Assembly (NCBI GenBank): GCA_963664305.2
Contig: CAXXLV010000002.1
Coordinates: 608,001 to 672,000 of the forward strand
Direction: 5' to 3'
Length of the DNA: 64,000 bases
Origin: an uncultured Aliarcobacter sp.
GTDB lineage: Bacteria > Campylobacterota > Campylobacteria > Campylobacterales > Arcobacteraceae
How positions within the stretch are numbered: position 1 is the stretch's first letter; each line of letters starts with the position of its first letter. The notes beneath the pieces are model-generated. The model saw nothing but the letters and a program-made list of their open reading frames with translations. It searched no databases and was not told the DNA's origin. This document shows positions 1 to 64,000 of this stretch, in pieces. A program made the translations under genes and the position numbers.

Positions 1-649
1 ATTGATTTTTTGCAAAAGGATATGAAGGATCACTTAAATTCATCACATGAAAAGTAATCATTCTTTTTAATTCATCATTAACTTTTATAAGAATTTCTTC
101 TCCTGAAAGATTTTTCTGAATTCTTCTTTTAAAAAAATTCTGAGGTCTAATCCATGATGGAAACTCTTTTGATGATTTAGAATATCTATAAATTCCATTT
201 GCTGCATATTGTAAAACATTTGTATCTATATCAGTTGCAATAATTGATGCATTGATATTTTTACCTAACTCTTCACTAGCTTTAAATACTGTCATTGCCA
301 TAGAATATGGTTCTTCTCCAGTTGAAGAAGCAGAACAATACATATTTATTTTTGTTCCACTATTTGCAAAAGCAGGAAGAACTCTATCTTTTAAATCAAC
401 AAAATGAAAATCTTCTCTAAAAAAATGAGTTTTATTTGTTGTAAATGAATTGATAAATTCTGTTACATTATTCCCTTGCTCTATAGAATTTAATAATTCC
501 ATAATATCACCAGAATATTTGCAATTTCTTTTTAATTTATCAATTCTATTTGAAATCATAATATCTTTATTCTCAGAAAGGGTAATTCCAGTTAAAGAAT
601 AAAGAAGCTTTTTTACTTTATTATGAACATCTTGTGTCGTATATCCCAT
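1..649 (-). CDS. cheR: Chemotaxis methyltransferase CheR (3' end runs off the window)
   Basis: Manual translation from ATG at 649 gives MGYTTQDVHNKVKKLLYSLTGITLSENK..., with TTNKTHFFRE and CSASSTGEEPYS motifs; lies directly downstream of cheA. Confidence 0.93.
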   Translation of the reverse strand, partial: MGYTTQDVHNKVKKLLYSLTGITLSENKDIMISNRIDKLKRNCKYSGDIMELLNSIEQGNNVTEFINSFTTNKTHFFREDFHFVDLKDRVLPAFANSGTKINMYCSASSTGEEPYSMAMTVFKASEELGKNINASIIATDIDTNVLQYAANGIYRYSKSSKEFPSWIRPQNFFKRRIQKNLSGEEILIKVNDELKRMITFHVMNLSDPSYPFAKNQ

Positions 650-654
650 TTATT

Positions 655-2745
655 TTAAGAAGCCCTTTTTGCAGCATTCATATCTTTTTCAATTTTGATT
701 TGTGCATTGATTATTCCAACAACATCCAGAATTAAACCAATACTTCCATCTCCTCTTACAGTTGCAGCTCCAATTCCTTGAACACTTCTAAAGTTTTTAT
801 CAAGAGGTTTAACAACAACTTGGTGTTGATTTAAGAACTCATCAATTGATAGAGCAACTTTAGTATTTCCTGATTTAACAACAATTAACATTCCATCTTC
901 TAATTTATCAAAGCTTTTTTCTAAACCAAATAATTGATGTAATTTTACAACAGGAATAAATTCTTCTCTTAACATTAATAAGTCTTGTGTTCCATCACCA
1001 ATTTTTTTAATCATGTCTGAAGTTGGTTGAAGAGATTCAACAATTGAACTTAAAGGTAAAATATATTTTTGATTACCTACTCTAATATCTAATCCATCTA
1101 GAATTGCAAGAGTTAAAGGTAACATAATAGTGATAGTTGTACCCTCACCTAAATGTGTATCAAGTTTAATCGCTCCACCTAATTTATGTATATTAGTTTT
1201 TACAACATCCATTCCAACACCACGACCTGAAATATCAGTAATTTGATCAGCTGTTGAAACTCCTGCTCCAAAGATTAATAAAGCTTTCTCATTTTCAGTC
1301 ATAGTGTTATATTGATTTTCATCAATTTGACCTTGTTCAAGAGCTTTTTGTGCAACTTTTTCTGAATTAATTCCTTTACCATCATCTTCAATAGTAATAA
1401 TCATTTGTCCATTTGCTTGTTCTGCTGAAATACTTATAGAACCAACTTCTGGTTTTCCAGTTTTTTCTCTTTCCGCAGGTGTTTCAATACCATGATCTAA
1501 AGAGTTTCTAATAATATGCATTAAAGGATCAGTTAATCCCTCAATCATAGCTTTATCAATTTCAACATTATCTCCATAATGTTTAAATTCTACTTTTTTA
1601 CCAAGTTTTTTAGAAATATCTCTTACAACTTTAGGGAATTTTGAGTAAATCGAATCCATAGGAACCATTCTGATACTCATAATAGAATCTTGCATATCTC
1701 TAATATGTCTTTCTAATAATTCAAGTCTTTCTAAAACAGAATTTCTTGTTTTTGTTTCGTCAATTGTTGATGAAAATTGTGTTAGCATTGCATTTGTAAT
1801 AACTAAATCTCCAACATTATTCATTAATAAATCAATTTTATCTAGATTTACTCTAATACTGTTATTATTGTTTGATACTGATTTTTTTGCACCTGCATCT
1901 TCATTATCTTCAGCTGCTACTGCTTTAGATTTTCTTGCTACTGGTGTAGATTTTTCAACAACTTCTTCTTTTTCAATAGTTGGAACAACTTTTTCTTCAA
2001 TGTCATTTGTTTGCATCACAGAATCAGGAGTTATATTTGGCATTTCATCAAAGAAACCAAAATTTTCTTTATCATCATTTGATATTTTAAAGTCACTATC
2101 TTTTGTATTTTTAGAAATTGTTTCTAAATCATCATCATAAAAACCTATATTTTCATGAACTGCATCAATATCATCATCTGCAAAAATTCCATAAGGTTTA
2201 TTTTTTGTATCCCTTTGTTCATTTAAATCATCATCAAAAAATCCAAAACTATCACTGTCTAATGTAGTAACTTCAACTTTTTCTACAACTTTTGGTTTTT
2301 CAACTTTTTCTACAACAACAGGTTCTACTTCTTTTTTTACAGCTGTTCCATTTGAATAAGATCTAATCTCTTCTAATAATGAGCTAGTCATTTGAGTGAA
2401 TGTATCTCTATCTAATTTATCTGCTACTTCAAGATCTAAAATCTCTTTCATAACATCAAGACCATCAATTAATGTTTCTGCCATTTCTGGAATAAATTCA
2501 ATTTTATGATTTCTCAATTTATCCATTAAGTTTTCAACATCATGTGTAAACTCAGCAAATAGAGCTAATTCAACAGATGCACCACTACCTTTTAAAGTAT
2601 GTACATCTCTAAAAAGTTGCCCCATCTCTTCATCTGTTAAAGTTCCATTATTCTCAGCTTCTAAAAGAACATTATCCGCTGATTCAAAAAGTTCAACAGC
2701 TTCTTCAAGAAACATTTCCCTATATTTAGAAATATCAAACGACAT
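655..2745 (-). CDS. cheA: Chemotaxis histidine kinase CheA
   Basis: Hpt motif FRDVHTLKG, HATPase motifs HIIRNSLDHGIE and SGRGVGMDVV, C-terminal CheW domain. Confidence 0.97.
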   Translation of the reverse strand: MSFDISKYREMFLEEAVELFESADNVLLEAENNGTLTDEEMGQLFRDVHTLKGSGASVELALFAEFTHDVENLMDKLRNHKIEFIPEMAETLIDGLDVMKEILDLEVADKLDRDTFTQMTSSLLEEIRSYSNGTAVKKEVEPVVVEKVEKPKVVEKVEVTTLDSDSFGFFDDDLNEQRDTKNKPYGIFADDDIDAVHENIGFYDDDLETISKNTKDSDFKISNDDKENFGFFDEMPNITPDSVMQTNDIEEKVVPTIEKEEVVEKSTPVARKSKAVAAEDNEDAGAKKSVSNNNNSIRVNLDKIDLLMNNVGDLVITNAMLTQFSSTIDETKTRNSVLERLELLERHIRDMQDSIMSIRMVPMDSIYSKFPKVVRDISKKLGKKVEFKHYGDNVEIDKAMIEGLTDPLMHIIRNSLDHGIETPAEREKTGKPEVGSISISAEQANGQMIITIEDDGKGINSEKVAQKALEQGQIDENQYNTMTENEKALLIFGAGVSTADQITDISGRGVGMDVVKTNIHKLGGAIKLDTHLGEGTTITIMLPLTLAILDGLDIRVGNQKYILPLSSIVESLQPTSDMIKKIGDGTQDLLMLREEFIPVVKLHQLFGLEKSFDKLEDGMLIVVKSGNTKVALSIDEFLNQHQVVVKPLDKNFRSVQGIGAATVRGDGSIGLILDVVGIINAQIKIEKDMNAAKRAS

Positions 2746-2758
2746 GAAAGCTCCTTTT

Positions 2759-3127
2759 TTATCTACTTAATACTATATTAACTGCTTTTAATAACTGGTC
2801 TGGTACAAATGGTTTTACAATCCATCCTGTAGCTCCTGCAGCTTTACCTTTCGCCTTCATTTCATCACTTCTTTCAGTTGTAAGAACAAGAATTGGTTTT
2901 TTTGTATATTGTGGTATTTTTCTTAATTCACCAATTAATGTTAGACCATCCATATTTGGCATATTTACGTCTGTGATAATTAAATCAAAATCTGTAGCTT
3001 TTGCTTTTGCTAAACCATCAACACCATCAACGGCTTCAGTTACATCCGTATAACCACCCTCATTTAATGCATAGTTTAGCATATCTCTTAGCATTGTAGA
3101 ATCGTCTACGATTAAAAGCTTAGCCAT
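2759..3127 (-). CDS. cheY: Chemotaxis response regulator CheY
   Basis: Stand-alone receiver domain (VDDS, TDVNMPNMDG, GATGWIVKPF) upstream of cheA. Confidence 0.93.
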   Translation of the reverse strand: MAKLLIVDDSTMLRDMLNYALNEGGYTDVTEAVDGVDGLAKAKATDFDLIITDVNMPNMDGLTLIGELRKIPQYTKKPILVLTTERSDEMKAKGKAAGATGWIVKPFVPDQLLKAVNIVLSR

Positions 3128-3294
3128 ATTAGAACCCCTTAAGTTTACTTATAAAAAATTATTTTAACTATACTAACGTAAGAAATATTAATTTAGGATT
3201 AGAATTTATTATAAATTTATTATATTGATATAAAATTTGCTTAAATGGTCATATTTAGGGGATTTTAGTAGGTAAATTAATCCTTTATAAAGGA

Positions 3295-5469
3295 TTAATT
3301 TGAAGATAATTCTATTCTATCTTTTTTAACTTTTAAAACTTTTACTTCGATATCTTGTCCAACAGATAAAACATCTGAAATGTTATTTACTCTCTCTTTA
3401 GAAATTTTTGAAATATGTAAAAGACCTTCACCACCTTTTGGTAAAAGTATAAATGCACCAAAATCAACTAATCTTTCAACTTTACCAGTTACAATTTCAT
3501 CAACTTGATATAATTTTTCAAAATCAACATTTTTTGGAGCTTCTTTTCTTGAAGGAGCATTATTTGAAATAGTTTTAATATGTTCACAAGCATCTAAAAC
3601 ATTTTGTTTATTTTCTCCACTTACTTTTACTGTTCCACTATCTCTATCTAAATCAATTGAAACAGTGAATTTTTCAATAATTTCTTTGATTGTAGCACCT
3701 GCTTTTCCAATAATAACCATTATTTTACTTGGGTCAATTGCAAATTGTTCAACTAAAGGTAAAGCTTCACTTGGAACTATTTCATTTGCTGCTTCATTCA
3801 TAAGTCCTAAAATATGCTCTCTACCCTCTTTTGCTTGCAATAATGCTTCTTTTAAAACTGATAATTCAATTCCACCAAGTTTAATATCCATTTGTAAAGC
3901 AGTGATTCCTTTATTTGTTCCTGCAACTTTAAAATCCATATCTCCATCATGGTCTTCAAGTCCCATAATATCTGTTAAGATTGAATATTTACCATCTTCT
4001 ACAACCATTCCCATAGCAACACCTGCAACTAAATCAGAAATAGGAACACCTGCTGCTTTAAGTGCTAAAGAACCTCCACAAACTGTAGCCATTGAAGAAG
4101 AACCATTTGATTCAAGAATTTCAGAAACTAATCTTACAGTTTCATTGTAATCATCATCAATTGTAGCTTCAAGTGCTTTTTTAGCTAAGTTACCATGTCC
4201 CAATTCTCGTCTTCCTACACCAAACATAGGTTTAGCTTCACCAACAGAGAATCCTGGAAAGTTATAATGAACCATAAATCTTTCCATTGAAGTTGATTTA
4301 TCAGTTAAAACTTCATACATTTGTCCATCTTTAGGTCCTGCAATTGTACCTATAACTAATGCTTGTGTTTCACCTCTTGTAAATAAACAAGAAGAGTGAG
4401 TTGATGGTAAAATATTTGTTTCAATAGTAATTGGTCTAACATCTTTTAAACCTCTACCATCAGCTCTTACTTTATCATTTACAATCATTGCTCTTACAAT
4501 TTCTCTTTTTACAATTGAAACTGCTTCATAAATAGTGTTAAATTCTAATTCATTAGTAATACAATATTCATTTTTAGAAATCATTTTAGCAACATCTTTT
4601 AATTGAGTTGCTCTTTCACTTTTTGCAAGTTTTTTAATAGCTTCTTTTATGTCATTTGAAAAATTATCTCTAACATAATTTATTACAGACTCTTCAATAG
4701 TAAATTTAACTAATTCAACTTCAATTTTTTCTTTGCTTGAAGATTCAAAACCTTTTTCATAAGTTAAATTAGCCTCTTTTAAAGCATTTTGTGCAAATGC
4801 AATTGCTTCAACTAAAACATCTTCATCCATCTCATTTGAATTATGAATTTTAGTAAATGCTTCAATATCAACTTCAACCAATTCACTAGAAGAGATAGTT
4901 TTCATTTCAATCATTAATAATTCATCTTTAGATCCAGCAACATATAAATCTAAAACAGAATTTTCTAATTCAGCTGGAGTTGGATTAATAACTAAGTTAT
5001 TTTCTATTTTTGCAACTCTAACACCACAAACTGATTTTTTAATTGGTAAATTAGATGTGTATAAAGCAGCATTTGCAGCATTTAATGCTAAAGTTTGTAA
5101 ATCAACATCTTTGTCTGCGCTTAAAACCATAACTGTAATTGTTGTAGGATAAACATAACCTTTTGGGAAAAGTGGTCTTAAACTTCTATCAATTACTCTT
5201 GATGTTAAAGTTTCAAAATCGCTTGGTTTTCCTTCTCTTTTTATAAAACCACCAGGTAATTTTGCAGCTGCATAAGTTTTTTCTATATATTGAACTGTTA
5301 AAGGAGTAAAATCTTCACTAACAGGATTATCGAATTCACTTACAACAGTTGCTAATACTACTGCATTCCCTATTTTTGCTAAAACTGAACCATTTGCTTG
5401 TTTAGCTACTTTCTCAAATTCAAAAATCTCTTGTTTTCCATTTAATTCAAATTCACACACTGTTGCCAT
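3295..5469 (-). CDS. pnp: Polyribonucleotide nucleotidyltransferase
   Basis: PGGFIKREG, RRELGHG, ESNGSSSMA and GDMDFKVAG motifs; KH and S1 domains. Confidence 0.98.
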   Translation of the reverse strand: MATVCEFELNGKQEIFEFEKVAKQANGSVLAKIGNAVVLATVVSEFDNPVSEDFTPLTVQYIEKTYAAAKLPGGFIKREGKPSDFETLTSRVIDRSLRPLFPKGYVYPTTITVMVLSADKDVDLQTLALNAANAALYTSNLPIKKSVCGVRVAKIENNLVINPTPAELENSVLDLYVAGSKDELLMIEMKTISSSELVEVDIEAFTKIHNSNEMDEDVLVEAIAFAQNALKEANLTYEKGFESSSKEKIEVELVKFTIEESVINYVRDNFSNDIKEAIKKLAKSERATQLKDVAKMISKNEYCITNELEFNTIYEAVSIVKREIVRAMIVNDKVRADGRGLKDVRPITIETNILPSTHSSCLFTRGETQALVIGTIAGPKDGQMYEVLTDKSTSMERFMVHYNFPGFSVGEAKPMFGVGRRELGHGNLAKKALEATIDDDYNETVRLVSEILESNGSSSMATVCGGSLALKAAGVPISDLVAGVAMGMVVEDGKYSILTDIMGLEDHDGDMDFKVAGTNKGITALQMDIKLGGIELSVLKEALLQAKEGREHILGLMNEAANEIVPSEALPLVEQFAIDPSKIMVIIGKAGATIKEIIEKFTVSIDLDRDSGTVKVSGENKQNVLDACEHIKTISNNAPSRKEAPKNVDFEKLYQVDEIVTGKVERLVDFGAFILLPKGGEGLLHISKISKERVNNISDVLSVGQDIEVKVLKVKKDRIELSSN

Positions 5470-5475
5470 AATTTT

Positions 5476-6126
5476 TTATCCTTTATTTATTTTCTCTATA
5501 TCTTCAAAACTAAGTTCTTCCAAACTATCATAATAAAAATCTATCTCTACAAAATGATCTAATTTTTTTATAAAATATAAATCATCAGCAATAGATTCAA
5601 TTGTTGGAATACTAGCTGTTGGTAAAATTGGAGTAGCTACTGAAATAGATTTTGCTTTTAGATTAATTGCAGTTTTAATACAAGCCATCATTGTAAGACC
5701 TGTATTAATTCCCTCATCAACTATTAAAACATTTTTATCTTCTAATTTTTCAATTCTCTCACCATGTCTAAATCTATTAACTTTTTTTACAATAGATTCT
5801 TCAAAAACTTGTTTAGATTTTGAATAAATGTAATCTAAACTGATATCAAATGATTTTACTAACTCCTCATGTATTAATACTTCTTCGTGCTCAGTAACAA
5901 CTGCAATTTCACACTCTTCATTATTTGGAGCATATATTTTTTCTGAAAACATAATATCAAATTTTCCATTTAATGTTTTTGCAATTATTTTAGCAATTTC
6001 AAATCCACCATAAGAACTTGAAATTACTGTCCAATCTTCTAACTTCATACTATCAATAGGTAAGATATCTAAAAGTCTATAAGCTGCAACTTCCCTATTT
6101 TTAAAATATACTTTATCGGAATTCAT
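5476..6126 (-). CDS. Phosphoribosyltransferase-family protein
   Basis: FKNREVAA N-terminus and PRT-like loop VLIVDEGINTG. Confidence 0.8.
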   Translation of the reverse strand: MNSDKVYFKNREVAAYRLLDILPIDSMKLEDWTVISSSYGGFEIAKIIAKTLNGKFDIMFSEKIYAPNNEECEIAVVTEHEEVLIHEELVKSFDISLDYIYSKSKQVFEESIVKKVNRFRHGERIEKLEDKNVLIVDEGINTGLTMMACIKTAINLKAKSISVATPILPTASIPTIESIADDLYFIKKLDHFVEIDFYYDSLEELSFEDIEKINKG

Positions 6127-8249
6127 TAGTTGTCATTTTCCATTCTATATTTTTGTTTTATTCCACCTAATGGTTTTAATAATAGAGTCATAGTTATTAA
6201 TTTTTGCTCAACACTATCTTTATTAGTTGAAGATGAAGGTATAATTTCATTTTCTAATCTTAAGTCTAAATTCCAACAATTATCATTTATATTAAAACTC
6301 ATTCCTTGTCTATTTCTAATTTTTTCTAAAAGATTATAATTTTCATAATAACTAATACTGTAATCTTTTGATATTTTATATGAAGTACTAACTCTATATG
6401 ATTCTAAATCTTCTTTATCAGTATTTGGAGTCTCTTTTGATTTATAGTATCCTAAAGTAAATGATAAATTGTCAAAAACTAAAGTATTATTAAATGTATC
6501 CTCTACAAATTGTTCATCTTGCATGTTATAAACAATTCTTCCTGATACATAACCATAATCATGATTTACTTTTACATAATTTTCTAAATTTTGTAATTTT
6601 GGATTATCTAATTCATCATAAAGTATAGATTGTGACATTTTATGATTAATAAATTGTTTTAAATTATCTTTCAAATATAAAGATTGATTTAGTGTTAAAT
6701 TAATATTTTTTTCTTCTTGAATAATAGGAAATGCTTTTAATTCTTCTTCTTTCGTTGAACCACTTACAGTTGTAATTTTATATAAATCACCTTCTTCTTT
6801 TAAATTTTTAGGCACTACATATTCAGCTCCTAAATTTATAGTATGTAAATAGTTTTCATAAGGTTTAATTAAATCGCTTCCAATTAAAACTGAAGTTCTA
6901 TTTTGAATTAAATTACCATCTTCATAAAATGTATTTTCAAAATTATTATAATCATATTTACTAACTATTGTTTTATTTTCAACAGTTAAGTACATAAAAT
7001 CATCTAAAAAATATTTTGTATAACTAATAGGAACACTTATTTCATAAATAGTTGCATTTAAACCTTCTGGTCTAGTATAATTCATTACTTTTGTATCTAA
7101 AGAATAAACTAAATTATCAAGAAATGCTTCTTTATTATATGAGTGAAAATGTACTTGTGGTAATTCTTGTAAAGTCCCACTATTGCTATCTGTTGAAGTA
7201 TCTATATAATATCTTGAATAAGCACCTGTATAATAATCAGGTGTGTTATAAAAGTAATTAATTTTTGATTCAACTTTTTTATCAGTTGATACTGAATAAT
7301 TTGATTCTTCTAATGTTAAGTATTCAACATCATTTAGATATTTTATAGCTGTATATAATCCATCAGTAGATTCTGAAGTTTCAGAATTTGCAAATATATT
7401 TCTTCTGCTATAATCAACATCTAATCCAAAATGTTCTTTATGTTCTAAAAGATTTTCTTCTCTATAATCATCATTTTCTACAAAAACACCAGATTTTATT
7501 TTTAAAAGGGAATCAGGAGAATCAGCATATCTATAATATCCATAAATTCCTTTTCCTCTTGCTGTTCTAATTTGAGGAATTAATTCTAAATCATAGTTTT
7601 GAGCAGGTGCAAAATATATTGGTTGAGCATAATAAAAACCTTCTCCTTCAGAAATTCCTAAAGTTGGAAGCAATAAACCTGTTCGTCTTGTTGTATCTGT
7701 AGGAAAACCAATATAAGGGCTATAAAATACAGGAACATCTTTTATATATAATCTTGGATTATAAGCATTCATCCATTTATTTTCTGTATCATAATCAGCA
7801 CTTGATGTTCGAATACTCCAAACAGGATCTAAACAATCACAAGAAGAAATTATCGAACTATCTAATTTTACTATCTCTTTTTCTTTATTTGACTCTTTTG
7901 AGTTAACCCAAATATTGTTACTATTTTCAAATAGAAACAGAGGATATTGATTTGATATATCATTTTTTAAATCTACAAAAGCATGTTCACTTTGTGTTTG
8001 AATATTATTATCTTTTATAATTAAAACATTATCAAATAATTCAAAAGTCTCTTTTTCTTTATCAAATACAATTTTATTTGCACTTAAATAATATGTGGGA
8101 GAATAGATTACAACATTTCCTGTTGCAGTTATAATATTATCTTTAGCATCAATATTTTGGGCAATTAATTGGAATTTTTCATTATTTATTTCTTGACCTT
8201 GCAGTAATGCAGAAGTAATTAGTAGTGAACCTATTATCTTTTTATACAT
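6126..8249 (-). CDS. lptD: LPS assembly protein LptD
   Basis: Signal peptide, SSC...W, PVFYSPY and RRTGLLLP motifs, C-terminal CW; RDD-lptD-PRT-pnp context. Confidence 0.88.
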   Translation of the reverse strand: MYKKIIGSLLITSALLQGQEINNEKFQLIAQNIDAKDNIITATGNVVIYSPTYYLSANKIVFDKEKETFELFDNVLIIKDNNIQTQSEHAFVDLKNDISNQYPLFLFENSNNIWVNSKESNKEKEIVKLDSSIISSCDCLDPVWSIRTSSADYDTENKWMNAYNPRLYIKDVPVFYSPYIGFPTDTTRRTGLLLPTLGISEGEGFYYAQPIYFAPAQNYDLELIPQIRTARGKGIYGYYRYADSPDSLLKIKSGVFVENDDYREENLLEHKEHFGLDVDYSRRNIFANSETSESTDGLYTAIKYLNDVEYLTLEESNYSVSTDKKVESKINYFYNTPDYYTGAYSRYYIDTSTDSNSGTLQELPQVHFHSYNKEAFLDNLVYSLDTKVMNYTRPEGLNATIYEISVPISYTKYFLDDFMYLTVENKTIVSKYDYNNFENTFYEDGNLIQNRTSVLIGSDLIKPYENYLHTINLGAEYVVPKNLKEEGDLYKITTVSGSTKEEELKAFPIIQEEKNINLTLNQSLYLKDNLKQFINHKMSQSILYDELDNPKLQNLENYVKVNHDYGYVSGRIVYNMQDEQFVEDTFNNTLVFDNLSFTLGYYKSKETPNTDKEDLESYRVSTSYKISKDYSISYYENYNLLEKIRNRQGMSFNINDNCWNLDLRLENEIIPSSSTNKDSVEQKLITMTLLLKPLGGIKQKYRMENDN

Positions 8250-8679
8250 TTACTACCAACGTTTTACCAGTAATATCATGAAATGTTTTTCTTCCATCAT
8301 TAAAAAAACCAATTAAAAATCCAACATAAAAAAACATTTCAGAAAATATTCTTCCTACTGCTCTTAAAAAAGAAGAAAATACACTAACTCTTCCCCAATG
8401 ATTTGCATCAATTACTCTTATTTTAGCCACGATTTTACCTATTGTTGCACCATAATACCAAACAAAAAAAGTATGATAAATTACTTTTAGGAAAATTAAT
8501 GGCATTACTAATTCAGCTTTCATAAGATACATTAATGCATCTGCATCATCACTTAGTGCATAAATTTTTTCCCAAAATATAATCATAATGATTAACGTAA
8601 CAAGTAAATCATCTATTACATAAGCAAATGCACGAGAACGCATTGATGCTAATTGAAGATTATTTGTATTATTTTGCAT
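8242..8679 (-). CDS. RDD family membrane protein
   Basis: R..A..ID, GATIGK and FHD motifs. Confidence 0.9.
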   Translation of the reverse strand: MQNNTNNLQLASMRSRAFAYVIDDLLVTLIIMIIFWEKIYALSDDADALMYLMKAELVMPLIFLKVIYHTFFVWYYGATIGKIVAKIRVIDANHWGRVSVFSSFLRAVGRIFSEMFFYVGFLIGFFNDGRKTFHDITGKTLVVNV

Positions 8680-8687
8680 TTAAAGAA

Positions 8688-9953
8688 TTACTTTAATGCT
8701 TGATAAGCAATATCTGTTCTACATTTTTTACCTGCAAAATGTACTTGTCCACATAAAGCATAAGCTCTATCTCTTGCTTCTTTTATTGATTTACCAAATC
8801 CAACACAAACAAGTACTCTTCCACCAGTTGCCATTAATTTATCATCAATTTTTTCAACACCTGCATAAGAGATATGAGAATTTTGAAGTAAATCTTCATC
8901 AACTATTTCATCAACAATAATTTCAGCTGGTGTACTTGAACCATATGGATAATTTCCACTTGCCATTACAACACCTACACCAAACTCATCTTTTATTTTA
9001 ATATCTAATTTATCAAGTTGTTTAGTTGCACCTTTATAAAATAATTCAGATACAGGAGTAGCTAAAAGTGGCATTAAAATTTCACACTCAGGATCTCCAA
9101 ATCTTACATTATATTCTAAAATAATTGGCTCACCTTTTACTACCATTACTCCAATAAAAAGTACACCTTCAAAAGGTGCACCTTCATTTTGCATCCCTTT
9201 TAAAGTAGGTTTGATTACTCTTTCTTCAATTTTTTTATAAATTTCATCATTTACTAAAGGAGTTGGAGCATATGCACCCATTCCACCAGTATTTGGACCA
9301 GTATCTCCATCACCTATTCTTTTATGATCTTGAGCAGCTGGTAAAACTTTATAGTTTTCTCCATCGCAAATTGCAAATACTGATAATTCATACCCATCTA
9401 AATACTCTTCTACAACAATAGAAGTTCCAGCGTCACCAAAAGCTGCTCCACTTAACATTTCACTTGCAGCTTGTTTTGCTTCATCTTTTGTTTGTGCAAT
9501 AATTACACCTTTACCTGCGCATAAACCATCTGCTTTTACAACAATTGGTTCATTCATTGTATCTATAAAATCAAAAGCTTCTTTTTCATCAGAAGTTTCT
9601 ATAAATGCTGCTGTTGGTATGTTATATTTTTTAAGTATATTTTTCATATACACTTTTGAACCTTCAAGTTGAGCAGCTGCTGCACTTGGTCCAAAAATAG
9701 TTAAACCATTTTCTTTAAATATATCAACAACACCATCTACTAAAGGAGCCTCTGGTCCTACAATAGTTAAATCAATAGAATTATCTTTTGCCCATACTGC
9801 TAGTTGATTATAATCTTTTATATTTATGTTTGTACCTAATCTATCAGTTGCACCATTTCCTGGCATAAAATATAGGTTATGAGCATTTTCTTTGTATATT
9901 GCTAATCCAATAGAGTATTCTCTACCACCACTTCCTAGTATCAATATATTCAC
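8688..9953 (-). CDS. purD: Phosphoribosylamine-glycine ligase
   Basis: [29 protein letters not shown] and [10 protein letters not shown] motifs. Confidence 0.98.
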
Positions 9954-9980
9954 GATAATTCCTTGTAATGTTTTTAATCA

Positions 9981-10166
9981 AATAAGATACCCAAGTAGTC
10001 GTTAACCATCAAATGGCCCACATAAGCCACAAATTGCAGGCAAGTGCAGATTTTAGGAGCGAGAACGCAATGAATCGCTGCACACCATCTGACTACAACT
10101 GCCCGCGAAAATTATTTATTCGGACCCACAACAATGGAAATCTCGAACTACTTAGATTGTCTTATT
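9981..10166 (-). ncRNA. ssrS: 6S RNA
   Basis: A ~186-nt GC-richer island whose ends pair (AAUAAGA..CUAAGUAGU with ACUACUUGG..UCUUAUU; G-U pairs favour the minus strand). Candidate -10 CATAAT at 10179-10174. 6S RNA is known to sit upstream of purD in Campylobacterota. Confidence 0.85.
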
Positions 10167-10170
10167 TTAT

Positions 10171-10824
10171 CTAATTATGATTAAAATTGAGTTTAAAAAA
10201 ATTTTGCTTTGCAAGTTTTATACATTCATCAACTGATGTTTCTAAACTTATTTCATATTTAACATCTTTTGGTAGGTATTTTGCAGTTGTTTTTCCAATT
10301 ACAATTGCTTTATAAGAATCTTTCCATGAATACTGTTTGAAGAAACATTCAATTGTTGAAGGAGAAGTAAAAATAAATATAGAATTATCTTCCAAAACTT
10401 TATTTGATTCTTTACAAGAAGTCTTATATGTAACAATTTCATCAACAAAAATACTATTTTCTTTTAAGATTTTTGGTAAATCAGAAACAGTTTTTAAAGC
10501 CTTTATATATAAAGCTTTTTTATCTTTTAATAAAGGTATCAATTCATATGCAAAATCATTTCCATGCCCAGAATTACCAACAAATGATATTTTACCACCT
10601 AGGTTTTTAACAATATTTGCAGTTTTAGGAGCAATTGCATATGAAGGAATATTTTTCCAATCTTTATTAAATGAATCTAAAGAATAAATAGCATTTTTTG
10701 AAGTAAATACCAATGCATCATATTTATTCAAATCAATTTGTGATTTTAAAAATTCTATTTGAAAAACTTCTAAATTTTCAATACCCTCATATCTTTGAGA
10801 GTTAAGTAAATAAATCTTAGCCAT
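10171..10824 (-). CDS. hemD: Uroporphyrinogen-III synthase
   Basis: LVFTSKNAI, YKT, FIFTSPS and VIGKTTA motifs. Confidence 0.9.
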   Translation of the reverse strand: MAKIYLLNSQRYEGIENLEVFQIEFLKSQIDLNKYDALVFTSKNAIYSLDSFNKDWKNIPSYAIAPKTANIVKNLGGKISFVGNSGHGNDFAYELIPLLKDKKALYIKALKTVSDLPKILKENSIFVDEIVTYKTSCKESNKVLEDNSIFIFTSPSTIECFFKQYSWKDSYKAIVIGKTTAKYLPKDVKYEISLETSVDECIKLAKQNFFKLNFNHN

Positions 10825-12388
10825 GAATTAATTCATATTTTTGTGTATAATTTATTGCATCATCTAAATTTGAATACATTCTAATCTTTTTAAACACGTT
10901 ATCATTATCTACAGATAGGATTTTTCTTTTATGTCTATATCTAAGAACTAAAATTATTTCCAAATCTTTACTTTTGAATTTTTCAATAATCTCTTCCAAA
11001 GTAAATATTGCAGAAATATCAAAAAAAGATACATTTTTACAATCAATTATAATTTTTTTACAATTCTTAACTTTTTCTAATTTATCTTCAAGAAATGCAG
11101 CAGTTCCAAAAAATAAAGAACCATTAACTTTTATAATTTTTACATCTTGGTTTTCTATATCAATGTCAAAAGATACTTTTGAACGTGCAGTTTTTATTTG
11201 AGTATTTCTTGAAACTTGATAAACAGCCATAATAGAAGAAATTGTAATTCCTACACCAACAGCCATGATTAAATCTACAAATACAGTTAGTAAAAAAACT
11301 GTAATCATAATAATTAAATTTTGTTTTGTAATTTTTGTTAAAACTTTTAAAAATTTATAATCTAAAATATCAAAACCTACTTTTACTAAAATTCCAGATA
11401 ATACTGCTAATGGAATTTTTGAAGCAAGAGGAGCTAAAAATAAAACTATTAATAAAAGTGTTATTGAATGAACCATTCCTGATAGTTTTGTTGTTGCTCC
11501 ACTATTAATATTTATTACTGTTCTCATTGTTGCCCCTGCTCCTGGGATTGCACCAAAGAAAGAACAAATGGCATTTCCAATTCCTTGCCCAATCAACTCT
11601 TTTTTGGAATCATGTTTTGTTTTTGTTTTAGAATCAGCAACAACAGAAGTTAAAAGAGAATCAATAGAAGCTAATAAAGCTAAAGTAATAGACAATGTTA
11701 AAATAGTGCTTAGTTTTAAAATATCAAAAGATATTGGTAAAACAAAATCAGGTAATCCCATAGGAATTTCACCAATAACTTTTACTTGAAAACTTAAAAA
11801 TATAGATAAAAATGTCATTGAAACAAGAGCAATTAAAGCTGGAGGTATAATTTTTGATATTTTTTTAGGAGTTAAAAACATAATAATCAAAGTAAGAGTA
11901 GCAAGAATTACTGCTTCATAATTTATTTTTCCAAAAGTATCAAGTAAATGAGTTACTGTGTAAATAATAGAAGTATATGAATCAACACCTAAAAAAGGAT
12001 TGATTTGTAAAATAATGATAATAACACCAATTCCACACATAAAACCAGAAATTACTGGATAAGGGATATATTTTATCCATTTACCAATTCCTACTATTCC
12101 AAAAGATATTTGCATCAAACCAGCAAGGAAAACGATAGTCATAACAGTAGAAAAATCATTTGGAAAAGCTGCAATTGCAGATGCAAAAACAACGGTCATT
12201 GGTCCAGTTGGACCTGAAATTTGAGTTGGAGTTCCTCCAAATAAAGCAGCAAAAAAACCTAAAATTATAGCACCATATAATCCAGCAATTGCACCTGCTC
12301 CACTTGCAACACCAAAAGCTAAAGCTAATGGTAAAGCTACAACGGCAGCAGTTATTCCTGCAAAAATATCATTTTTAACTCTATTCAA
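10817..12388 (-). CDS. SulP/SLC26 anion (bicarbonate/sulfate) transporter with STAS domain
   Basis: DIFAGITAAVVALPLALAFG and ISGPTGPM motifs; C-terminal STAS domain. Confidence 0.93.
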   Translation of the reverse strand: MNRVKNDIFAGITAAVVALPLALAFGVASGAGAIAGLYGAIILGFFAALFGGTPTQISGPTGPMTVVFASAIAAFPNDFSTVMTIVFLAGLMQISFGIVGIGKWIKYIPYPVISGFMCGIGVIIIILQINPFLGVDSYTSIIYTVTHLLDTFGKINYEAVILATLTLIIMFLTPKKISKIIPPALIALVSMTFLSIFLSFQVKVIGEIPMGLPDFVLPISFDILKLSTILTLSITLALLASIDSLLTSVVADSKTKTKHDSKKELIGQGIGNAICSFFGAIPGAGATMRTVININSGATTKLSGMVHSITLLLIVLFLAPLASKIPLAVLSGILVKVGFDILDYKFLKVLTKITKQNLIIMITVFLLTVFVDLIMAVGVGITISSIMAVYQVSRNTQIKTARSKVSFDIDIENQDVKIIKVNGSLFFGTAAFLEDKLEKVKNCKKIIIDCKNVSFFDISAIFTLEEIIEKFKSKDLEIILVLRYRHKRKILSVDNDNVFKKIRMYSNLDDAINYTQKYELIHG

Positions 12389-12406
12389 GGAAAAACTCCT
12401 AAAAAT

Positions 12407-13873
12407 TTATTTGTCTCTTTCTAAATACTCTTCATCACCCATTTTATCATTTTTACCACGTGCAATAACGTGAATTGGAGTTCCTTCAAAATTGAATTGT
12501 TCTCTTAAGAAGTTGATTAAATATCTTTTATACGTAAAGTGTAAAAGACTTGGTTTATTCATTACAAGAGCAATTCTAGGCGGTCTTGTACTAAATTGCG
12601 TTGCATAATAAATTCTTAAATAAGCACCATTTGGACTTGGAAGTGAATGTCTAATTACTGCTTCTTCAATTACTCTATTTAATTGAGAAGTTGGAATTCT
12701 TTGTGTATAGTTATTGAAAATTTCAATAATTTTATCTTTAAGTCTTTCTATACTTCTTCCCGTTTTTGCTGAAACTGCAATAATTGGAGCATAAGATAAA
12801 AATCTAAATCTTCTTCTGATTTCCTCTTCAATTTTTTGGAATGTATCCATATTTTCATCCCATTTATTTAAAACAATAATTGTTCCTAATCCATATTCAT
12901 CTACTAATCCAGCAATTTTTTCATCTAAATCAGTAAGTTCTCTTGAAGCATCTAAAACAACTAAAGCCATATTTGCTTTTTCTAACATCTCTTTAGTTCT
13001 CATTAAAGCATATTTTTCAATACCTTCAATACTTCCTCTTCTTCTTAATCCAGCTGTGTCAACGAAAGTAATTTGTTTTTCTTTAAATTCAAATGATTCA
13101 TCAACGGGGTCAATTGTAGTTCCAGCAATAGGAGAAACAACTGATCTTTCTTCTCCTAATATTGCATTTAATATTGAAGATTTCCCAACATTTACTCTTC
13201 CTATAATTGCAACATTGATTTTGTTTTCATCAATTTCAGCAACTTCTTCTTTAACAAAATCTTCATCTGATTCTAAAGAATAATCTTCTTCATCGTCAAA
13301 ATCAAAATTTTCTTCTCTCTCTTTTCTTAAAGCTTCTGCTTCTTCTCGGGCAACTGTTTCAAGATTAACAGGAAGATGTTGATAAATCCATTCAAATAAA
13401 TTTTTTGTTCCTCTATTATGAGAAACTGAGATTCCAAAAAGATTTTCATCTCCAATACCAAACTCAAAAAATTCCCAAAGTCTTTCTAATTCTTTATCAT
13501 TATCAATTTTATTTACAACTAGGGCTAATTCTTTCCCTAATCTTTGAAGCTCATAAAATAATTCTTTATCCTTATCATCTGGTATATTTTTACCATCAAC
13601 CATAAAAAGTATTATATCAGCCTCTTTTGCTGTTTCTATAGCTTTTCTTTTTACATTTGAAAAAATGGCATCATTAGTTTCATCGATACCACCAGTATCT
13701 AACATTAATGCTTTTCTATCCATAATTTCAATTTCATGTTTTCTAATATCTCTTGTAGTTCCAGCCATATCCGATACAATAGCAATTCTTTTATTTGCAA
13801 TTCTATTAAATAGTGATGATTTTCCTACGTTTGGTTGCCCTATTAGTGCAATCTTTTTTAGTGTTTTATCCAT
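12407..13873 (-). CDS. der: Ribosome biogenesis GTPase Der
   Basis: Two G domains (GQPNVGKS, GRVNVGKS) and a C-terminal KH-like domain (FEGTPI). Confidence 0.97.
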   Translation of the reverse strand: MDKTLKKIALIGQPNVGKSSLFNRIANKRIAIVSDMAGTTRDIRKHEIEIMDRKALMLDTGGIDETNDAIFSNVKRKAIETAKEADIILFMVDGKNIPDDKDKELFYELQRLGKELALVVNKIDNDKELERLWEFFEFGIGDENLFGISVSHNRGTKNLFEWIYQHLPVNLETVAREEAEALRKEREENFDFDDEEDYSLESDEDFVKEEVAEIDENKINVAIIGRVNVGKSSILNAILGEERSVVSPIAGTTIDPVDESFEFKEKQITFVDTAGLRRRGSIEGIEKYALMRTKEMLEKANMALVVLDASRELTDLDEKIAGLVDEYGLGTIIVLNKWDENMDTFQKIEEEIRRRFRFLSYAPIIAVSAKTGRSIERLKDKIIEIFNNYTQRIPTSQLNRVIEEAVIRHSLPSPNGAYLRIYYATQFSTRPPRIALVMNKPSLLHFTYKRYLINFLREQFNFEGTPIHVIARGKNDKMGDEEYLERDK

Positions 13874-13910
13874 AAATATTTTAAATCCTAAGTTTTTTTG
13901 TTTTTTAAAT

Positions 13911-13943
13911 AAAAAAAGGTATTAGCATTATAGCTAATACCTT
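13911..13943 (-). terminator. Intrinsic terminator of hpf
   Basis: AAGGTATTAGC-loop-GCTAATACCTT inverted repeat followed by a T-run on the minus strand. Confidence 0.85.
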
Positions 13944-13965
13944 CATTAAATAAAAGAGGTTTATA

Positions 13966-14508
13966 TTAATATAATCCAAATTTACCAGCAACTGAACTTT
14001 TATATAAAACTCTCATATTATCATCTTTATCAATAAATACTTTGAATAAAGCGTCTGATGCCTTTAAATCTTCTAAAGCTTCTTCAATATCTATTGGTTT
14101 ATAAGATGTTAATCTTACAGGAGTAATTTCGTCTTCAAATTTCTCTAATTCTAATGCAATTTTATCTTGAATTTCATTAGCTTCAACTTCAGATAATTTA
14201 GTAGCTTTATGAGCTGCAATTTTATCATGATGTCTTCTTAATACTTTAGATACTCTATCAACTGCAATATCAATTGCAGCGTATAAATCTTTATCTTTTT
14301 GTTTTACAACAATAGTATCTAAATGAGCAATATTTAAAGTGAATTCAAAAGAGAAAGCTTTTTTACCATGTTTTTCATCTTGTGAAATAATTGAGTTTAC
14401 AGAAATAATATCTAAATTATATTTTTTAAACACTTCTACTGAGCTATTAATGTAATCTTTGATCGCATCTGTTAATTCTATGTGTCTTCCTACAATACTT
14501 GTATTCAT
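13966..14508 (-). CDS. hpf: Ribosome hibernation promoting factor (long HPF)
   Basis: GRHIELTDAIKDY and DLYAAID motifs, C-terminal KPIDIEEA domain. Confidence 0.93.
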   Translation of the reverse strand: MNTSIVGRHIELTDAIKDYINSSVEVFKKYNLDIISVNSIISQDEKHGKKAFSFEFTLNIAHLDTIVVKQKDKDLYAAIDIAVDRVSKVLRRHHDKIAAHKATKLSEVEANEIQDKIALELEKFEDEITPVRLTSYKPIDIEEALEDLKASDALFKVFIDKDDNMRVLYKSSVAGKFGLY

Positions 14509-14657
14509 AACATACTCCTTAATTATAATTTATTTATTCTAACATAAAAAACATAAAATGGGTAATATTCTCTATAAAATAACACTTGTATAACCTTGTA
14601 AATGGAGAGAAATTTTGATAATTTTTTGAATTCTTAACAAATTACGCTTAGAAAAGA

Positions 14658-15509
14658 CTAAGCGTAATTAAATATAGAAGAATTTGAGTTTGAAAGGTTT
14701 TTAACGTAACTATTTAGTTCACTATTATTAGTTTGATTATTCATCATTTGCATAATATTTTTAAAGTTACTTAAATCTAAATTCTCTGAAGGATTTGAAC
14801 TATTAGATTTTATAGTATCAAGTAATAATTTTACAGTATCTTTTATAGTTGAATTATCAGCTGTTTCATTAGATATTCCTAATGCAGCATTTTTTTCTTC
14901 TTGAGATACAATACCATCTTTATTAGTATCAAGTTCATCATATTCTTCTTCATCAGTTGACGCTGCTGAACCACCACTTCCTCCACCTTTAGGTGGTGGC
15001 ATTGATGCTACAGATTCAGAAGAAGAGCTATTAGTTACTTGATTATATGCACTTGTTAACTCGTCTGTTGAAATTGAACCATCACTATCAGTATCTAATG
15101 CAGAAAACTCTTCATCACTTAAGATTGAAACTTCACTTGCACTAAGTAATGAATCACCATCACTATCATAACTTGACATTATCATAGAACTAAACTCATT
15201 TGCTTGTTGACTAGTTGGTGGTTCAGGCATTTGAAGGCCTAATTCAGATATTAAACTTTCAAATTCTTCTTTTGAAGGCATTTCTCCATCAAAAGAAGAT
15301 AATTTACTATCTATTGCACTTGCAATTTCATTTTGAGTAACTAGTCCATCACCATCACTATCAAGTGTAGAAAACTGTTCTTCACTAACACCTAATTCAT
15401 CAATACTCAAAGATGAATCAGAATTAGTATCACTATTTTTAACTATGTCTTTTGAAATATTACTTATAGGAGACATCATACCTATAGAACTATACGAAGA
15501 AATTGTCAT
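14658..15509 (-). CDS. Acidic multi-EF-hand (putative Ca2+-binding) protein with no Sec signal peptide
   Basis: EF-hand loops DTNSDSSLSIDE, DSDGDGLVTQNE, DSDGDSLLSASE, DTDSDGSISTDE and DTNKDGIVSQEE; Pro/Gly linkers. Confidence 0.88.
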   Translation of the reverse strand: MTISSYSSIGMMSPISNISKDIVKNSDTNSDSSLSIDELGVSEEQFSTLDSDGDGLVTQNEIASAIDSKLSSFDGEMPSKEEFESLISELGLQMPEPPTSQQANEFSSMIMSSYDSDGDSLLSASEVSILSDEEFSALDTDSDGSISTDELTSAYNQVTNSSSSESVASMPPPKGGGSGGSAASTDEEEYDELDTNKDGIVSQEEKNAALGISNETADNSTIKDTVKLLLDTIKSNSSNPSENLDLSNFKNIMQMMNNQTNNSELNSYVKNLSNSNSSIFNYA

Positions 15510-15529
15510 ATTATCCTCCTTTTTTTAAA

Positions 15530-15560
15530 ATCCTATTCTTTTAAAGTAAATAATGGGTAA
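15530..15560 (-). promoter_or_regulatory. Promoter of the EF-hand gene with TTAC direct repeat
   Basis: Minus strand reads TTAC-CCATTAT-TTAC-N10-TAGGAT. Confidence 0.7.
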
Positions 15561-15568
15561 CAAAATTA

Positions 15569-16906
15569 TTAAGAATCACTAGAACCTTCAATAATTAATT
15601 TTAAAGATGAAAATGCTGTTTCCATTTGCGTAATCAATACCGTATATTCTGCAAATTGTGTAGACATCTGTTCATATTTTTCATCTAATTTATCAGAAGC
15701 TGTTTCATAATCTTCATTTAATGAGTCAATTTTGTCGTTTAATTTATCTTCATAAGTCGTAAAAAGTCCATCTAAGGAATCTAATGAATCTAAATAAGTT
15801 TTCAATTTTGTTCCAATACCTTCTTTTTCTGCATAACCAACAAATAATTCTTTTAAATCATCATAATTATCACTGACAGCTTCTGTTAATTCTGTAGAAT
15901 CAACATTTAAATAACCATCTGTATCAAAAGATATTCCATATTTAAACAGACTCTCTTCATTATCTAATCCATAACTTCCAAATAAAATCTCTTTTATACT
16001 ATTCATCATTGATTTTAAAGTACTTGAATCAGAAATTATTGCTGGGTCATCTTCATCACCCAAAATATAAGAATTTACTAAATCAACTAAATCATTGTAT
16101 TTATCAGCTACATCTTCAATTGTTGATACTAATGTACTAGTATCTCTTTCCATAGTAATTGAAGAATCACCAGTTGTAGTAGCAGTTATTATTAAACCAT
16201 TAGCCATTGTTACTTTATTTGATGAAACATCATAAGAAATACCATCAATTGTTGCTTGCATATTTTGTGCTGTTAAAACATGACTATCTTCTTCTTCAAA
16301 TCCTAAATCTATATCTGTTTGAGAAATAGAAATTGCATTTGATTCTCCAGTTTCAGCACTTTTTATTACAAGTCTATATGAATCATCACCAACTTGTTCT
16401 AAACTTGCTTCAAAATTTGAGTTATAACCCATTTCAGTTACCAAACTTTCATAAGTTTTTCCATCAGTTGAAAAATCATAACTTGTATCTCCAACAGTAA
16501 TAGTTATTGTTCCTGAATCCATTGTAGCTGTTGTATCTGAAATTGTATTTGATTGATATACATCTTTTTGTGCTAATTGACTAACACTAACACTAATTGT
16601 CCCCGGAGTTAATTTACTTGAATCAGTTGCATCAAAAGTTACAGAATCACCTGATGTTGTTGCACTTATTTCATCAAACACATTAGTTCCACTTGTATAT
16701 AAATCAAAATCGTCAACTAAATCAAGTAGTTCTAAAACCATAGTTTCAATTTCAGTTAATGCATCTAATTCAGCTTGTGTATCATCAATTTCATCAGTAA
16801 TTGGGTCTAGAATAGATGTACTTTCTGCTGTTTTTAATTTAGTAATTAAATCTGAACTTAAATCTACACTTCCTGAAGTTCCGAGTCCTAAAATTCCATC
16901 TGCCAT
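15569..16906 (-). CDS. fliD: Flagellar filament cap FliD-like protein
   Basis: LGLG...LITKLKTAE N-terminus, VSQLAQKDVYQS, C-terminal KYEQMSTQFAEY. Confidence 0.88.
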   Translation of the reverse strand: MADGILGLGTSGSVDLSSDLITKLKTAESTSILDPITDEIDDTQAELDALTEIETMVLELLDLVDDFDLYTSGTNVFDEISATTSGDSVTFDATDSSKLTPGTISVSVSQLAQKDVYQSNTISDTTATMDSGTITITVGDTSYDFSTDGKTYESLVTEMGYNSNFEASLEQVGDDSYRLVIKSAETGESNAISISQTDIDLGFEEEDSHVLTAQNMQATIDGISYDVSSNKVTMANGLIITATTTGDSSITMERDTSTLVSTIEDVADKYNDLVDLVNSYILGDEDDPAIISDSSTLKSMMNSIKEILFGSYGLDNEESLFKYGISFDTDGYLNVDSTELTEAVSDNYDDLKELFVGYAEKEGIGTKLKTYLDSLDSLDGLFTTYEDKLNDKIDSLNEDYETASDKLDEKYEQMSTQFAEYTVLITQMETAFSSLKLIIEGSSDS

Positions 16907-16916
16907 TTTATATCCT

Positions 16917-18515
16917 TTACATTGCTAATAGCGTTTGAAGCATTTCATCAACTGCAGTTATCACCTTTGCATTTGCTTCATATGCTGCTTGAAATTGAAG
17001 AAGATTTATCATCTCCTCATCTGAATCTACTTTTGTAAGATTGTTATATGTTGTTTCCAAAGAATTTACTATCGTATTTTGAGATTCTAATTTAAAGTTA
17101 TTATTTTCTACGTTTGAAGAAACTGTAACTAATAAGTTTTGATAAAACTCACTAAATGAAGTATTTGAAGTTGAACCAATAGTTAAATTTGTTGCCCACT
17201 GAATTTCAGATAGGTTTTCTAAGTCATTACTGGTTAAAGAGCTTACATTATCAGAAATAAAATTTAATGTATCAACATTTGAACCAGTAAATAGAGGCGT
17301 ATTACTACTTGAATTAACTAAATCAATTAATGCACTTGCAAATTCATCTAAACTATCTTTATATGAATATATATTTGAAGTTGAAGTTGTAAGCTCTTGG
17401 GTTATAGCCTTTAAAGAACCACTTGTTAGAGATAAACCATTATTATAAACAGCTAATGAAACATTATTTTCAGCTTCAACAGAAGTTGCACTTTTTGATA
17501 TTTCACTACTATTTACAGAAATAGCAATATCAAAAGCCCCCTCTTCTCCTTCAATATTTGATTTAATAATTAAATTATTACTTGAATCAAGATACGCGTT
17601 GTAATTTGAAAAATTTGAGTTTGAATTAATTGCATCAATAATTTGCTGTTTTAATTCATTTTCATCTGTTCCACTAACATTTGCACTTAATGTTAATGAT
17701 GTAGTATTATTTAAAGAAATAGTAATTTCATCTCCATCACTAAAGTTACTATCATCTAAAGAAGATGAAGTATAAATATCTTTTTGTGCAATATTTTCTT
17801 CATTTATACTTACTTCATGTAAATTTGTATCATTAAAAATTACATTTACTCCTGCAATTTTTAGGTTATAAGTATCACTATCTCTATTGATTTCTATATC
17901 AACATAATTTGATAACTCTTTTTCTAAAGCATCTCTTTTATCAAGTAAATCATTTGTTTCACCACTTTGTTGCATCTGTTTATTAAGATAGACTATCTGT
18001 TCTAAAATATCATTTACACTATCAACTTGATCTTGTAATTGTGTATTTAAACTCTCTAAGGTATCATCTAAATCACTGTTTAATGATTGTAAATTATTTA
18101 CTAATAATTGAGATTGAGTTGATAATTCATTTTGATAAATTAAGTTTGTAGGTTCTTCTCTTAATGATTCAATTGAATTAAAAAAGTTACTTAACGTTGT
18201 TGAAAAACCACTACTATCAGCTTCATCAAACATTATTTCAATACTACTTAATATAGTGTCTTCTTGTTCATAATATGAAGCTAAACTACTTTGCGCAACC
18301 AATTTATCATATAAATAACTATTTGTTGTTCTAGTAACTCCATCAAATGATACTCCATTCCCAATATTATCTTCTAAGCTATTTAATTCAGAAGTATTAA
18401 CAACTCTTTTTACATAACCATCTGTATTTTCATTTGCAATATTATTAGAAGTTACATCAACAGAATATTTTGAGGCATCAAGACCACTTTTTGCGATGTA
18501 TAAAGAATTTATCAT
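16917..18515 (-). CDS. flgK: Hook-filament junction FlgK-like protein
   Basis: SNNIANENTDGY, NDLLDKRD and VDSDEEMINLLQFQAAYEANAKVI motifs. Confidence 0.92.
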   Translation of the reverse strand: MINSLYIAKSGLDASKYSVDVTSNNIANENTDGYVKRVVNTSELNSLEDNIGNGVSFDGVTRTTNSYLYDKLVAQSSLASYYEQEDTILSSIEIMFDEADSSGFSTTLSNFFNSIESLREEPTNLIYQNELSTQSQLLVNNLQSLNSDLDDTLESLNTQLQDQVDSVNDILEQIVYLNKQMQQSGETNDLLDKRDALEKELSNYVDIEINRDSDTYNLKIAGVNVIFNDTNLHEVSINEENIAQKDIYTSSSLDDSNFSDGDEITISLNNTTSLTLSANVSGTDENELKQQIIDAINSNSNFSNYNAYLDSSNNLIIKSNIEGEEGAFDIAISVNSSEISKSATSVEAENNVSLAVYNNGLSLTSGSLKAITQELTTSTSNIYSYKDSLDEFASALIDLVNSSSNTPLFTGSNVDTLNFISDNVSSLTSNDLENLSEIQWATNLTIGSTSNTSFSEFYQNLLVTVSSNVENNNFKLESQNTIVNSLETTYNNLTKVDSDEEMINLLQFQAAYEANAKVITAVDEMLQTLLAM

Positions 18516-18524
18516 AATAAACTC

Positions 18525-18905
18525 CTAATAGATTCTTTTTACATCAACAAAATCAATAAAAGTTACAGTATCATCTAAAATATATTTTTTTTCTAAAGCA
18601 TCTATTCCTAGAACTTCATGACAAACTAAATATATTTTATTATCTTTTGTTGTTTGAATTGAACTAACATTAAATTGTCTAAAACCTCTTTCACCATTTC
18701 TTAATCTACCATCTTCAACAACTCTGTCAATAATATTTACAATATTTGTCATAGTTAATAAATTCATTGATTTTTGTAATTGAATTACCATTGATTCTAA
18801 ATTATCAAAATTTGTATTTTGATAATTATTCATAAAATAGCTATAACACTCAATTACTTGTGATTCTAGTCCTTTTATATCCATAATATTATTTTTCATT
18901 TTCAA
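18525..18905 (-). CDS. Hypothetical protein within the flagellar-homolog operon
   Basis: 126-aa ORF tightly packed between flgL and flgK, AAGGA SD. Confidence 0.75.
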   Translation of the reverse strand: MKMKNNIMDIKGLESQVIECYSYFMNNYQNTNFDNLESMVIQLQKSMNLLTMTNIVNIIDRVVEDGRLRNGERGFRQFNVSSIQTTKDNKIYLVCHEVLGIDALEKKYILDDTVTFIDFVDVKRIY

Positions 18906-18912
18906 TCCTTTT

Positions 18913-20046
18913 TTAACTTAAATATTTAACTAATGACAAGTTATTTACTTTGTTGATAGTTGAGTATAAAGCTGTATATGTATTTTCTAAAGCTTGAGAT
19001 TCAACAGCAAGTGCAGTTAAATCTGCTGCACCAACTGTTTCTTGTAAAATGCTAAAGTTTGTTAATTTTGTTTGAACAATTGATTCATAGTTTTCAATTG
19101 AAGCAGTTCTTATTCCAAGTTTTGCATGAGCTAAATTTACACTATCGTAAATATCTCCAATTTTATCAACGTAACTTGATAAAATAGAATCTGCTTCATC
19201 TTCAGTTATTGAATTACCATTAGAATCTTGTTGTTTTAACGCATTTATAACTTCATCTAAATCATCAAAAACTGAGTGTTTTGATGTTAAAGAAGTTGTT
19301 CCAGTGTTAGTAGTTGTAAAAGTTCCATCTCCATTATCTGTAATTGATAGAGCTGTTTGTGAACTATCCCCATTTAAATATAATCCATTATAAACACCAT
19401 CATTATCAGTATCTAATAATTTATATTGATTACCATCTTTATCTAGAATAATTTCATTTTCTTCAAATGTTAAATTTTCACCAGTTTGTGCTGTTTGATT
19501 TGTATAATATAGAAGCTCAATACCATTTAATCCTTGATTATTATAAGTATTTGTTTCAACATTAATTGTTTTATTGTCATTTGTTGATACATAAGAAATT
19601 CTTCCAGTTGTTTCATCTTTTACAAAAGGTTGTGTTGTTACACTATTTCCAGAAAAAAGGTATTGATTACTTGCACTACTATTTGCAAGCGAGTATATAT
19701 AATCTTTAATAGATTCTAATTCATTTGCAATAGTTTCTTTATTATCACTATCAGTTGTATCTGTAGATGCTTTTAAAATCAAAGATTGAGCTGATTCAAG
19801 AGATGTTTTTATACTTGAAACGGCTGTATCACTTGTCGTATTAAATGAATTAGATGATTGAATTCTATCTAAGATTGAACTATAAGAATTAACACTATTA
19901 TTTATTGATAATAATTGATTATACTTTGAAGAATCATCGCTACCATATTGTAAAGCTTCATTACTACTTAATCCATAAGTTACTTTTTCATTTCTACTAT
20001 TTAATAGACTTAAATTGTACATAATAGTATTTATTGAACTAACCAT
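18913..20046 (-). CDS. flgL: Hook-filament junction FlgL-like protein
   Basis: LANS...YLFSG motif; flagellin-C-like end ADLT...NNLSLVKYL. Confidence 0.85.
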   Translation of the reverse strand: MVSSINTIMYNLSLLNSRNEKVTYGLSSNEALQYGSDDSSKYNQLLSINNSVNSYSSILDRIQSSNSFNTTSDTAVSSIKTSLESAQSLILKASTDTTDSDNKETIANELESIKDYIYSLANSSASNQYLFSGNSVTTQPFVKDETTGRISYVSTNDNKTINVETNTYNNQGLNGIELLYYTNQTAQTGENLTFEENEIILDKDGNQYKLLDTDNDGVYNGLYLNGDSSQTALSITDNGDGTFTTTNTGTTSLTSKHSVFDDLDEVINALKQQDSNGNSITEDEADSILSSYVDKIGDIYDSVNLAHAKLGIRTASIENYESIVQTKLTNFSILQETVGAADLTALAVESQALENTYTALYSTINKVNNLSLVKYLS

Positions 20047-20059
20047 AATAAACTCCTAA

Positions 20060-22030
20060 TTATCTTTTTAGACCTATTAATGTTGTTAGAATTTCATCTG
20101 CTGTGGTAATAGATTTTGCATTTGCTTCAAAAGCTCTTTGAAATACCATCAAATTAACTAAACTCTCACTCAAATCTGCTGTACTTAATTCTAAAGTTTC
20201 ACTTTCAACTGATACACCATTATTATTATTTACTGCATAGATTGGATTTCCACTCTCTTTAGTTGCAGCTAATAGATTATTTCCTATTGACTCTAATCCT
20301 ATATTGTTTGTAAATTGAGCAATTGCAACTTGTCCGATAACAAAATCAACTCCGTCTTGAGTCATAGTTATTATTCCACTATCATCAACTGAAAATTCTC
20401 CAAAAGATGAATCAGTTAATCCTAAAGAGCTTAGATTTAATTGTAAAGAAGACAAAGAAGTTGTTTGATTTACAGTTGAAATAATTTGCATAAATTCTGC
20501 ATTAGCACCACTATTTCCACTTGCATCTTGATTTCTTTCTTTTGTATAAACAGTTCCACCATCATCAAACTCAATTACACCCGAGAATTCTTCTCCAGGA
20601 TTTTTTGCTTCAATAACTAACATTCCATTTATTGTTTTTGCTTCAACTTGAGTTTGTAAATCTGCATCTGTATTTATTTTTGAAATCAAATCTTGAATAG
20701 CACTATTGTAATCTGTAAGAGTGTTATCACTTGTTACTGTAACACCATTTAAAGTAAAAGATATTGTATCTCCAACATCGAAACTTAAAATATTTCCATT
20801 ATCATCGCTAATAATATCTGCAGCTTCATATACATCTTGTTGAGTACCAGCTACTGCATCTCTTAGTGCTTCCATTGCACTTTTAACTGCTGCTTCACCA
20901 GTTCCTTCAACAGCATTTGTTAGAGTTGTTTTTGTTCCAACTTGTTCTGTTGTTCCTGAAACTTCAGCTAAATCACCAAGTGTAAATGATGTTCCTGGAA
21001 TTATTGAATCTATTTTTATTGCACCATTTAAAACATCAACATTTGAGGTACTTGCACTATTTGTTGAATCAACTGTATAAGCTTTTAATCCAGTAATTTT
21101 TGAAATTTCATCAGCTAAAGATTTATATGTTGCTACCCTACTTGCAAGTACATTATATTCTTCATCAGTTGTTACACCAGATGTTGTAATCCCTGCTGCA
21201 TCCATTTCTGCTTTAAATGAATCTGTTGCCGTAGTAGTTACATAATTTTGTGTAATTTTATTTCCATCAACATATACGTAAATTTGATCACTTTCACTAT
21301 CTAATAAACTTGTTCCTGTATTTGGATAATCTATTAGTGTTGTTTGAGCTATTGATGTACTACTTGACTCTTCTGGATTTTCAGCATAACTTTCTAAAGC
21401 TTTATTATAATTAGTAATTAATGCTTCAATATCAGAGATTTTTGCAGATTGTGTCTTTATTCCTGAACCTGAAAGTTCAGTTGAGTCACTTTTAGCACTG
21501 GTAGTATAATCAGACATTTTTGCAGCATAAGTTTGGATTTTATTTGAAAATTGAATTACTTGATTTCCTGCAATTTCACTAAAAGCATCAGTAAAATATG
21601 TTAGATTTGAATTTGTAGAAGTAATATCAGATGATGGATCAATTGTACTAATTGCCCATCCTTGAACTTCATTTCCAGAAGCATCTTGTAAAGTTCCATT
21701 TTCTCCCATTCTAAAATTTCCAGCTCTTGTATAGTAATTTTCAGATGTTCCACTAAAGTTTTTATTTGATACAACAAAAAAACCATCTCCATCAAGTGCT
21801 AAATCATAAGATGAACCCGTTAAATTTAAACTTCCTTGTGTATATTGTTTTTCTGCATTTGTAACAGATGAACCTTTTCCTATACTGTCTTGATACATCA
21901 AATCAGCAAAAGAAACTCTTGATGCTTTATATCCAACAGTATTTACGTTTGCAATATTATTTGACTCATTATCTAAAGCTGTTTGCTGAGAAGAAAGTCC
22001 TGCAATTCCAGTCCATAATGCACTAATCAT
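20060..22030 (-). CDS. flgE: Flagellar hook FlgE-like protein
   Basis: NNIANVNTVGYK, DLALDGDGFF, YYTRAGNF and LELSTADLS...QRAFEANAKSITTAD motifs. Confidence 0.92.
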   Translation of the reverse strand: MISALWTGIAGLSSQQTALDNESNNIANVNTVGYKASRVSFADLMYQDSIGKGSSVTNAEKQYTQGSLNLTGSSYDLALDGDGFFVVSNKNFSGTSENYYTRAGNFRMGENGTLQDASGNEVQGWAISTIDPSSDITSTNSNLTYFTDAFSEIAGNQVIQFSNKIQTYAAKMSDYTTSAKSDSTELSGSGIKTQSAKISDIEALITNYNKALESYAENPEESSSTSIAQTTLIDYPNTGTSLLDSESDQIYVYVDGNKITQNYVTTTATDSFKAEMDAAGITTSGVTTDEEYNVLASRVATYKSLADEISKITGLKAYTVDSTNSASTSNVDVLNGAIKIDSIIPGTSFTLGDLAEVSGTTEQVGTKTTLTNAVEGTGEAAVKSAMEALRDAVAGTQQDVYEAADIISDDNGNILSFDVGDTISFTLNGVTVTSDNTLTDYNSAIQDLISKINTDADLQTQVEAKTINGMLVIEAKNPGEEFSGVIEFDDGGTVYTKERNQDASGNSGANAEFMQIISTVNQTTSLSSLQLNLSSLGLTDSSFGEFSVDDSGIITMTQDGVDFVIGQVAIAQFTNNIGLESIGNNLLAATKESGNPIYAVNNNNGVSVESETLELSTADLSESLVNLMVFQRAFEANAKSITTADEILTTLIGLKR

Positions 22031-22069
22031 TTTTAATCCTTTATAATTAATAGTGATTCCACTTATTTA

Positions 22070-22100
22070 ATCATAAAGGTTTAGGGTAAATTTAGGGTAT
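22070..22100 (-). promoter_or_regulatory. Promoter of the flgE-flgL-orf-flgK-fliD operon with direct repeat
   Basis: Minus strand reads ATAC-CCTAAAT-TTAC-N10-TATGAT (plus strand TTAGGGTA twice, 11-bp period). Confidence 0.72.
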
Positions 22101-22145
22101 CTAGAAAATAAATAGTTTTAATAATTTACTAACCGTTGGTAACAG

Positions 22146-22898
22146 TTAGTAAATTTTGGTAATATTATTGTAAGAAATAGTTTTTGCTTCAGTATCATAA
22201 GCTGTTGCCGTATCTTCTGTATATGCAAGTGCTAAGTTACTTTGTGAAATAGATGAAGAACCATTACTAACAGAAACAACTAATTGATAATTTCCACTTG
22301 TATTTTGAACTACACTTGCAGTCATTCCTGATGTTTGCGAAATTTCTGTTGCTAATTCATCATAAGTTTTATTATAAGTTGAATATGTATAGCTATTTCC
22401 ATCACTATTTGTTAACGTAATTGAGCTATCTTCATTTGTTGAATCAACAACATCTGAACCACTCGATACTTCATCAAAATAATATACATCATAATAACCA
22501 GATAATTCATAAGCAGTTAAAGTAATTTCTCCATCATTCATGGATACTGAGGAAATTCTATATTGTTTATTATTACCTTCATCATCTGTATCCCCATTTT
22601 CTACGATATTTCCAATTAATGATGCAGAACTAGAAAGTGCTGATTGTTCAAAAGTTGATTGTAAAGCTTCCATTGCTTCTACTGTAGCTGTACTTGCTTC
22701 TAAATTTGATAATTGAAGTTGAGTATCAAGCATTGTTGAAGAATCAACTGCACTTGTTGGATCTTGAAGTTTTAATTGTGTTAGCATCAATGTAATAAAA
22801 TCAGAACTTTCTAATTGATCATTACTAACTGCTGAAGTGACTGTATTACCATAAGCATCTAATGATGAGCTTGTTGTTATCGAACTTGTAGTTGACAT
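22146..22898 (-). CDS. flgD: Hook capping protein FlgD-like
   Basis: DFITLMLTQLKLQDP and QLQLSNLE motifs. Confidence 0.9.
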   Translation of the reverse strand: MSTTSSITTSSSLDAYGNTVTSAVSNDQLESSDFITLMLTQLKLQDPTSAVDSSTMLDTQLQLSNLEASTATVEAMEALQSTFEQSALSSSASLIGNIVENGDTDDEGNNKQYRISSVSMNDGEITLTAYELSGYYDVYYFDEVSSGSDVVDSTNEDSSITLTNSDGNSYTYSTYNKTYDELATEISQTSGMTASVVQNTSGNYQLVVSVSNGSSSISQSNLALAYTEDTATAYDTEAKTISYNNITKIY

Positions 22899-22928
22899 AT
22901 TATACTCCTTAATGGTATAGAATAAAAA

Positions 22929-22980
22929 ATTCTAACTATATGGAGTAAATATAGGGTATTAAAGAGTAAATAAAAGGTAA
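22929..22980 (-). promoter_or_regulatory. Promoter of flgD with four phased TAC half-sites
   Basis: Minus strand reads TTACCTTTTATTTACTCTTTAATACCCTATATTTAC-N10-TAGAAT; spacings 11/10/11 bp. Confidence 0.72.
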
Positions 22981-24303
22981 CTAGTTATTAATATTGATAT
23001 AAAAATGATGATAACCATCAATATATTTATATTCAAGTTTATAATTATGAATTTTGATAATATTATTTGAAATATAAAGCCCAAGCCCTAAACCACTTGT
23101 TGCAGTTTCATAGTCATGATTAAATGGTTTATAATATTCTTCAATATCTTTTGTTAGTTTTTCTCCTTTGTTAATTATTTCTATTGAATTTTCTTCAATG
23201 ATGATTTTAGGTTCTTCTTCTAAACTATATCTTATTGCATTATCAATTAAATTTTTTATAGCAATAGAAAATAGTTCAAAATCTGCATTAATTTTTAAAT
23301 CAGCTTTATCTTCTATTTCAATAGAATGTTCATCTAATAACAAAATATCAAAAGATTGATCAACTAATTCAATGATATGATATTCATTTTTATTTAGAGT
23401 AATTTTGCCAGAAGTTAATTCTTCTATTTTTGCAAACTCACTTAATAAATATTCTAGTCTTTGAAAGACCCTAATTAATATATATTTTCTTTCACTATCT
23501 TCATAAAAATCTGTAATTAATTTACCTTTTGTAATAGGTGTTTTTAATTCATGCATTATGTTTCTTAAAAAAAGATTTCTTGAATCTCTCAACTCTTTTA
23601 GCTGTTTTAATGCATTTGAAAATTCTCTTGTAAGTTCAGAAATTTCATCTTTCCCATTTATTTTTGTAGTGATTTTGAAGCTTCCTTTTGATAGATTAAT
23701 CATATCTTCTTTTAAACTAAGAAGAGGTCTTAATTTTTTTCTAATAAATAGGAAAAACCAAATTAATGAAATATTAACTACACTTAAAACAACTAACCAA
23801 AAATACTTAAACTCATTCTCTTTTAATTCATCAATTAATAATATTTCATGTGGCTTAGGTCTTAATTTAAAAAAAATAGGTTCTTCAAATCTTTCAAATA
23901 GTGGTTTTTCTGGTGGAGGAGGCATTTTTCTAAAATCAGGAAATTTAGGATTAAAATGTATATATTTAACACCATTTAACATATACGTATCAATTGGAGC
24001 TTCATCATCTATTTTTATTTTTTTATAATTTGATGTTAATAAATCTTCAAAACTTTTCTCAGATAATCTCATATCAAATACTGAGATTTTATCATTTATC
24101 TCTTGTAATGATGCATTCTTCATATTTAAATCTTCTACAATTCTAACTGTTGACATATATCTTTTTACTTCTAATAAAGAGTAAGTTTTACTATCTACAA
24201 TAAATTGTATAGTTATAATAATATTAATAATTAAGAAAATAGAAAAGAAAAAAAGTTTAATTTGAAAAAATATAGAATCTTTTTTATTGATTAACCAATT
24301 TAT
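22981..24303 (-). CDS. Membrane sensor histidine kinase (ArsS/RacS-like: HAMP, HisKA, HATPase); start probably non-canonical
   Basis: MHELKTP, NLIDNA and GLGLGLYI motifs. The frame stays open upstream of ATG 24156 through the first TM helix (KKDSIFFQIKLFFFSIFLIINIII); ATA at 24303 follows AGAGGAG. Confidence 0.88.
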   Translation of the reverse strand: MNWLINKKDSIFFQIKLFFFSIFLIINIIITIQFIVDSKTYSLLEVKRYMSTVRIVEDLNMKNASLQEINDKISVFDMRLSEKSFEDLLTSNYKKIKIDDEAPIDTYMLNGVKYIHFNPKFPDFRKMPPPPEKPLFERFEEPIFFKLRPKPHEILLIDELKENEFKYFWLVVLSVVNISLIWFFLFIRKKLRPLLSLKEDMINLSKGSFKITTKINGKDEISELTREFSNALKQLKELRDSRNLFLRNIMHELKTPITKGKLITDFYEDSERKYILIRVFQRLEYLLSEFAKIEELTSGKITLNKNEYHIIELVDQSFDILLLDEHSIEIEDKADLKINADFELFSIAIKNLIDNAIRYSLEEEPKIIIEENSIEIINKGEKLTKDIEEYYKPFNHDYETATSGLGLGLYISNNIIKIHNYKLEYKYIDGYHHFYININN

Positions 24304-24970
24304 AACCTACTCCTCTAATTGATAATATATATTTTGGTTTTTTTGTGTCTTCTTCTATTTTTGCTCTAACTCGACCAATTAAAACATCAATACTTTTATA
24401 TGAGCTTTCATATTTTATAGAATCAACATTAGAAAGTAATTCTTCTCTTGAAACAACAAAACCACCTTTTTGAATCATATATTGAAGTATAAAATACTCA
24501 GCATTTGTTAAATCAAGAAGTTCTTCATCTTTATATATTTCCATTTTAGATTCATCAAAAGTAAATATTTGTTTTTTATTTAAAGGAGATTCTTTTTCAA
24601 TAATTTGATGATTACATCTTTTTAAAATAGATTTTATTCTAAGTATTAATTCTTGTGTATCATATGGTTTTGGCATAAAATCATCAGCTCCATAAGAAAA
24701 ACAAGCAATTTTATCACCTAAATATGACCTTGCAGAAGAAATTATAATTGGTAAATCAAATTTTTGTCTAATTATTCTACAAACTTCTATGCCATCAATA
24801 TTTGGCAATGATAAATCTAATATTACTAAATCATATTTTTTTAAAGAAAGTGCAGATATTCCAAGCTCTGGAGTATCATAATTTGTAACAATTATGTTAT
24901 ATTGGCTTAGATATTCAGTTAAAATTCTAGCTAGTTCTGTATCATCTTCAATCATTAAAATATTAATCAA
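24284..24970 (-). CDS. OmpR-family response regulator
   Basis: Receiver domain (IEDD, LDLSLP, KPY) and winged-helix domain (SIDVLIGRVRAKI, IRGVGY). Confidence 0.95.
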   Translation of the reverse strand: MINILMIEDDTELARILTEYLSQYNIIVTNYDTPELGISALSLKKYDLVILDLSLPNIDGIEVCRIIRQKFDLPIIISSARSYLGDKIACFSYGADDFMPKPYDTQELILRIKSILKRCNHQIIEKESPLNKKQIFTFDESKMEIYKDEELLDLTNAEYFILQYMIQKGGFVVSREELLSNVDSIKYESSYKSIDVLIGRVRAKIEEDTKKPKYILSIRGVGYKLVNQ

Positions 24971-24996
24971 ATTTTTACTCCTTATTTACTTTTTGA

Positions 24997-25027
24997 ATTA
25001 TAGTATATCAATGTAAATAAAAAGTAA
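24997..25027 (-). promoter_or_regulatory. Promoter of the two-component operon with direct repeat (possible autoregulation)
   Basis: Minus strand reads TTAC-TTTTTAT-TTAC-N10-TATAAT. Confidence 0.72.
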
Positions 25028-25034
25028 CAATTTG

Positions 25035-27269
25035 TTAAATCAAGATTTCTCGATTTCCTTTGGCATTTACTTCTGATAAAATTCCAGTTTGTTCTAACTG
25101 TTCAACAATTGTTGCTGCTCTATTGTATCCAATTCTAAGTCTTCTTTGAATATATGAGATTGAAGTTTTTTTCTCTGTTAAAACAATCTCTTTTGCATCT
25201 TCATATAATTCATCAAGTTCAGCTAAATCTGAATTATTTGAATTTCCACCACTAGATGAAGAAACTCCTGAGTTTCTATCTTTTATAAAGTTCATATCAT
25301 AAGAAACTTCTCTTTGGTCTTTTAAAAACTCTACAACTTTTTCAATTTCAGATTCTGTCGACCAAGGCGCATGAATTCTCACTAGTCCAGACATTCCAGG
25401 AGGTGTAAATAACATATCTCCCCTTCCTAAAAGAGATTCAGCACCCATTGAATCTAAGATGATTTTAGAATCTATTTTTTGCCCTACTTTGTATGATAAT
25501 CTACTTGGTAAATTTGCTTTAATAAGTCCTGTAACAACATCAACGGATGGTCTTTGAGTTGCAACTATTAAGTGAATTCCAGAGGCTCTTGCCATTTGTG
25601 CAAGCCTTGCAATTGAATATTCAACATCTTTTCCACTTGTCATCATTAAATCTGCTAACTCATCAATTACAACAACTATATAAGGCATTGTTTCATAACC
25701 TTCATTTTTAGCTTTTTCATTGTAATTCTCAATGTTTTTTGTTTTTGTTTTTGACATTAATGTATAACGTCTTTCCATCTCACTAACCATATTTGCTAGT
25801 GCATTTATTGCATCACTTGCTTTTGTAATAACTGGAGTTAAAAGATGTGGAATATCGTTATACATTGAAAACTCAAGCATTTTTGGATCAATCATCACTA
25901 ATCTTAAATTATCTGGTGAATTTTTATAAAGTAAAGATAAAATCATTGAATTTATTCCAACTGATTTTCCTGAACCCGTTGTTCCAGCAATTAAAAGATG
26001 TGGAAGTTTTTTTAAATCTGTGATAAATGGTTTACCAACAATATCTTTTCCTAAAATCATTGTAAGTGGTGAAATAGAATTTTGGAAAATTTCACTTTCT
26101 AACATCTCTTTTAGATATATTGTTTGTGTATCTTCATTTGGAACTTCAATTCCCACAACATCTTTTCCAGGAATTGGAGCTTGAATTCTTATTGTTTGAG
26201 CTTTTAAAGCCATTGCTAAATCATCTTGAAGACTCAAAATTTTTGAAACTTTTACATTTGGTGCTGGTTTAAACTCAAAAGTTGTTACAACTGGACCTGT
26301 ATAAGTTCTTACAACATCACCTTCAATTTTAAACATTGCAAGCTTATCTAATAAATCTCCAATTTTTTGGTCAATAAAAGATTCTGAAACTTTTGATTTA
26401 TTATCTTTTGGAGGATTTTGAAAAAATGATGTTGGAGGTAATTCAAAATTTTTTGGTTTTTCTGTTTTACCTACTTCAATTTCTGCTAAAAGCTTTTTAT
26501 TTTCTTCCAACTCATCTACAATAATCCCATGAGATTCTACAACTTGAATATCTTTTTCAAAATCATCACTATCAAATAAAGAAGATTCATAAATATTTGT
26601 ATCTTTTATTTCTTCTATATTCTCATATATTTCTGGAGTTATAGTTGCAATATTTGTAGTAGTTTCCTGTTTTATCTCTTTAACTTCAGGAATAGTTTTA
26701 GTAAGTTTTTTATCTATACTCTTTAAAACCTCTTTAGTTGTCTCTTCAACTCTTTTTTCTCTTCGTTTATTTTCAATTCTTTTAATATCTAAACTATTTT
26801 TTAATTTAATTTTATTCTTTAATTTTTTTAAATCTTCAATATCAAAATCTGAATTTTCAAATAAAACTAAAAATGAGATAATAAATCCAACTAAAACAAA
26901 GAAATAAAGTCCAGCACGTCCAATCACTGGGCTTAAAGAATCAACTAAAATATTTCCAATTTCTCCTCTTGAATAAGGATTTTCAATAACTAAAGCTTGG
27001 AAAATCAAACAAACAAAAAGTAATAAAAATACAACTAATATATTTAGTATTAAATCTTTTTGGTCAATATTTTTTTTGAAATTAATCATATAAAGTGGAA
27101 AAATCAATAGTAATAAATATATATAAGATAAATATCCAAAATATTTATGAGAAAAATCAGAAAATAAATATCCAACATTTCCCACAATATCTTTTCCACT
27201 TTCAAATGTAGAAAATTGAAAATAAACAATAATAAATAAAATAATTAGGGATATAATTTTCTTAGCTAT
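25035..27269 (-). CDS. ftsK: DNA translocase FtsK (start probably ATA/ATC at 27269/27272)
   Basis: PHLLIAGTTGSGKS, DELADLMM, ATQRPS motifs and gamma domain IGYNRAA; first TM helix lies upstream of GTG 27185. Confidence 0.95.
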   Translation of the reverse strand: MAKKIISLIILFIIVYFQFSTFESGKDIVGNVGYLFSDFSHKYFGYLSYIYLLLLIFPLYMINFKKNIDQKDLILNILVVFLLLFVCLIFQALVIENPYSRGEIGNILVDSLSPVIGRAGLYFFVLVGFIISFLVLFENSDFDIEDLKKLKNKIKLKNSLDIKRIENKRREKRVEETTKEVLKSIDKKLTKTIPEVKEIKQETTTNIATITPEIYENIEEIKDTNIYESSLFDSDDFEKDIQVVESHGIIVDELEENKKLLAEIEVGKTEKPKNFELPPTSFFQNPPKDNKSKVSESFIDQKIGDLLDKLAMFKIEGDVVRTYTGPVVTTFEFKPAPNVKVSKILSLQDDLAMALKAQTIRIQAPIPGKDVVGIEVPNEDTQTIYLKEMLESEIFQNSISPLTMILGKDIVGKPFITDLKKLPHLLIAGTTGSGKSVGINSMILSLLYKNSPDNLRLVMIDPKMLEFSMYNDIPHLLTPVITKASDAINALANMVSEMERRYTLMSKTKTKNIENYNEKAKNEGYETMPYIVVVIDELADLMMTSGKDVEYSIARLAQMARASGIHLIVATQRPSVDVVTGLIKANLPSRLSYKVGQKIDSKIILDSMGAESLLGRGDMLFTPPGMSGLVRIHAPWSTESEIEKVVEFLKDQREVSYDMNFIKDRNSGVSSSSGGNSNNSDLAELDELYEDAKEIVLTEKKTSISYIQRRLRIGYNRAATIVEQLEQTGILSEVNAKGNREILI

Positions 27270-27279
27270 GATAAAGCCT

Positions 27280-28227
27280 TTATTTTAATAAATTTGAAAT
27301 TTTTCCTTGTAATTTAAGCCATTGTCTATGCTCAAATAAAGGGAAACCTGCCCAAGATTTTTTTGGTTCAGTAATTGTTTTTGTAACACCACCACGAGCT
27401 GCAATTGTAGTAAATGGAGCTATTTCTAGATGTCCAGCTGTTGCACTTTGTCCACCCATTACAACATAAGGATGAAGAGTTGTTGAACCTGATAATCCAA
27501 CTTGAGATACTAAAATACAACCTGAACTTATTTTACAATTATGTCCAATATGAACTAGATTATCAATTCTAACACCGTTGTCAATTTTAGTTGTTTTAAA
27601 TACAGCTCTATCAATAGTACAATTTGCACCAATTTCAACATCGTTTCCAATTTCAACATTACCATTTTGATAAATTTTTATATATTTACCATCTTTAGTA
27701 TTTGCAAATCCAAAACCATCACTTCCAACAACAGTTCCTGCGTGAATAATACAATCATCACCTATTTTACAATCTCTATAAACTGTCACATTTGGGTAAA
27801 TAATAGTATTGTTTCCAATTTTTACATTATCACCAATATATGCACCAGCCATAATAGTACAATCACTTCCAATAACAGAATTTTTACCAATATAAACATT
27901 TGGCATAACTTTTGTACCACCACCAATTAATGGTTTTTCACCATCCATTTCTATAACATTTGGTGCAAAAAGTTTACTAATTTTTGCTAACATTAAATAT
28001 GGTTCATCACAAATTAAAGCAATAGTATTTTCTGGAACTTCACTTGAATTTTCAAGTGTAACTAAAACTGCTGCTGCTTTTGTATTTTTTAAATCTGATA
28101 AATATTTTTTATTTTCTAAAAAAGTAAGTTCAAACTCTGTTGAATCTGTTAATGTATTTAAACCAGTTATCTCTTTGTCACTATTTATATTTAAACCAAT
28201 ATAATTTGCAATTTCTTGAAGAGTCAT
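27280..28227 (-). CDS. lpxD: UDP-3-O-acylglucosamine N-acyltransferase
   Basis: Hexapeptide repeats; GSDGFGFA, IDRA and DNLVHIGHN motifs. Confidence 0.96.
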   Translation of the reverse strand: MTLQEIANYIGLNINSDKEITGLNTLTDSTEFELTFLENKKYLSDLKNTKAAAVLVTLENSSEVPENTIALICDEPYLMLAKISKLFAPNVIEMDGEKPLIGGGTKVMPNVYIGKNSVIGSDCTIMAGAYIGDNVKIGNNTIIYPNVTVYRDCKIGDDCIIHAGTVVGSDGFGFANTKDGKYIKIYQNGNVEIGNDVEIGANCTIDRAVFKTTKIDNGVRIDNLVHIGHNCKISSGCILVSQVGLSGSTTLHPYVVMGGQSATAGHLEIAPFTTIAARGGVTKTITEPKKSWAGFPLFEHRQWLKLQGKISNLLK

Positions 28228-28264
28228 TTTTATCCTTTAATTAGGATAAGATAAGAAAAAATTC

Positions 28265-28762
28265 TTATCTTTCCATAGCTACAATACCACTTCTTACAAC
28301 TTCAAGTGGATTGAATTTTTGCATAACTTTAATAAAATTCATAATTCTTGCTGATGAATCAGTAGCACTTACGATAATTGCTTCATCTGTAACATTTTGA
28401 ATAGCTCCATGATATGCTCTTGCAATTACATCAATGTCTGATAAATTATTATCTATTGAAAATTTCATTAAAACTGTATCTTTTTCAACTACATTTTTAT
28501 GTTCATTTACTTTTAATACAGGAATTAATTTATTTAATTGTTTTACAATTTGGTCAATCACTCTTTTATCACCAGTTGTTACAATAGTCATTCTTGAATA
28601 TGGACTTTCAGCAATCGGAGCAACAGTTAATGAGTCAATATTATAACCTCTTGCTGAAAATAATCCAACAATTCTTGATAAAACATTGTGTTCATTTAAT
28701 ACAACTACAGATATTACTTGTCTTGTAGTTTCACTATCATAATAATGATTGAAGTTATTCAT
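28265..28762 (-). CDS. ilvN: Acetolactate synthase small subunit
   Basis: ACT domain LFSARGYNIDSLTV and KQLNKLI. Confidence 0.95.
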   Translation of the reverse strand: MNNFNHYYDSETTRQVISVVVLNEHNVLSRIVGLFSARGYNIDSLTVAPIAESPYSRMTIVTTGDKRVIDQIVKQLNKLIPVLKVNEHKNVVEKDTVLMKFSIDNNLSDIDVIARAYHGAIQNVTDEAIIVSATDSSARIMNFIKVMQKFNPLEVVRSGIVAMER

Positions 28763-30459
28763 TATTTTGCTCCTTCAATTAATGTCATTTCATTTAACGC
28801 ATGTCCATTTGGAACCATTGGTAATACCTCTTCATTTCTTGCAACAACTACTTCAATCATTGCAGGTTTTTTCTTTTCTACAGCATCTTTTAAAGCTGTA
28901 TCAAATTCTTCTTTTGTTGTAACTCTATAACCTAATCCACCAAATGCTTCAACTAGCATTTTAAAGTTAGGTTGAGCTGATAAATCTGTTTCAGATAATC
29001 TATTTTCATAGAACATTGTTTGCCATTGTCTAACCATTCCTAAATAGTTGTTATTTAAAACGATATTTATAACTGGTAAATCATATTCTACACAAGTCAT
29101 AAGCTCTTGAATGTTCATTAAAATAGAACCATCTCCAGTAAAGTTTATAGTAACTTTATCAGTTCCTTTAACTGCTCTTGCTACACCCATAGCTGCAGGT
29201 AATCCAAATCCCATAGTTCCTAAACCACCACTTGTAATCCATTGTCTTGGATATGAAAATGGATAAAATTGAGCTGTCCACATTTGATGTTGACCAACAT
29301 CTGTAGAAATAATAGCTTTATCCCCTAAAAGTTTTCCTACCCTTTCTATTGGCCATTGTGGTTTAATAACTTCATTTGAATCAAGATATCTTAAAGGTTC
29401 TTTTTCTCTGTAATCTTTTAATAAATCAACCCAGTTAGTATAATCATTAAACTCATTCTCTTCGATAGCTTCAATCATAGCTTTAACTGTAACTTTTAAA
29501 TCTCCAACGATTGGATAATCAGGAACAACTAATTTTGCAATTGAAGTTGGGTCAATGTCAACATGAATAACCTTTGCTTTTGAAGCAAACTCATCAAGTC
29601 TTCCAGTTACCCTATCATCAAATCTTGCACCTAAAGAGATTAATAAATCTGTTTCATAAGCTGCCATATTAGCTGCAAATTCTCCATGCATTCCTAACAT
29701 TCCAAAAAATAATGGATTTTCATCACCCATTACTCCTCTTGCCATTAGAGTTTCAACTGCTGGAATATTTAATTTTCTAGCTAATTCTCTAATTTCAAAT
29801 GCACAATTTGATAATATTGCTCCACCACCTACATATAAAAGAGGTTTTTTAGCATTTGAAATTGCTTCCATTGCTTTTTTTAATTGTCTTTTATTGTAGT
29901 TTACTGTTGGTTTATAAGTTGGTAAATTTATTTCTTCTGGATAAATAAATTCTGCAACTTGTGCCGTAATATCTTTTGGGATATCCACATGAACAGGTCC
30001 TGGTCTTCCAGTACTTGCTATATGAAACGCCTCTTTAATAATTCTTGGTAAATCTTCAATTTTATTAACTAAATAGTTATGTTTTGTACAAGGTCTTGAA
30101 ATTCCCACTGCATCAATTTCTTGGAAACCATCTGTTCCAATAATTGCTGTTGGAACTTGTCCAGAAATAACAACTAAAGGGATAGAATCCATATAAGCAT
30201 CTGCTATTCCTGTTATTGCATTTGTAAATCCAGGACCACTTGTAACAATAGCAACTCCTGTTTTACCAGTTGCTCTTGCATAACCTTCAGCTGCAATTAT
30301 TGAAGCTTGTTCATGTCTATTTAGAATGTGTTGAAAATAGTTTTGTTTATATATTTCATCATAGACGTTCATAATAGCGCCTCCAGGGTATCCAAATACT
30401 ACTTCAACCCCTTCTTGATGTAATGATTCTACAACCATTTTTGCGCCAGTCATCTTCAT
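28762..30459 (-). CDS. ilvB: Acetolactate synthase large subunit
   Basis: FGYPGGA, RHEQ, GDGS ThDP motif and GMVRQWQ. Confidence 0.97.
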
Positions 30460-30641
30460 AATAATTCTCCATTGTTCTAAAAATAAGTATTTATTTTACA
30501 AAAACTATGATTAAATTACCTTTTGATTATCTATTTATTTTATAAATTTAGCTACATCTAATTAAAAAATATCTATATAAATGAATAATTATTAAAAAAA
30601 TTAGCTATAATAAATTAAAATAATAATTTGAAGGAGCCCAA

Positions 30642-31445
30642 ATGGATGTAAATGCAATAAATAATAATTCTATATCAAGTTTAAACACTTCATCATCTTC
30701 TTCTTTACAACTAGAAAAAACCTCTCAAAGTGGTAGGATTAATAATTCTGAAAAAGATGCATTAAGTTTAAGTATCAGTGATTATAATAAACAAAGAGAT
30801 GAACTTTCTTTAAATATTCAATCATTTAATGATGGAATTGCAATATCAAAAATAGCTCAAAATGGAATATCAAAACAACAAGAATATTTAAGTAATGTTC
30901 AAGATAAACTTCAAAATATTAATAATTTACAAAATAAAAATGATATAAAACAAAGTATCAATGAAGATTTAAGAAATTTTAATCAAACTGCATATGAAAC
31001 AAAATATAAAAATGATAATTTATTAGTTCAAAATTATTATGATGACAAATCAACTATTGATATAAATACAAGTACTGGAAATTTTTCTGTTGAAAAAACA
31101 AATACTGCAACTTTCGCAAATGATATTTTTGAAACAGTAAATAATAGTGATTTAAATAATCCAGAAAACGTTTCAAATGCTTTAAATAAAGTTTCAACAG
31201 CATCATCTCAATTAAACGGATTATCTGAACAATTTTCACAATTTAGTAAACAATTAGAAGAAAAAGCATTAGAAAATATAAAAGAGCAAAATAATTTATA
31301 TAAAGAAAATCAAATGAATAAACCAAAAGATTTTGGTAGAGAATCAACTGATTTTTCAAAAGCAAATATTAATGCAAATGCAGGATATTTAGCAGCTTCT
31401 CAAGCAAATATCGTTCAAGCACAAAGTGTAAAAGTTATAGGTTAA
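30642..31445 (+). CDS. Short divergent flagellin-like protein (FlaC-like)
   Basis: Flagellin-N-like RIN...D...LSI...NDGI and C-like DFGRES..FSKANI...ASQAN. Confidence 0.75.
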   Translation: MDVNAINNNSISSLNTSSSSSLQLEKTSQSGRINNSEKDALSLSISDYNKQRDELSLNIQSFNDGIAISKIAQNGISKQQEYLSNVQDKLQNINNLQNKNDIKQSINEDLRNFNQTAYETKYKNDNLLVQNYYDDKSTIDINTSTGNFSVEKTNTATFANDIFETVNNSDLNNPENVSNALNKVSTASSQLNGLSEQFSQFSKQLEEKALENIKEQNNLYKENQMNKPKDFGRESTDFSKANINANAGYLAASQANIVQAQSVKVIG

Positions 31446-32362
31446 TTTTTACACTTTGTCAAACAATAGTTTATAGCAACACCTTCTCTTAGTCCATCAT
31501 CTAAAACTATTGATTCTTTTTTATTTAAAACTTCAAATATTGTTTTATAAATAAAAATTCCAACTTCAATAAATTCAACTCTACCACGACCAACAAGTCT
31601 TGTTATCTTTTCTTTTGAAGAATTTTTAAAAATATCTAAACAATAACTCAAATCTTCAAGATTTACTGTTGCACCATTTACAATATTTCTATCATATGAA
31701 AAGAAATCTTGTCCTAATTTAATAGCTGCTATTGTTGTTGGAGTTCCAGCAGTTGCAACAAAACTATAATTTGATAGATCTAAATTTAGTGAATCTAAAA
31801 ATTGTTTTATTTCTATTTTTTTATTTTCTAAATCATTATGTAAATCATGAGTTTTTAGAAATTTTTGAGTCATAGTAACAATACCAAAATCAAAACTTTT
31901 AGCTTTATATTCATCTTTTGTATTTACAATAATTTCAGTTGACCCACCGCCAATATCAAGAAGTATAAAGTTATCAGAATTAATTTTTTCTCTTTTTAAA
32001 GCATATTTAACAGCAAGTAAAGTAAGTCTAGCTTCTTCATCTCCATTTATTATTTCAAAATTTATTCCTGTTTCATTTTTAAAAAATTCTAAAACTTCTT
32101 GATTATTTTTAGCTTTTCTCATGGCAGCTGTTGTTACACAAACAGCATTTTTTGCTTCATATTTTAGAACTTCGCAAGAATGGTTAATTGCAGATATAAC
32201 TCTTAACATAGCTTCTTTTGAAATAATTCCAGTATCAACTAAACCATCAGCCATTCCAACTACTTCATTGTATTCTGAAATAATTTCATGATTTTTACAA
32301 TCATATTTTAGAACTCTAAAAGAATTAGAGCCTAAATCTACACTTACAATTTCATTATTCAT
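31442..32362 (-). CDS. ppx: Ppx/GppA exopolyphosphatase family
   Basis: DLGSNS, TAAMRKA, DIGGGSTE and GLREG motifs. Confidence 0.92.
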   Translation of the reverse strand: MNNEIVSVDLGSNSFRVLKYDCKNHEIISEYNEVVGMADGLVDTGIISKEAMLRVISAINHSCEVLKYEAKNAVCVTTAAMRKAKNNQEVLEFFKNETGINFEIINGDEEARLTLLAVKYALKREKINSDNFILLDIGGGSTEIIVNTKDEYKAKSFDFGIVTMTQKFLKTHDLHNDLENKKIEIKQFLDSLNLDLSNYSFVATAGTPTTIAAIKLGQDFFSYDRNIVNGATVNLEDLSYCLDIFKNSSKEKITRLVGRGRVEFIEVGIFIYKTIFEVLNKKESIVLDDGLREGVAINYCLTKCKN

Positions 32363-32371
32363 AAATATAAC

Positions 32372-32929
32372 TTATAAATGAGGAATTCTAACTTTTGAAT
32401 TTAATAGATAACCAATAATTATCATCATAAAAAGTACAAAAGTTTCTGAAATAAATCCTGTTAAGAAAATCAAATAAACAAGCCATAATAAAATAGCACC
32501 AAGAGGAGTTGGTACACCTGTAAAATATTTTTCTACTTTACCTTCATCTGCATTGATATTAAATTGAATTAATCTTCTTAATCCTGAAATTACATAATAT
32601 ACAAATGCAAAAATAATTAAAGGAACACTTAAAAAAGGTTCTTTTGTATCAATTACTGCAAAATAAATAAACATTGTAGGCACAATTACAAATGATAAAA
32701 AATCTGCAAATGAATCTAATTGAATACCAAATTGAGTAGATAGATTATATTTTCTTGCAATTTTTCCATCAAATATATCAAATCCTCCAGCAAGCCAAGC
32801 AAAAAGGGCTGCTGCAAAAAACTGATGATGCGTTAAAAAATATATTGCAAATAAACCTGATGCAATATTAAAAAAAGTAACAATATTTGCTAAATTAAAA
32901 TGATTGTACTTATTAAACAAAAAACTCAT
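32372..32929 (-). CDS. CDP-alcohol phosphatidyltransferase (PssA-like)
   Basis: DIFDGKIAR...G..LDSFADF motif. Confidence 0.9.
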   Translation of the reverse strand: MSFLFNKYNHFNLANIVTFFNIASGLFAIYFLTHHQFFAAALFAWLAGGFDIFDGKIARKYNLSTQFGIQLDSFADFLSFVIVPTMFIYFAVIDTKEPFLSVPLIIFAFVYYVISGLRRLIQFNINADEGKVEKYFTGVPTPLGAILLWLVYLIFLTGFISETFVLFMMIIIGYLLNSKVRIPHL

Positions 32930-34038
32930 TCATTTCCTTTGTTATATATATGATATTGATTTCTTCCATTTTCTTTTGACTTATATAAACATTCGTCTGC
33001 GAATTTATATAATTTGTTTGCTGAAATGTATGAATTTGGTTCATATATTATAGCTCCCATTGAAATTGAAACAACGTCGAGTATTTTACTATTTTTATGC
33101 TCAATTTGTAATTCGACAATTCGTCTATTCATATCTTTTAGACAATTTTCTAAAGTATTTATATCTGTATCAAATAAAATTACACCAAATTCTTCACCAC
33201 CTAATCTAAAAACAAATTCATATTTTTTATTAAAATACTCTTTTAAACTAGTTGCTACTTTTTTAAGTGTAACATCACCCAAATCATGTCCATAAGTATC
33301 GTTGTACTGTTTAAAATAATCTATATCGACCATAATAAAAGCACACTTCCAATTATTTGCATTTGAAATGAATGGCATATTATCAAAAATTGTATCAAAA
33401 TATTTTCTATTATAAAGTTTTGTCATAGAATCAGTAATAGAATCAATTTTATATTTTTTATTTAAAACTGTTAATTGTCTATCTTTTTTTATAACTTGAT
33501 AAATAATATAAACAATAATTACAAAAGATAATAGAAGAATTAAAACAATATTATAAAAAAGATAGTTTTTCATCTGTTCATAATCATCTAAGAAAGCTTT
33601 TCTTTGTTTAAAAGCTTGTTGAGTTTCATATTTTATTAAAAAATCAATTCTTTTTAAAATATTTATAAAAAGATTGTATTTGTTTTCTTTAAATGATTGA
33701 AGGATTTCATTGTTGATTGTATCAACAACAATTTTTTCTTCTTCATTTTTATAAGCTTTAAAATAGTAATCCCACTCTTGAAGTATAATCTCTTGTTCTT
33801 TCTTAAATTCACAGTTGTATTTTATTTTTCTACAAGCAGCAATTTCTTGAAAATTGTCAGAAATAATTTGAAGTTTAATAATAGGAATTAAATTTCCAAA
33901 ATATATATTGTCTATTTGTTTTTTTAATTGATCAATTTGACTATAAAATATTAGTGCAGAAACTATTAATGTAGCCAATACGGTGCAAACAAGCATCAAT
34001 AATTTTAAAGTAGTTGATTTTAAAAAATTATATATCAT
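32926..34038 (-). CDS. Membrane diguanylate cyclase with four-helix-bundle-type sensor
   Basis: Two TM helices; DIDYFKQYND and RLGGEEF motifs. Confidence 0.92.
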   Translation of the reverse strand: MIYNFLKSTTLKLLMLVCTVLATLIVSALIFYSQIDQLKKQIDNIYFGNLIPIIKLQIISDNFQEIAACRKIKYNCEFKKEQEIILQEWDYYFKAYKNEEEKIVVDTINNEILQSFKENKYNLFINILKRIDFLIKYETQQAFKQRKAFLDDYEQMKNYLFYNIVLILLLSFVIIVYIIYQVIKKDRQLTVLNKKYKIDSITDSMTKLYNRKYFDTIFDNMPFISNANNWKCAFIMVDIDYFKQYNDTYGHDLGDVTLKKVATSLKEYFNKKYEFVFRLGGEEFGVILFDTDINTLENCLKDMNRRIVELQIEHKNSKILDVVSISMGAIIYEPNSYISANKLYKFADECLYKSKENGRNQYHIYNKGNE

Positions 34039-34136
34039 TAAATTATTTTATCGAAAGATTTATTTAAAAAAAGTAAAATTAGTTTATTTACAATTGCAAT
34101 TTTTTTTGTTAAAATGGAAATAAAAACGAGTTAATA

Positions 34137-34631
34137 ATGGAAGTAGCTAATAACTATCAAAATTTATCATCAATTTACCAAGAATTGTCTATAAAAAAGG
34201 GACAATTATCTAATATTGATAAAAAAGAGTTAGAAAAATCTACTTTTGAAAAAACTGATAAAGTTTTATTAGGTGCAGAAAAATACGATGAAAATGATTA
34301 TCAACGAGTTTTAAATAAGTTTAAAAACAAAGATAGTGAAATAAGAACTCATGAGCAAACTCATGCATCAGGAGCTGCTACAACAAGTGCAATAAATTAT
34401 AACTATCAAGTTGGTCCTGATGGGAAATTATATGCAATGGGTGGAAGTGTAAGATTTGACACTTCTATTCCAAATAATCCAGAAAGTGCAAAAGTTAAAC
34501 TTGATCAATTAAAAAGTGCTTCTAGCTCTGTTAGTTCACTAAGTGGAGCTGATTCAAGTATTGCACAAACTGCAAATTTGAATAAAATGTTATTACAAAG
34601 CTTAAAGGAGGGATATTCTTATGACAATTGA
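34137..34631 (+). CDS. SprA-related (HExxH) family protein
   Basis: DSEIRTHEQTH and YQVGPDGKLYAMGGSV motifs. Confidence 0.85.
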   Translation: MEVANNYQNLSSIYQELSIKKGQLSNIDKKELEKSTFEKTDKVLLGAEKYDENDYQRVLNKFKNKDSEIRTHEQTHASGAATTSAINYNYQVGPDGKLYAMGGSVRFDTSIPNNPESAKVKLDQLKSASSSVSSLSGADSSIAQTANLNKMLLQSLKEGYSYDN

Positions 34632-34860
34632 TAGTAATTTAAATGCAATGTTATCTTCACAATTACAATTAAGTGATATGGCATCAAAAATTGCTGATAT
34701 TTCTAATGTAATTGCTGATCCAGAATTTCAACAAGTAAGTGCTGATTTAATAGACTCTATTGTAGGACAAATTCCAGAAGTTATTTCATATTCAGCAAAT
34801 GCAAAAAGTATTGAAACACAAAATGCAACTTCAGATATGTTATTAAATATTAAGGCTTAA
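34621..34860 (+). CDS. Small protein consisting of a flagellar rod/hook C-terminal-like domain
   Basis: YSANAKSIETQN...MLLNIKA resembles the AYEANAKVI/AFEANAKSI termini of FlgK and FlgE in this window. Confidence 0.75.
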   Translation: MTIDSNLNAMLSSQLQLSDMASKIADISNVIADPEFQQVSADLIDSIVGQIPEVISYSANAKSIETQNATSDMLLNIKA

Positions 34861-34861
34861 A

Positions 34862-35293
34862 ATGTCAAAAGTAAATATAGTTTGTCCACACTGTTTAAAA
34901 ATAAATGCTATTCCAGTTAAAGATAGTTATTCTAAAGCAAACTGTGGTAGTTGTAAAAAATCACTACTTGATACAACTCCAATAGAATTAGATGAAACAA
35001 ATTTTGACCATGTTATTGTAAACTCAGAAATTCCTGTAATTGTGGATTTTTGGGCACCTTGGTGTGGACCTTGTAAAATGTTTGCTCCAATTTTTAATCA
35101 AACTGCAAATAAATATCCATTGAAAGCATTATTTGTTAAAGTTAATACAGAAGTTGAGCAAAATTTATCAAGAAAATTTGGGATTATGTCTATTCCAACA
35201 CTTATTGTTTATAAAAATGGAATAGAAAAAAAGAGAGTTTCAGGTGCCTTAGACCCATTAAGACTTTCAAATTTAGTAAATGAGAGTTTATAA
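34862..35293 (+). CDS. trxC: Thioredoxin 2 (zinc-finger thioredoxin)
   Basis: CPHC..CGSC zinc finger and WCGPC active site. Confidence 0.95.
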   Translation: MSKVNIVCPHCLKINAIPVKDSYSKANCGSCKKSLLDTTPIELDETNFDHVIVNSEIPVIVDFWAPWCGPCKMFAPIFNQTANKYPLKALFVKVNTEVEQNLSRKFGIMSIPTLIVYKNGIEKKRVSGALDPLRLSNLVNESL

Positions 35294-35297
35294 AAAA

Positions 35298-35792
35298 CTA
35301 TTTATTAGTTTTTATAAACTTCTCTAACTCTTTTAATTCATTTTCATTAAATACTGTTATTCCATTTTCTTCAAGTAATTTTGCTGTTAATCCTTGACCA
35401 TCAATTAAATTTGAAGAAAAAGTACCATCATATATCTGTTTATTCCCACAAGATGGTGATTTTGATTTTAAAAGTGCAACTTTTATATTTTCTTCTTTAC
35501 AAATATCTAAAGCTTTTTTTGCACCTAATAAAAAATTTATTGTTACATCCAGTCCTTCTTGATTTTTAACAATAAAAGGTTTGTCATTTTTAACTATTTC
35601 AGCTGGGATTCTAGGAATTGTTAAACCACCTGCAACTTCTGGACAAAATGAATAAATTTCATTATCACATAAAATATCCATAAAAAGTTCTTTTAGTGAA
35701 AATGAAAACTTTGGATTAAATGCTATAGATGAATTATTTCCATCATATCGTACATCTTCTCCCAATAAACAAGAAGATACTAATATTTTCAT
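35298..35792 (-). CDS. DUF523 / 2-thiouracil desulfurase-family protein
   Basis: SSCLLG..VRYDG, CPEV and KSPSCG motifs. Confidence 0.9.
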   Translation of the reverse strand: MKILVSSCLLGEDVRYDGNNSSIAFNPKFSFSLKELFMDILCDNEIYSFCPEVAGGLTIPRIPAEIVKNDKPFIVKNQEGLDVTINFLLGAKKALDICKEENIKVALLKSKSPSCGNKQIYDGTFSSNLIDGQGLTAKLLEENGITVFNENELKELEKFIKTNK

Positions 35793-36577
35793 ATAATATT
35801 ATCTTCTTCCGTTACTTCATCAGTTAATTCTTTTATATCTTTATAAAAGAATGTTGATAGTTGGATATTACTAAATGCAGCTTTCATTGAAATAAAAATT
35901 TTTGGATTTTCTTCTTCTAGTTTTGCTAATAACTCTTTTGTTGCTGCTCTAGCATGAGGCATTTTTACATCAAATCTTAATCCAGGACAAGCTTCATCAC
36001 CAATTACATTGATTTCATTTGCATTTGCAAAAGCTCGTAATTGTCTCTCTCTACAAAAAATCAAAGGTCTAATAACTTCTAAACCATTTTCTGCTTTGTA
36101 AATTGGAGGCATAGAACGCATAGTTCCATTATAGAAGAAATTCATAAAAAATGATTCCATTGCATCATCTAAATGATGTCCAAGAGCTACTTTGTTATAT
36201 CCTTGTTCTTGCGCTGTTGAATATAAGTACCCTCTTCTCATTCTTGAGAAAAATGAACAAAAAGATGAATTTTTTCTAATTTTTTCACCAGCTAATTCAA
36301 AAATTTGTGTATCAATTATTTCATGTTCAATTCCATGTTCTTTACAGTGATTACTTAAAAATTCAACTTGTTCACCCATACCATAAGTTACAGTTACAGC
36401 TTTAAATTCAAAATTATATGGGGCTACTTTTTTTATTCTATTTAATGTATGGATTAAAGTTAGTGAATCTTTTCCACCTGAAAATCCAACTAATATTCTA
36501 TCACCCTCTTTAATTAATCCATATTCAGCATTAGTTTTACCTACAATTGTAGAAATTTTTTTACTTAATTCAACCAA
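35789..36577 (-). CDS. ttcA: tRNA 2-thiocytidine biosynthesis TtcA-family protein
   Basis: PP-loop SGGKDS, CSFFSRMRRG, GHHLDD and IRPL motifs. Confidence 0.88.
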   Translation of the reverse strand: MVELSKKISTIVGKTNAEYGLIKEGDRILVGFSGGKDSLTLIHTLNRIKKVAPYNFEFKAVTVTYGMGEQVEFLSNHCKEHGIEHEIIDTQIFELAGEKIRKNSSFCSFFSRMRRGYLYSTAQEQGYNKVALGHHLDDAMESFFMNFFYNGTMRSMPPIYKAENGLEVIRPLIFCRERQLRAFANANEINVIGDEACPGLRFDVKMPHARAATKELLAKLEEENPKIFISMKAAFSNIQLSTFFYKDIKELTDEVTEEDNII

Positions 36578-36757
36578 TATATTATTCCTATAATTTTTTT
36601 GTGATTATATCAAAAAAGTTTTAATACTATTTTACATCTGATTTTTACAACATTTTTTAGCCTAAAAAAATAATTTAATTTCCTTAAAATGGTTAAATTT
36701 TACTCAAGTTTTAGATAAAAAATATATAATTTCATAAATATTATACAAAGATACAAA

Positions 36758-36958
36758 ATGACATTAGAAGAAGAAACACTTTTCAAAGAAAAAATTAAAG
36801 AAACAATCTTACCATTAGCTATGAATATGACTGAAGAACAAATACGAAATATTATTTTATCAGTTGAAAAAGCAAATAGTGAATTGCCAGAAGGTTTTGG
36901 AGCTATGTTATTTGAACAAATTATGGTACATAAATACAATCAATTAAAAAAGTTATAA
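36758..36958 (+). CDS. Small hypothetical protein
   Basis: 66-aa ORF directly upstream of moeA on the same strand. Confidence 0.65.
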   Translation: MTLEEETLFKEKIKETILPLAMNMTEEQIRNIILSVEKANSELPEGFGAMLFEQIMVHKYNQLKKL

Positions 36959-36965
36959 ATTTAAT

Positions 36966-38186
36966 ATGCGAAATTTTATTAGTTACAAAAAATCTATTGA
37001 AATATTAAATAATATTCAATTAACAAAACCATCTACACAAAAGTTATTCATTACTCAATCTTTAGGAAAAGTTTTAGTAAAAGACATAATAGCATCTCAT
37101 AATAGTCCAGAATTTCCAACTTCTGCTATGGATGGTTATGCAATAAGATATGAAGATTTAAAAAGTGAATTTTTAGAAATAATTGCAAAAAATCCAGCTG
37201 GAAGTGTAACTGAATCTGAAGTTAGTTTAAATAAATGTATAAAAACTTTTACAGGTTCACTTATGCCAAAAGGGAGTGATACTTTAATTCCAATAGAAAA
37301 TGTTGAAGTTATAGATAATTTAATAAAAATAAAAAAAGAAGTTCCTTTTGGATTTGCAGTAAGAGAAATTGGAGAAAACTATAAAAAAGATGAAATCCTT
37401 ATAAAAAAAGGAACTATTATTGGATTTGCAGAAATTGGAGTTTTAGCTTCATTAAATATTTCAATGGTTGATGTAATAGTTAATCCAACTATTGCAATTG
37501 CAAGTACTGGAAGTGAAGTTTTAGATTTAGGTGAAATTCAAACTAATGATGCACAAATAAGAAGTTCTAATCACTTAACATTAGAAGCTTTATTTAAAAG
37601 TAATGGAGCTGAAACTTTACAACTAGGTGTTGTAAAAGATGATATTGATTCTATTACAAATTTATTTGAAACTGCTTTACAAAAAGCTGATATTGTTGTT
37701 ACAACTGGTGGTGTAAGTGTTGGAGATTATGACTTTGTACAAGATGTAATCAAAGACAAATTAAAAGCTGAAGTTTTATTTCATGGTGTATCAATAAAAC
37801 CAGGTATGCATATATTAGTTGCAATTAAAGATAAAAAAATTATTGTTGCACTTCCTGGATTTGCTTATTCATCAACAGTTTGTGCGATACTTTATGTTTT
37901 ACCATTGATTTATAAATTTAGAAATTCTAATGAAACTTTACCTATTATAAAAGCAAAAATAACTCAAGATTTCCCTAAAAAAACAGATAAAACAGTATTT
38001 ACTGCTTGTAATGTAAAATATTTTGATTCAGAATTTATTATTGATTTTGAAGGTAAAAAAGAAGGAACAAGTGCAATTTTAACAAACATGCTTGGAAGCC
38101 CTGCTCTTTTAATTCAAGATGAAACTAGTAGCAATTTAAAAGCTGGAGATTTAGTAGATATATTATTATTAAATCAATTAAAATAA
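36966..38186 (+). CDS. moeA: Molybdopterin molybdotransferase
   Basis: SAMDGYA, TTGGVSVGDYD and IKPG motifs. Confidence 0.95.
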   Translation: MRNFISYKKSIEILNNIQLTKPSTQKLFITQSLGKVLVKDIIASHNSPEFPTSAMDGYAIRYEDLKSEFLEIIAKNPAGSVTESEVSLNKCIKTFTGSLMPKGSDTLIPIENVEVIDNLIKIKKEVPFGFAVREIGENYKKDEILIKKGTIIGFAEIGVLASLNISMVDVIVNPTIAIASTGSEVLDLGEIQTNDAQIRSSNHLTLEALFKSNGAETLQLGVVKDDIDSITNLFETALQKADIVVTTGGVSVGDYDFVQDVIKDKLKAEVLFHGVSIKPGMHILVAIKDKKIIVALPGFAYSSTVCAILYVLPLIYKFRNSNETLPIIKAKITQDFPKKTDKTVFTACNVKYFDSEFIIDFEGKKEGTSAILTNMLGSPALLIQDETSSNLKAGDLVDILLLNQLK

Positions 38187-39079
38187 TGAATAAAAATTTA
38201 TTTCATATTTTAATGGTTTTTGCCATGGTGTTTTGGGGTGCATCGTGGATTAGTACAAAAGTTCTTACAACTTATGTAAATGAATATGAATTAGTGTTTC
38301 TTCGAATGGGTATTTGTTTTATAACAATGCTTCCTTTAATCTATTTCTTTAAACTATCATTTAAATTTGATTTAAAATCTTTATTATTAATCTTAGTTGC
38401 TTCAGTTATTTTAACTCTTTATAGCATAGTTATGTTTTTAGGTGTTGAACATGGAACGGGAAGTTTTGGTGGAGCTTTAGTTACAACATTAATTCCTATA
38501 AATACATTTATAATAATTGCACTTTTAAATAAAAAAACTATTAGTTTAAAACACTCTTTTGCTTTAATTCTTGGTGCATTTGGTGTTTTAAATATGCTTA
38601 ATATTTGGAATTTTGATTTAAATGAAATATTCTCAAAAGATAATATCTACTTTTTATTAGCTTCTTTATTATGGCCAGTTTTAACTATTGTTACAGCAAA
38701 AGCTACAAAAATAAATGCTTTTGTTTTTACTTTTTACACTTATATTATTTCAAGTTCAGTGCTTTATTTATTTTTTGTTGATAATACTATTTTTACAAAA
38801 ATTATGAATTTTGATTTTATCTTTTGGTTTAATATATTTGTAATTACTATTTTAAGTACAACATTTGCAACATCTATTTATTTTATTGGAGCAAGTAAAT
38901 TAGGGGCAAAAGAAGTATCTTCTTATATCTTTTTAGTTCCAGCTTCAGCTTTGATTATTGGAGCAATATTTTTAGGTGAGAAGATAACTTTTAATATAAT
39001 AATAGGAACAGTTTTTACAATAATTGCTATTTATATTTTAAATAATCTAAATTTTCTTAGATTATTTAAAAAAGATTAA
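38186..39079 (+). CDS. DMT/EamA family transporter
   Basis: About 10 TM helices; FWG and FLGE motifs. Confidence 0.88.
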   Translation: MNKNLFHILMVFAMVFWGASWISTKVLTTYVNEYELVFLRMGICFITMLPLIYFFKLSFKFDLKSLLLILVASVILTLYSIVMFLGVEHGTGSFGGALVTTLIPINTFIIIALLNKKTISLKHSFALILGAFGVLNMLNIWNFDLNEIFSKDNIYFLLASLLWPVLTIVTAKATKINAFVFTFYTYIISSSVLYLFFVDNTIFTKIMNFDFIFWFNIFVITILSTTFATSIYFIGASKLGAKEVSSYIFLVPASALIIGAIFLGEKITFNIIIGTVFTIIAIYILNNLNFLRLFKKD

Positions 39080-40143
39080 TGACAAGAACCTGAATTACAA
39101 CAAGAACTCTCTTTTTTTCTTTCAAGCCAAGGTTTAACCAAATAATAAGTCATTAAAGCAAGCATTATAAAACTTGAAATTTGAGATAACAAAGATGTTT
39201 GTTCACTTTCTAAACTAAAATTTATAATTTTTAAATCTGAAAAATATAAATCAAAAAGATATCCAAATAATAAAGATAAAACAGCAATCATACTTAAATA
39301 TATGATTAATGAAGTTTTTCCTAAAGTTTTATATACAATACTCATCGTTATTAAACTTGTTGCTGGACCAGCACTTAAAAGTATAAATGCAGCTCCTGGA
39401 CTCATACCTTCTATAATTAAAGCAGCAGCAATTGGAAGAGAAGCTGTTGCACAAATATATAAAGGCATAGAAAATAAAATTATTACAAAATATGTAAGTA
39501 TTTGATTTTCAAAAAGTAAACTTGTGTACTCTTTTGGAGCTAAAGTTGTAAATAATGTACCAAAAATAAGTCCAATAAAAAGTGGTTTTACCATATCTTT
39601 AAATAGAGTCACATATGCATAAGAGAAAACTTCTTTAATTGAAAAAGTTTTTTTAACTGGCTGTTGAGAACTACAAGAACAGTGACAAGAACAAGATGAA
39701 GTCTCTTCTTTTTTTATCTCTTTTTCTTCATCTTTGTCAAAAATATTTTGAATAATTCCTACAACAATTGCAATTATCATAGATGAAATAACTCTATAAA
39801 CTGTAAAAATAAGACCAAAAAAAGAGTAAGTTGCCAAAATAGAATCCACACCAGTTATTGGACTTGAAATCAAAAAACTTTGAACGGCACCTTTACTAGC
39901 ACCCTCTTTTCTAAGACTTTGTGCTAAAGGAATAACTGAACAAGAACAAACTGGAAGTGGTATTCCAAAAATTGTAGCTTTTATAACTGAACTTATATTT
40001 CCACTTCCTAGATGTTTTATTATAAAATCATCAGGAACTATTTGTTTTAAAAATCCTGCAATTAATAATCCAATAAGTATATAAATAGCCATTGCGTCAA
40101 GTAAAGCTAAAAAATTATTAGCTAAAGTTATTGCTAATTCCAT
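39076..40143 (-). CDS. Permease (ArsP / SO_0444-type Cu/Zn efflux family)
   Basis: PLPVCSCSVIP and PLYICATAS motifs; Cys/His-rich loop and tail. Confidence 0.85.
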   Translation of the reverse strand: MELAITLANNFLALLDAMAIYILIGLLIAGFLKQIVPDDFIIKHLGSGNISSVIKATIFGIPLPVCSCSVIPLAQSLRKEGASKGAVQSFLISSPITGVDSILATYSFFGLIFTVYRVISSMIIAIVVGIIQNIFDKDEEKEIKKEETSSCSCHCSCSSQQPVKKTFSIKEVFSYAYVTLFKDMVKPLFIGLIFGTLFTTLAPKEYTSLLFENQILTYFVIILFSMPLYICATASLPIAAALIIEGMSPGAAFILLSAGPATSLITMSIVYKTLGKTSLIIYLSMIAVLSLLFGYLFDLYFSDLKIINFSLESEQTSLLSQISSFIMLALMTYYLVKPWLERKKESSCCNSGSCH

Positions 40144-40146
40144 ATT

Positions 40147-41604
40147 TTATTCCTCTTGAGAATTTATCAATTTATTTGAAATTTGTTTTTTAGGTTTTAC
40201 ACCTAAATCTATAAACTCTTCTGCCCTTTTTATTAAGTTTGCATTTCCTAAAGTAAGTTTATTCATAGCACTATCGTAAGCTTTTTGAGTTCTATTTATA
40301 TTTACTCCAATATCTTCAATATCAGCTACAAATGAAGCAAATTTATCATATAAGTCTGCTGCTTTTTTAGAAATCAATAAAGCATTTTCATTTTGATGTT
40401 CATTTCTCCAAATATTTTCTATTGTTCTTAAAGTAACGTATAAAGTTGAAGGAGAAACTAACATAATATTATTTTCAAAAGCTAATTTAAATAGATTATC
40501 ATCAGTTGAAGTTGCAAGAATAAAAGCACCTTCAACTGGAATAAACATCAATACAAAATCTAAAGTTCTAACACCATCTAATTCTTCATATTTTTTAGAG
40601 CTAAGTGCTTTAATATGAGATGTGATTGATTTTACTAACTCTTTTGAAGCTGTTGCTTTATGTTCTTCATTTTCAGTTTTACAATAATTTATATAAGCAT
40701 TTAAAGAAACTTTTGAATCAATAACAATATCTTTTTTTGAAGGTAAATGAACAATAACATCAGGTCTTAATCTTTTTCCATCATTGTCGTTGAATGAGCC
40801 TTGAATTGTATATTCATTTCCTTCTCTAAGTCCAGTTTGGTCTAAAATAGATGATAAAATCATCTCTCCCCAATCACCTTGAGTCTTATTTTGTCCTTTT
40901 AAAGCTTTTGTTAAATTAACTGCATCAGTTGAAATTTGATTATTTAAATCTTTTAGATTTTTTATCTCTGTTAAAAGTGAAATTCTTTGTTTTGTCTCTT
41001 CATTATGAATTTCATTTACTCTTTTTCCAAAAGAGTCTAATTGGTCTTTAAATGAAGTTAAAACTTGTGTTAAATTTAGGTTTGACTTTTTCTGATTTTC
41101 ATCAAATAGTTTATTTGCAAGATTTTCAAACTCTATTTTTAATTGTTTTTTTGATTCTTCTAAAAGAGTTATTTTTTCATTAAAATTTTCCTCTTTTATT
41201 TCGAATTCTCTAAGAAGTTGTTTCTCTTTTGCTTCAGCCATTTTAGCAAGACTTGAAAGTTTAAATTCATAAGTTTCAACTGTATTTGAATTCATTTGAG
41301 AAGCATGTTTTTCTAATATCTTTAATTTATCTTCAAAACTCTCTTTTATAAGTTTTTTTTCTTCTTCAAGTCTTCTATTTGCATTGTTTAGATTAGTTAT
41401 TTGATTTTCATAAGAGCTATGATTTAATTCTATCTTTTCATTTAAAGCTTTTAATTTAAGTAGTGCTTCGTCTTGTAAAGCTTTTAGTTGATTTTCATAT
41501 TTTTGTCTAGAAAATTGCAATATTATCAATATTCCAGATAATATCGCAATAGAAGTAACTATTAAAGTTAAATAGTTTACTTCAATAATTCCTTGAGTTA
41601 ACAT
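40147..41604 (-). CDS. rmuC: DNA recombination protein RmuC
   Basis: QGDWGE, RPDVIV, IDSK and DFVLMFIP motifs. Confidence 0.95.
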   Translation of the reverse strand: MLTQGIIEVNYLTLIVTSIAILSGILIILQFSRQKYENQLKALQDEALLKLKALNEKIELNHSSYENQITNLNNANRRLEEEKKLIKESFEDKLKILEKHASQMNSNTVETYEFKLSSLAKMAEAKEKQLLREFEIKEENFNEKITLLEESKKQLKIEFENLANKLFDENQKKSNLNLTQVLTSFKDQLDSFGKRVNEIHNEETKQRISLLTEIKNLKDLNNQISTDAVNLTKALKGQNKTQGDWGEMILSSILDQTGLREGNEYTIQGSFNDNDGKRLRPDVIVHLPSKKDIVIDSKVSLNAYINYCKTENEEHKATASKELVKSITSHIKALSSKKYEELDGVRTLDFVLMFIPVEGAFILATSTDDNLFKLAFENNIMLVSPSTLYVTLRTIENIWRNEHQNENALLISKKAADLYDKFASFVADIEDIGVNINRTQKAYDSAMNKLTLGNANLIKRAEEFIDLGVKPKKQISNKLINSQEE

Positions 41605-42831
41605 CTATTTATTCTCACTAAATTTTAAACTTTTAACATCGTACCCCAACTCTTTAAATCTTTCAACTAAAGGTGGATGAGAATAATAAAAGAAAATATA
41701 CAATGGATGTGATAAAGGAAATGATTTATTTTCATTTGCAAGTTTTAATAAAGCATTAACTAAATCTTCTTTAGATTGTAAATTTGAACCAAAACTATCT
41801 GCTGCATATTCATTGTGTCTTGAAATAAAAGATATTAAAGGCATCAAGAAAAATGACAATATTGGAGAAAAAATCAAAAATACAACTATAATAGCATATG
41901 GTTCATTTTGTAAATTTAATCCTAAAAATAGTTCATCTGGCAAATTCCCAAAAATTGTAAAAAACACAAACATCACAACACCCATAATTGCAATATTTTT
42001 TATAATATCTCCATTTTTAAAGTGTCCTAATTCATGTCCTAAAACAGCTAAAAGTTCATTATGTGATAATTTTTCAACTAAAGTATCAAATAAAACTACC
42101 CTTTTAGTACTTCCAAGTCCTCCAAAATAAGCATTTAATCTATTATCTCTTTTACTTGCATCTACAGAAAAAACTCCACTACTTTTAAACCCTACTTCAT
42201 CTAAAAGATTTTCTATTTTTTCTTCTAATTCTTTATCTTTTAATTTTTCAAATTTATCAAACATCTTATCTCTAATTACTGGATAAAGCATATTTATCAA
42301 AATAATTACGGCAAAAATAAAAGCAAATCCCCAAATCCACCAAGAAGAAAAACTATTTATAATAAATGAAATTCCTGCAATTACAAGTGAACCAAAAACT
42401 AAAAATAAGATTCCAGTTTTTATTGTATCTTTTATAAATAAAGCTGGTGTCATATTTGAAAAACCATATTTTTTATTTAATTTAAAAGTCGAATAAAGTT
42501 CAAATGGTAAAGTTAAAAACCAATTTATAACAATAAATAAATCTACAAAAATCACTGCTTTTAACCAGTATGAATCAACTTGAATTAAAGAATCTAAATA
42601 AGATAATCCAAAACCAATCCATAAAATAAATAATACAAAATCATAAAAAGTTGAAACAATAGCAAGTTTTTCTTTTTCTATTGAATAGTTTGCGGCCTCT
42701 TCATATTTTGCTGAATCTAATATAATAGCTTGTAGTGTTTTTGCATTTTTAACAAATCCAATTTGCATAAAAGAAGTATAAATATTAAATGCAAAATAGA
42801 TACAAAAACCTATAACAAATATTTCTAACAC
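41605..42831 (-). CDS. M48 (Ste24-like) zinc metalloprotease
   Basis: NAYFGG, HELGH, EYAAD and YSHP motifs. Confidence 0.93.
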   Translation of the reverse strand: MLEIFVIGFCIYFAFNIYTSFMQIGFVKNAKTLQAIILDSAKYEEAANYSIEKEKLAIVSTFYDFVLFILWIGFGLSYLDSLIQVDSYWLKAVIFVDLFIVINWFLTLPFELYSTFKLNKKYGFSNMTPALFIKDTIKTGILFLVFGSLVIAGISFIINSFSSWWIWGFAFIFAVIILINMLYPVIRDKMFDKFEKLKDKELEEKIENLLDEVGFKSSGVFSVDASKRDNRLNAYFGGLGSTKRVVLFDTLVEKLSHNELLAVLGHELGHFKNGDIIKNIAIMGVVMFVFFTIFGNLPDELFLGLNLQNEPYAIIVVFLIFSPILSFFLMPLISFISRHNEYAADSFGSNLQSKEDLVNALLKLANENKSFPLSHPLYIFFYYSHPPLVERFKELGYDVKSLKFSENK

Positions 42832-42881
42832 TAAAAATCCTTTTTTAATACTTTTATTTTAATGATACAATTTTAATGCTT

Positions 42882-43355
42882 TTAGTTAAATATTTCTTTT
42901 ACTTCAACTAACTTAGCAATAACCTTTTTATCATCAGTTATATAAATCAAATCATAATTTTCTTCAAATGATTCTTTTGTCCAATTTGTACTTCCAATTA
43001 TGGCTTTTGAAGAATCAATTAAAGCAACTTTTAGATGCATTTTATTTTTATCTTTGTTGATTATGGTTTTTATTCCATTTTCTTTTAGTAAATCTAAAAC
43101 TTCATCATCTTTTTTTGTTTTTTTATCATCAAATAAAACAGTGATTTTTACACCATTTTTTGATGCTTTTATTAAATCTTTTGCAAAATCTTTATATGAA
43201 AAATTATACATAGCTATAAAAATCTCTGATTTTGCATTCAAAATAGTTGATCTTATCTCTTTTTGAGCTTTTTTTGAATCTTTTGGAAGTATATAAATCT
43301 CATTTGAATATAAATTTAAAACTAAAAATATAGATATAAATAAAACTTTTAACAT
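42882..43355 (-). CDS. Single-HKD phospholipase D / Nuc-like endonuclease, exported
   Basis: HLKVALID and GSTNW motifs; signal peptide. Confidence 0.88.
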   Translation of the reverse strand: MLKVLFISIFLVLNLYSNEIYILPKDSKKAQKEIRSTILNAKSEIFIAMYNFSYKDFAKDLIKASKNGVKITVLFDDKKTKKDDEVLDLLKENGIKTIINKDKNKMHLKVALIDSSKAIIGSTNWTKESFEENYDLIYITDDKKVIAKLVEVKEIFN

Positions 43356-43360
43356 ATAAT

Positions 43361-43723
43361 TTACTCAAATAAATCAAAAAATCCTAAAGGAATTTTTGAT
43401 GGTTTAAAATTTTTCAAAAAAGCCAATCTAAATGTAGCTTTAAATATAACTTCATCAGCTCTTGTAATTTCTTGATACATAACAATCGAAGCTGATTTTT
43501 TTTCTATTAATTTTGTAGATATTTCTAAAATATCACCAAAAATAGCTGGTTTTATCCAATCAGCTGTTGAACTTTTAACCACAAAAAATTCATCTTTATT
43601 ATGTGGAGATAAACCTTTACTGAAAAATAATTCACTTCTTGCACGTTCACAAAAATTAAAATAATTAGAGTGATAAACCACTCCTCCACAATCTGTATCT
43701 TCGTAATAAACACGAATTTTCAT
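43361..43723 (-). CDS. ybgC: YbgC/FadM acyl-CoA thioesterase
   Basis: RVYYEDTD.GGVVYHSNY motif. Confidence 0.9.
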   Translation of the reverse strand: MKIRVYYEDTDCGGVVYHSNYFNFCERARSELFFSKGLSPHNKDEFFVVKSSTADWIKPAIFGDILEISTKLIEKKSASIVMYQEITRADEVIFKATFRLAFLKNFKPSKIPLGFFDLFE

Positions 43724-43942
43724 TATAATTTATTTCCCTTATTTTTGTATTATTAAAACAATAAGCTCAAAATTAGCTATTTTGTTAATTTGATTGTACC
43801 TTTTATCAAATTGATTTGGACTTATAGGGGTCTAAATAACTATCACTTCTTTTAAATAATAAAAATAAATTTTAATTAATCAACATATTTGACCTACTAA
43901 AAGATAATAGATAATCATAAAATAAATAAAAAAGGATTTAGT

Positions 43943-44206
43943 ATGTTAAAAGAGCTTATTTATACAGGACTTGGTGGTGCACTTATCTTAAAAGAAAAAA
44001 TTGAAGCAGAAGTTCAAAAAATGCATGATGATGGAAAACTAGATTCTAAAGATATCAAAAGTTTTATTGAATCACTAGAACAAAAAGGAAAAGAAAGTGA
44101 TGAAAAGTTCAAAGAAGAATTAAAATCAACAATAAAAGAGATTTTAGATGAACTTGGTGTTGCTACAAAAGCTGATATTGAAAAATTAAAAGAGGACTTA
44201 AAATAA
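43943..44206 (+). CDS. Phasin-like small helical protein
   Basis: LIYTGLG N-terminus and LGVATKADI C-terminus. Confidence 0.75.
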   Translation: MLKELIYTGLGGALILKEKIEAEVQKMHDDGKLDSKDIKSFIESLEQKGKESDEKFKEELKSTIKEILDELGVATKADIEKLKEDLK

Positions 44207-45762
44207 AATCTTTTTTTAACCAACTAAAACTATACTCATTTAAAAGAGTATTTAAAGTCTTTTTATTTTTACTGACGGTTTATTTGGTAATTAAAAGAAA
44301 AGAGAATCTTTTCTGGTTTAAACCACTTAAACCAAAGCAATTAAAAGACACCATTACATATCTTGGAGCATCATTTATAAAACTTGCTCAAGTTTTAGCC
44401 ACACGTGCTGATTTTTTTTCGCAAGAATATTTAGATGAGTTAAGACAGCTTCATGATCAATTACCTAAAATGTCAAATAAAGATTTTAATGAAATTTTTA
44501 ATAAAGCATTTACAAAAGAAACTTTTAAAAGTTTTGATGAAAATCCAATAGCTTGTGCTTCAATAGGACAAGTTCATATTGCATATTTGCATGATGAAAC
44601 AAAAGTTGCTGTAAAACTAAGAAGAAAAGGTATAAAATCTCAAGTTAAAGCAGATATTAAAATTATAAATTTATTTAACTTTGTATTTAAACCTCTATTT
44701 TCTCATTATACAAAAAACTCTATAGAAGCAGTTATTAGTGAATTTACGGTAATGATTATGCAAGAAGTAAGCCTAAATCAAGAGTTAGCAAACCTTCAAA
44801 AGTTCTCAAAAGTTTATGAAAATGAAAATATTAGATTTCCTAAACCCTACCCTAAATTGTGTTGTGATGATGCAATAGTTATGAGTTTTGAAGAAGGCTT
44901 TAGATTTGATGATAAGAAAAATATTTTTGAACATAAAATTGATTTTAAACAAATCATCTCAACTTTAGTAAACTTTTATACAACTCAAATGTTAATTAAA
45001 GGTTATTTTCACGCAGACCCTCATCCTGGGAATATACTTATTTCAAAAAATGGTGAAATTATCTTTTTAGATTTTGGTATGGTAAAAAGTGTACCAAATG
45101 ATATAAGAATTGCAATAATTGAACTGATTAAAGCAGCAAATGAAAGAGATTATGAGTTATATATAAGTGCTTCAAAAAGACTTGGTACTATTGCTTATGA
45201 GGCTCCAACTAGTGAATTAGCTGAATTTACAGAAAAAATGTTTGAAATATTTTCAAATGATAATCTAAATAGTGAATCAATGCAACAACTAGCTTTTGAA
45301 GTGTTAGAAAGCACTAGAAAAATGCCATTTAAACTTCCAAGTGATGCAATTTATATTTTAAGAGTTAGTGCAATTATTGAAGGACTTGGAACAACATATA
45401 TTGAAAACTTCAATGGTGTAAAAGATATATTACCAATATTAAAAAACAATCTTACTAAGGCTTTAGGAGCAAAAGATAGTATTATTGAAACAATAATTGA
45501 TGAGATAAAAGATATTCCTTTTATTGTTAAAGATTTAAAATCTGTTATAAAACAAGCAAATAAAGGGGAACTTAAAATTGAAATTTCTAATAACCAATTA
45601 GAGTGGATAGCAAAAGAAATTAAAGATTTTATTCGACCTATTATTTTATCATTAGGTCTAATTTTTATATCAATCTTTATACTTTTATATGATAAAAATC
45701 AAAAAGAGATTTCATTGATTATTTTTATAATTGCTATTATTAGATTGATTTATAGGAAGTAA
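44203..45762 (+). CDS. ABC1/UbiB/AarF atypical kinase (start probably ATA 44203)
   Basis: LGASFIKLAQ, ASIGQVH, VAVK, HADPHPGN and DFG motifs. Confidence 0.92.
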   Translation: MKSFFNQLKLYSFKRVFKVFLFLLTVYLVIKRKENLFWFKPLKPKQLKDTITYLGASFIKLAQVLATRADFFSQEYLDELRQLHDQLPKMSNKDFNEIFNKAFTKETFKSFDENPIACASIGQVHIAYLHDETKVAVKLRRKGIKSQVKADIKIINLFNFVFKPLFSHYTKNSIEAVISEFTVMIMQEVSLNQELANLQKFSKVYENENIRFPKPYPKLCCDDAIVMSFEEGFRFDDKKNIFEHKIDFKQIISTLVNFYTTQMLIKGYFHADPHPGNILISKNGEIIFLDFGMVKSVPNDIRIAIIELIKAANERDYELYISASKRLGTIAYEAPTSELAEFTEKMFEIFSNDNLNSESMQQLAFEVLESTRKMPFKLPSDAIYILRVSAIIEGLGTTYIENFNGVKDILPILKNNLTKALGAKDSIIETIIDEIKDIPFIVKDLKSVIKQANKGELKIEISNNQLEWIAKEIKDFIRPIILSLGLIFISIFILLYDKNQKEISLIIFIIAIIRLIYRK

Positions 45763-45842
45763 AAAAAGTTGTTTTTCCTTCATTCTTTAATTTAAAAGTT
45801 AAATATGTTAAAATCACTTTTTAAAATCGTATATATTTAAAG

Positions 45843-46241
45843 GTGTTTTTTGTGTCTATTTTTGCTTTACAATCGATAGCTGGTGGTTTTCTTGATGAAG
45901 ATTTAGTACATTTCAATAAAAAATTTGATGATTGGTGTATTCAATTTAAAAATTATGATGAAGCTATGAAGACAGTTAAAACTCTTGAAAATCCAGAGAT
46001 TATTGATATTGTTGAAATCACTCCATTGAGTTATCCAAAATATTTTTTTCATGATTTACAAGGCACAATTTACGTGACAAGACAAATAGAAGATAAAATT
46101 ATTTGTGTTGTAGAACCTGTTATGGGTGCTAGTTTTAGAATAGCAATTTGCGATCTTAAAACAAAAAATGTAAGATTAACAAAAACTCATTATAAAACCA
46201 TTCCTAGTGTTGAAGGTGCTTTTGCTAGTTTTAGTGATTAA
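45843..46241 (+). CDS. Hypothetical protein (start may be GTG 45852)
   Basis: 132-aa ORF with a downstream hairpin. Confidence 0.75.
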   Translation: MFFVSIFALQSIAGGFLDEDLVHFNKKFDDWCIQFKNYDEAMKTVKTLENPEIIDIVEITPLSYPKYFFHDLQGTIYVTRQIEDKIICVVEPVMGASFRIAICDLKTKNVRLTKTHYKTIPSVEGAFASFSD

Positions 46242-46251
46242 TTATATTTTT

Positions 46252-46278
46252 AAGAGTAAAGAAAATTTCTTTACTCTT
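46252..46278. terminator. Hairpin between convergent genes
   Basis: AAGAGTAAAG-loop-CTTTACTCTT inverted repeat. Confidence 0.6.
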
Positions 46279-48814
46279 TATCACAATTGATTTCTCTAAT
46301 TTTATTTAATAAATCAAAAACAATTTCTATATTATTTTCCATCTCTTTAGTAGTAGAGAATATTTCTTCATTTTCTGCTTTAGCAGCATATAAATAAACT
46401 GTTTCTTGTACTAATTCATGTACTTTTTTATGAGCAACTTTTAAATCATTCCATTCTTTTGTTTGTGCAAATTTTTTATCTTCATTTGCATCAATCCATT
46501 TACCTAAATTACACTCATGGTTTGTTTTAACTGTAAATTTAAATCCCTCTTTACATTGAGCAAAATTTACATTTTTAAAATTGATATGGTCAGATTTTAA
46601 TTTGTTTATATCAATAATTAAATTTGTATCACAAACTCTTTTGTGTGCATTTTTATCAAAACTTGTTTGATTGATTGTATTTTCGAGATGAGTTACTAAT
46701 TCAGATGTTTTTTTAGCCATATCATTTATAGTTGAAGCAAGAGCAGCATTTTGTTGAGTTGCTTGGTCAAGAGAATTAACTGTATCATTTATTTGAGCCA
46801 TAGCTTTTTGTTGTTCTTTAGATGCACTAGCAACATCATCAATTAGTTTTGTAGTTACAACAATATTTTCATTTAATTCATTGTATCCTTCAATCATTTT
46901 AGAAGTGATATCTTTTCCTTCTTTTGCTTTAATTGTTGCATTTGAAACTATTGTTTTTATTTCATTTGCTGCATCTGCTGAACGAGAAGCTAGATTTCTA
47001 ACTTCTGCAGCAACAACGGCAAATCCTTTTCCAGCTTCTCCAGCAGTTGCTGCTTCAACAGCTGCATTTAGACTTAGAATATTTGTTTGGAATGCTATTT
47101 GATCGATTACAGAAATAGCTTCATTGATTGCTTGAACTTGATTATTTATCTCATCCATTGAAATTGCTGTTTTATGTGCTAAATCTTTTCCAGTATCACT
47201 TGATTTAATTACATTTTTAGCATATAAAGCCATTTGAATAGCATTTTCACTACTTCTTGTAACTGTTGCTGAGATTTCTTCAATAGCAGCAGCTGTTTCT
47301 TCTAAAGATGCTGCTTGTGTATTTGATGAATCACTTAATTTTTTAGAAGCATTTGCAAGTTGTGTTGAACTTGAAGATAATTCATTATTTGATTTTTCAA
47401 TTAAACACATAATTTCATTAATTGAAGATTGAGTAACTTTTGTACCACTTAATAAAGAAGCGATAATTCCAGTTAAATTATCTATGTGTGGAATTTGATA
47501 GTCATATTTTGCAGTTGATAAAGCAACAAGAGATTCACTTAAGATTGTAAGATTTTTTTGCATTCTTTCTATCATATTGTTAATTTCATTAACTAAAGAA
47601 TCAACTCCTGCTGAGTTTGCTTTTCCTTTAATTCTATCATTTAATAATCCAGCATTAACTTTTTCAATAATTGTTCTTGATTCTTCTATTACAATTTGAT
47701 CTTGTATTAAACCTTTTTCAATTGAATCTAAATAATTGTTAAAGCTATTTACAACATCACCTATTTCATCATTTGATTTTACTTCAATTCTAGTTCTTTC
47801 AGTTGAATTATTTGAAATAATTTCAATTGAATTTTTAAGATTAAGAATAGGAAGTAATATATTATTTCTCATATTAATCAATGAAATAACCATGATAATT
47901 AAAACTGCAACAATTAAAATAATTAATGCAACCCAAATAATATAAGAAGCATGATCTATTGCAATTTTTACAGAGTCAATTGGTTCAGCAATTAAAGCAA
48001 TTCCCAATTTTTTTCCTGCAAAATCTGTAATATCTACATAAGTATAAAAATATTTATCTGTTATTAAAAAGCTATCATTTAAAAGTTTAGTAAAGTTTAT
48101 TTTTTTAGCATCTTCTAAAAAATCTTTATTTATAAACTTTTGAGAGATAAGATATTTATCCAATTTATTTTCTGCTTTAACATCAGCTGTTGCTAAAGAT
48201 AAATCCATTAATAATAAAAAAGCTTTTTTCTCTTGGTCAAATGAACTTGCAACAGAATTAATTCCTTGCATAAACTCTAATGAACCAACATGATTTTTAT
48301 TTAAATCAAAAATAGGAACAACTGATCTAATACCAAGTCCTGCATTACCAATTTCAAAACCATTAATAGCTTTTTTGTCTGTATTAACTTTTACTACACT
48401 TGCTCTAAAAGAACTTAAATCATCACCAAATTTATCTGGTTGCCATGATCTTAAAAAAGAGTGATTATCTTTTGTATGTAAATGAATCTGAATATTTTGA
48501 AAAGGTGTTGATTCTTTCATACTTTTTGATAAATTAGCTAAAGTTTTGATTGCTAATTCTCTATCATTGTTAGCTAAAGCTTCTTTTATAGAAGAGTCAT
48601 TTGAAATAGAAATTGCATTTGAAATCCCTGCTTCTAATTTTCCTTCAATTTTTAAAACAGTTAAAGCATTTAATTCCATTTTAACATCATTATAAACTTC
48701 TTCTGTTAAATCATTTTTATATTTATTCAATATAAAATAACCTATAACTAAAACTAATAAAGTCACTATAACGTTTGTTAAAGTAAATTTTTTATTAATA
48801 CTCAAGTCTCTCAT
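46271..48814 (-). CDS. Methyl-accepting chemotaxis protein (Cache sensor, HAMP, C-terminal CZB zinc-binding domain)
   Basis: [14 protein letters not shown]...GFAVVA.EVR hairpin; CZB motif H..FK...C.LGKW...HKKVH. Confidence 0.95.
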
Positions 48815-49120
48815 CCATATCCTTTTTCAGAAATAACCTATATTTTAGTAAAAAATCAATTAAAGGTTATTAAATTATATAAATAAAACTTATTTGTAGA
48901 TTATAAGTTTGTTTATGTAACAACTATAAGAATATGAAATAGTAAAATTTACCAAGCATATAAAAGATATTTAAATGATTTCATTAAAACCACCAACGAT
49001 ATCGAATTAAAAATTCATCATCAATTTTCATTGCAAATTTTTTATCATCTTCTTTTGCATATCTAATCATAAATTGATTGAATTTTTCAGTAAAGTAAAA
49101 CATTCCTATCGAATATTTAT

Positions 49121-49315
49121 TTGAAGAAAAATCATTATTTTGATTCAACTACTTCACCTTTTGTAATTTGGGTGGATATAAATAAAGTAGATTTAAATGA
49201 AGGTGCTTCATCTAAAAAACTAGATTTGAAAAACTATCCTATGGAATATCACGGTGATGTATCAGACAAATTTGAAGATGCAAAGCCTTTTCAATGGCCA
49301 AATAATAAAGCCTAA
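49121..49315 (+). pseudogene. C-terminal remnant of a choloylglycine hydrolase / penicillin V acylase-type Ntn hydrolase
   Basis: YFDSTTSPFVIWVD..K.DL.EGA..KKLDL...GDVS..F..AKPF matches the family C-terminus; the catalytic N-terminal part is absent. Confidence 0.7.
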
Positions 49316-49330
49316 ATAATAGGCTTTATT
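49304..49330. terminator. Bidirectional terminator hairpin
   Basis: AATAAAGCCT-loop-AGGCTTTATT inverted repeat. Confidence 0.75.
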
Positions 49331-49350
49331 TAAAATATAACCAATTTATT

Positions 49351-50370
49351 TTAACCCATAGGGTATAAAATATCTTTTTGAATTACTTCAATTTTTTTAA
49401 GAAGTTCATCATCAATTTTAAAATTAAATGCTTTTAATGATTCATCTAATTGAGTTAAAACTCTAGCCCCAATAATAGTTGAAGCTACAAAATCAAAATG
49501 TTTAGAATATGCAACAGCTAGTGTTACAGGCGATATTCCATACTCTTTTGAAAGTTCTATGTATTTTGCAGTTGCTTGTAAAGTTTTATCATTTACAAAT
49601 CTTTTTGCCATAGCCTGAACTCTTACACTTTGGTTATTTGCATAAGCAGTAAATCTTGCATCTGCTGGATAAAATCCACCATTATATTTTCCACTTAAAA
49701 CCCCTCCTCCTATTGGAGAATATGGAAGAAGTGAAATATTTTCTTGTCTACAAACATTTGCTAATTCATCATGAAATCTTGGATTTAATAAAGAAAAATT
49801 GTTTTGAATTGATTCAAATCTAGCTAAGTTTTTATTTTTTGAAGTTTCATTTGCTTTTGTTAAACCATAAGCACTATCGTTTGAAGTTCCAATATATCTT
49901 ACCTTTCCTTCACGAACTAACTCATCAAAAGCTTTTAAACTCTCTTCAATAGGTACAATTGTATCTGGCCAATGCATCTGATAAAGGTCAATATAATCTG
50001 TGTCAAGTTTTTTCAAACTTCCTTCAACTGCTCTTTTTATATGAAAAGAATCAATTGCAGTTAAGCCATGTCTAATTGGTGGTACAAACCATCCAGAAGC
50101 AGCACCTGCAACCTTTGTTGCAAGAATTATCGAATCTCTTGGTTTTGTTTTTAACCACTCTCCAACTATTTGTTCAGTAATTCCGGCTGTATTTGCTTTT
50201 GGAGGAACAGGATAAATCTCTGCTGTATCAAAAAAATTAATTCCATTTTCATAAGCTTTATCCATTATTTTAAAAGCTTCTTCTTTTGTTGTACTTGAAC
50301 CAAATGTCATTGTTCCCATACAAATAGAAGAAACTCTAAGTCCACTTTTTCCTATATATCTAAATTCCAT
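49351..50370 (-). CDS. Aldo/keto reductase (Tas-like)
   Basis: MGTMTFG, DTAEIYP, DLYQMHWP and YSPIGGGVLSGKY motifs. Confidence 0.93.
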   Translation of the reverse strand: MEFRYIGKSGLRVSSICMGTMTFGSSTTKEEAFKIMDKAYENGINFFDTAEIYPVPPKANTAGITEQIVGEWLKTKPRDSIILATKVAGAASGWFVPPIRHGLTAIDSFHIKRAVEGSLKKLDTDYIDLYQMHWPDTIVPIEESLKAFDELVREGKVRYIGTSNDSAYGLTKANETSKNKNLARFESIQNNFSLLNPRFHDELANVCRQENISLLPYSPIGGGVLSGKYNGGFYPADARFTAYANNQSVRVQAMAKRFVNDKTLQATAKYIELSKEYGISPVTLAVAYSKHFDFVASTIIGARVLTQLDESLKAFNFKIDDELLKKIEVIQKDILYPMG

Positions 50371-50436
50371 AATAAATCCTTCAAATTTTTTAATAGGGAT
50401 TATTATAACACTTTAGACTTATATAAAATGAGTTTT

Positions 50437-50847
50437 TTATTTACAATCTGATTTTGAGATAATTATTGTTGAAATTAACTCAGAATTTTTATCTTTATAT
50501 GTAAATGAATAATCAATACCTTTTGACAAATTATCTAAAAAGTTTTGTTTAGCACAAACACTATTTTTTAAAGATTCTTTTACACCTGGAATTATTTTTT
50601 CAACATCAACTTCTTCTTTAGTTATATTTACTAAAGTATAATAACTTTCAATTTTTTTATCTACAAATTGAACTAAATCAAATCTAGTTTCATCATCTAC
50701 CATTTTTGGAAGAGTTTTGCTCGTTTGTAAAATTTCTGTTTTAATTTTCTCCAAAGGGTCATTTAAAAACTTAGGTATAAAATATATTGCACCTACAACA
50801 ACCAAAGCTAAAATTCCATATACAATAACACTCTTATTTTTTGACAT
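50437..50847 (-). CDS. Membrane-anchored hypothetical protein
   Basis: N-terminal TM helix, LPKMVDDETR motif, two Cys. Confidence 0.75.
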   Translation of the reverse strand: MSKNKSVIVYGILALVVVGAIYFIPKFLNDPLEKIKTEILQTSKTLPKMVDDETRFDLVQFVDKKIESYYTLVNITKEEVDVEKIIPGVKESLKNSVCAKQNFLDNLSKGIDYSFTYKDKNSELISTIIISKSDCK

Positions 50848-50903
50848 TTACAAAAATTCCTTAATATTTTAAATTAGAAGCGTATTATATCCTTTTAAAT
50901 TAA

Positions 50904-51881
50904 TTACTCCATAATACAAATCTCTTTTTTCATCATATGTTTAATAGTTTGAATTGCAACTAATAAAACAATGATTGTTGTAATAATTACTAAAGTATAT
51001 GCAAATATTTCATAGATTTTATTATTTGTTAATTCATACATTAAAATAGTACTTAAAGTAACTGCTGCCATAGGAAAAGTAAACGCCCACCAAGAGATAA
51101 AAAACTTTATTTTTACAAAGTTTTTATACATTACAAAAACTAAAATTGTAAAAAATAGTCCAAGATTAAATAAAATCTGAGCAAAAAAATCTAAATTTCC
51201 AGTTAGTTTTATATAAGAAATAAATCCAATTGCTGGAGGTGCAATTAAAATAAAAAGTGTTGGCATAAATTTTGGAGCAAATTGATTGTGAAAAATAATT
51301 CTATTTAAAATTATTGAAAATAAAATTATCCAAAAGAAAATTCCAATTGAAAAATAAAAATATAATATTGAATCATCTACAAAACCTTTTCCCGCAATTG
51401 GAACTATCAAATTTCCAACAATTGGAATAAACCAAGCAGGATTTGAGTGTTGCATTTCAAGATTATTATTTATCCAAAATCTAATCGTATAATAGGTAAA
51501 AAATATATGAAAAAATGCTCCAAAAACAAAAAATATTTCAGATACTTCTAGATTATAATGTCTATAATCAATTGATAAAATCAACATTGAGATAGAAAAA
51601 GCTGCAAAAAAGTTTATTCTTATTGGATGAGAAAACTCTTTTTTTACTTCATTTTTAAATTTCACAAGTTTTAAAATATAAAAAATCAAAACTAAAAAGA
51701 ATAAAGATGTAGAAACAACCAACATTAAAGAAGCGAAATAAATAGGAAAAGAAAAAACACTAGTTAATCTTTCATATACTAAAGTTAAACCACCTAAACC
51801 CATAATTGTTGCAAACATCATTATAGGGAAAAATTGTAATCTGTTTGAAGGAATCGATTTTATGCTCTCTTGTACTTGCAT
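50904..51881 (-). CDS. SLAC1/TehA (TDT) anion channel
   Basis: HPIRINFF, PAWFIP, PTLFILIAPP and SWWAFTFP motifs. Confidence 0.93.
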   Translation of the reverse strand: MQVQESIKSIPSNRLQFFPIMMFATIMGLGGLTLVYERLTSVFSFPIYFASLMLVVSTSLFFLVLIFYILKLVKFKNEVKKEFSHPIRINFFAAFSISMLILSIDYRHYNLEVSEIFFVFGAFFHIFFTYYTIRFWINNNLEMQHSNPAWFIPIVGNLIVPIAGKGFVDDSILYFYFSIGIFFWIILFSIILNRIIFHNQFAPKFMPTLFILIAPPAIGFISYIKLTGNLDFFAQILFNLGLFFTILVFVMYKNFVKIKFFISWWAFTFPMAAVTLSTILMYELTNNKIYEIFAYTLVIITTIIVLLVAIQTIKHMMKKEICIME

Positions 51882-51937
51882 TATAAATCCTATTAAGAAT
51901 AATTTATTATAATTAGAAAAAATAAAAAAGGTTTATT

Positions 51938-52153
51938 TTGGCAAAAAGTAAAAAGTCAATAATTGATTTAAGTAAAGAAAATCTATCTTTTGAAGAGAGA
52001 AATCAAACTATAAAACTACTAAACTTTAAAACTGAAACAATGAGTTTAGATATTGCAATTTTTGAAAAAGAAAAATTTATCAAAAATAGTACAATGGTCT
52101 TTGCTCATCTACCAAAAAAACTAAAGGCTAAGCTAAATCCAACAGGAAAATAG
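51938..52153 (+). CDS. Small hypothetical protein
   Basis: 71-aa ORF with TTG start after AAGG; FAHLPK motif. Confidence 0.65.
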   Translation: MAKSKKSIIDLSKENLSFEERNQTIKLLNFKTETMSLDIAIFEKEKFIKNSTMVFAHLPKKLKAKLNPTGK

Positions 52154-52238
52154 TTAGTTTTTCTAATAATTAATTCATAATTATAACTTATAAAAATTAA
52201 AGTTTGTTTTATTTTATATAAGTAAATATTATAATACT

Positions 52239-53510
52239 TTATAAAATTAAATATTTTTTAATTTTATTAAAATTGTTTCTAAGCATCGTATGTAGATATG
52301 TTCCAAAAATATTATTGTTTTTAAAAGCAGCATAAGTTCCATCATTACTATTCTTTTTATAAAGTTTATACTCCCCTATTTTATCTTCATCGACTAATCT
52401 TGTATAATGAAAAGCATGACCTGTTATTCCTAAATCATTTTCATAATATCCCATTCGATAAAATCTTTTTCCTAAAGTAAAATCCAAATCCAATAAACCC
52501 ATCATCTTTTTATCATCAACTTTGTTTGATAAAAATAGTAAACCAGCACATTCACCATAAACTGCTTTATTTTGTTTTGCATGATTTAATAAAGAATTTT
52601 TAAAATCATTTGAGTTTTCAATTTTTTCATAAGCTTTTTGAGTTTCGATGTAACCTCCAACAATAAATACTACATCTGCATCTTCTGGTATTTTTTCATT
52701 ATTAATAGCATTTACAAGTGTAACTTTTGAAAAATGTTCTTTTAAAAACTCTAAATTATCATGATATAAAAAAGAGAAATTATCATCATTTACTAAAGCA
52801 ATGTGTTTATCATAAATTTTTACTTCTTCAAATGGATAATTTTCAACTTTTTGTTGTTCAAAATTTGAAATAAGTTCAAGTTTTTCTAAATCGATATGTT
52901 TTAAAACCTCTTTTGAAATAAGTTCAAGTTTTTGCGTGTCATTATCTTTTAAATCAAGTCCAAGATGAGTAGAGTCTAAAGTATCAAGTCTATTTTGAAT
53001 CCAACCTAAAACCTCAATATCATCAAAATCTTTTTCTATTTGATTTTTGATTAGTTCATAATGCCCATTTGATGAAACATGATTGAAAATCACACCTTTT
53101 ATAGTATTTCCTTCTCGATAAGTTTTAAGACCTTTTATAATAGCGCTTAATGTTATATATGAACCACTTGCATCTAAAACTATAACTGTAGGAATATTTA
53201 AAAGTTTTGTTACATCATAAGCAGAAGCATTTTTATCCATACCATCATAAAATCCCATTACTCCTTCAAGTATAGAGATATTTTTATCACTATATTTATC
53301 AAATATCCATTTTACTTGAGCTTCATTCATAATACAAGTATCAAGATTTATACTTGGAGTTTGACATATTTTTTGATGAAAAAGTGGGTCAATAAAATCA
53401 GGTCCAATTTTAAAGGGACGAACAGAGTTTTTGTAATGATACAAAAGAGCTGTTGTTAATGTAGTTTTTCCTTGATTTGATGCAATTGCACTTATACATA
53501 AAGCTTTGAT
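52239..53510 (-). CDS. cbiA: Cobyrinate a,c-diamide synthase (CbiA/CobB); start probably ATC 53510
   Basis: SNQGKTT P-loop upstream of the called ORF; FKIGPDFIDP, EGVMGFYDG and YGECAG glutaminase motifs. Confidence 0.88.
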   Translation of the reverse strand: MKALCISAIASNQGKTTLTTALLYHYKNSVRPFKIGPDFIDPLFHQKICQTPSINLDTCIMNEAQVKWIFDKYSDKNISILEGVMGFYDGMDKNASAYDVTKLLNIPTVIVLDASGSYITLSAIIKGLKTYREGNTIKGVIFNHVSSNGHYELIKNQIEKDFDDIEVLGWIQNRLDTLDSTHLGLDLKDNDTQKLELISKEVLKHIDLEKLELISNFEQQKVENYPFEEVKIYDKHIALVNDDNFSFLYHDNLEFLKEHFSKVTLVNAINNEKIPEDADVVFIVGGYIETQKAYEKIENSNDFKNSLLNHAKQNKAVYGECAGLLFLSNKVDDKKMMGLLDLDFTLGKRFYRMGYYENDLGITGHAFHYTRLVDEDKIGEYKLYKKNSNDGTYAAFKNNNIFGTYLHTMLRNNFNKIKKYLIL

Positions 53511-53601
53511 TTGAAATCCTTGTACTTTTTTAAAGAAATATTATCTAAATGTCACAAAAACTTGATAGAATTTCTATATAAATGAGTTAAAAAGGAAATA
53601 T

Positions 53602-54216
53602 TTGAACTGGTTAGCACATGTATTTTTATCAGAATTAAATGTTGATTTTCAAATGGGAAATTTTCTAGCAGACCCATTAAAAGGAAAAGTTTGGGAAAAT
53701 GCAACTCTTGAAATAAAAAAAGGTATGGAAACACATAAAATAATTGATTCATATACTGATTCTCACGAAATTACATCATTAAGTAAAAAAAGATTAAGAG
53801 AAAGAGGTTTATTAAAACCTGTAATTATTGACTTGACTTATGATTATCTTTTGACAAAAAACTGGGATAAGTTTTGTAATATCCCTTTAAAAATCTTTTC
53901 AAATAATTTTTACAATGAAGCTTACAAACGAACTCCATTTATGCCTTATGTTGCAAATATACCAATAGCAAATATGATAGAAAGAGATTTACTAAACAAA
54001 TATCACACTATGAATCAACTAAAAACCTCTTTTGATAGAATGGATAGAAGATTATCTCCTAGACTTTTACAAAGAGAAACCGCAAGTGGTTATTCAAATG
54101 CTGTAGTTGAAAATATTAACCATTTAGAAAAGGATTTTTTAGAGTTTTTTCCTGAACTTTGTAAAACTCTAAAAAGTAATTTGGATAAAGAAAAATTAAA
54201 ACACTGGAGATTATAG
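53602..54216 (+). CDS. acpH: ACP phosphodiesterase
   Basis: MN.LAH, GNFLAD..KG and H..ID.YTDSH motifs. Confidence 0.9.
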   Translation: MNWLAHVFLSELNVDFQMGNFLADPLKGKVWENATLEIKKGMETHKIIDSYTDSHEITSLSKKRLRERGLLKPVIIDLTYDYLLTKNWDKFCNIPLKIFSNNFYNEAYKRTPFMPYVANIPIANMIERDLLNKYHTMNQLKTSFDRMDRRLSPRLLQRETASGYSNAVVENINHLEKDFLEFFPELCKTLKSNLDKEKLKHWRL

Positions 54217-54708
54217 ATGAAAAAGTTATTTTTGATAAGACACGCAAAATCTTCTTGGGAAAATTTAAATCTTGATGATTTTGATAGACCTTTAAATAAA
54301 AGAGGTGAAAAAGATGCACCGTTTATGGCTCTTATATTAAAAGAAAAAAATATCATACCAGATTTGATAATCTCCTCTCCAGCTCTTCGAACAAAACTAA
54401 CAGCAGAAATAATCGCAGAAAAAATTGGCTTTATTGATAAGATAAGTTTTGATAAAACTATTTATGAAGCACCTTTATGTAATTTAAAAAAAGTTGTACA
54501 TAACATTGATGATTCTTTTAATACTATCTTTTTTGTTGGGCATAATCCTGGACTTTGTGATTTAGCAAATTTTTTATGTGATATAGATATAGAAAATATC
54601 CCTACATGTGCTATTTTAGAAATCGATTTTGATACAAAATCATGGAAAGATATATCAAAAGAAAATTCAACTTTAATCTCTTTTGAATCACCCAAAAAGT
54701 ATAAATAA
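54217..54708 (+). CDS. sixA: SixA-type histidine phosphatase
   Basis: RHAKS, DRPL and VGHNP motifs. Confidence 0.9.
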   Translation: MKKLFLIRHAKSSWENLNLDDFDRPLNKRGEKDAPFMALILKEKNIIPDLIISSPALRTKLTAEIIAEKIGFIDKISFDKTIYEAPLCNLKKVVHNIDDSFNTIFFVGHNPGLCDLANFLCDIDIENIPTCAILEIDFDTKSWKDISKENSTLISFESPKKYK

Positions 54709-54712
54709 GAAT

Positions 54713-55672
54713 TTATACTTTTTTACTTCTTCTAACTAATAAATATACAAAAAATGGCGCTCCTATAAAAGCTGTTACCACACCTATTGGAAGGCTTGAA
54801 TCTGTATTTAAATTACGTGAAAGTAAATCAGAAAATACTAAAAAAATACCTCCAAAGAAAAATACAGGGAAAAATAGTTTATCGGCACTTTGTTTATAAA
54901 CAAGTTTAATAATATGAGGAATAATAAGCCCTATAAAACCTATAGGTCCAACAAAACTAATACTTATACCAACACTTAAAGATACGACAATAAGTAATAA
55001 AATATTTATCTTATGTACATTTAGACCTTTTAAAAATGCTGTATCATTACAGATTAAAAGTAGTTTTATTTTTTCTTTATTAAAATGCACAACTGCATAA
55101 AATATAAAACTAACTATCATAACAACAATTCCACTTGTAAAACCAACTGTATCTAAACTTCCAAGTGTAAATCTAACTATTGAGTAGTTTTCTTGTAAAT
55201 TACTCATATAAAAAACAAGCATTAAAGCTGAACTATAAAAATATGATAAAGCTATTCCTATAAGTAAAATAGAGTTTGTTGAAACTGCTATCGCACTTTT
55301 ATTTATTTGTTTTGAAATAAAATATAAAATTAAAATCGTAATTATTGAGCCAAAAACAGATGAAACACTCATATAAAGAGCAGGAAAAAATACTATTGAA
55401 ATAGCTGTAAAAAGTGTCGTTCCACTTGCAATTCCTAAAGTATATGGAGTTATTAACTGATTTTTAAAAATGATTTGAAATATTAATCCCCCAAGAGCTA
55501 ATATTCCACCAACAAAAAAAGCTAAAACAACTCTAGAAACTCTTAAATCCCAAAATATTGTATATGTTGTTGAAGTTGGCTCAAAAATATCTTTTAGTGA
55601 TATTGATATTTCTCCTAAAAAAGGAGCAATACAAACTATGATAATACTGATTAAATATAAAAATATTTTCAT
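54713..55672 (-). CDS. btuC: FecCD/BtuC-family ABC permease
   Basis: PYTLGIASG, GPIGFIGLIIPH and PIGVVTAFIGAP motifs. Confidence 0.8.
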   Translation of the reverse strand: MKIFLYLISIIIVCIAPFLGEISISLKDIFEPTSTTYTIFWDLRVSRVVLAFFVGGILALGGLIFQIIFKNQLITPYTLGIASGTTLFTAISIVFFPALYMSVSSVFGSIITILILYFISKQINKSAIAVSTNSILLIGIALSYFYSSALMLVFYMSNLQENYSIVRFTLGSLDTVGFTSGIVVMIVSFIFYAVVHFNKEKIKLLLICNDTAFLKGLNVHKINILLLIVVSLSVGISISFVGPIGFIGLIIPHIIKLVYKQSADKLFFPVFFFGGIFLVFSDLLSRNLNTDSSLPIGVVTAFIGAPFFVYLLVRRSKKV

Positions 55673-56367
55673 AAATTTACCACCAAATGATTATCAAGTT
55701 TCATGATTGTATTATTATAAAATCTTTTTAAATTTTCATTTGAGAAGAACTCATCATGTTCTCCAAAAAATTCAATTATTCCATCATTTAAAAATAAAAC
55801 TTTATATTTTAAAGCATAAGCTAAATCAAGATTGTGAGTGATAATAATTTTTTGTTCTAGTAAATCAGAATTTAAAATATCAAAAACCTCTTTTAATCGA
55901 CTAATATCTAAATTTGCAGTTAATTCATCAAAAATTGTAATTTTTGCATTGTGCATTATTGCACTAGCCAATAATAAAAGTTGTTTTTCTCCTGAACTAA
56001 AAGACTTACAATGTTTATGTTCTAGTTTCTTTAGATTTAAAAGTTTTATTATTTCATCTATTTTTTGAATATTTACACTATCTATAAAAGATAATTCTAA
56101 AAATTCTCTTAGTGTCACATATTCATCAAAAATAGAGAGTTTTGGCGGAATATAATTGATATATAAAGCTCGTTTAAAATCACTAATTTTAGATAAATTT
56201 TCTCCAAAAAGTTCTACTTTATCATTTGTTATTAAATTTGACAGAACTTTTGCAAGGGTTGATTTTCCAGCTCCATTTTCACCAAGAATTATCAAATTTT
56301 CTTTCTCTTTTAATAAAAAAGAGATTTCATGTAAAATAGAACTATTGTAATTATTTATCTCTAACAT
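55669..56367 (-). CDS. btuD: ABC transporter ATPase (BtuD/FecE-like)
   Basis: GENGAGKS, FSSGEKQ and FDE motifs. Confidence 0.8.
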   Translation of the reverse strand: MLEINNYNSSILHEISFLLKEKENLIILGENGAGKSTLAKVLSNLITNDKVELFGENLSKISDFKRALYINYIPPKLSIFDEYVTLREFLELSFIDSVNIQKIDEIIKLLNLKKLEHKHCKSFSSGEKQLLLLASAIMHNAKITIFDELTANLDISRLKEVFDILNSDLLEQKIIITHNLDLAYALKYKVLFLNDGIIEFFGEHDEFFSNENLKRFYNNTIMKLDNHLVVNL

Positions 56368-57175
56368 TTTCTAATATCTTTTTAAAATCTTTTATAAAAA
56401 ACTCTACTCTTTGGCTAGGAATTCCAGCGTATAGTTTATCAACAGCATAAATGTTATCATTTTTTGAAGCATTTATAGGTAGTTGTTTCCAAGCATTTAT
56501 TATCTCTTTTTGTTCTTCAATTTTTCCATCTAAAAATGGAGCTAAAAGAACTATAACATCTGGATTCATGTTTATAATCTTTTCAGTATTTACAACAGGT
56601 TGTGCAGGATTTTCTGAATTATAAGCATTTTGATTTCCACTTGCTTTGATAATATCTTCAAAATATAAAAAATTTCCAGTTACATAAATCTGATTTGATA
56701 ATGATTTTTTTGGACTAATTACAACTAATATCTTTTTATTTTCAATAATTGAATTCAAAGAAGACAAAGCATTATCAATATTTGATACTAATTCCTTTGC
56801 TCTTTCCGTTTTGTTGAAAAAACTACCTAAATCAAGGATAGTATTTTTTATTGATGAGATTGTATTTGTTTTATAAATCAAAGTTTTTATACCCAAAGCT
56901 TTTAAATTTGAGTTTAATTTTTCATCATAATCTTGTCCAATTACAACTGTTGGTTTTAATTCAAGCACTTTTTCCAAAGAGATATTGTTATAACCTCCAA
57001 TTTTTGGAAGATTTTTTGATTCTTCTGGAAAATCACAATGTTTAGTATTTGCTACAACATTTTCACCAATACCTAAAGCAAATACAATCTCATTTATAGA
57101 AGGTGAGAGAGTAACTATTCTCTCACTTCCTAATAAATTTACACAAAAAATAAGTATAAATAAAAAAAATTTCAT
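56351..57175 (-). CDS. btuF: Periplasmic binding protein (BtuF-like)
   Basis: RIVTLSPS..EIVFALG and CDFP motifs. Confidence 0.8.
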   Translation of the reverse strand: MKFFLFILIFCVNLLGSERIVTLSPSINEIVFALGIGENVVANTKHCDFPEESKNLPKIGGYNNISLEKVLELKPTVVIGQDYDEKLNSNLKALGIKTLIYKTNTISSIKNTILDLGSFFNKTERAKELVSNIDNALSSLNSIIENKKILVVISPKKSLSNQIYVTGNFLYFEDIIKASGNQNAYNSENPAQPVVNTEKIINMNPDVIVLLAPFLDGKIEEQKEIINAWKQLPINASKNDNIYAVDKLYAGIPSQRVEFFIKDFKKILENVRDK

Positions 57176-57176
57176 A

Positions 57177-59078
57177 TTAGAAACTAGCCTTTAATCCTAT
57201 ATAAGCACTTCTTTCAGCAGTTGCATAACCATCAATTGTTTGATAGTATTTATCAAAGATATTATCAACTTTTAAATATGCTTTGTAAGTTTTGTTTATA
57301 TCATAATTTATCACAGAATTCCAAATTGTATATTCTCCTGTTTTAACACCTGATTTGTCATCACTAGCATACATTGCACTCGTATATTGACCATTTATAT
57401 TAAAGTGAAAATCTTTAATTCCGTAATAATCAACACCATATCTTAATTGTTTTTTTGGACTTCTTCTTAAATCCTGATTATCATCATTTTCAGCTTTAAG
57501 ATGAGTATAACTTACATTTGCAATAGTATCATCTAAAAGTTCATGTTTATATGATGCTTCGTAACCTTTTAGTGCAGTTTCTCCATTTAGATTTTCATAT
57601 TTTTTAGTTGTTGAATTATAATCTATCATATCATTTATTTTATTATTAAAATATGTTAATCCTAAACCTTTATATTCTAAATTAACATCAAATGATTTTG
57701 TTTTTTCTGGATTAATATTTTCACTTCCATATTCTGAATATAAATTATATAAAGTTGGAACATTGTATGCTGTACCATAGTTAGAAGAAACATTAAAATC
57801 ATCAGTAATAAAATGTTTAAGTCCAACTTTTCCTGTTGTTTTATCTTCAAATTTATTATAGTAATCAGCTCTTAAAGACTGAGTAAAAATTGTATTATCA
57901 AAAAATTTATTGCTATTTGTTACAAATAATGCTTTATTGTTATACTCTTTATTTATATCACTTTTATATTCTGATAATTTATAATCTCCTCCAACAATTA
58001 AAGAAGAAGTATCATTTAAATAAGGAATTGTTGATTTAACACCAAATTCGTCTAATGTACCATCAAATTCATTTTTTGTAGAAAGAGTCTTTCCATTATT
58101 TACTCCACCTGTATATGATTGAATATAGTTATATTCTCTATCAAAAACTGATCTATTTGCATAAACATCTATTTGATTAAAACTATTTACATGATTAAAA
58201 TTTACAGAAGAAAAAGTATCTTGTGTTTTTGAATAGTATGAGTCATTATCTGCTTTTTGTGTTGCTGTATCTGTACAAGAATAATATCCTCCAAATGATG
58301 TTTTCCAAGTACTATTTCCACAGCCATCATATTCATTTCTTGCATTGATTAAAGTATGTGATAAATCTATTTTATTTGAATCATCAAATTCATATCCAAA
58401 TTTTACATTCGCAGTAATATTTTCATAGCCATCATCTTCTAAATATTCATTTTTTATTCCCTTTGGTGCTTGAGCAGTAAATCCATTCGTATCTAAAGTA
58501 CTAACTGAACCTTTTAAATAATATTTTTTTTCTTTATAAGATAATTCTGTATTTAATTTTTTCGTATCATAAGAACCATATTCTGCGTTTACACTTCCAT
58601 GAAACCCATTTTCAGCATTTTTAGTAATAATATTAATAACACCTGCACTAGCATCTGCTCCCCATACTCCACTTTGAGCACCTTTTACTACTTCTATTCT
58701 TTCAATGTTACTTATCATTAAATGTTCAAAAGGAGCACCACTTGTTCCTGTTACATCATTAACTCTTATTCCATCAATTAAAACTAATACTCTTTTTGTA
58801 TCAAATCCTCTTAGTTTTACAGAACTTGCTGTCCCTAATCCACCATTATTAATAATATTCATTCCAGCAAGGGTATTTAAAGCCTCTGTAACAGAAGTAA
58901 AATGTCTTTCTTCTATCTCTTCTTTTGTAATAACTTCAACATTTGAAGTAACATCTTTGATTGATTGTTCTGATTTTGTAGCACTTGTAACTGTGATTGT
59001 TTCTAAGTTTTGAGCTGAAAAAAGGTTTGTTGCTAAAAGAAAGCTTGCAACTAAGCTAATAGATAAATTTTTTTGCAT
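57177..59078 (-). CDS. btuB: TonB-dependent receptor (BtuB-like)
   Basis: TonB box ETITVTS, plug domain IERIEVVKG, C-terminal Phe; adjacent to btuFDC and near cbiA. Confidence 0.8.
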   Translation of the reverse strand: MQKNLSISLVASFLLATNLFSAQNLETITVTSATKSEQSIKDVTSNVEVITKEEIEERHFTSVTEALNTLAGMNIINNGGLGTASSVKLRGFDTKRVLVLIDGIRVNDVTGTSGAPFEHLMISNIERIEVVKGAQSGVWGADASAGVINIITKNAENGFHGSVNAEYGSYDTKKLNTELSYKEKKYYLKGSVSTLDTNGFTAQAPKGIKNEYLEDDGYENITANVKFGYEFDDSNKIDLSHTLINARNEYDGCGNSTWKTSFGGYYSCTDTATQKADNDSYYSKTQDTFSSVNFNHVNSFNQIDVYANRSVFDREYNYIQSYTGGVNNGKTLSTKNEFDGTLDEFGVKSTIPYLNDTSSLIVGGDYKLSEYKSDINKEYNNKALFVTNSNKFFDNTIFTQSLRADYYNKFEDKTTGKVGLKHFITDDFNVSSNYGTAYNVPTLYNLYSEYGSENINPEKTKSFDVNLEYKGLGLTYFNNKINDMIDYNSTTKKYENLNGETALKGYEASYKHELLDDTIANVSYTHLKAENDDNQDLRRSPKKQLRYGVDYYGIKDFHFNINGQYTSAMYASDDKSGVKTGEYTIWNSVINYDINKTYKAYLKVDNIFDKYYQTIDGYATAERSAYIGLKASF

Positions 59079-59101
59079 TTTTTATTTTCCTAAATTTTTA
59101 T

Positions 59102-59281
59102 TTATATGTTATTTGTTGAATATAATTTCATTGGTTTTAATTGTTTATGTAACAAGATTTTAGTAATTTCTGGCACTTTTGATAAAACAGAATGAATCAT
59201 ACAATTAAGAGATTCTAATTTTCTATTTACAGTTGCAGCTAAAATACCAAAAAAACTGAAGTATTTTTTCTTTTTAACCAT
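59102..59281 (-). CDS. Unannotated 59-aa basic leader ORF upstream of btuB
   Basis: AAGGAGG SD, ATG 59281, MVKKKKYFSFFGILAATVNRKLESLNCMIHSVLSKVPEITKILLHKQLKPMKLYSTNNI, TAA 59104-59102. Confidence 0.6.
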   Translation of the reverse strand: MVKKKKYFSFFGILAATVNRKLESLNCMIHSVLSKVPEITKILLHKQLKPMKLYSTNNI

Positions 59282-59317
59282 TTTGTCCTCCTTTATAAAA
59301 TTTAATTATTGATTGTT

Positions 59318-60028
59318 TTAAATATGACAATTTAGAATAGATTTTGTTGGATCAGTTAAATATTCATAACCAATATATCCTATATATATTCCAAATGCAA
59401 TTACTAAAATTGAAGCTAGTTTGATAAACAAATCTCTTAAATTTGATTGTTTGAAAAGTCCAATAAAAAATCCAAGAGAAAAAAGTGCAGGTATTGTACT
59501 AAGTCCAAAAATAAACATAACAAAAGCACCCCAAAATGCACTTCCTGTACTAGCTGCTGTTATTGCAAAAACATACACAAAACCACATGGAAGTAGTCCA
59601 TTTAACATACCTAAAAGATAAAAACTAAATAGAGAATCTGAACCTAAAAGTGATTTAAATGTTTTTTGATAAAGGCTTGATTTTGAGCAACTATGTTCAA
59701 GTATTGTTAAAAATTTGATTTTCCCAAGAAGTGAAAGTCCAACTAAAACCATCATAAAACCAGTTATTAGTAAAAATATTCCACTTGTAAGATTATCAAA
59801 AGTTACAACTCCACCAACAAGACCAAATAAAGCTCCCAATATCATATAAGTTGTAATTCTTCCAAAAGAGTATAATAAATGAGCAATTGCTTGAATTTGT
59901 TTTGACCATTCAGCTTTTATTTTTGTACTTGAATATGCGATTACAATCCCTCCACACATTCCAACACAGTGACCAAATGAACCTAAAAAAGCTATTGAGA
60001 TAATAGTTAAAATACTTATCGTTTCCAT
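59318..60028 (-). CDS. TauE/SafE-like (DsbD_2) membrane protein
   Basis: GHCVGMCG and NGLLPCGFVY motifs. Confidence 0.88.
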   Translation of the reverse strand: METISILTIISIAFLGSFGHCVGMCGGIVIAYSSTKIKAEWSKQIQAIAHLLYSFGRITTYMILGALFGLVGGVVTFDNLTSGIFLLITGFMMVLVGLSLLGKIKFLTILEHSCSKSSLYQKTFKSLLGSDSLFSFYLLGMLNGLLPCGFVYVFAITAASTGSAFWGAFVMFIFGLSTIPALFSLGFFIGLFKQSNLRDLFIKLASILVIAFGIYIGYIGYEYLTDPTKSILNCHI

Positions 60029-60531
60029 TATTTACCTAATAACTCTTTTCTATAAACTGGATTTGCCATAGTTTCACCTCGAAGCATTTTTAAGTCCATC
60101 TCTTCAAAAGTAATAAATCCATCTTGTTTATTTTCATATGCACCAAATCCGTATCTCATAGGCGTAGAATCTGTTTTACTATACCAAGCAGTTCTTCCAT
60201 CAATATATTTTTGTGTATCAATAGTTCTAACCCAAATTTTTGCATCATCTTTAAAAGATTTATCTCTTAGCCAATTTGCCATTCCACCATGGTCATGGAA
60301 AAACCAAGTTTTACCATCTGGGGCAACAACTTGAGAAACATAATCCATTTTGTCTATTATCATTCCACAATCACTATCTTGATATTTTCCTAAAACTATA
60401 TCAAGTGGCATGTGAGTAGTATTACCCTCTTTTAAAACAACCATTTGTTTGCTATTTGACATTGATAAAAATATTGTAACAATTATTGCTATTATTAAAA
60501 TTATTGTAAAAAAAGGTAAGATTTTTTTCAT
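60028..60531 (-). CDS. NosL-like membrane-anchored protein
   Basis: DSDCGMII, FFHDHGGM and TPMRYGFGAY motifs; ATG 60531 after GGAG. Confidence 0.7.
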   Translation of the reverse strand: MKKILPFFTIILIIAIIVTIFLSMSNSKQMVVLKEGNTTHMPLDIVLGKYQDSDCGMIIDKMDYVSQVVAPDGKTWFFHDHGGMANWLRDKSFKDDAKIWVRTIDTQKYIDGRTAWYSKTDSTPMRYGFGAYENKQDGFITFEEMDLKMLRGETMANPVYRKELLGK

Positions 60532-60595
60532 AGAAACTCCCAAAATTTAGCGGTATTATATTCACTTGTATATAAATTTTAGATTATTAAGGCAT

Positions 60596-60642
60596 AAAAA
60601 AAGGCTTTACAGAGGGAAAAACTGTAAAGCCTGTATTCAAAT
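60596..60642 (-). terminator. Intrinsic terminator
   Basis: AGGCTTTACAG-loop-CTGTAAAGCC followed by a 7-T run on the minus strand. Confidence 0.9.
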
Positions 60643-60711
60643 TTACTTCAGAGTATAGGATACAAAATCATATGTATTTAGTAGTAGGAGGATTTAATAC
60701 AAATATCCTAT
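60596..60711 (-). ncRNA. Candidate small regulatory RNA with anti-SD loop
   Basis: Extended -10 TGnTACTAT (60726-60718), a 5' stem-loop with an AAUCCUCCUACU loop, and an intrinsic terminator. Confidence 0.7.
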
Positions 60712-60832
60712 GAAAGAATAGTAACAGTTCTAATATTAAAATAAGATAAAATTTCTCCTATATTTAAAAAATATTTAACTTTTTACTTATATTTTTCATA
60801 ATATAATAAAAAATACAAAAAAAAGGAATTTA

Positions 60833-61456
60833 ATGCGTCTTATAATGTTTGATATGGACGGAACATTGATTGATAGTGGATATGCAATTACAAATACTAT
60901 AAATTATGTACGAGAAAATTTAGGTTTTGAAAAGTTAGAAAAAAATCATATTTTAGAAAAAGTAAATGACCCAACTATAAACTCAGCAGAGTTTTTTTAT
61001 GGAACAAAAGAGTTTACACAAGAACAAACAAAACTTTTTGAAGAGTATTACAACCAACATTGTTTAAGTGATTTAGTTGTTTATGATGGAATTGCAAAAT
61101 TGATTGAAGATTTAAAAAGTGATTTTACACTTGCAGTTGCAACAAATGCAAACTCAACTTATGCATATAAGATGCTAAATCATGTAGGTTTAGCAAAATA
61201 TTTTTCAACTATTTTAGGATATGACAGTGTAAAAAATCCAAAACCACATCCTGAAATGGTTTATAAAATTTTGGATAAACACAATATTGAAAAACACAAT
61301 GCACAACTAATTGGTGATTCGCATAAAGATATTATGGCTGCTACAAATGCAGGTGTTGATTCAGTTTTAGTTAATTGGGGATTTTCAAATCATGAAAAAG
61401 ATGCAATTGAAACTGTTCAAGAGTTAGAAAATAAAATAAAAGCAAAATTTTACTAA
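60833..61456 (+). CDS. HAD hydrolase (phosphoglycolate phosphatase-like)
   Basis: FDMDGTL, KPHP and GDS motifs. Confidence 0.92.
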   Translation: MRLIMFDMDGTLIDSGYAITNTINYVRENLGFEKLEKNHILEKVNDPTINSAEFFYGTKEFTQEQTKLFEEYYNQHCLSDLVVYDGIAKLIEDLKSDFTLAVATNANSTYAYKMLNHVGLAKYFSTILGYDSVKNPKPHPEMVYKILDKHNIEKHNAQLIGDSHKDIMAATNAGVDSVLVNWGFSNHEKDAIETVQELENKIKAKFY

Positions 61457-61464
61457 GAGCTACT

Positions 61465-61626
61465 ATGTTTGAAAGTATAAAAAATCTCTTTAAAAAAGAA
61501 GAAGTTTTTCCTTGTATTGTTTTTGATGGTAAGATTATTAGATATCTTGACTTAACTCAAAAACAAATAGACAAACTTCAAGAAGAAAATAAAGATTGGA
61601 CTATCACAAAAAAAGAGGAGTGTTAA
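61465..61626 (+). CDS. Unannotated 53-aa small protein
   Basis: MFESIKNLFKKEEVFPCIVFDGKIIRYLDLTQKQIDKLQEENKDWTITKKEEC; fills the gap between the HAD gene and rsuA. Confidence 0.65.
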   Translation: MFESIKNLFKKEEVFPCIVFDGKIIRYLDLTQKQIDKLQEENKDWTITKKEEC

Positions 61627-62309
61627 AGTTCTATGAACTTATACTCACCCTCTTTTAAATCTTCTACATCAAATCCTGCAAAATTTAATCTATGAAGTTT
61701 AACTACCCTATTTCCAACTGCTGCGAACATTCTTTTTACTTGATGATATTTTCCTTCAACAATTTCAAGTCGTACTTGTGTTGGAGTAATAATTTCAAGC
61801 TTTGCAGGAAGTAAAGGTTTTTTTTCACCATTTAACATAAGCTCTCCACTTGCAAAGATTTGAGCTTCATCACCTTTTAAAGGTTCAGCTAAAGTTGCTT
61901 CATAAACTTTTATAACATCACTTTTAGGGCTTGTTAGTTTATGATTTAAGTCTCCATTATCAGTCAAAATAATTGCTCCTGTTGTATCAACATCAAGTCT
62001 TCCAACAGTTGAGATTTTTGGATTTCTTCTATTCCAACGTTGTGGAATTAAAGAATATATCAAACTTCCTGCGTCGTTATGAGAACAAATAAAACCACTA
62101 GGTTTATTTAATAATATTGTGATTGTTTCAGCATCTATTGGCTCACCATCAATTTTGATATCATCATGATAAGCTTTTAAAGATGGGTCAAAAACTCTTT
62201 TCTCTTTTACTAAAACTTCAAAAATTCTCAAAAATTTCTTTGCTTCACTTCGTGTACAATAACCCAAACTTGACAGATGTGCATCTATTCTTTTATAACT
62301 ATTTGCCAT
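61623..62309 (-). CDS. rsuA: RsuA-family pseudouridine synthase
   Basis: S4 domain; NKP.G, GRLD and EGKYHQVKRM motifs. Confidence 0.9.
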   Translation of the reverse strand: MANSYKRIDAHLSSLGYCTRSEAKKFLRIFEVLVKEKRVFDPSLKAYHDDIKIDGEPIDAETITILLNKPSGFICSHNDAGSLIYSLIPQRWNRRNPKISTVGRLDVDTTGAIILTDNGDLNHKLTSPKSDVIKVYEATLAEPLKGDEAQIFASGELMLNGEKKPLLPAKLEIITPTQVRLEIVEGKYHQVKRMFAAVGNRVVKLHRLNFAGFDVEDLKEGEYKFIEL

Positions 62310-62372
62310 AAATTCCTATCTTTTTCTTTTAAATTGGTCGGATATTAACATTTTTTTCAATAAAATACAAAT

Positions 62373-63041
62373 ATGAAATTACTTGATAAAAAATATAAAA
62401 TCTATTTATTAGATGAGGATAACTTTGATTTTCCAACTTTGGAGATGATGAAAGATGATTTAGTTGCAGTTGGTGGTGACTTTCATCCTCAAAGACTTAT
62501 AAATGCTTATGAAAATGGAATTTTCCCTTGGTATATTGATGATTATGGTTATATTCATTGGTTTTCTCCAAACAAAAGAATGGTTTTAAATCCAAATGAA
62601 ATGAAAGTATCAAAAAGCCTAAAAAAGTCAATCACAAACAAAGGTTTTGTTGTCAAATCAAATGAAAACTTTGAAAAAGTTATGCGTGAATGTGCCGAAA
62701 TTAAACGAAAACATGAAGATAGCACTTGGATAAGTGAAGAGTTCATACAAGCATATACAAACTTACATGAACTTGAAATTGCTTTTTCTATTGAAACATA
62801 TTTGGATGATGAGTTAGTTGGTGGACTTTATGGACTTGTTATTGGTGATGTTTTTTGTGGTGAAAGTATGTTTGCCAAAGTAACTGATGCTTCAAAAGTT
62901 GCCTTTTATCATCTATGCCAATGGGCAAAAGAGAATGAAATCAAAATCATAGATTGTCAAGTTTACAATGACCATTTAGCTAGTTTGGGAGCTAGTGAAA
63001 TAAGCAGAGTTGAGTATTTTAAAATATTGGGCGTAGATTAA
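62373..63041 (+). CDS. aat: Leucyl/phenylalanyl-tRNA-protein transferase
   Basis: AY..GIFPW, LVGGLYG, FCGESMF and IDCQ motifs. Confidence 0.96.
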   Translation: MKLLDKKYKIYLLDEDNFDFPTLEMMKDDLVAVGGDFHPQRLINAYENGIFPWYIDDYGYIHWFSPNKRMVLNPNEMKVSKSLKKSITNKGFVVKSNENFEKVMRECAEIKRKHEDSTWISEEFIQAYTNLHELEIAFSIETYLDDELVGGLYGLVIGDVFCGESMFAKVTDASKVAFYHLCQWAKENEIKIIDCQVYNDHLASLGASEISRVEYFKILGVD

Positions 63042-63979
63042 TTTACTCTATTTTTAGCCCAAATTTTTTGCTCATCTTTTGATAAAAAAGTCCAAGCTAC
63101 TATTCTACTTATTTTTTGACCTTGCGACATTTCTATTGTTTTTACTTCTACAGCTTTTACATCTTTTAAAGCTTTATAAATAAAAGAAAGATTCTCTTTT
63201 TTTGATACAAGAGTTGTAAACCAAAGACAGTTTTTTGAAAACTCTAAACTCTCTTTTATCATATTTTTAATAAATGCTATTTCTCCACCTTCGCACCAAA
63301 GTTCATTGTTTTTTCCACCAAAATTTAGAGCATTTTTTGTACTTTTTTGTTTTGTAAGATTTTGAACTTTTCTTTTATTTCCTGCTAATGCCTCTTCTAA
63401 TGATTTATGAAAAGGAGGATTGCATAAAGTGAAATCATATTTTTCATCTTTATTGATAATATTTACAAAAATATTAGAAGGATTTTCTTGCTGTAATACT
63501 TTGATATTTTCTTTTAAAATTTCATTTGAATTTATGATATTTAAAACAGATTCAATAGAATTTTTTTCTATATCACTTCCTAAAAACTGCCAACCATAAA
63601 CGCTAACACCAATAATAGGATAGATACAATTTGCTCCAACTCCAACATCTAAACCTTTTATAGCTTTTCCTTTAGGAATTTTTCCATTATTACTTAAAGC
63701 TAACAAATCAGCAATATGATGTATATAATCAGCTCGTCCAGGAATTGGAGGACATAAATATCCTTTTGGGATTTCCCAATTTTTAATCCCATAAAAATGC
63801 GATAATAAGGCTTTATTTAAAGCAATAACAGCATCAGGATTTGCAAAGTCTATTGATAAATCACCATATTTATTTGGTTTTACGAACTCTTTTAGACTAT
63901 CTTGAGATTTTATTAAAGTAGTAAAATCATATCTATCGTTATGAAAATTTCTGTGATGTAGTGTTTTTGTATTTGACAT
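63038..63979 (-). CDS. rlmF: 23S rRNA m6A1618 methyltransferase
   Basis: LCPPIPGRADYIH, GVGANCIYP, CNPPF and WFTTLVSK motifs. Confidence 0.96.
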   Translation of the reverse strand: MSNTKTLHHRNFHNDRYDFTTLIKSQDSLKEFVKPNKYGDLSIDFANPDAVIALNKALLSHFYGIKNWEIPKGYLCPPIPGRADYIHHIADLLALSNNGKIPKGKAIKGLDVGVGANCIYPIIGVSVYGWQFLGSDIEKNSIESVLNIINSNEILKENIKVLQQENPSNIFVNIINKDEKYDFTLCNPPFHKSLEEALAGNKRKVQNLTKQKSTKNALNFGGKNNELWCEGGEIAFIKNMIKESLEFSKNCLWFTTLVSKKENLSFIYKALKDVKAVEVKTIEMSQGQKISRIVAWTFLSKDEQKIWAKNRVN

Positions 63980-64000
63980 ATCTTATTTTATCCTATTGAT

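Follow-up and report, generated by a model that had tools for sequence, protein, structure and literature searches.

The window analysed here, a 64,000-nucleotide stretch of DNA from an uncultured Aliarcobacter sp., carries nine ORFs on the minus strand between ftsK and hpf. Pfam searches and ORF coordinates give the order RR-HK-flgD-flgE-flgL-orf126-flgK-fliD-EF-hand, where RR and HK are the response regulator and sensor histidine kinase of a two-component system (TCS), and orf126 matches no family. An earlier sequence-only reading had described the same nine genes in the same minus-strand order, and its remark that flgL precedes flgK agrees with the ORF positions: flgL lies upstream. Its statement that the module contains no basal-body, rod, export, motor or flagellin genes also holds, as a Pfam search of the module returned none of these families.

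Table 1. Genes, flanks and candidate promoter elements of the ftsK–hpf interval (positions in the window).
Feature	Position	Strand	Basis
ftsK, flank	25035-27185		
Box TTACTTTTTATTTAC upstream of RR, then TATAAT -10	25013..25027	-	sequence pattern
Further box match near RR, opposite orientation	24975-24989	+	sequence pattern
Response regulator, OmpR/PhoB type (receiver + winged helix), 228 aa	24284..24970	-	Pfam Response_reg + Trans_reg_C
Sensor histidine kinase, ArsS family	22981..24291	-	Pfam HAMP, HisKA, HATPase_c; NCBIfam NF038389
Two tandem boxes upstream of flgD (22966-22980 and 22945-22959), then TAGAAT -10	22945..22980	-	sequence pattern
FlgD paralog (hook cap/scaffold), 250 aa	22146..22898	-	Pfam; 40% identical to primary FlgD C1:258144-258824
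Box ATACCCTAAATTTAC upstream of flgE, then TATGATTAAAT	22086..22100	-	sequence pattern
FlgE paralog (hook), 656 aa	20060..22030	-	Pfam; 49.5% identical to 708-aa primary FlgE, 30% to 489-aa one
FlgL paralog (hook-filament junction), 377 aa	18913..20046	-	Pfam Flagellin_N; 35% identical to primary FlgL C1:236756-237889
orf126, no known family	18525..18905	-	no match to Pfam or NCBIfam families
FlgK paralog (hook-filament junction), 532 aa	16917..18515	-	36% identical to primary FlgK C2:1723883-1725772
FliD paralog (filament cap), 445 aa	15569..16906	-	43% identical to primary FliD C2:1722518-1723864
Box TTACCCATTATTTAC upstream of EF-hand gene, then TAGGAT -10	15546..15560	-	sequence pattern
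Acidic protein, four EF-hand loops, 283 aa	14658..15509	-	Pfam EF-hand_7, 63.9 bits
hpf, flank	13966-14508		

The kinase scores 340.8 bits against NF038389 (cut-off 250). The ORF as called (22981-24156, 391 aa) is without the first transmembrane helix. Its frame continues without a stop as far as an ATC at 24291-24289; orthologs carry an ATG at this place. The full protein probably comprises 436 aa, starting at this ATC and overlapping the RR stop codon. It runs from TM1 through a periplasmic domain (about 90 aa, bearing an acidic patch and a PPPP motif) and TM2 to HAMP, HisKA and HATPase. The orf126 product has no predicted transmembrane segment, is of ordinary composition and is probably cytoplasmic. 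It is modelled by AF2 (pLDDT 81) as a two-helix hairpin with a small four-stranded beta barrel, and fold comparison gave no decisive match. The EF-hand protein contains no Arg and no Cys; its termini are conserved and its middle is variable. Neither orf126 nor, by tblastn, the EF-hand protein has a paralog in the genome.

All five flagellar genes do have paralogs elsewhere in the genome (tblastn, 30–50% identity), so the module copies are not the only ones and form a second set, as the sequence-only reading had supposed. FlgK exceeds its family cut-off (TIGR02492, 258 bits; cut-off 170.75), and FlgL falls under its own (TIGR02550, 111.9 bits; cut-off 127.2). Module FliD belongs to a module-type clade, the two FliD lineages forming separate clades with SH-aLRT values of 95–100. 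A tblastn search with 47 proteins from both primary flagellar loci found second copies only for FlgD, FlgE, FlgL, FlgK and FliD; the other matches were to generic relatives (ATPase, ParA/SRP and RR), to a weak MotAB-like pair, to an 86-aa FlhB-C-like ORF and to a small unnamed ORF, orf104. FlhA, FlhB, FliR, FliQ, FliF, FliG, FliH, FliI, FliE, FlgB/C/G, FlgH and FlgI occur once each in the readable genome, 8000 bases being masked. With a single export apparatus, basal body and rod, the module set must therefore use the housekeeping basal body, which bears out the earlier suggestion that it is borrowed. No module-specific flagellin was found, an acidic third flagellin being equally common in genomes without the module, and thus most of what the cell builds outside would stay unchanged. 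The module is probably a second, separately regulated cassette for five distal assembly proteins: the hook cap FlgD, the hook protein FlgE, the junction proteins FlgL and FlgK, and the filament cap FliD. Contigs from wastewater RNA libraries match parts of fliD, flgE and RR at 90–99% likeness, with almost nothing over flgK-orf126-flgL and HK; they are a weak hint of expression, and DNA carry-over or relatives may be their source.

The module proteins differ systematically in composition from their paralogs. Lys and Arg together make up 2.4–5.6% of their residues, against 6.6–10.5% in the paralogs. Net charges (module/primary) are -28/-13 for FlgD, -53/-29 for FlgE, -28/-18 for FlgL, -59/-36 for FlgK and -69/-21 for FliD; the EF-hand protein carries -38. 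The acidic, Arg-poor character noticed from the sequence is thus confirmed by the paralog comparison in all five. Among 2110 ORFs ranked from the lowest Lys plus Arg content, FlgD is second (2.4%), FlgK eighth and the EF-hand protein tenth. Clade-wide mean net charge per 100 aa is -15.3 for module FliD (n=17) and -7.3 for non-module FliD (n=43); for FlgK the means are -9.8 (n=14) and -6.4 (n=42). The ranges of module and non-module proteins overlap, and the samples are related genomes and not independent.

A 15-nt direct-repeat box, WTAC-N7-TTAC, stands 9–10 nt upstream of a -10 element before RR, flgD (twice), flgE and the EF-hand gene. Six matches lie in the window, all within the module (0.89 expected; none of 100 shuffles reached six). 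Of the 49 matches genome-wide, only nine fall in the 150 bp before an ORF of the same orientation, five of these nine being in the module, to which the box is nearly restricted. With a PWM trained on other genomes only, the EF-hand gene ranks 1st, flgD 2nd, RR 3rd and flgE 5th among 2569 upstream regions; the same scan placed no box before any flagellin gene. By the strict pattern, the box is kept in orthologous loci at RR in 15/17, at flgD in 12/17 (missing in five), at flgE in 10/17 (missing in seven) and at the EF-hand gene in 13/13. The same comparison gave 0/18 for flgK, 0/18 for fliD and 0/12 for hpf. The spacing from box to -10 is constant across these loci and the box is conserved across genera; in genus g2, whose rearranged loci have another gene order, it again precedes flgD and flgE, and it precedes RR in seven of eight further TCS loci. 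This shared putative promoter box appears to tie RR, flgD, flgE and the EF-hand gene together, and the adjacent RR is presumably its binder.

A synteny survey of 150 sampled Arcobacteraceae genomes, as the sequence-only reading had proposed, found the module with the same gene order at the ftsK–hpf site in 16 of them, in five genera. The co-occurrence of the TCS with the flagellar set stood up to this comparison: the TCS is present at 15 of the 15 orthologous loci that reach that far, and in the 16th genome the RR ortholog lies on another contig. RR orthologs of at least 73% identity occur in all 16 module genomes and three others. The gene orf126 is found at 12 of the 16 same-site loci and at both rearranged loci. 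Mo et al. 2022 (PLoS Genet, PMC9321776) record in their S8 Table extra FlgD, FlgE, FlgK, FlgL and FliD copies in Arcobacter ellisii and in Arcobacter sp. L; the lengths given there, 250/656/532/377/445(446) aa with contiguous locus tags, are those found here. The main text of that paper describes two main flagellar loci and does not discuss the extra copies or A. ellisii, and its accessible parts do not describe the TCS, the box, the EF-hand gene, orf126 or the replacement pattern.

The same distribution can be read differently. The distal genes could have been duplicated long ago within the family, the module being a copy that can stand in for the primary set, is lost reciprocally and has no condition-specific role. 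Within genus g20, genomes are primary-only (e.g. G020, G115), carry both sets (G126, G147, G040, G144), are module-only (G083, G099, G056, G120) or retain a decayed locus with just a 113-aa FlgD fragment (G129), and the ftsK–hpf junction is empty in G020 and G031. Reciprocal loss within one genus fits plain redundancy equally well. Such redundancy nevertheless seems rather improbable, given the age of the two FliD lineages and the purifying selection on both sets in two-set genomes (dN/dS 0.00–0.21 for every module gene between G000 and G148, both of which have two sets); conserved putative promoters of the module's own and a systematic composition shift would not be expected of a drifting duplicate. 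A chance arrangement, in which the TCS controls itself and the EF-hand gene only and the flagellar cassette sits in the gap with unrelated promoters, has to account for the same box and -10 spacing at flgD, where two stand in tandem, and at flgE, in rearranged loci too, and for the high PWM ranks of both genes; we judge it improbable, even though RR-HK-EF-hand stands with no flagellar genes beside it in G142, G113, G075 and G011, and an AcrB-like RND pump plus OEP occupies the slot between TCS and EF-hand gene in G119 and G032, which belong to another genus. In these loci, boxes lie upstream of RR and of the EF-hand gene. The TCS and the EF-hand gene are the older unit, with the EF-hand gene as the pair's older target.

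The sequence-only reading had also envisaged a special, possibly cation-binding appendage with the EF-hand protein as cargo. That the module builds something other than an ordinary flagellum, or serves mainly to secrete this protein, would suit the lack of a hydrophobic N-terminal segment in the EF-hand protein, and the low-Lys/Arg, acidic, Ser/Thr-rich make-up and box that it shares with the module's exported proteins. It is nonetheless very unlikely. Each of the four module-only genomes (a single contig, 99% complete) encodes just one FliD, FlgK and FlhA. In three of them the module FlgE is also the only one; G120 encodes an additional FlgE of 989 aa. A. anaerophilus, with only the contiguous flgD-E-L-K-fliD block, is recorded as flagellated and motile in the S8 and S2 tables of Mo et al. 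2022 (PMC9321776). These relatives therefore indicate that the module builds an ordinary working flagellum. The earlier link between the EF-hand gene and the flagellar set stands in part: the gene is present at 11 of 16 module loci and shares the box, but it is missing from five and pairs with the TCS where flagellar genes are absent. It is thus not simply cargo of this set.

Genomes with two flagellar systems are familiar from the polar and lateral flagella of Vibrio parahaemolyticus, Aeromonas and Shewanella putrefaciens, and from fla1/fla2 of Cereibacter sphaeroides. As in those, there are two structural gene sets here, and the second has a putative regulator of its own and would serve a different condition. 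Their second sets are complete, with export gate, basal body, motor and flagellin, whereas here only five distal genes are doubled. Since FlhA, FlhB, FliF, FliG and the genes for rod and rings occur once each, the two sets have to be built on a common basal body. In Campylobacter and Helicobacter, FlgS/FlgR control rod and hook genes, FlgR being a sigma-54 activator and FlgS cytoplasmic. The module likewise appears to place a TCS over hook-level genes in the same phylum. Arcobacter is described as lacking RpoN, FlgRS and FliA (Mo et al. 2022, PMC9321776). Unlike FlgS/FlgR, the regulator here is OmpR-type, the -10 elements are sigma-70-like and the kinase has a periplasmic domain. At PhoB/pho-box class II promoters, an OmpR/PhoB-family regulator binds tandem direct repeats that stand in for the -35 element, some 10 nt before the -10. 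The repeats described here would do the same, one helical turn apart, and the box at the RR gene suggests an autoregulated pattern; WTAC-N7-TTAC and its regulon differ from those of PhoB, and the box is a candidate site. Paralogous hook proteins, FlgE/FlgE2, are present in Campylobacter and Helicobacter, and two FlgE genes are listed in every Arcobacter primary locus in the S8 Table of Mo et al. 2022 (PMC9321776). More than one FlgE-family gene per genome is common to these cases and the present one; those are single extra genes in the ordinary regulon, in contrast to a set of five accompanied by a regulator. Ca2+-responsive TCSs associated with EF-hand proteins are exemplified by CarSR and EfhP of Pseudomonas aeruginosa. 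In gene arrangement, the pairing of sensor and regulator with an EF-hand protein is similar here.

The evidence favours, with reasonable confidence, an alternative hook/junction/cap set on a shared basal body under two-component control. The proposed mechanism is as follows. (i) A periplasmic signal would activate the sensor kinase; as a guess, this may be a divalent cation such as Ca2+, or salinity. (ii) The phosphorylated RR would bind the direct repeat, with its 11-bp spacing, in place of a -35 element. (iii) Four promoters would be driven: that of RR itself, those of flgD and flgE-flgL-orf126-flgK-fliD, and that of the EF-hand gene. (iv) The module products would leave through the single flagellar type III apparatus of the cell and be built on the same rod. 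(v) In newly made flagella, the hook, junction and cap would be more acidic, Lys/Arg-poor and Ser/Thr-rich, taking the place of the housekeeping versions. We infer that the two sets are used alternately. If this reading is true, it suggests that the outside of a single flagellar motor could be refitted as conditions change.

The nine minus-strand ORFs of the module lie where the sequence-only reading had placed them, and Pfam gives their identities, with ftsK and hpf as flanks. The domains found are those of an OmpR-type response regulator (RR), a HAMP/HisKA/HATPase histidine kinase (HK), FlgD, FlgE, FlgL, FlgK, FliD and an EF-hand protein. Scores exceed the Pfam cut-offs for FlgD (37.5, cut-off 27), FlgE (Flg_bbr_C 44.7, cut-off 23; FlgE D1 domain 39.4, cut-off 27), FlgK (FlgK_D1 96.7, cut-off 28.6), FliD (FliD_C 98.8, cut-off 25.4; FliD_N 45.8, cut-off 24.8) and FlgL (Flagellin_N 33.3, cut-off 26.6). 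FlgK also passes NCBIfam TIGR02492 (258, cut-off 170.75), and FlgL stays below the threshold of TIGR02550 (111.9, cut-off 127.2). Within the module stretch Pfam detects no family of rod, ring, export, motor or flagellin proteins, as had been read from the sequence.

The expectation that these genes form a second hook, junction and cap set on a shared housekeeping basal body is borne out by the genome, which comprises two contigs totalling 2.78 Mb, the window being on contig 2. All five flagellar proteins have paralogs elsewhere (tblastn), at identities of 40% for FlgD, 35% for FlgL, 36% for FlgK and 43% for FliD; FlgE matches two proteins, at 49.5% (708 aa) and 30% (489 aa). The paralogs, termed here the primary set, reside in two ordinary flagellar loci. 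When 47 primary-locus proteins were searched against the genome by tblastn, only the five distal proteins had second copies, apart from generic ATPase, ParA/SRP and RR relatives, a weak MotAB-like pair, an 86-aa FlhB-C-like ORF and a small unnamed orf104. FlhA, FlhB, FliR, FliQ, FliF, FliG, FliH, FliE, FlgB, FlgC, FlgG, FlgH and FlgI are each single in the readable genome, of which 8 kb are masked. Neither orf126 nor the EF-hand protein has a paralog in this genome (tblastn). Between the window genome and G148, another genome with both sets, dN/dS is 0.00–0.21 for every module gene and 0.03–0.06 for ftsK, hpf and der.

Locations and make-up of the features discussed (C1 and C2, contigs of the window genome; L091, a locus)
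Feature	Location	Strand	Remarks
Module	window 14658..25030	−	RR-HK-flgD-flgE-flgL-orf126-flgK-fliD-EF-hand gene
Module FlgE		−	656 aa (Pfam)
EF-hand protein		−	283 aa (Pfam)
orf126		−	126 aa; no Pfam or NCBIfam family
ATC ending the open HK frame	window 24291-24289	−	overlaps RR stop codon
HK start to RR gene end	window 24284-24291	−	Ile codon 8 nt before RR gene end
CheA	window 655-3127	−	Hpt/HATPase/CheW domains; CheY-like receiver adjoining
Diguanylate cyclase	window 32926-34038	−	GGDEF with 4HB_MCP sensor
Flagellin-like ORF	window 30642-31445	+	267 aa; 5.6 kb upstream of module, other strand
Flagellins	C1:561829-564023; C2:406470-407297
187-aa protein P0002	C2:543062-543625; L091:4062-4625	−	hydrophilic, Ser/Thr-rich N-terminus
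Giant low-Lys/Arg ORFs	C2:1-11406; C1:988723-995376; C2:1044477-1051154; C2:866822-872767		~2000-3800 aa
Two ordinary flagellar loci, further content			FlhA, FliI, FlhB, FliR, FlgC, FliE, FlhF/G, MotAB, FliN, FliH, FliG, FliF, FlgB, FlgG, FliS, FlgH, FliL, FliQ, FlgI

The acidity first noticed by eye is confirmed: compared with their paralogs, the module proteins are richer in Ser+Thr, contain about half as much Lys+Arg and carry a net negative charge roughly twice as large. Among 2110 ORFs of at least 150 aa (median Lys+Arg 12.4%), FlgD ranks second from the bottom, FlgK eighth, the EF-hand protein tenth, FliD 21st and FlgE 25th. The other acidic low-Lys/Arg ORFs are giant, and the remainder resemble membrane proteins. 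The giants share the extreme acidic, Ser/Thr-rich make-up of the module proteins and are presumably large surface or secreted proteins. Across the family, mean net charge per 100 aa is −15.3 for FliD of the module clade (n=17) versus −7.3 for others (n=43), and −9.8 (n=14) versus −6.4 (n=42) for FlgK; module and other proteins overlap in range, and related genomes do not count as independent. This old, clade-wide shift marks the module set as distinct at the level of composition, and its low-Lys/Arg flagellar proteins are predicted to be exported products of the flagellar apparatus.

The EF-hand protein belongs to its family by both EF-hand_7 (63.9, cut-off 30) and EF-hand_1 (44.2, cut-off 25.4). 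It has four DxDxDG-type loops and no Arg, Cys or hydrophobic N-terminal segment. The sequence is conserved over the first 90 and the last 45 residues and variable in between, and an AF2 model resolves the EF-hand pairs (pLDDT 70–87) between disordered termini and linker. Assignment to the XopAW-family T3SS calcium-binding effectors (NCBIfam NF041410) was rejected at 77.1 bits, under the cut-off of 120; the likeness is due to the EF-hand repeats. Export is plausible, because the protein shares its make-up and promoter with the module's flagellar proteins.

The composition of orf126 is ordinary (Lys+Arg 11.9%, two Cys), and the protein is probably cytoplasmic. It is modelled as a helical hairpin with a four-stranded barrel (pLDDT 81). 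The best Atlas score, 0.84, is within the chance range, Foldseek against the PDB finds nothing at E<=0.001, and the wide VIA-align search (best Z 7.3) yields generic helical hairpins and a BAH-like barrel, with no decisive neighbour. Alignment by hhalign with 19 small ORFs of the primary flagellar loci gives probabilities of at most 1.2%. orf126 may or may not be a flagellar export chaperone of the FlgN/FliS/FliT kind, whose marks are a family domain or an all-helical fold; it matches no Pfam or NCBIfam family, and its model holds both a helical hairpin and a beta barrel. Complex prediction of orf126 with C-terminal portions of the module's FlgK and FlgL gives a median of 0.30 against a mark of 0.32 and counts neither way. 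One peptide pattern of orf126, not an exhaustive one, retrieves 13 loci from species genomes, 11 of them with Arcobacter-type or epsilonproteobacterial titles.

Regulation of the module appears to be separate, as indicated by a conserved direct repeat that is almost confined to it. The repeat, WTAC-N7-TTAC, typically tgTTACccwttaTTTAC, occurs in every intergenic gap before RR, flgD, flgE and the EF-hand gene, 9–10 nt upstream of a TATAAT-, TAGAAT- or TATGAT-like hexamer. The pattern WTACNNNNNRTTTAC has six matches in the window, all in the module, versus 0.89 expected, and none of 100 shuffles reaches six. The whole genome holds 49 matches (permuted control motifs average 76). Nine of these fall in the 150 bp upstream of an ORF with the same orientation, five of them in the module; the remaining four stand in front of priA, adk, a dynamin-like GTPase gene and another ORF. 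As regulon members, the strict matches at priA, adk and the GTPase were rejected, since they look like chance. A weight matrix built from 44 sites of other genomes only, and scored on 2569 upstream regions, ranks the EF-hand gene first, flgD second, RR third and flgE fifth; the flagellins and primary flgE and flgK rank 1833–2241 and primary flgD 246. Fourth is the gene for the 187-aa protein P0002. Considered as a candidate sixth regulon member, it has a box at its orthologs in G148, in G139 and in G108, which has no module, and none at those in G130 and G121; box presence does not track the module. In orthologous loci the strict box is found before RR (15/17), flgD (12/17), flgE (10/17) and the EF-hand gene (13/13), and rarely or never before flgK (0/18), fliD (0/18), hpf (0/12), HK (1/17) and flgL (2/18).

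Promoters activated by OmpR/PhoB-type regulators have two half-sites one helical turn apart, replacing the −35 element, an architecture that the box shares. The module RR has a receiver and a C-terminal winged helix (Response_reg 84.3 bits, Trans_reg_C 70.2 bits; Pfam), which places it in the OmpR/PhoB family, and by this analogy we infer that the neighbouring RR binds the box. The FlgS/FlgR-RpoN system differs: it couples an NtrC-type sigma-54 activator to sigma-54 promoters, whereas the module RR has OmpR-type output without a sigma-54 activation domain and the module promoters bear TATAAT-like −10 elements. The HK is of the ArsS family (NCBIfam NF038389, a curated equivalog; 340.8 bits, cut-off 250). 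Acid sensing is the role of Helicobacter ArsS. The periplasmic domain of the module HK is poorly conserved and gives no pointer to its ligand; whole-HK identity is 46–59% in most orthologs versus 73–86% for RR. Comparison of the N-terminal sequences reveals a conserved acidic patch in that domain. The HK ORF as called lacks the first membrane helix, and its frame is open upstream as far as an ATC codon. Because orthologs in other genera have an ATG at the corresponding position and encode this helix, the protein is probably a classical periplasm-sensing kinase of 436 aa. Genomes of the window's genus, g1, have an Ile codon (ATC in the window) where other genera have ATG, which suggests a non-canonical, translationally coupled start. 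In genome G085 (locus L010) the HK is only 269 aa long, its two membrane helices joined directly and the periplasmic domain missing; the EF-hand gene is absent there and the other module parts are intact.

A family search with module FliD covered 150 sampled genomes of 22 genera. FliD is present in 134 of 151 genomes, the window genome included, and the module type in 16 besides it, at 57–95% identity, in genera g1, g4, g7, g10 and g20. Within contig reach, all 16 loci keep the order lpxD-ftsK-RR-HK-flgD-flgE-flgL-(orf126)-flgK-fliD-(EF-hand), mostly followed by hpf-der, with orf126 in 12 and the EF-hand gene in 11. A rearranged order, flgE-flgL-flgD-flgK-orf126-fliD, is seen in two g2 genomes, together with divergently transcribed RR-HK and a short EF-hand gene. 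Further FliD matches occur in 12 of the 16 genomes, and a second FliD was retrieved from eight. G083, G099, G056 and G120, each one contig and 99% complete, have their sole FliD and sole FlgK in the module, along with a single FlhA; G120 encodes a further FlgE of 989 aa, and the other three have none besides the module's. In these three (L015, L019, L020) FlgL is about 454 aa long instead of 377 and aligns in two pieces, which indicates a mid-protein insertion. orf126 occurs in every module-site genome that has retained a second FliD and also in a g2 genome, G023, for which a single FliD is shown; it is absent from the four module-only genomes, all of g20, perhaps through one loss event.

The duplication is old and internal to the family. 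In a FliD tree of 68 rows (17 module-site, two rearranged, 43 other family members and six outgroup; LG+G4, quick search; the long 520–700-aa types of some genera left out), the module-site proteins form one clade with SH-aLRT 100, which groups first with a single g10 protein and next with the rearranged g2 pair (support 95 each). The primary FliD of the window genome and the second FliDs of eight module genomes fall in a separate 30-row clade (support 99). Among 115 genomes from 11 other families in the same class, no FliD exceeds 31% identity to the module protein, which rules out transfer from outside the family for this sample. The sensor pair and the EF-hand gene form the older unit. RR orthologs of at least 73% identity occur in all 16 module genomes and three more. 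G142 and G113, of the window's own genus, have lpxD-ftsK-RR-HK-EF-hand at the site with flagellar genes absent; in G075 and G011 RR, HK and the EF-hand gene are adjacent; and in G119 and G032 (L086, L087), of another genus, HK is separated from the EF-hand gene by an AcrB-like RND pump, an outer-membrane efflux protein and two small ORFs. The box also precedes RR and the EF-hand gene in loci without flagellar genes. By these loci the flagellar cassette occupies a slot within a pre-existing sensor/EF-hand unit, and the pump in the same slot hints that the two-component system responds to something an efflux pump also handles.

Published tables contain the same genes. Mo et al. 2022 (PMC9321776, S8 Table) list extra FlgD, FlgE, FlgK, FlgL and FliD with contiguous tags in A. 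ellisii (250, 656, 532, 377 and 445 aa) and likewise for Arcobacter sp. L. A. anaerophilus is given only a contiguous flgD-flgE-flgL-flgK-fliD block of 252, 676, 375, 535 and 447 aa and a 989-aa FlgE, and is flagellated and motile (S2 Table). The main text does not mention the extra copies; it notes that Arcobacteraceae lost RpoN, FlgRS, FliA and FlgM and calls their flagellar gene regulation open. A full-text search, with subscription journals outside its coverage, found no description of the module. Sequencing runs represent the stretch only in wastewater, in small share; two metatranscriptomic runs have contigs over parts of fliD, flgE, the RR gene and the EF-hand/fliD junction at 90–99% likeness, which neither prove transcription nor rank genes.

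The evidence fits a conditional alternative distal set, driven by the two-component system, that would use the single export apparatus and rod. A complete secondary flagellar system, such as a lateral one, has its own export apparatus, MS/C ring, rod and motor genes; the module lacks these, and the single export, MS/C ring and rod genes of the readable genome rule such a system out. The acidic axial proteins beside an EF-hand gene had also raised the idea of a special, possibly cation-binding appendage. It did not hold up: the module set stands alone in four complete genomes (by FliD and FlgK) and, in the published tables consulted, in the motile A. anaerophilus, so a separate appendage is unlikely. 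Nor was a dedicated flagellin found. The genome has three flagellins and one flagellin-like ORF, none in the module and none with the box, and genomes that lack the module have orthologs of the acidic flagellin just as often. The tandem flagellins have a basic pI of 9.4 (net +6/+7); the third, which shares 45% identity with them, has an acidic pI of 4.5. The flagellin-like ORF matches Flagellin_N (25 bits) and Flagellin_C (19 bits) weakly, is 27% identical to true flagellins, ranks 162 of 2569 by box score and may be a short secreted flagellin relative.

The main rival is plain redundancy with reciprocal loss, in which lineages would have kept one set or the other. Lineages with the module set alone, together with the motile published species, indirectly indicate that this set suffices for a working flagellum. 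G129 retains RR-HK and a 113-aa FlgD fragment at the site with a primary-type FlgK elsewhere, and in G020 and G031 ftsK lies directly beside hpf, the gap empty. Against mere redundancy stand the box and the composition shift. For the conditional alternative set, a divalent cation or salinity would be a weak guess at the signal, prompted by the EF-hand target, the acidic patch in the HK and the acidic, Lys/Arg-poor exported proteins. The full proposal, that a periplasmic cation or salinity signal leaves the basal body as it is and swaps the hook cap, hook, junction and filament cap, with the flagellar apparatus secreting the acidic EF-hand protein at the same time, is rather improbable as a whole. 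If true, the outer flagellum would be a plug-in, environment-matched cassette, and in species with this cassette alone the two-component system would fill the place of a hook-level checkpoint regulator, which Arcobacteraceae otherwise appear not to have.

For flagellar regulation in Arcobacteraceae, the module supplies a testable regulator, a cis-element and four candidate promoters, and in module-only species every gene for hook, junction and cap would be under their control. The module also amounts to an experiment of nature in modularity: five distal proteins that interact with one another have been duplicated, kept, lost and replaced as a block, with the basal body conserved and the flagellins shared. 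Such block replacement bears on how tightly the rod–hook, junction–filament and cap–filament interfaces co-evolve. The EF-hand link and the consistent loss of Lys and Arg in exported proteins point to an ionic condition that reporter assays could find.

Follow-up and report, generated by a model that had tools for sequence, protein, structure and literature searches.

Four promoters of one gene module in an uncultured Aliarcobacter species (family Arcobacteraceae) share a tandem box that, judged from the sequence, is likely to be the binding site of the adjacent OmpR-family response regulator, RR1. We consider it probable (roughly 0.8) that a phosphorylated RR1 dimer, placed on two half-sites 11 bp apart, activates the RpoD promoters of its own operon, of flgD, of flgE-flgL-flgK-fliD, and of an EF-hand gene. 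The box fronts a second flgD-E-L-K-fliD set whose Lys/Arg content is about halved. The mechanism is ordinary; the regulon is new, and its target is unusual.

The sequence-only reading of the 64,000-nucleotide stretch analysed here (the window) had described a shared WTAC-N7-TTAC-N10-TAnRAT architecture on the minus strand. All four strings lie exactly where it placed them, and the 11-bp period and the 10 bp to the -10 hexamer are exact. The fuller box reads TG(T/A)TAC-N5-RTTTAC-N10-TAnnAT; its proximal half-site is ATTTAC at all four sites, and the distal one is TGTTAC (twice), AGATAC, or TAATAC. Box 1 (24997..25029, minus strand), before the response regulator (RR) gene, consists of TGTTAC (25029-25024), ATTTAC (25018-25013), 10 bp, and TATAAT (25002-24997), and by its position is likely the putative autoregulatory site of the RR. 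Box 2 (22929..22982, minus strand) precedes flgD with TAATAC (22961-22956), ATTTAC (22950-22945), 10 bp, and TAGAAT (22934-22929), and has an extra upstream pair, GTTAC/ATTTAC, at 22981-22966. Box 3 (22070..22102, minus strand) precedes flgE with AGATAC (22102-22097), ATTTAC (22091-22086), 10 bp, and TATGAT (22075-22070); just upstream of it, at the end of flgD, is a stable hairpin (22123..22155, minus strand; -15.4 kcal/mol, z -4.9), possibly a terminator or an RNA-stability element. Box 4 (15530..15562, minus strand), before the EF-hand gene, is composed of TGTTAC (15562-15557), ATTTAC (15551-15546), 10 bp, and TAGGAT (15535-15530).

The exact pattern, which was fitted to these very four sites, matches four times in the window, where 100 dinucleotide shuffles put the expectation at 0.04 and gave at most 1, and the same four are the sole matches in the whole 2.78-Mb genome, all inside the module. 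When the last hexamer is loosened to TAnnAT, the pattern has 6 matches in this genome and is present in 145 of the 151 genomes of the family, at about 4-5 matches per genome, and reversed-pattern controls are of similar size; the loose form is therefore not diagnostic by itself. Background frequency had been named as the outcome that would speak against the box, and it describes the loose form, which is about as common as its reversed control, but not the tight form, which is far above the shuffles. The view that puts the pattern down to chance, or to the AT-rich periodicity usual for RpoD promoters in Campylobacterota, can point to this abundance, to the post hoc choice of the pattern, and to the slight enrichment of intergenic TTTAC-N10-TAnnAT over other spacings (17 vs 3-15). 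However, among 23 intergenic TTTAC-N10-TAnnnT sites, only the four in the module have (G/A)(T/A)TAC exactly 11 bp upstream, and the box has been kept with its genes across genera though the spacers differ. This view is largely refuted already, and we regard it as extremely improbable.

The box is not a -35 element, since a distance of 17 bp to the -10 hexamer is found for neither half-site. Upstream of the module genes, sigma54- or sigma28-like sites (GG-N10-GC and TAAA-N15-CGAT types) were found in 0 of 7 cases tested, and a consensus promoter scan, with 85 matches against 78 expected, was uninformative. In four RNA runs consisting of contigs, from mixed communities or of unclear kind, all 30 bins were covered; such contigs carry no information on strand, level, or 5' ends and do not enter the argument. 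Sigma70_r2 has a single match in the genome, of the size of RpoD, and FliA was not found with this query; RpoN is encoded about 3 kb from a NifH-like ORF. The proposal of a sigma70-type regulon rather than a sigma54/sigma28 cascade is upheld for the module itself, but the housekeeping cascade is not replaced.

Conservation in orthologous promoters lends the box independent support. It stands before the RR gene, at the head of the RR's own operon, in 31 of 34 orthologous loci, as the predicted autoregulation would have it, and before the EF-hand gene in 24 of 24; it is also present in genera whose RR-EF locus has no flagellar genes. The three RR orthologs without a box are located 14-37 bp behind another ORF. 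Our PWM was trained on 23 sites, taken from 16 relatives with no flagellar genes in the retrieved stretch of the RR-EF locus; the sites were chosen by a pattern seeded with the spacing from the sequence-only reading, so the PWM ranking is no independent test of that spacing. In a scan of both strands of the genome, the module sites rank 1 (Box 4, score 32.2), 2 (Box 1, 30.9), 4 (Box 2, 18.6), and 8 (Box 3, 14.9). A score of 12, our threshold, was reached at 10 of 2507 genes.

In 18 loci outside the training set, scored separately, the box was found before RR in 18/18, EF in 11/11, flgD in 12/18, and flgE in 7/16 cases, and before none of the controls inside or flanking the operon (flgL, flgK, and fliD, 0/16 each; hpf, 0/17; der, 0/14). 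Half-sites spaced by 11 bp were counted 29 times before RR, 24 before EF, 21 before flgD, and 9 before flgE, and never before the controls. The flgD and flgE boxes are weaker, falling below the threshold in 6/18 and 9/16 loci. In four genomes (G056, G083, G099, and G120, all closed) the module set is the sole source of flgD, flgK, flgL, and fliD, and the main cluster of G056 cleanly lacks the housekeeping counterparts. The flgE box reaches 12 in 7 of 12 loci with two sets but in 0 of 4 with the sole set, where it has been lost (scores from -5 down to -12) and only a bare TATAAT is seen, as would follow if genes that had become essential were released from conditional control.

The box accompanies a relocated EF gene in one genome (G085), and in two others (G072 and G023) a degenerate box precedes a divergent, reshuffled flagellar operon. 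At least one match to the tight pattern was found in all 33 RR1-positive relatives and in 39 of 117 others (reversed control, 22 of 151 genomes), a survey in which kin are not independent and most matches lie at the RR locus itself. Two genomes (G108 and G121) retain the box after loss of the module, in G108 before a candidate fifth target, so the box can outlast its regulator. No consistent box was found before the RND efflux genes that adjoin the module in several genomes. Outside the family, an EF-like match was found in 1 of 285 other genomes of the class; that gene has an efflux operon and an RR-kinase pair as neighbours, and the GTTAC repeats there have a 10-bp spacing.

RR1 (24284..24970, minus strand; 228 aa) is an OmpR/PhoB-family response regulator with Pfam Response_reg and Trans_reg_C domains (PF00072 and PF00486, both above cut-off), an intact receiver (acidic pocket, Asp, Ser, and Lys motifs), and the recognition helix KSIDVLIGR. 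Its partner (22981..24291, minus strand; predicted 436 aa) is a sensor kinase of the ArsS family (NF038389, 340.8 bits; cut-off 250) with H-, N-, and G-boxes. Comparison of start codons in 34 loci gives as its predicted start an ATC overlapping the RR stop; the first ATG, at 24156, comes only after the first hydrophobic helix. The periplasmic loop of the kinase is proline-rich and hypervariable, and the alignment contains no invariant periplasmic His. RR1 is distributed patchily (33 of 150 genomes) and is therefore probably not essential; in a quick tree it forms one of at least four paralog clades of ArsR-like RRs in the Arcobacteraceae.

That the box belongs to this local RR, as had been proposed, agrees with its travelling with the RR and EF genes across genera and with its PhoB-like geometry, and binding is a prediction of the sequence comparison. 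A competing idea is that another ArsR-like paralog, either the htrA-linked CprR-like RR (C1:515117) or the RR4-type sister, is the main reader, and that the module sits within a wider envelope-stress regulon. The htrA-linked helix, KNIDVIISR, is similar to that of RR1, 10 bp separate GTTTAC from a downstream -10-like hexamer in the htrA promoter, and in one genome (G033) the box stands before htrA. In addition, of 10 genomes in which RR1 was not found, 9 have TTTAC repeated with an 11-bp period, at the same distance, before members of a second EF-hand subfamily, so the sister paralog can probably also read a similar box; RR4 is present in 8 of these 10, and two (G070 and G093) have neither regulator. 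Against this, htrA promoters carry TTAAC pairs and score below 12 in 30 of 30 cases, and RR4 was not found in the present genome. Five genomes with RR1 and near-perfect boxes (G032, G078, G075, G011, and G119) have no ortholog of the htrA-linked paralog or RR4, the close paralogs with a similar helix, which makes RR1 the likely reader. Among 17 homologs of the DNA-binding domain in this genome, the next-best helix matches that of RR1 at 8 of 15 positions. RR4's own promoter has a 10-bp period, and the Spy-like operon promoter has GTTAA-type repeats. We consider a main reader other than RR1 improbable.

The geometry has a well-known counterpart in Escherichia coli. The passages available on PhoB describe two 11-nt direct-repeat units bound head-to-tail (PMC4415409) and a Pho box lying 10 bp upstream of the -10 element, with activation at sigma70 promoters (PMC1906773); the module box has the same 11-bp period and 10-bp distance. 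On the other hand, its half-site is (G/T)TTAC, not that of PhoB, RR1 scores 127 on TIGR02154 (cut-off 296), and the top PWM matches are module genes instead of phosphate uptake genes; we therefore rejected the module as a Pho regulon. By analogy, an ArsS-family kinase would phosphorylate RR1 on an extracytoplasmic cue, and RR1~P would bind head-to-tail, with the distal half-site at the place of the -35 element and 10 bp between the end of the proximal one and the -10. It would then recruit RpoD polymerase to the weak hexamers TAGAAT, TATGAT, and TAGGAT in the manner of PhoB, and boost its own TATAAT promoter. The cue, the weakest step of the proposal, is most likely a condition affecting the charge of exposed protein (cations or low pH).

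The same binding could instead repress, if a dimer over the -35 region and spacer blocked RpoD until a signal removed it. The box does overlap the polymerase footprint, Box 1 has a consensus -10, and Helicobacter pylori ArsR, which autoregulates, represses its own operon when phosphorylated, according to the passages found in PMC9449129. However, the three target -10 hexamers are off-consensus with no -35 match among the consensus-scan matches listed, a 10-bp distance constant over many genera fits activator contact better than steric blocking, and PhoB activates with this geometry. Repression is in our opinion unlikely, and activation by RR1~P remains the preferred reading.

Other two-component systems resemble the module in part. 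With ArsRS of H. pylori, an acid-sensing system whose regulator is essential, it shares a kinase that passes the ArsS-family model and an OmpR-type RR co-transcribed with it; RR1, however, is patchy and probably non-essential, and the sensing loop is hypervariable. Among the Campylobacter jejuni relatives of ArsRS (CprRS, RacRS, and DccRS), CprR and DccR bind short repeats of a similar type; a search of open-access full text returned no passage on their motifs. The passages seen on ArsRS, CprRS, RacRS, and DccRS do not name a flagellar structural operon among the targets. In Pseudomonas aeruginosa, BfmRS is an autoregulated system that acts most strongly on an EF-hand gene close by, efhP, and its box is a TAC-containing tandem, TACAA-N3-GATACA; it differs in its 10-bp period, the passages available name no flagellar targets, and the likeness noted here is one of features (PMC8025907). 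The RstA box of enterobacteria, which is bound head-to-tail, repeats TACA in tandem and includes a GTTAC half-site, although the source passages give it a 10-bp period and other targets (PMC4117788), and the module kinase scores 65 on the RstB model (cut-off 478). The FlgSR-RpoN-FliA system of Campylobacter and Helicobacter also places hook and junction genes under two-component control, but the module regulator is OmpR-type and not NtrC-type, and the module is without sigma54/sigma28 sites. Burkholderia BprRS was rejected as an analog, since the passages seen describe no similar duplicate set.

The genes under the box encode a second FlgD (hook cap; 22146..22898, 250 aa, K+R 2.4% vs 6.6% in the housekeeping copy) and an additional FlgE (hook; 20060..22030, 656 aa, K+R 5.0% vs 7.9% and 8.4% in two housekeeping copies), all on the minus strand. 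flgE is the predicted head of a flgE-flgL-hypothetical-flgK-fliD unit, with a second FlgL (hook-filament junction; 18913..20046, 377 aa), a second FlgK (junction; 16917..18515, 532 aa, above the TIGR02492 cut-off, K+R 4.1% vs 10.5%), and a second FliD (filament cap; 15569..16906, 445 aa, net charge per 100 aa -15.5 vs -4.7), again on the minus strand. The hypothetical protein of 124-126 aa (18525..18905, minus strand) is related to the part of FlgD after the N-terminal export region: its profile matches FlgD genes (E 1e-6 to 1e-19), and its model (pLDDT 79) has two helices and a beta-barrel. It accompanies the module in 15 genomes and is absent from the four sole-set genomes. Foldseek with this model found nothing significant; a regulator of WYL or Sm-like type (Foldseek E >0.02 and atlas score 0.84, neither significant) was rejected as its identity in view of the FlgD match. 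The EF-hand protein (14658..15509, minus strand; 283 aa) is acidic, with five EF-hand-like loops and a Ser/Thr-rich N-terminus; it has no hydrophobic signal peptide and is predicted to be exported by the flagellar route. It belongs neither to the XopAW family (NF041410, 77 bits; cut-off 120) nor to the lanmodulins (NF053806, 42 bits vs 135; no Pro at position 2 of the loops listed).

The duplicate set forms its own clade, and when the 1806 ORFs of at least 200 aa are ranked by net negative charge, six of the top 20 encode module proteins. Sulfur sparing does not explain the bias in composition consistently, FliD and the EF protein not being low. Nitrogen sparing may lie behind it, with side-chain N lower in 5 of 5 duplicates, yet 36 of 134 lost K/R residues were replaced by N or Q.

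As for the output, the cell would export Lys/Arg-poor subunits of the hook, junction, and cap, along with the EF-hand protein, via its sole flagellar export apparatus, remodelling the exposed end of the flagellum. The box as described is also compatible with another output, in which cells with two sets mostly release the duplicates and the EF-hand protein as acidic cation-binding decoys and leave the swimming flagellum as it is. The strong negative charge of the six proteins fits this, as do the conserved RR-kinase-EF core without flagellar genes, the boxless flagellins, and RR4, which likewise heads an acidic Ser-rich gene. Against it, the set is exactly the ordered series of hook cap, hook, two junctions, and filament cap, it is the only one in the four sole-set genomes, and a named species listed with only such a duplicate set is motile (PMC9321776 S8, S2; PMC4584990). 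Release as decoys is a minority possibility. We propose that the core regulon is the RR-kinase pair plus the EF-hand gene, to which flagellar genes became attached in some lineages. Somewhat short of an even chance, and hence tentatively, we suggest for many aquatic Arcobacteraceae a spare distal flagellum under the switch of an ArsRS-family system: a hook, junction, and cap low in Lys/Arg would be swapped onto the single flagellum, together with a calcium-binding protein exported by the flagellar route, the truncated FlgD-like protein helping to sideline the housekeeping hook.

The box was not found at the ORFs of either main flagellar cluster (best score 0.2) or before four flagellin-type genes (scores of at most 5.4); flagellins were thus rejected as regulon members, and RR1 as master regulator of the housekeeping flagellum. 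Of the flagellar genes, the box fronts only the duplicate distal set, so the regulon is no substitute for the flagellar cascade. The passages found on Arcobacter state flagellar control without FliA, FlgM, and FlgRS as an open question (PMC2147049, PMC9321776), and those in PMC9321776 describe the regulators of the Campylobacter and Helicobacter cascade as lost in Arcobacter, with no DNA-binding regulator near its flagellar loci. Duplicate flagellar genes appear in the S8 table of PMC9321776, and both strains of A. anaerophilus are listed as motile (PMC4584990). We found no prior description of the box, its regulator link, or the charge bias in open-access full text.

For the flagellar genes of Arcobacter, the box offers a named candidate regulator, exact sites, and four promoters, which answers the question in part only, because the housekeeping genes are boxless. 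The target is unusual: a conserved duplicate of the exposed non-flagellin parts only, with basic residues removed and a conditional control of its own. Were it incorporated into the flagellum, this would amount to a regulated change in the surface chemistry of one organelle, not to a second flagellar system. If the duplicates do serve as a spare distal flagellum, no transcriptional regulator of flagellar genes would have been identified in the family before RR1, and one lineage would have come to rely on the spare set alone.

Between ftsK and hpf, the module carries, in this order, the genes for RR1 (an OmpR/PhoB-family response regulator), its ArsS-family kinase, flgD, flgE, flgL, a 126-aa ORF, flgK, fliD, and an EF-hand protein. 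Because a full housekeeping flagellum, with its own flgD, two flgE, flgL, flgK, and fliD, is encoded elsewhere in the genome, the module is a duplicate distal flagellar set. The genes preceded by the box (RR1, flgD, flgE, and the EF-hand gene) have intergenic gaps of 59-115 bp; the gaps ahead of flgL, the 126-aa ORF, flgK, and fliD are 7-13 bp.

The four boxes described in the sequence-only reading, of the form WTAC-N7-TTAC-N10-TAnRAT, lie exactly where it placed them on the minus strand, at 25027-24997 (RR1), 22980-22929 (flgD), 22100-22070 (flgE), and 15560-15530 (EF-hand gene). Shuffling predicts 0.04 matches in the window; the four observed are the only ones in the whole 2.78-Mb genome, although the pattern had been fitted to these same sites. 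A looser pattern matches 145 of 151 family genomes, at about the frequency of its reversed control, and the case therefore leans mainly on conservation. TTTAC-N10-TAnnnT occurs 23 times in the intergenic DNA of the genome, and the upstream half-site accompanies only the four in the module. A strong hairpin (z -4.9) lies at the end of flgD (22123-22155, minus strand), immediately upstream of the flgE box.

Of 150 family genomes, 33 yielded RR1 orthologs, which a quick tree groups into a single clade. Among 34 loci including that of the window, 17 have flagellar genes after the kinase as in the window (one split across two contigs), one further locus has a flgD remnant, and two have the set reshuffled, divergent, and upstream; the remaining loci have the RR and kinase genes, in most cases accompanied by the EF-hand gene only. 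Genes for an RND pump, an adaptor, and a TolC-like protein adjoin the RR or EF-hand gene in eight loci (L040, L045, L048, L050, L052, L059, L112, and L117), with no consistent box. The conserved box is fuller, TG(T/A)TAC-N5-RTTTAC-N10-TAnnAT, with variable spacers. A PWM was built from 23 sites in 16 loci whose retrieved stretch contained no flagellar genes. It places the four sites of the window at ranks 1, 2, 4, and 8 in the genome, a ranking that tests the letters and not the spacing, because the training sites were chosen with the original spacing. In the source genome, 10 of 2507 genes reach the threshold score of 12. Among the 18 loci not used for training, a score of at least 12 precedes RR in 18/18, EF in 11/11, flgD in 12/18, and flgE in 7/16, and is never reached before flgL, flgK, or fliD (0/16 each), hpf (0/17), or der (0/14). 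When the spacing of half-site pairs was left free, an 11-bp peak appeared at RR (29), EF (24), flgD (21), and flgE (9, with 7 more at 9 bp), and was absent before control genes. The concern that the motif might occur at background frequency in unrelated promoters is largely refuted by these counts; the loose form by itself is not diagnostic.

The proposal of a sigma70-type regulon instead of a sigma54/sigma28 cascade is supported within the module, where none of the seven genes tested has a sigma54- or sigma28-like site, and does not reach the housekeeping flagellar genes. The box is absent from all of these and from the flagellins; therefore, the RR1 regulon is not the missing master flagellar regulator. 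Sigma70_r2 has one match in the genome, of RpoD size, and RpoN is encoded close to a NifH-like ORF. A divergent flagellin-like ORF of 267 aa without the box (30642-31445, plus strand) lies 5.7 kb from the module, and a further flagellin-like gene, beyond the flaA/flaB-type pair, is at C2:406470-407297.

Which regulator reads the box? Its geometry is identical to that described for the Pho box, 11-nt units with 10 bp before the -10 (PMC1906773, PMC4415409), and tandem boxes containing TAC are reported as demonstrated for RstA (PMC4117788) and BfmR (PMC8025907), the latter with an adjacent EF-hand gene as its strongest target. Several ArsR-like paralogs occur in the Arcobacteraceae. The Spy-linked paralog differs from RR1 in its helix and has GTTAA-type repeats; the TCGTTAA units upstream of the Spy-like gene and its ArsR-like pair (C2:1494800-1494870) are a third paralog-specific box. 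The htrA-linked paralog has TTAAC pairs and a GTTTAC at its htrA promoter, and none of 30 htrA promoters scores 12. This promoter carries its own conserved 11-bp array of TTAAC, TTAAC, TTGGA or TTGAA, and GTTTAC (C1:513560-513662, L161; loci L250-L279), likely the box of the htrA-linked CprR-like regulator. RR4, the sister paralog of RR1, has an almost identical helix and a TTTAC repeat with a period of 10 bp, but was not found in the source genome. The RR4 system occurs in 17 of 150 genomes (L119:5490-6870; loci L124-L140), in many cases downstream of a gene that has the 10-bp repeat and encodes an acidic, Ser-rich protein containing proline; it appears to form a parallel regulon built along the same lines.

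Five strong-box genomes have RR1 but neither the htrA-linked paralog nor RR4. On the other side, of 10 genomes in which no RR1 was detected, 9 carry an 11-bp repeat before a second EF-hand subfamily (RR4 is present in eight, and neither RR1 nor RR4 in two); for G074 and G116 alone, the absence of RR1 was verified by scoring every candidate. In addition, two genomes, G108 (L074) and G121 (L075), have lost the module and still have the RR box after ftsK; in G108, the RR ribosome site and first codons also survive, followed by unrelated genes. These boxes weaken a one-to-one link. Nevertheless, RR1 is the best predicted reader of the box in the source genome, with a probability of about 0.8, and activation is more likely than repression because the -10 elements of three targets deviate from consensus.

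The EF-hand protein has five EF-hand-like loops, and its named homologs are from Arcobacter and Aliarcobacter. Because it lacks a hydrophobic signal peptide (maximum 1.0 versus 2.2-2.5 in three secreted controls) and starts with a Ser/Thr-rich region like that of FlgD, its export via the flagellum is predicted. A candidate fifth target lies outside the window, where the site at C2:543625 (PWM rank 3) belongs to a gene (C2:543062-543706, L160) for a 187-aa protein with a Ser/Thr-rich N-terminus and no family match. The repeat is retained in 5/6 RR1-positive close orthologs versus 1/7 RR1-negative ones, and sits about 21 bp further from the likely -10 than the module boxes.

The duplicate FlgK and FliD form separate, well-supported clades in quick trees (rooted at the midpoint for display only), and the duplicate set has few basic residues: the alignment columns show 134 K/R lost and 40 gained relative to the housekeeping copies. 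The K+R content of FlgK is 3.3-6.2% in 12 two-set loci versus 7.8-11.2% in 30 housekeeping copies, and that of FliD is 3.1-6.1% versus 5.2-11.7% in 29, the housekeeping copies being the best 30 matches. When 1806 long ORFs are ranked by net negative charge, six module proteins fall in the top 20. The loss of basic residues from exposed proteins, together with the calcium-type EF-hand protein, suggests cations or low pH as the putative cue for the kinase; protease resistance or nitrogen saving may instead account for the K/R loss. In the kinase, the periplasmic part is a short stretch rich in proline; its sequence is hypervariable, and one ortholog has lost it. The first hydrophobic helix of the kinase is encoded upstream of the first ATG (24156), and at 24291-24289 (minus strand) there is an ATC where many orthologs have an ATG overlapping the RR stop. 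Other orthologs have ATC, ACG, or ACC there, which suggests that a translationally coupled, non-canonical start is tolerated.

In four single-contig genomes (G056, G083, G099, and G120), the only flgD, flgK, flgL, and fliD are module copies, nested within the module clade in quick trees, and flhA and flagellins are present; the main cluster of G056 is otherwise intact, minus the housekeeping flgL and flgD-flgE block. In these genomes, the flgE box is lost and a bare TATAAT appears, the flgD box lies close to the consensus, and the K+R content is a little higher. As close kin, these genomes may represent one event. In the S8 table of PMC9321776, A. ellisii and Arcobacter sp. L are each listed with the second set and also with two motAB sets. 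A named species recorded with only such a set is motile (PMC9321776, PMC4584990). Most likely, then, the module set is able to form a functional flagellum. A motA/motB-like pair lies inside the main flagellar cluster of the source genome (C1:249247-250791), and G120 has a lone flgE (989 aa, L246:4591-7561), 60% identical to module FlgE, equally K+R-poor, and without the box. The 126-aa ORF (18525-18905, minus strand) is FlgD-related without the N-terminal export region, with strong matches in 15 module genomes and none in the four sole-set genomes; its product may act in the cytoplasm, biasing the cell towards one of the two hook sets.

The proposed mechanism is that of a standard OmpR/PhoB-type regulon; the regulon itself is new, and neither the box nor the module was found described in the open-access literature, to which our search was confined. 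PMC9321776 states that unknown regulators, none near the loci, control Arcobacter flagellar genes, and PMC2147049 says the same for A. butzleri. The RR1 regulon would answer only part of that question, because the housekeeping genes lack the box; its predicted sites are precisely placed and can be tested simply, and its target, a duplicate distal flagellar set, is an unusual one.
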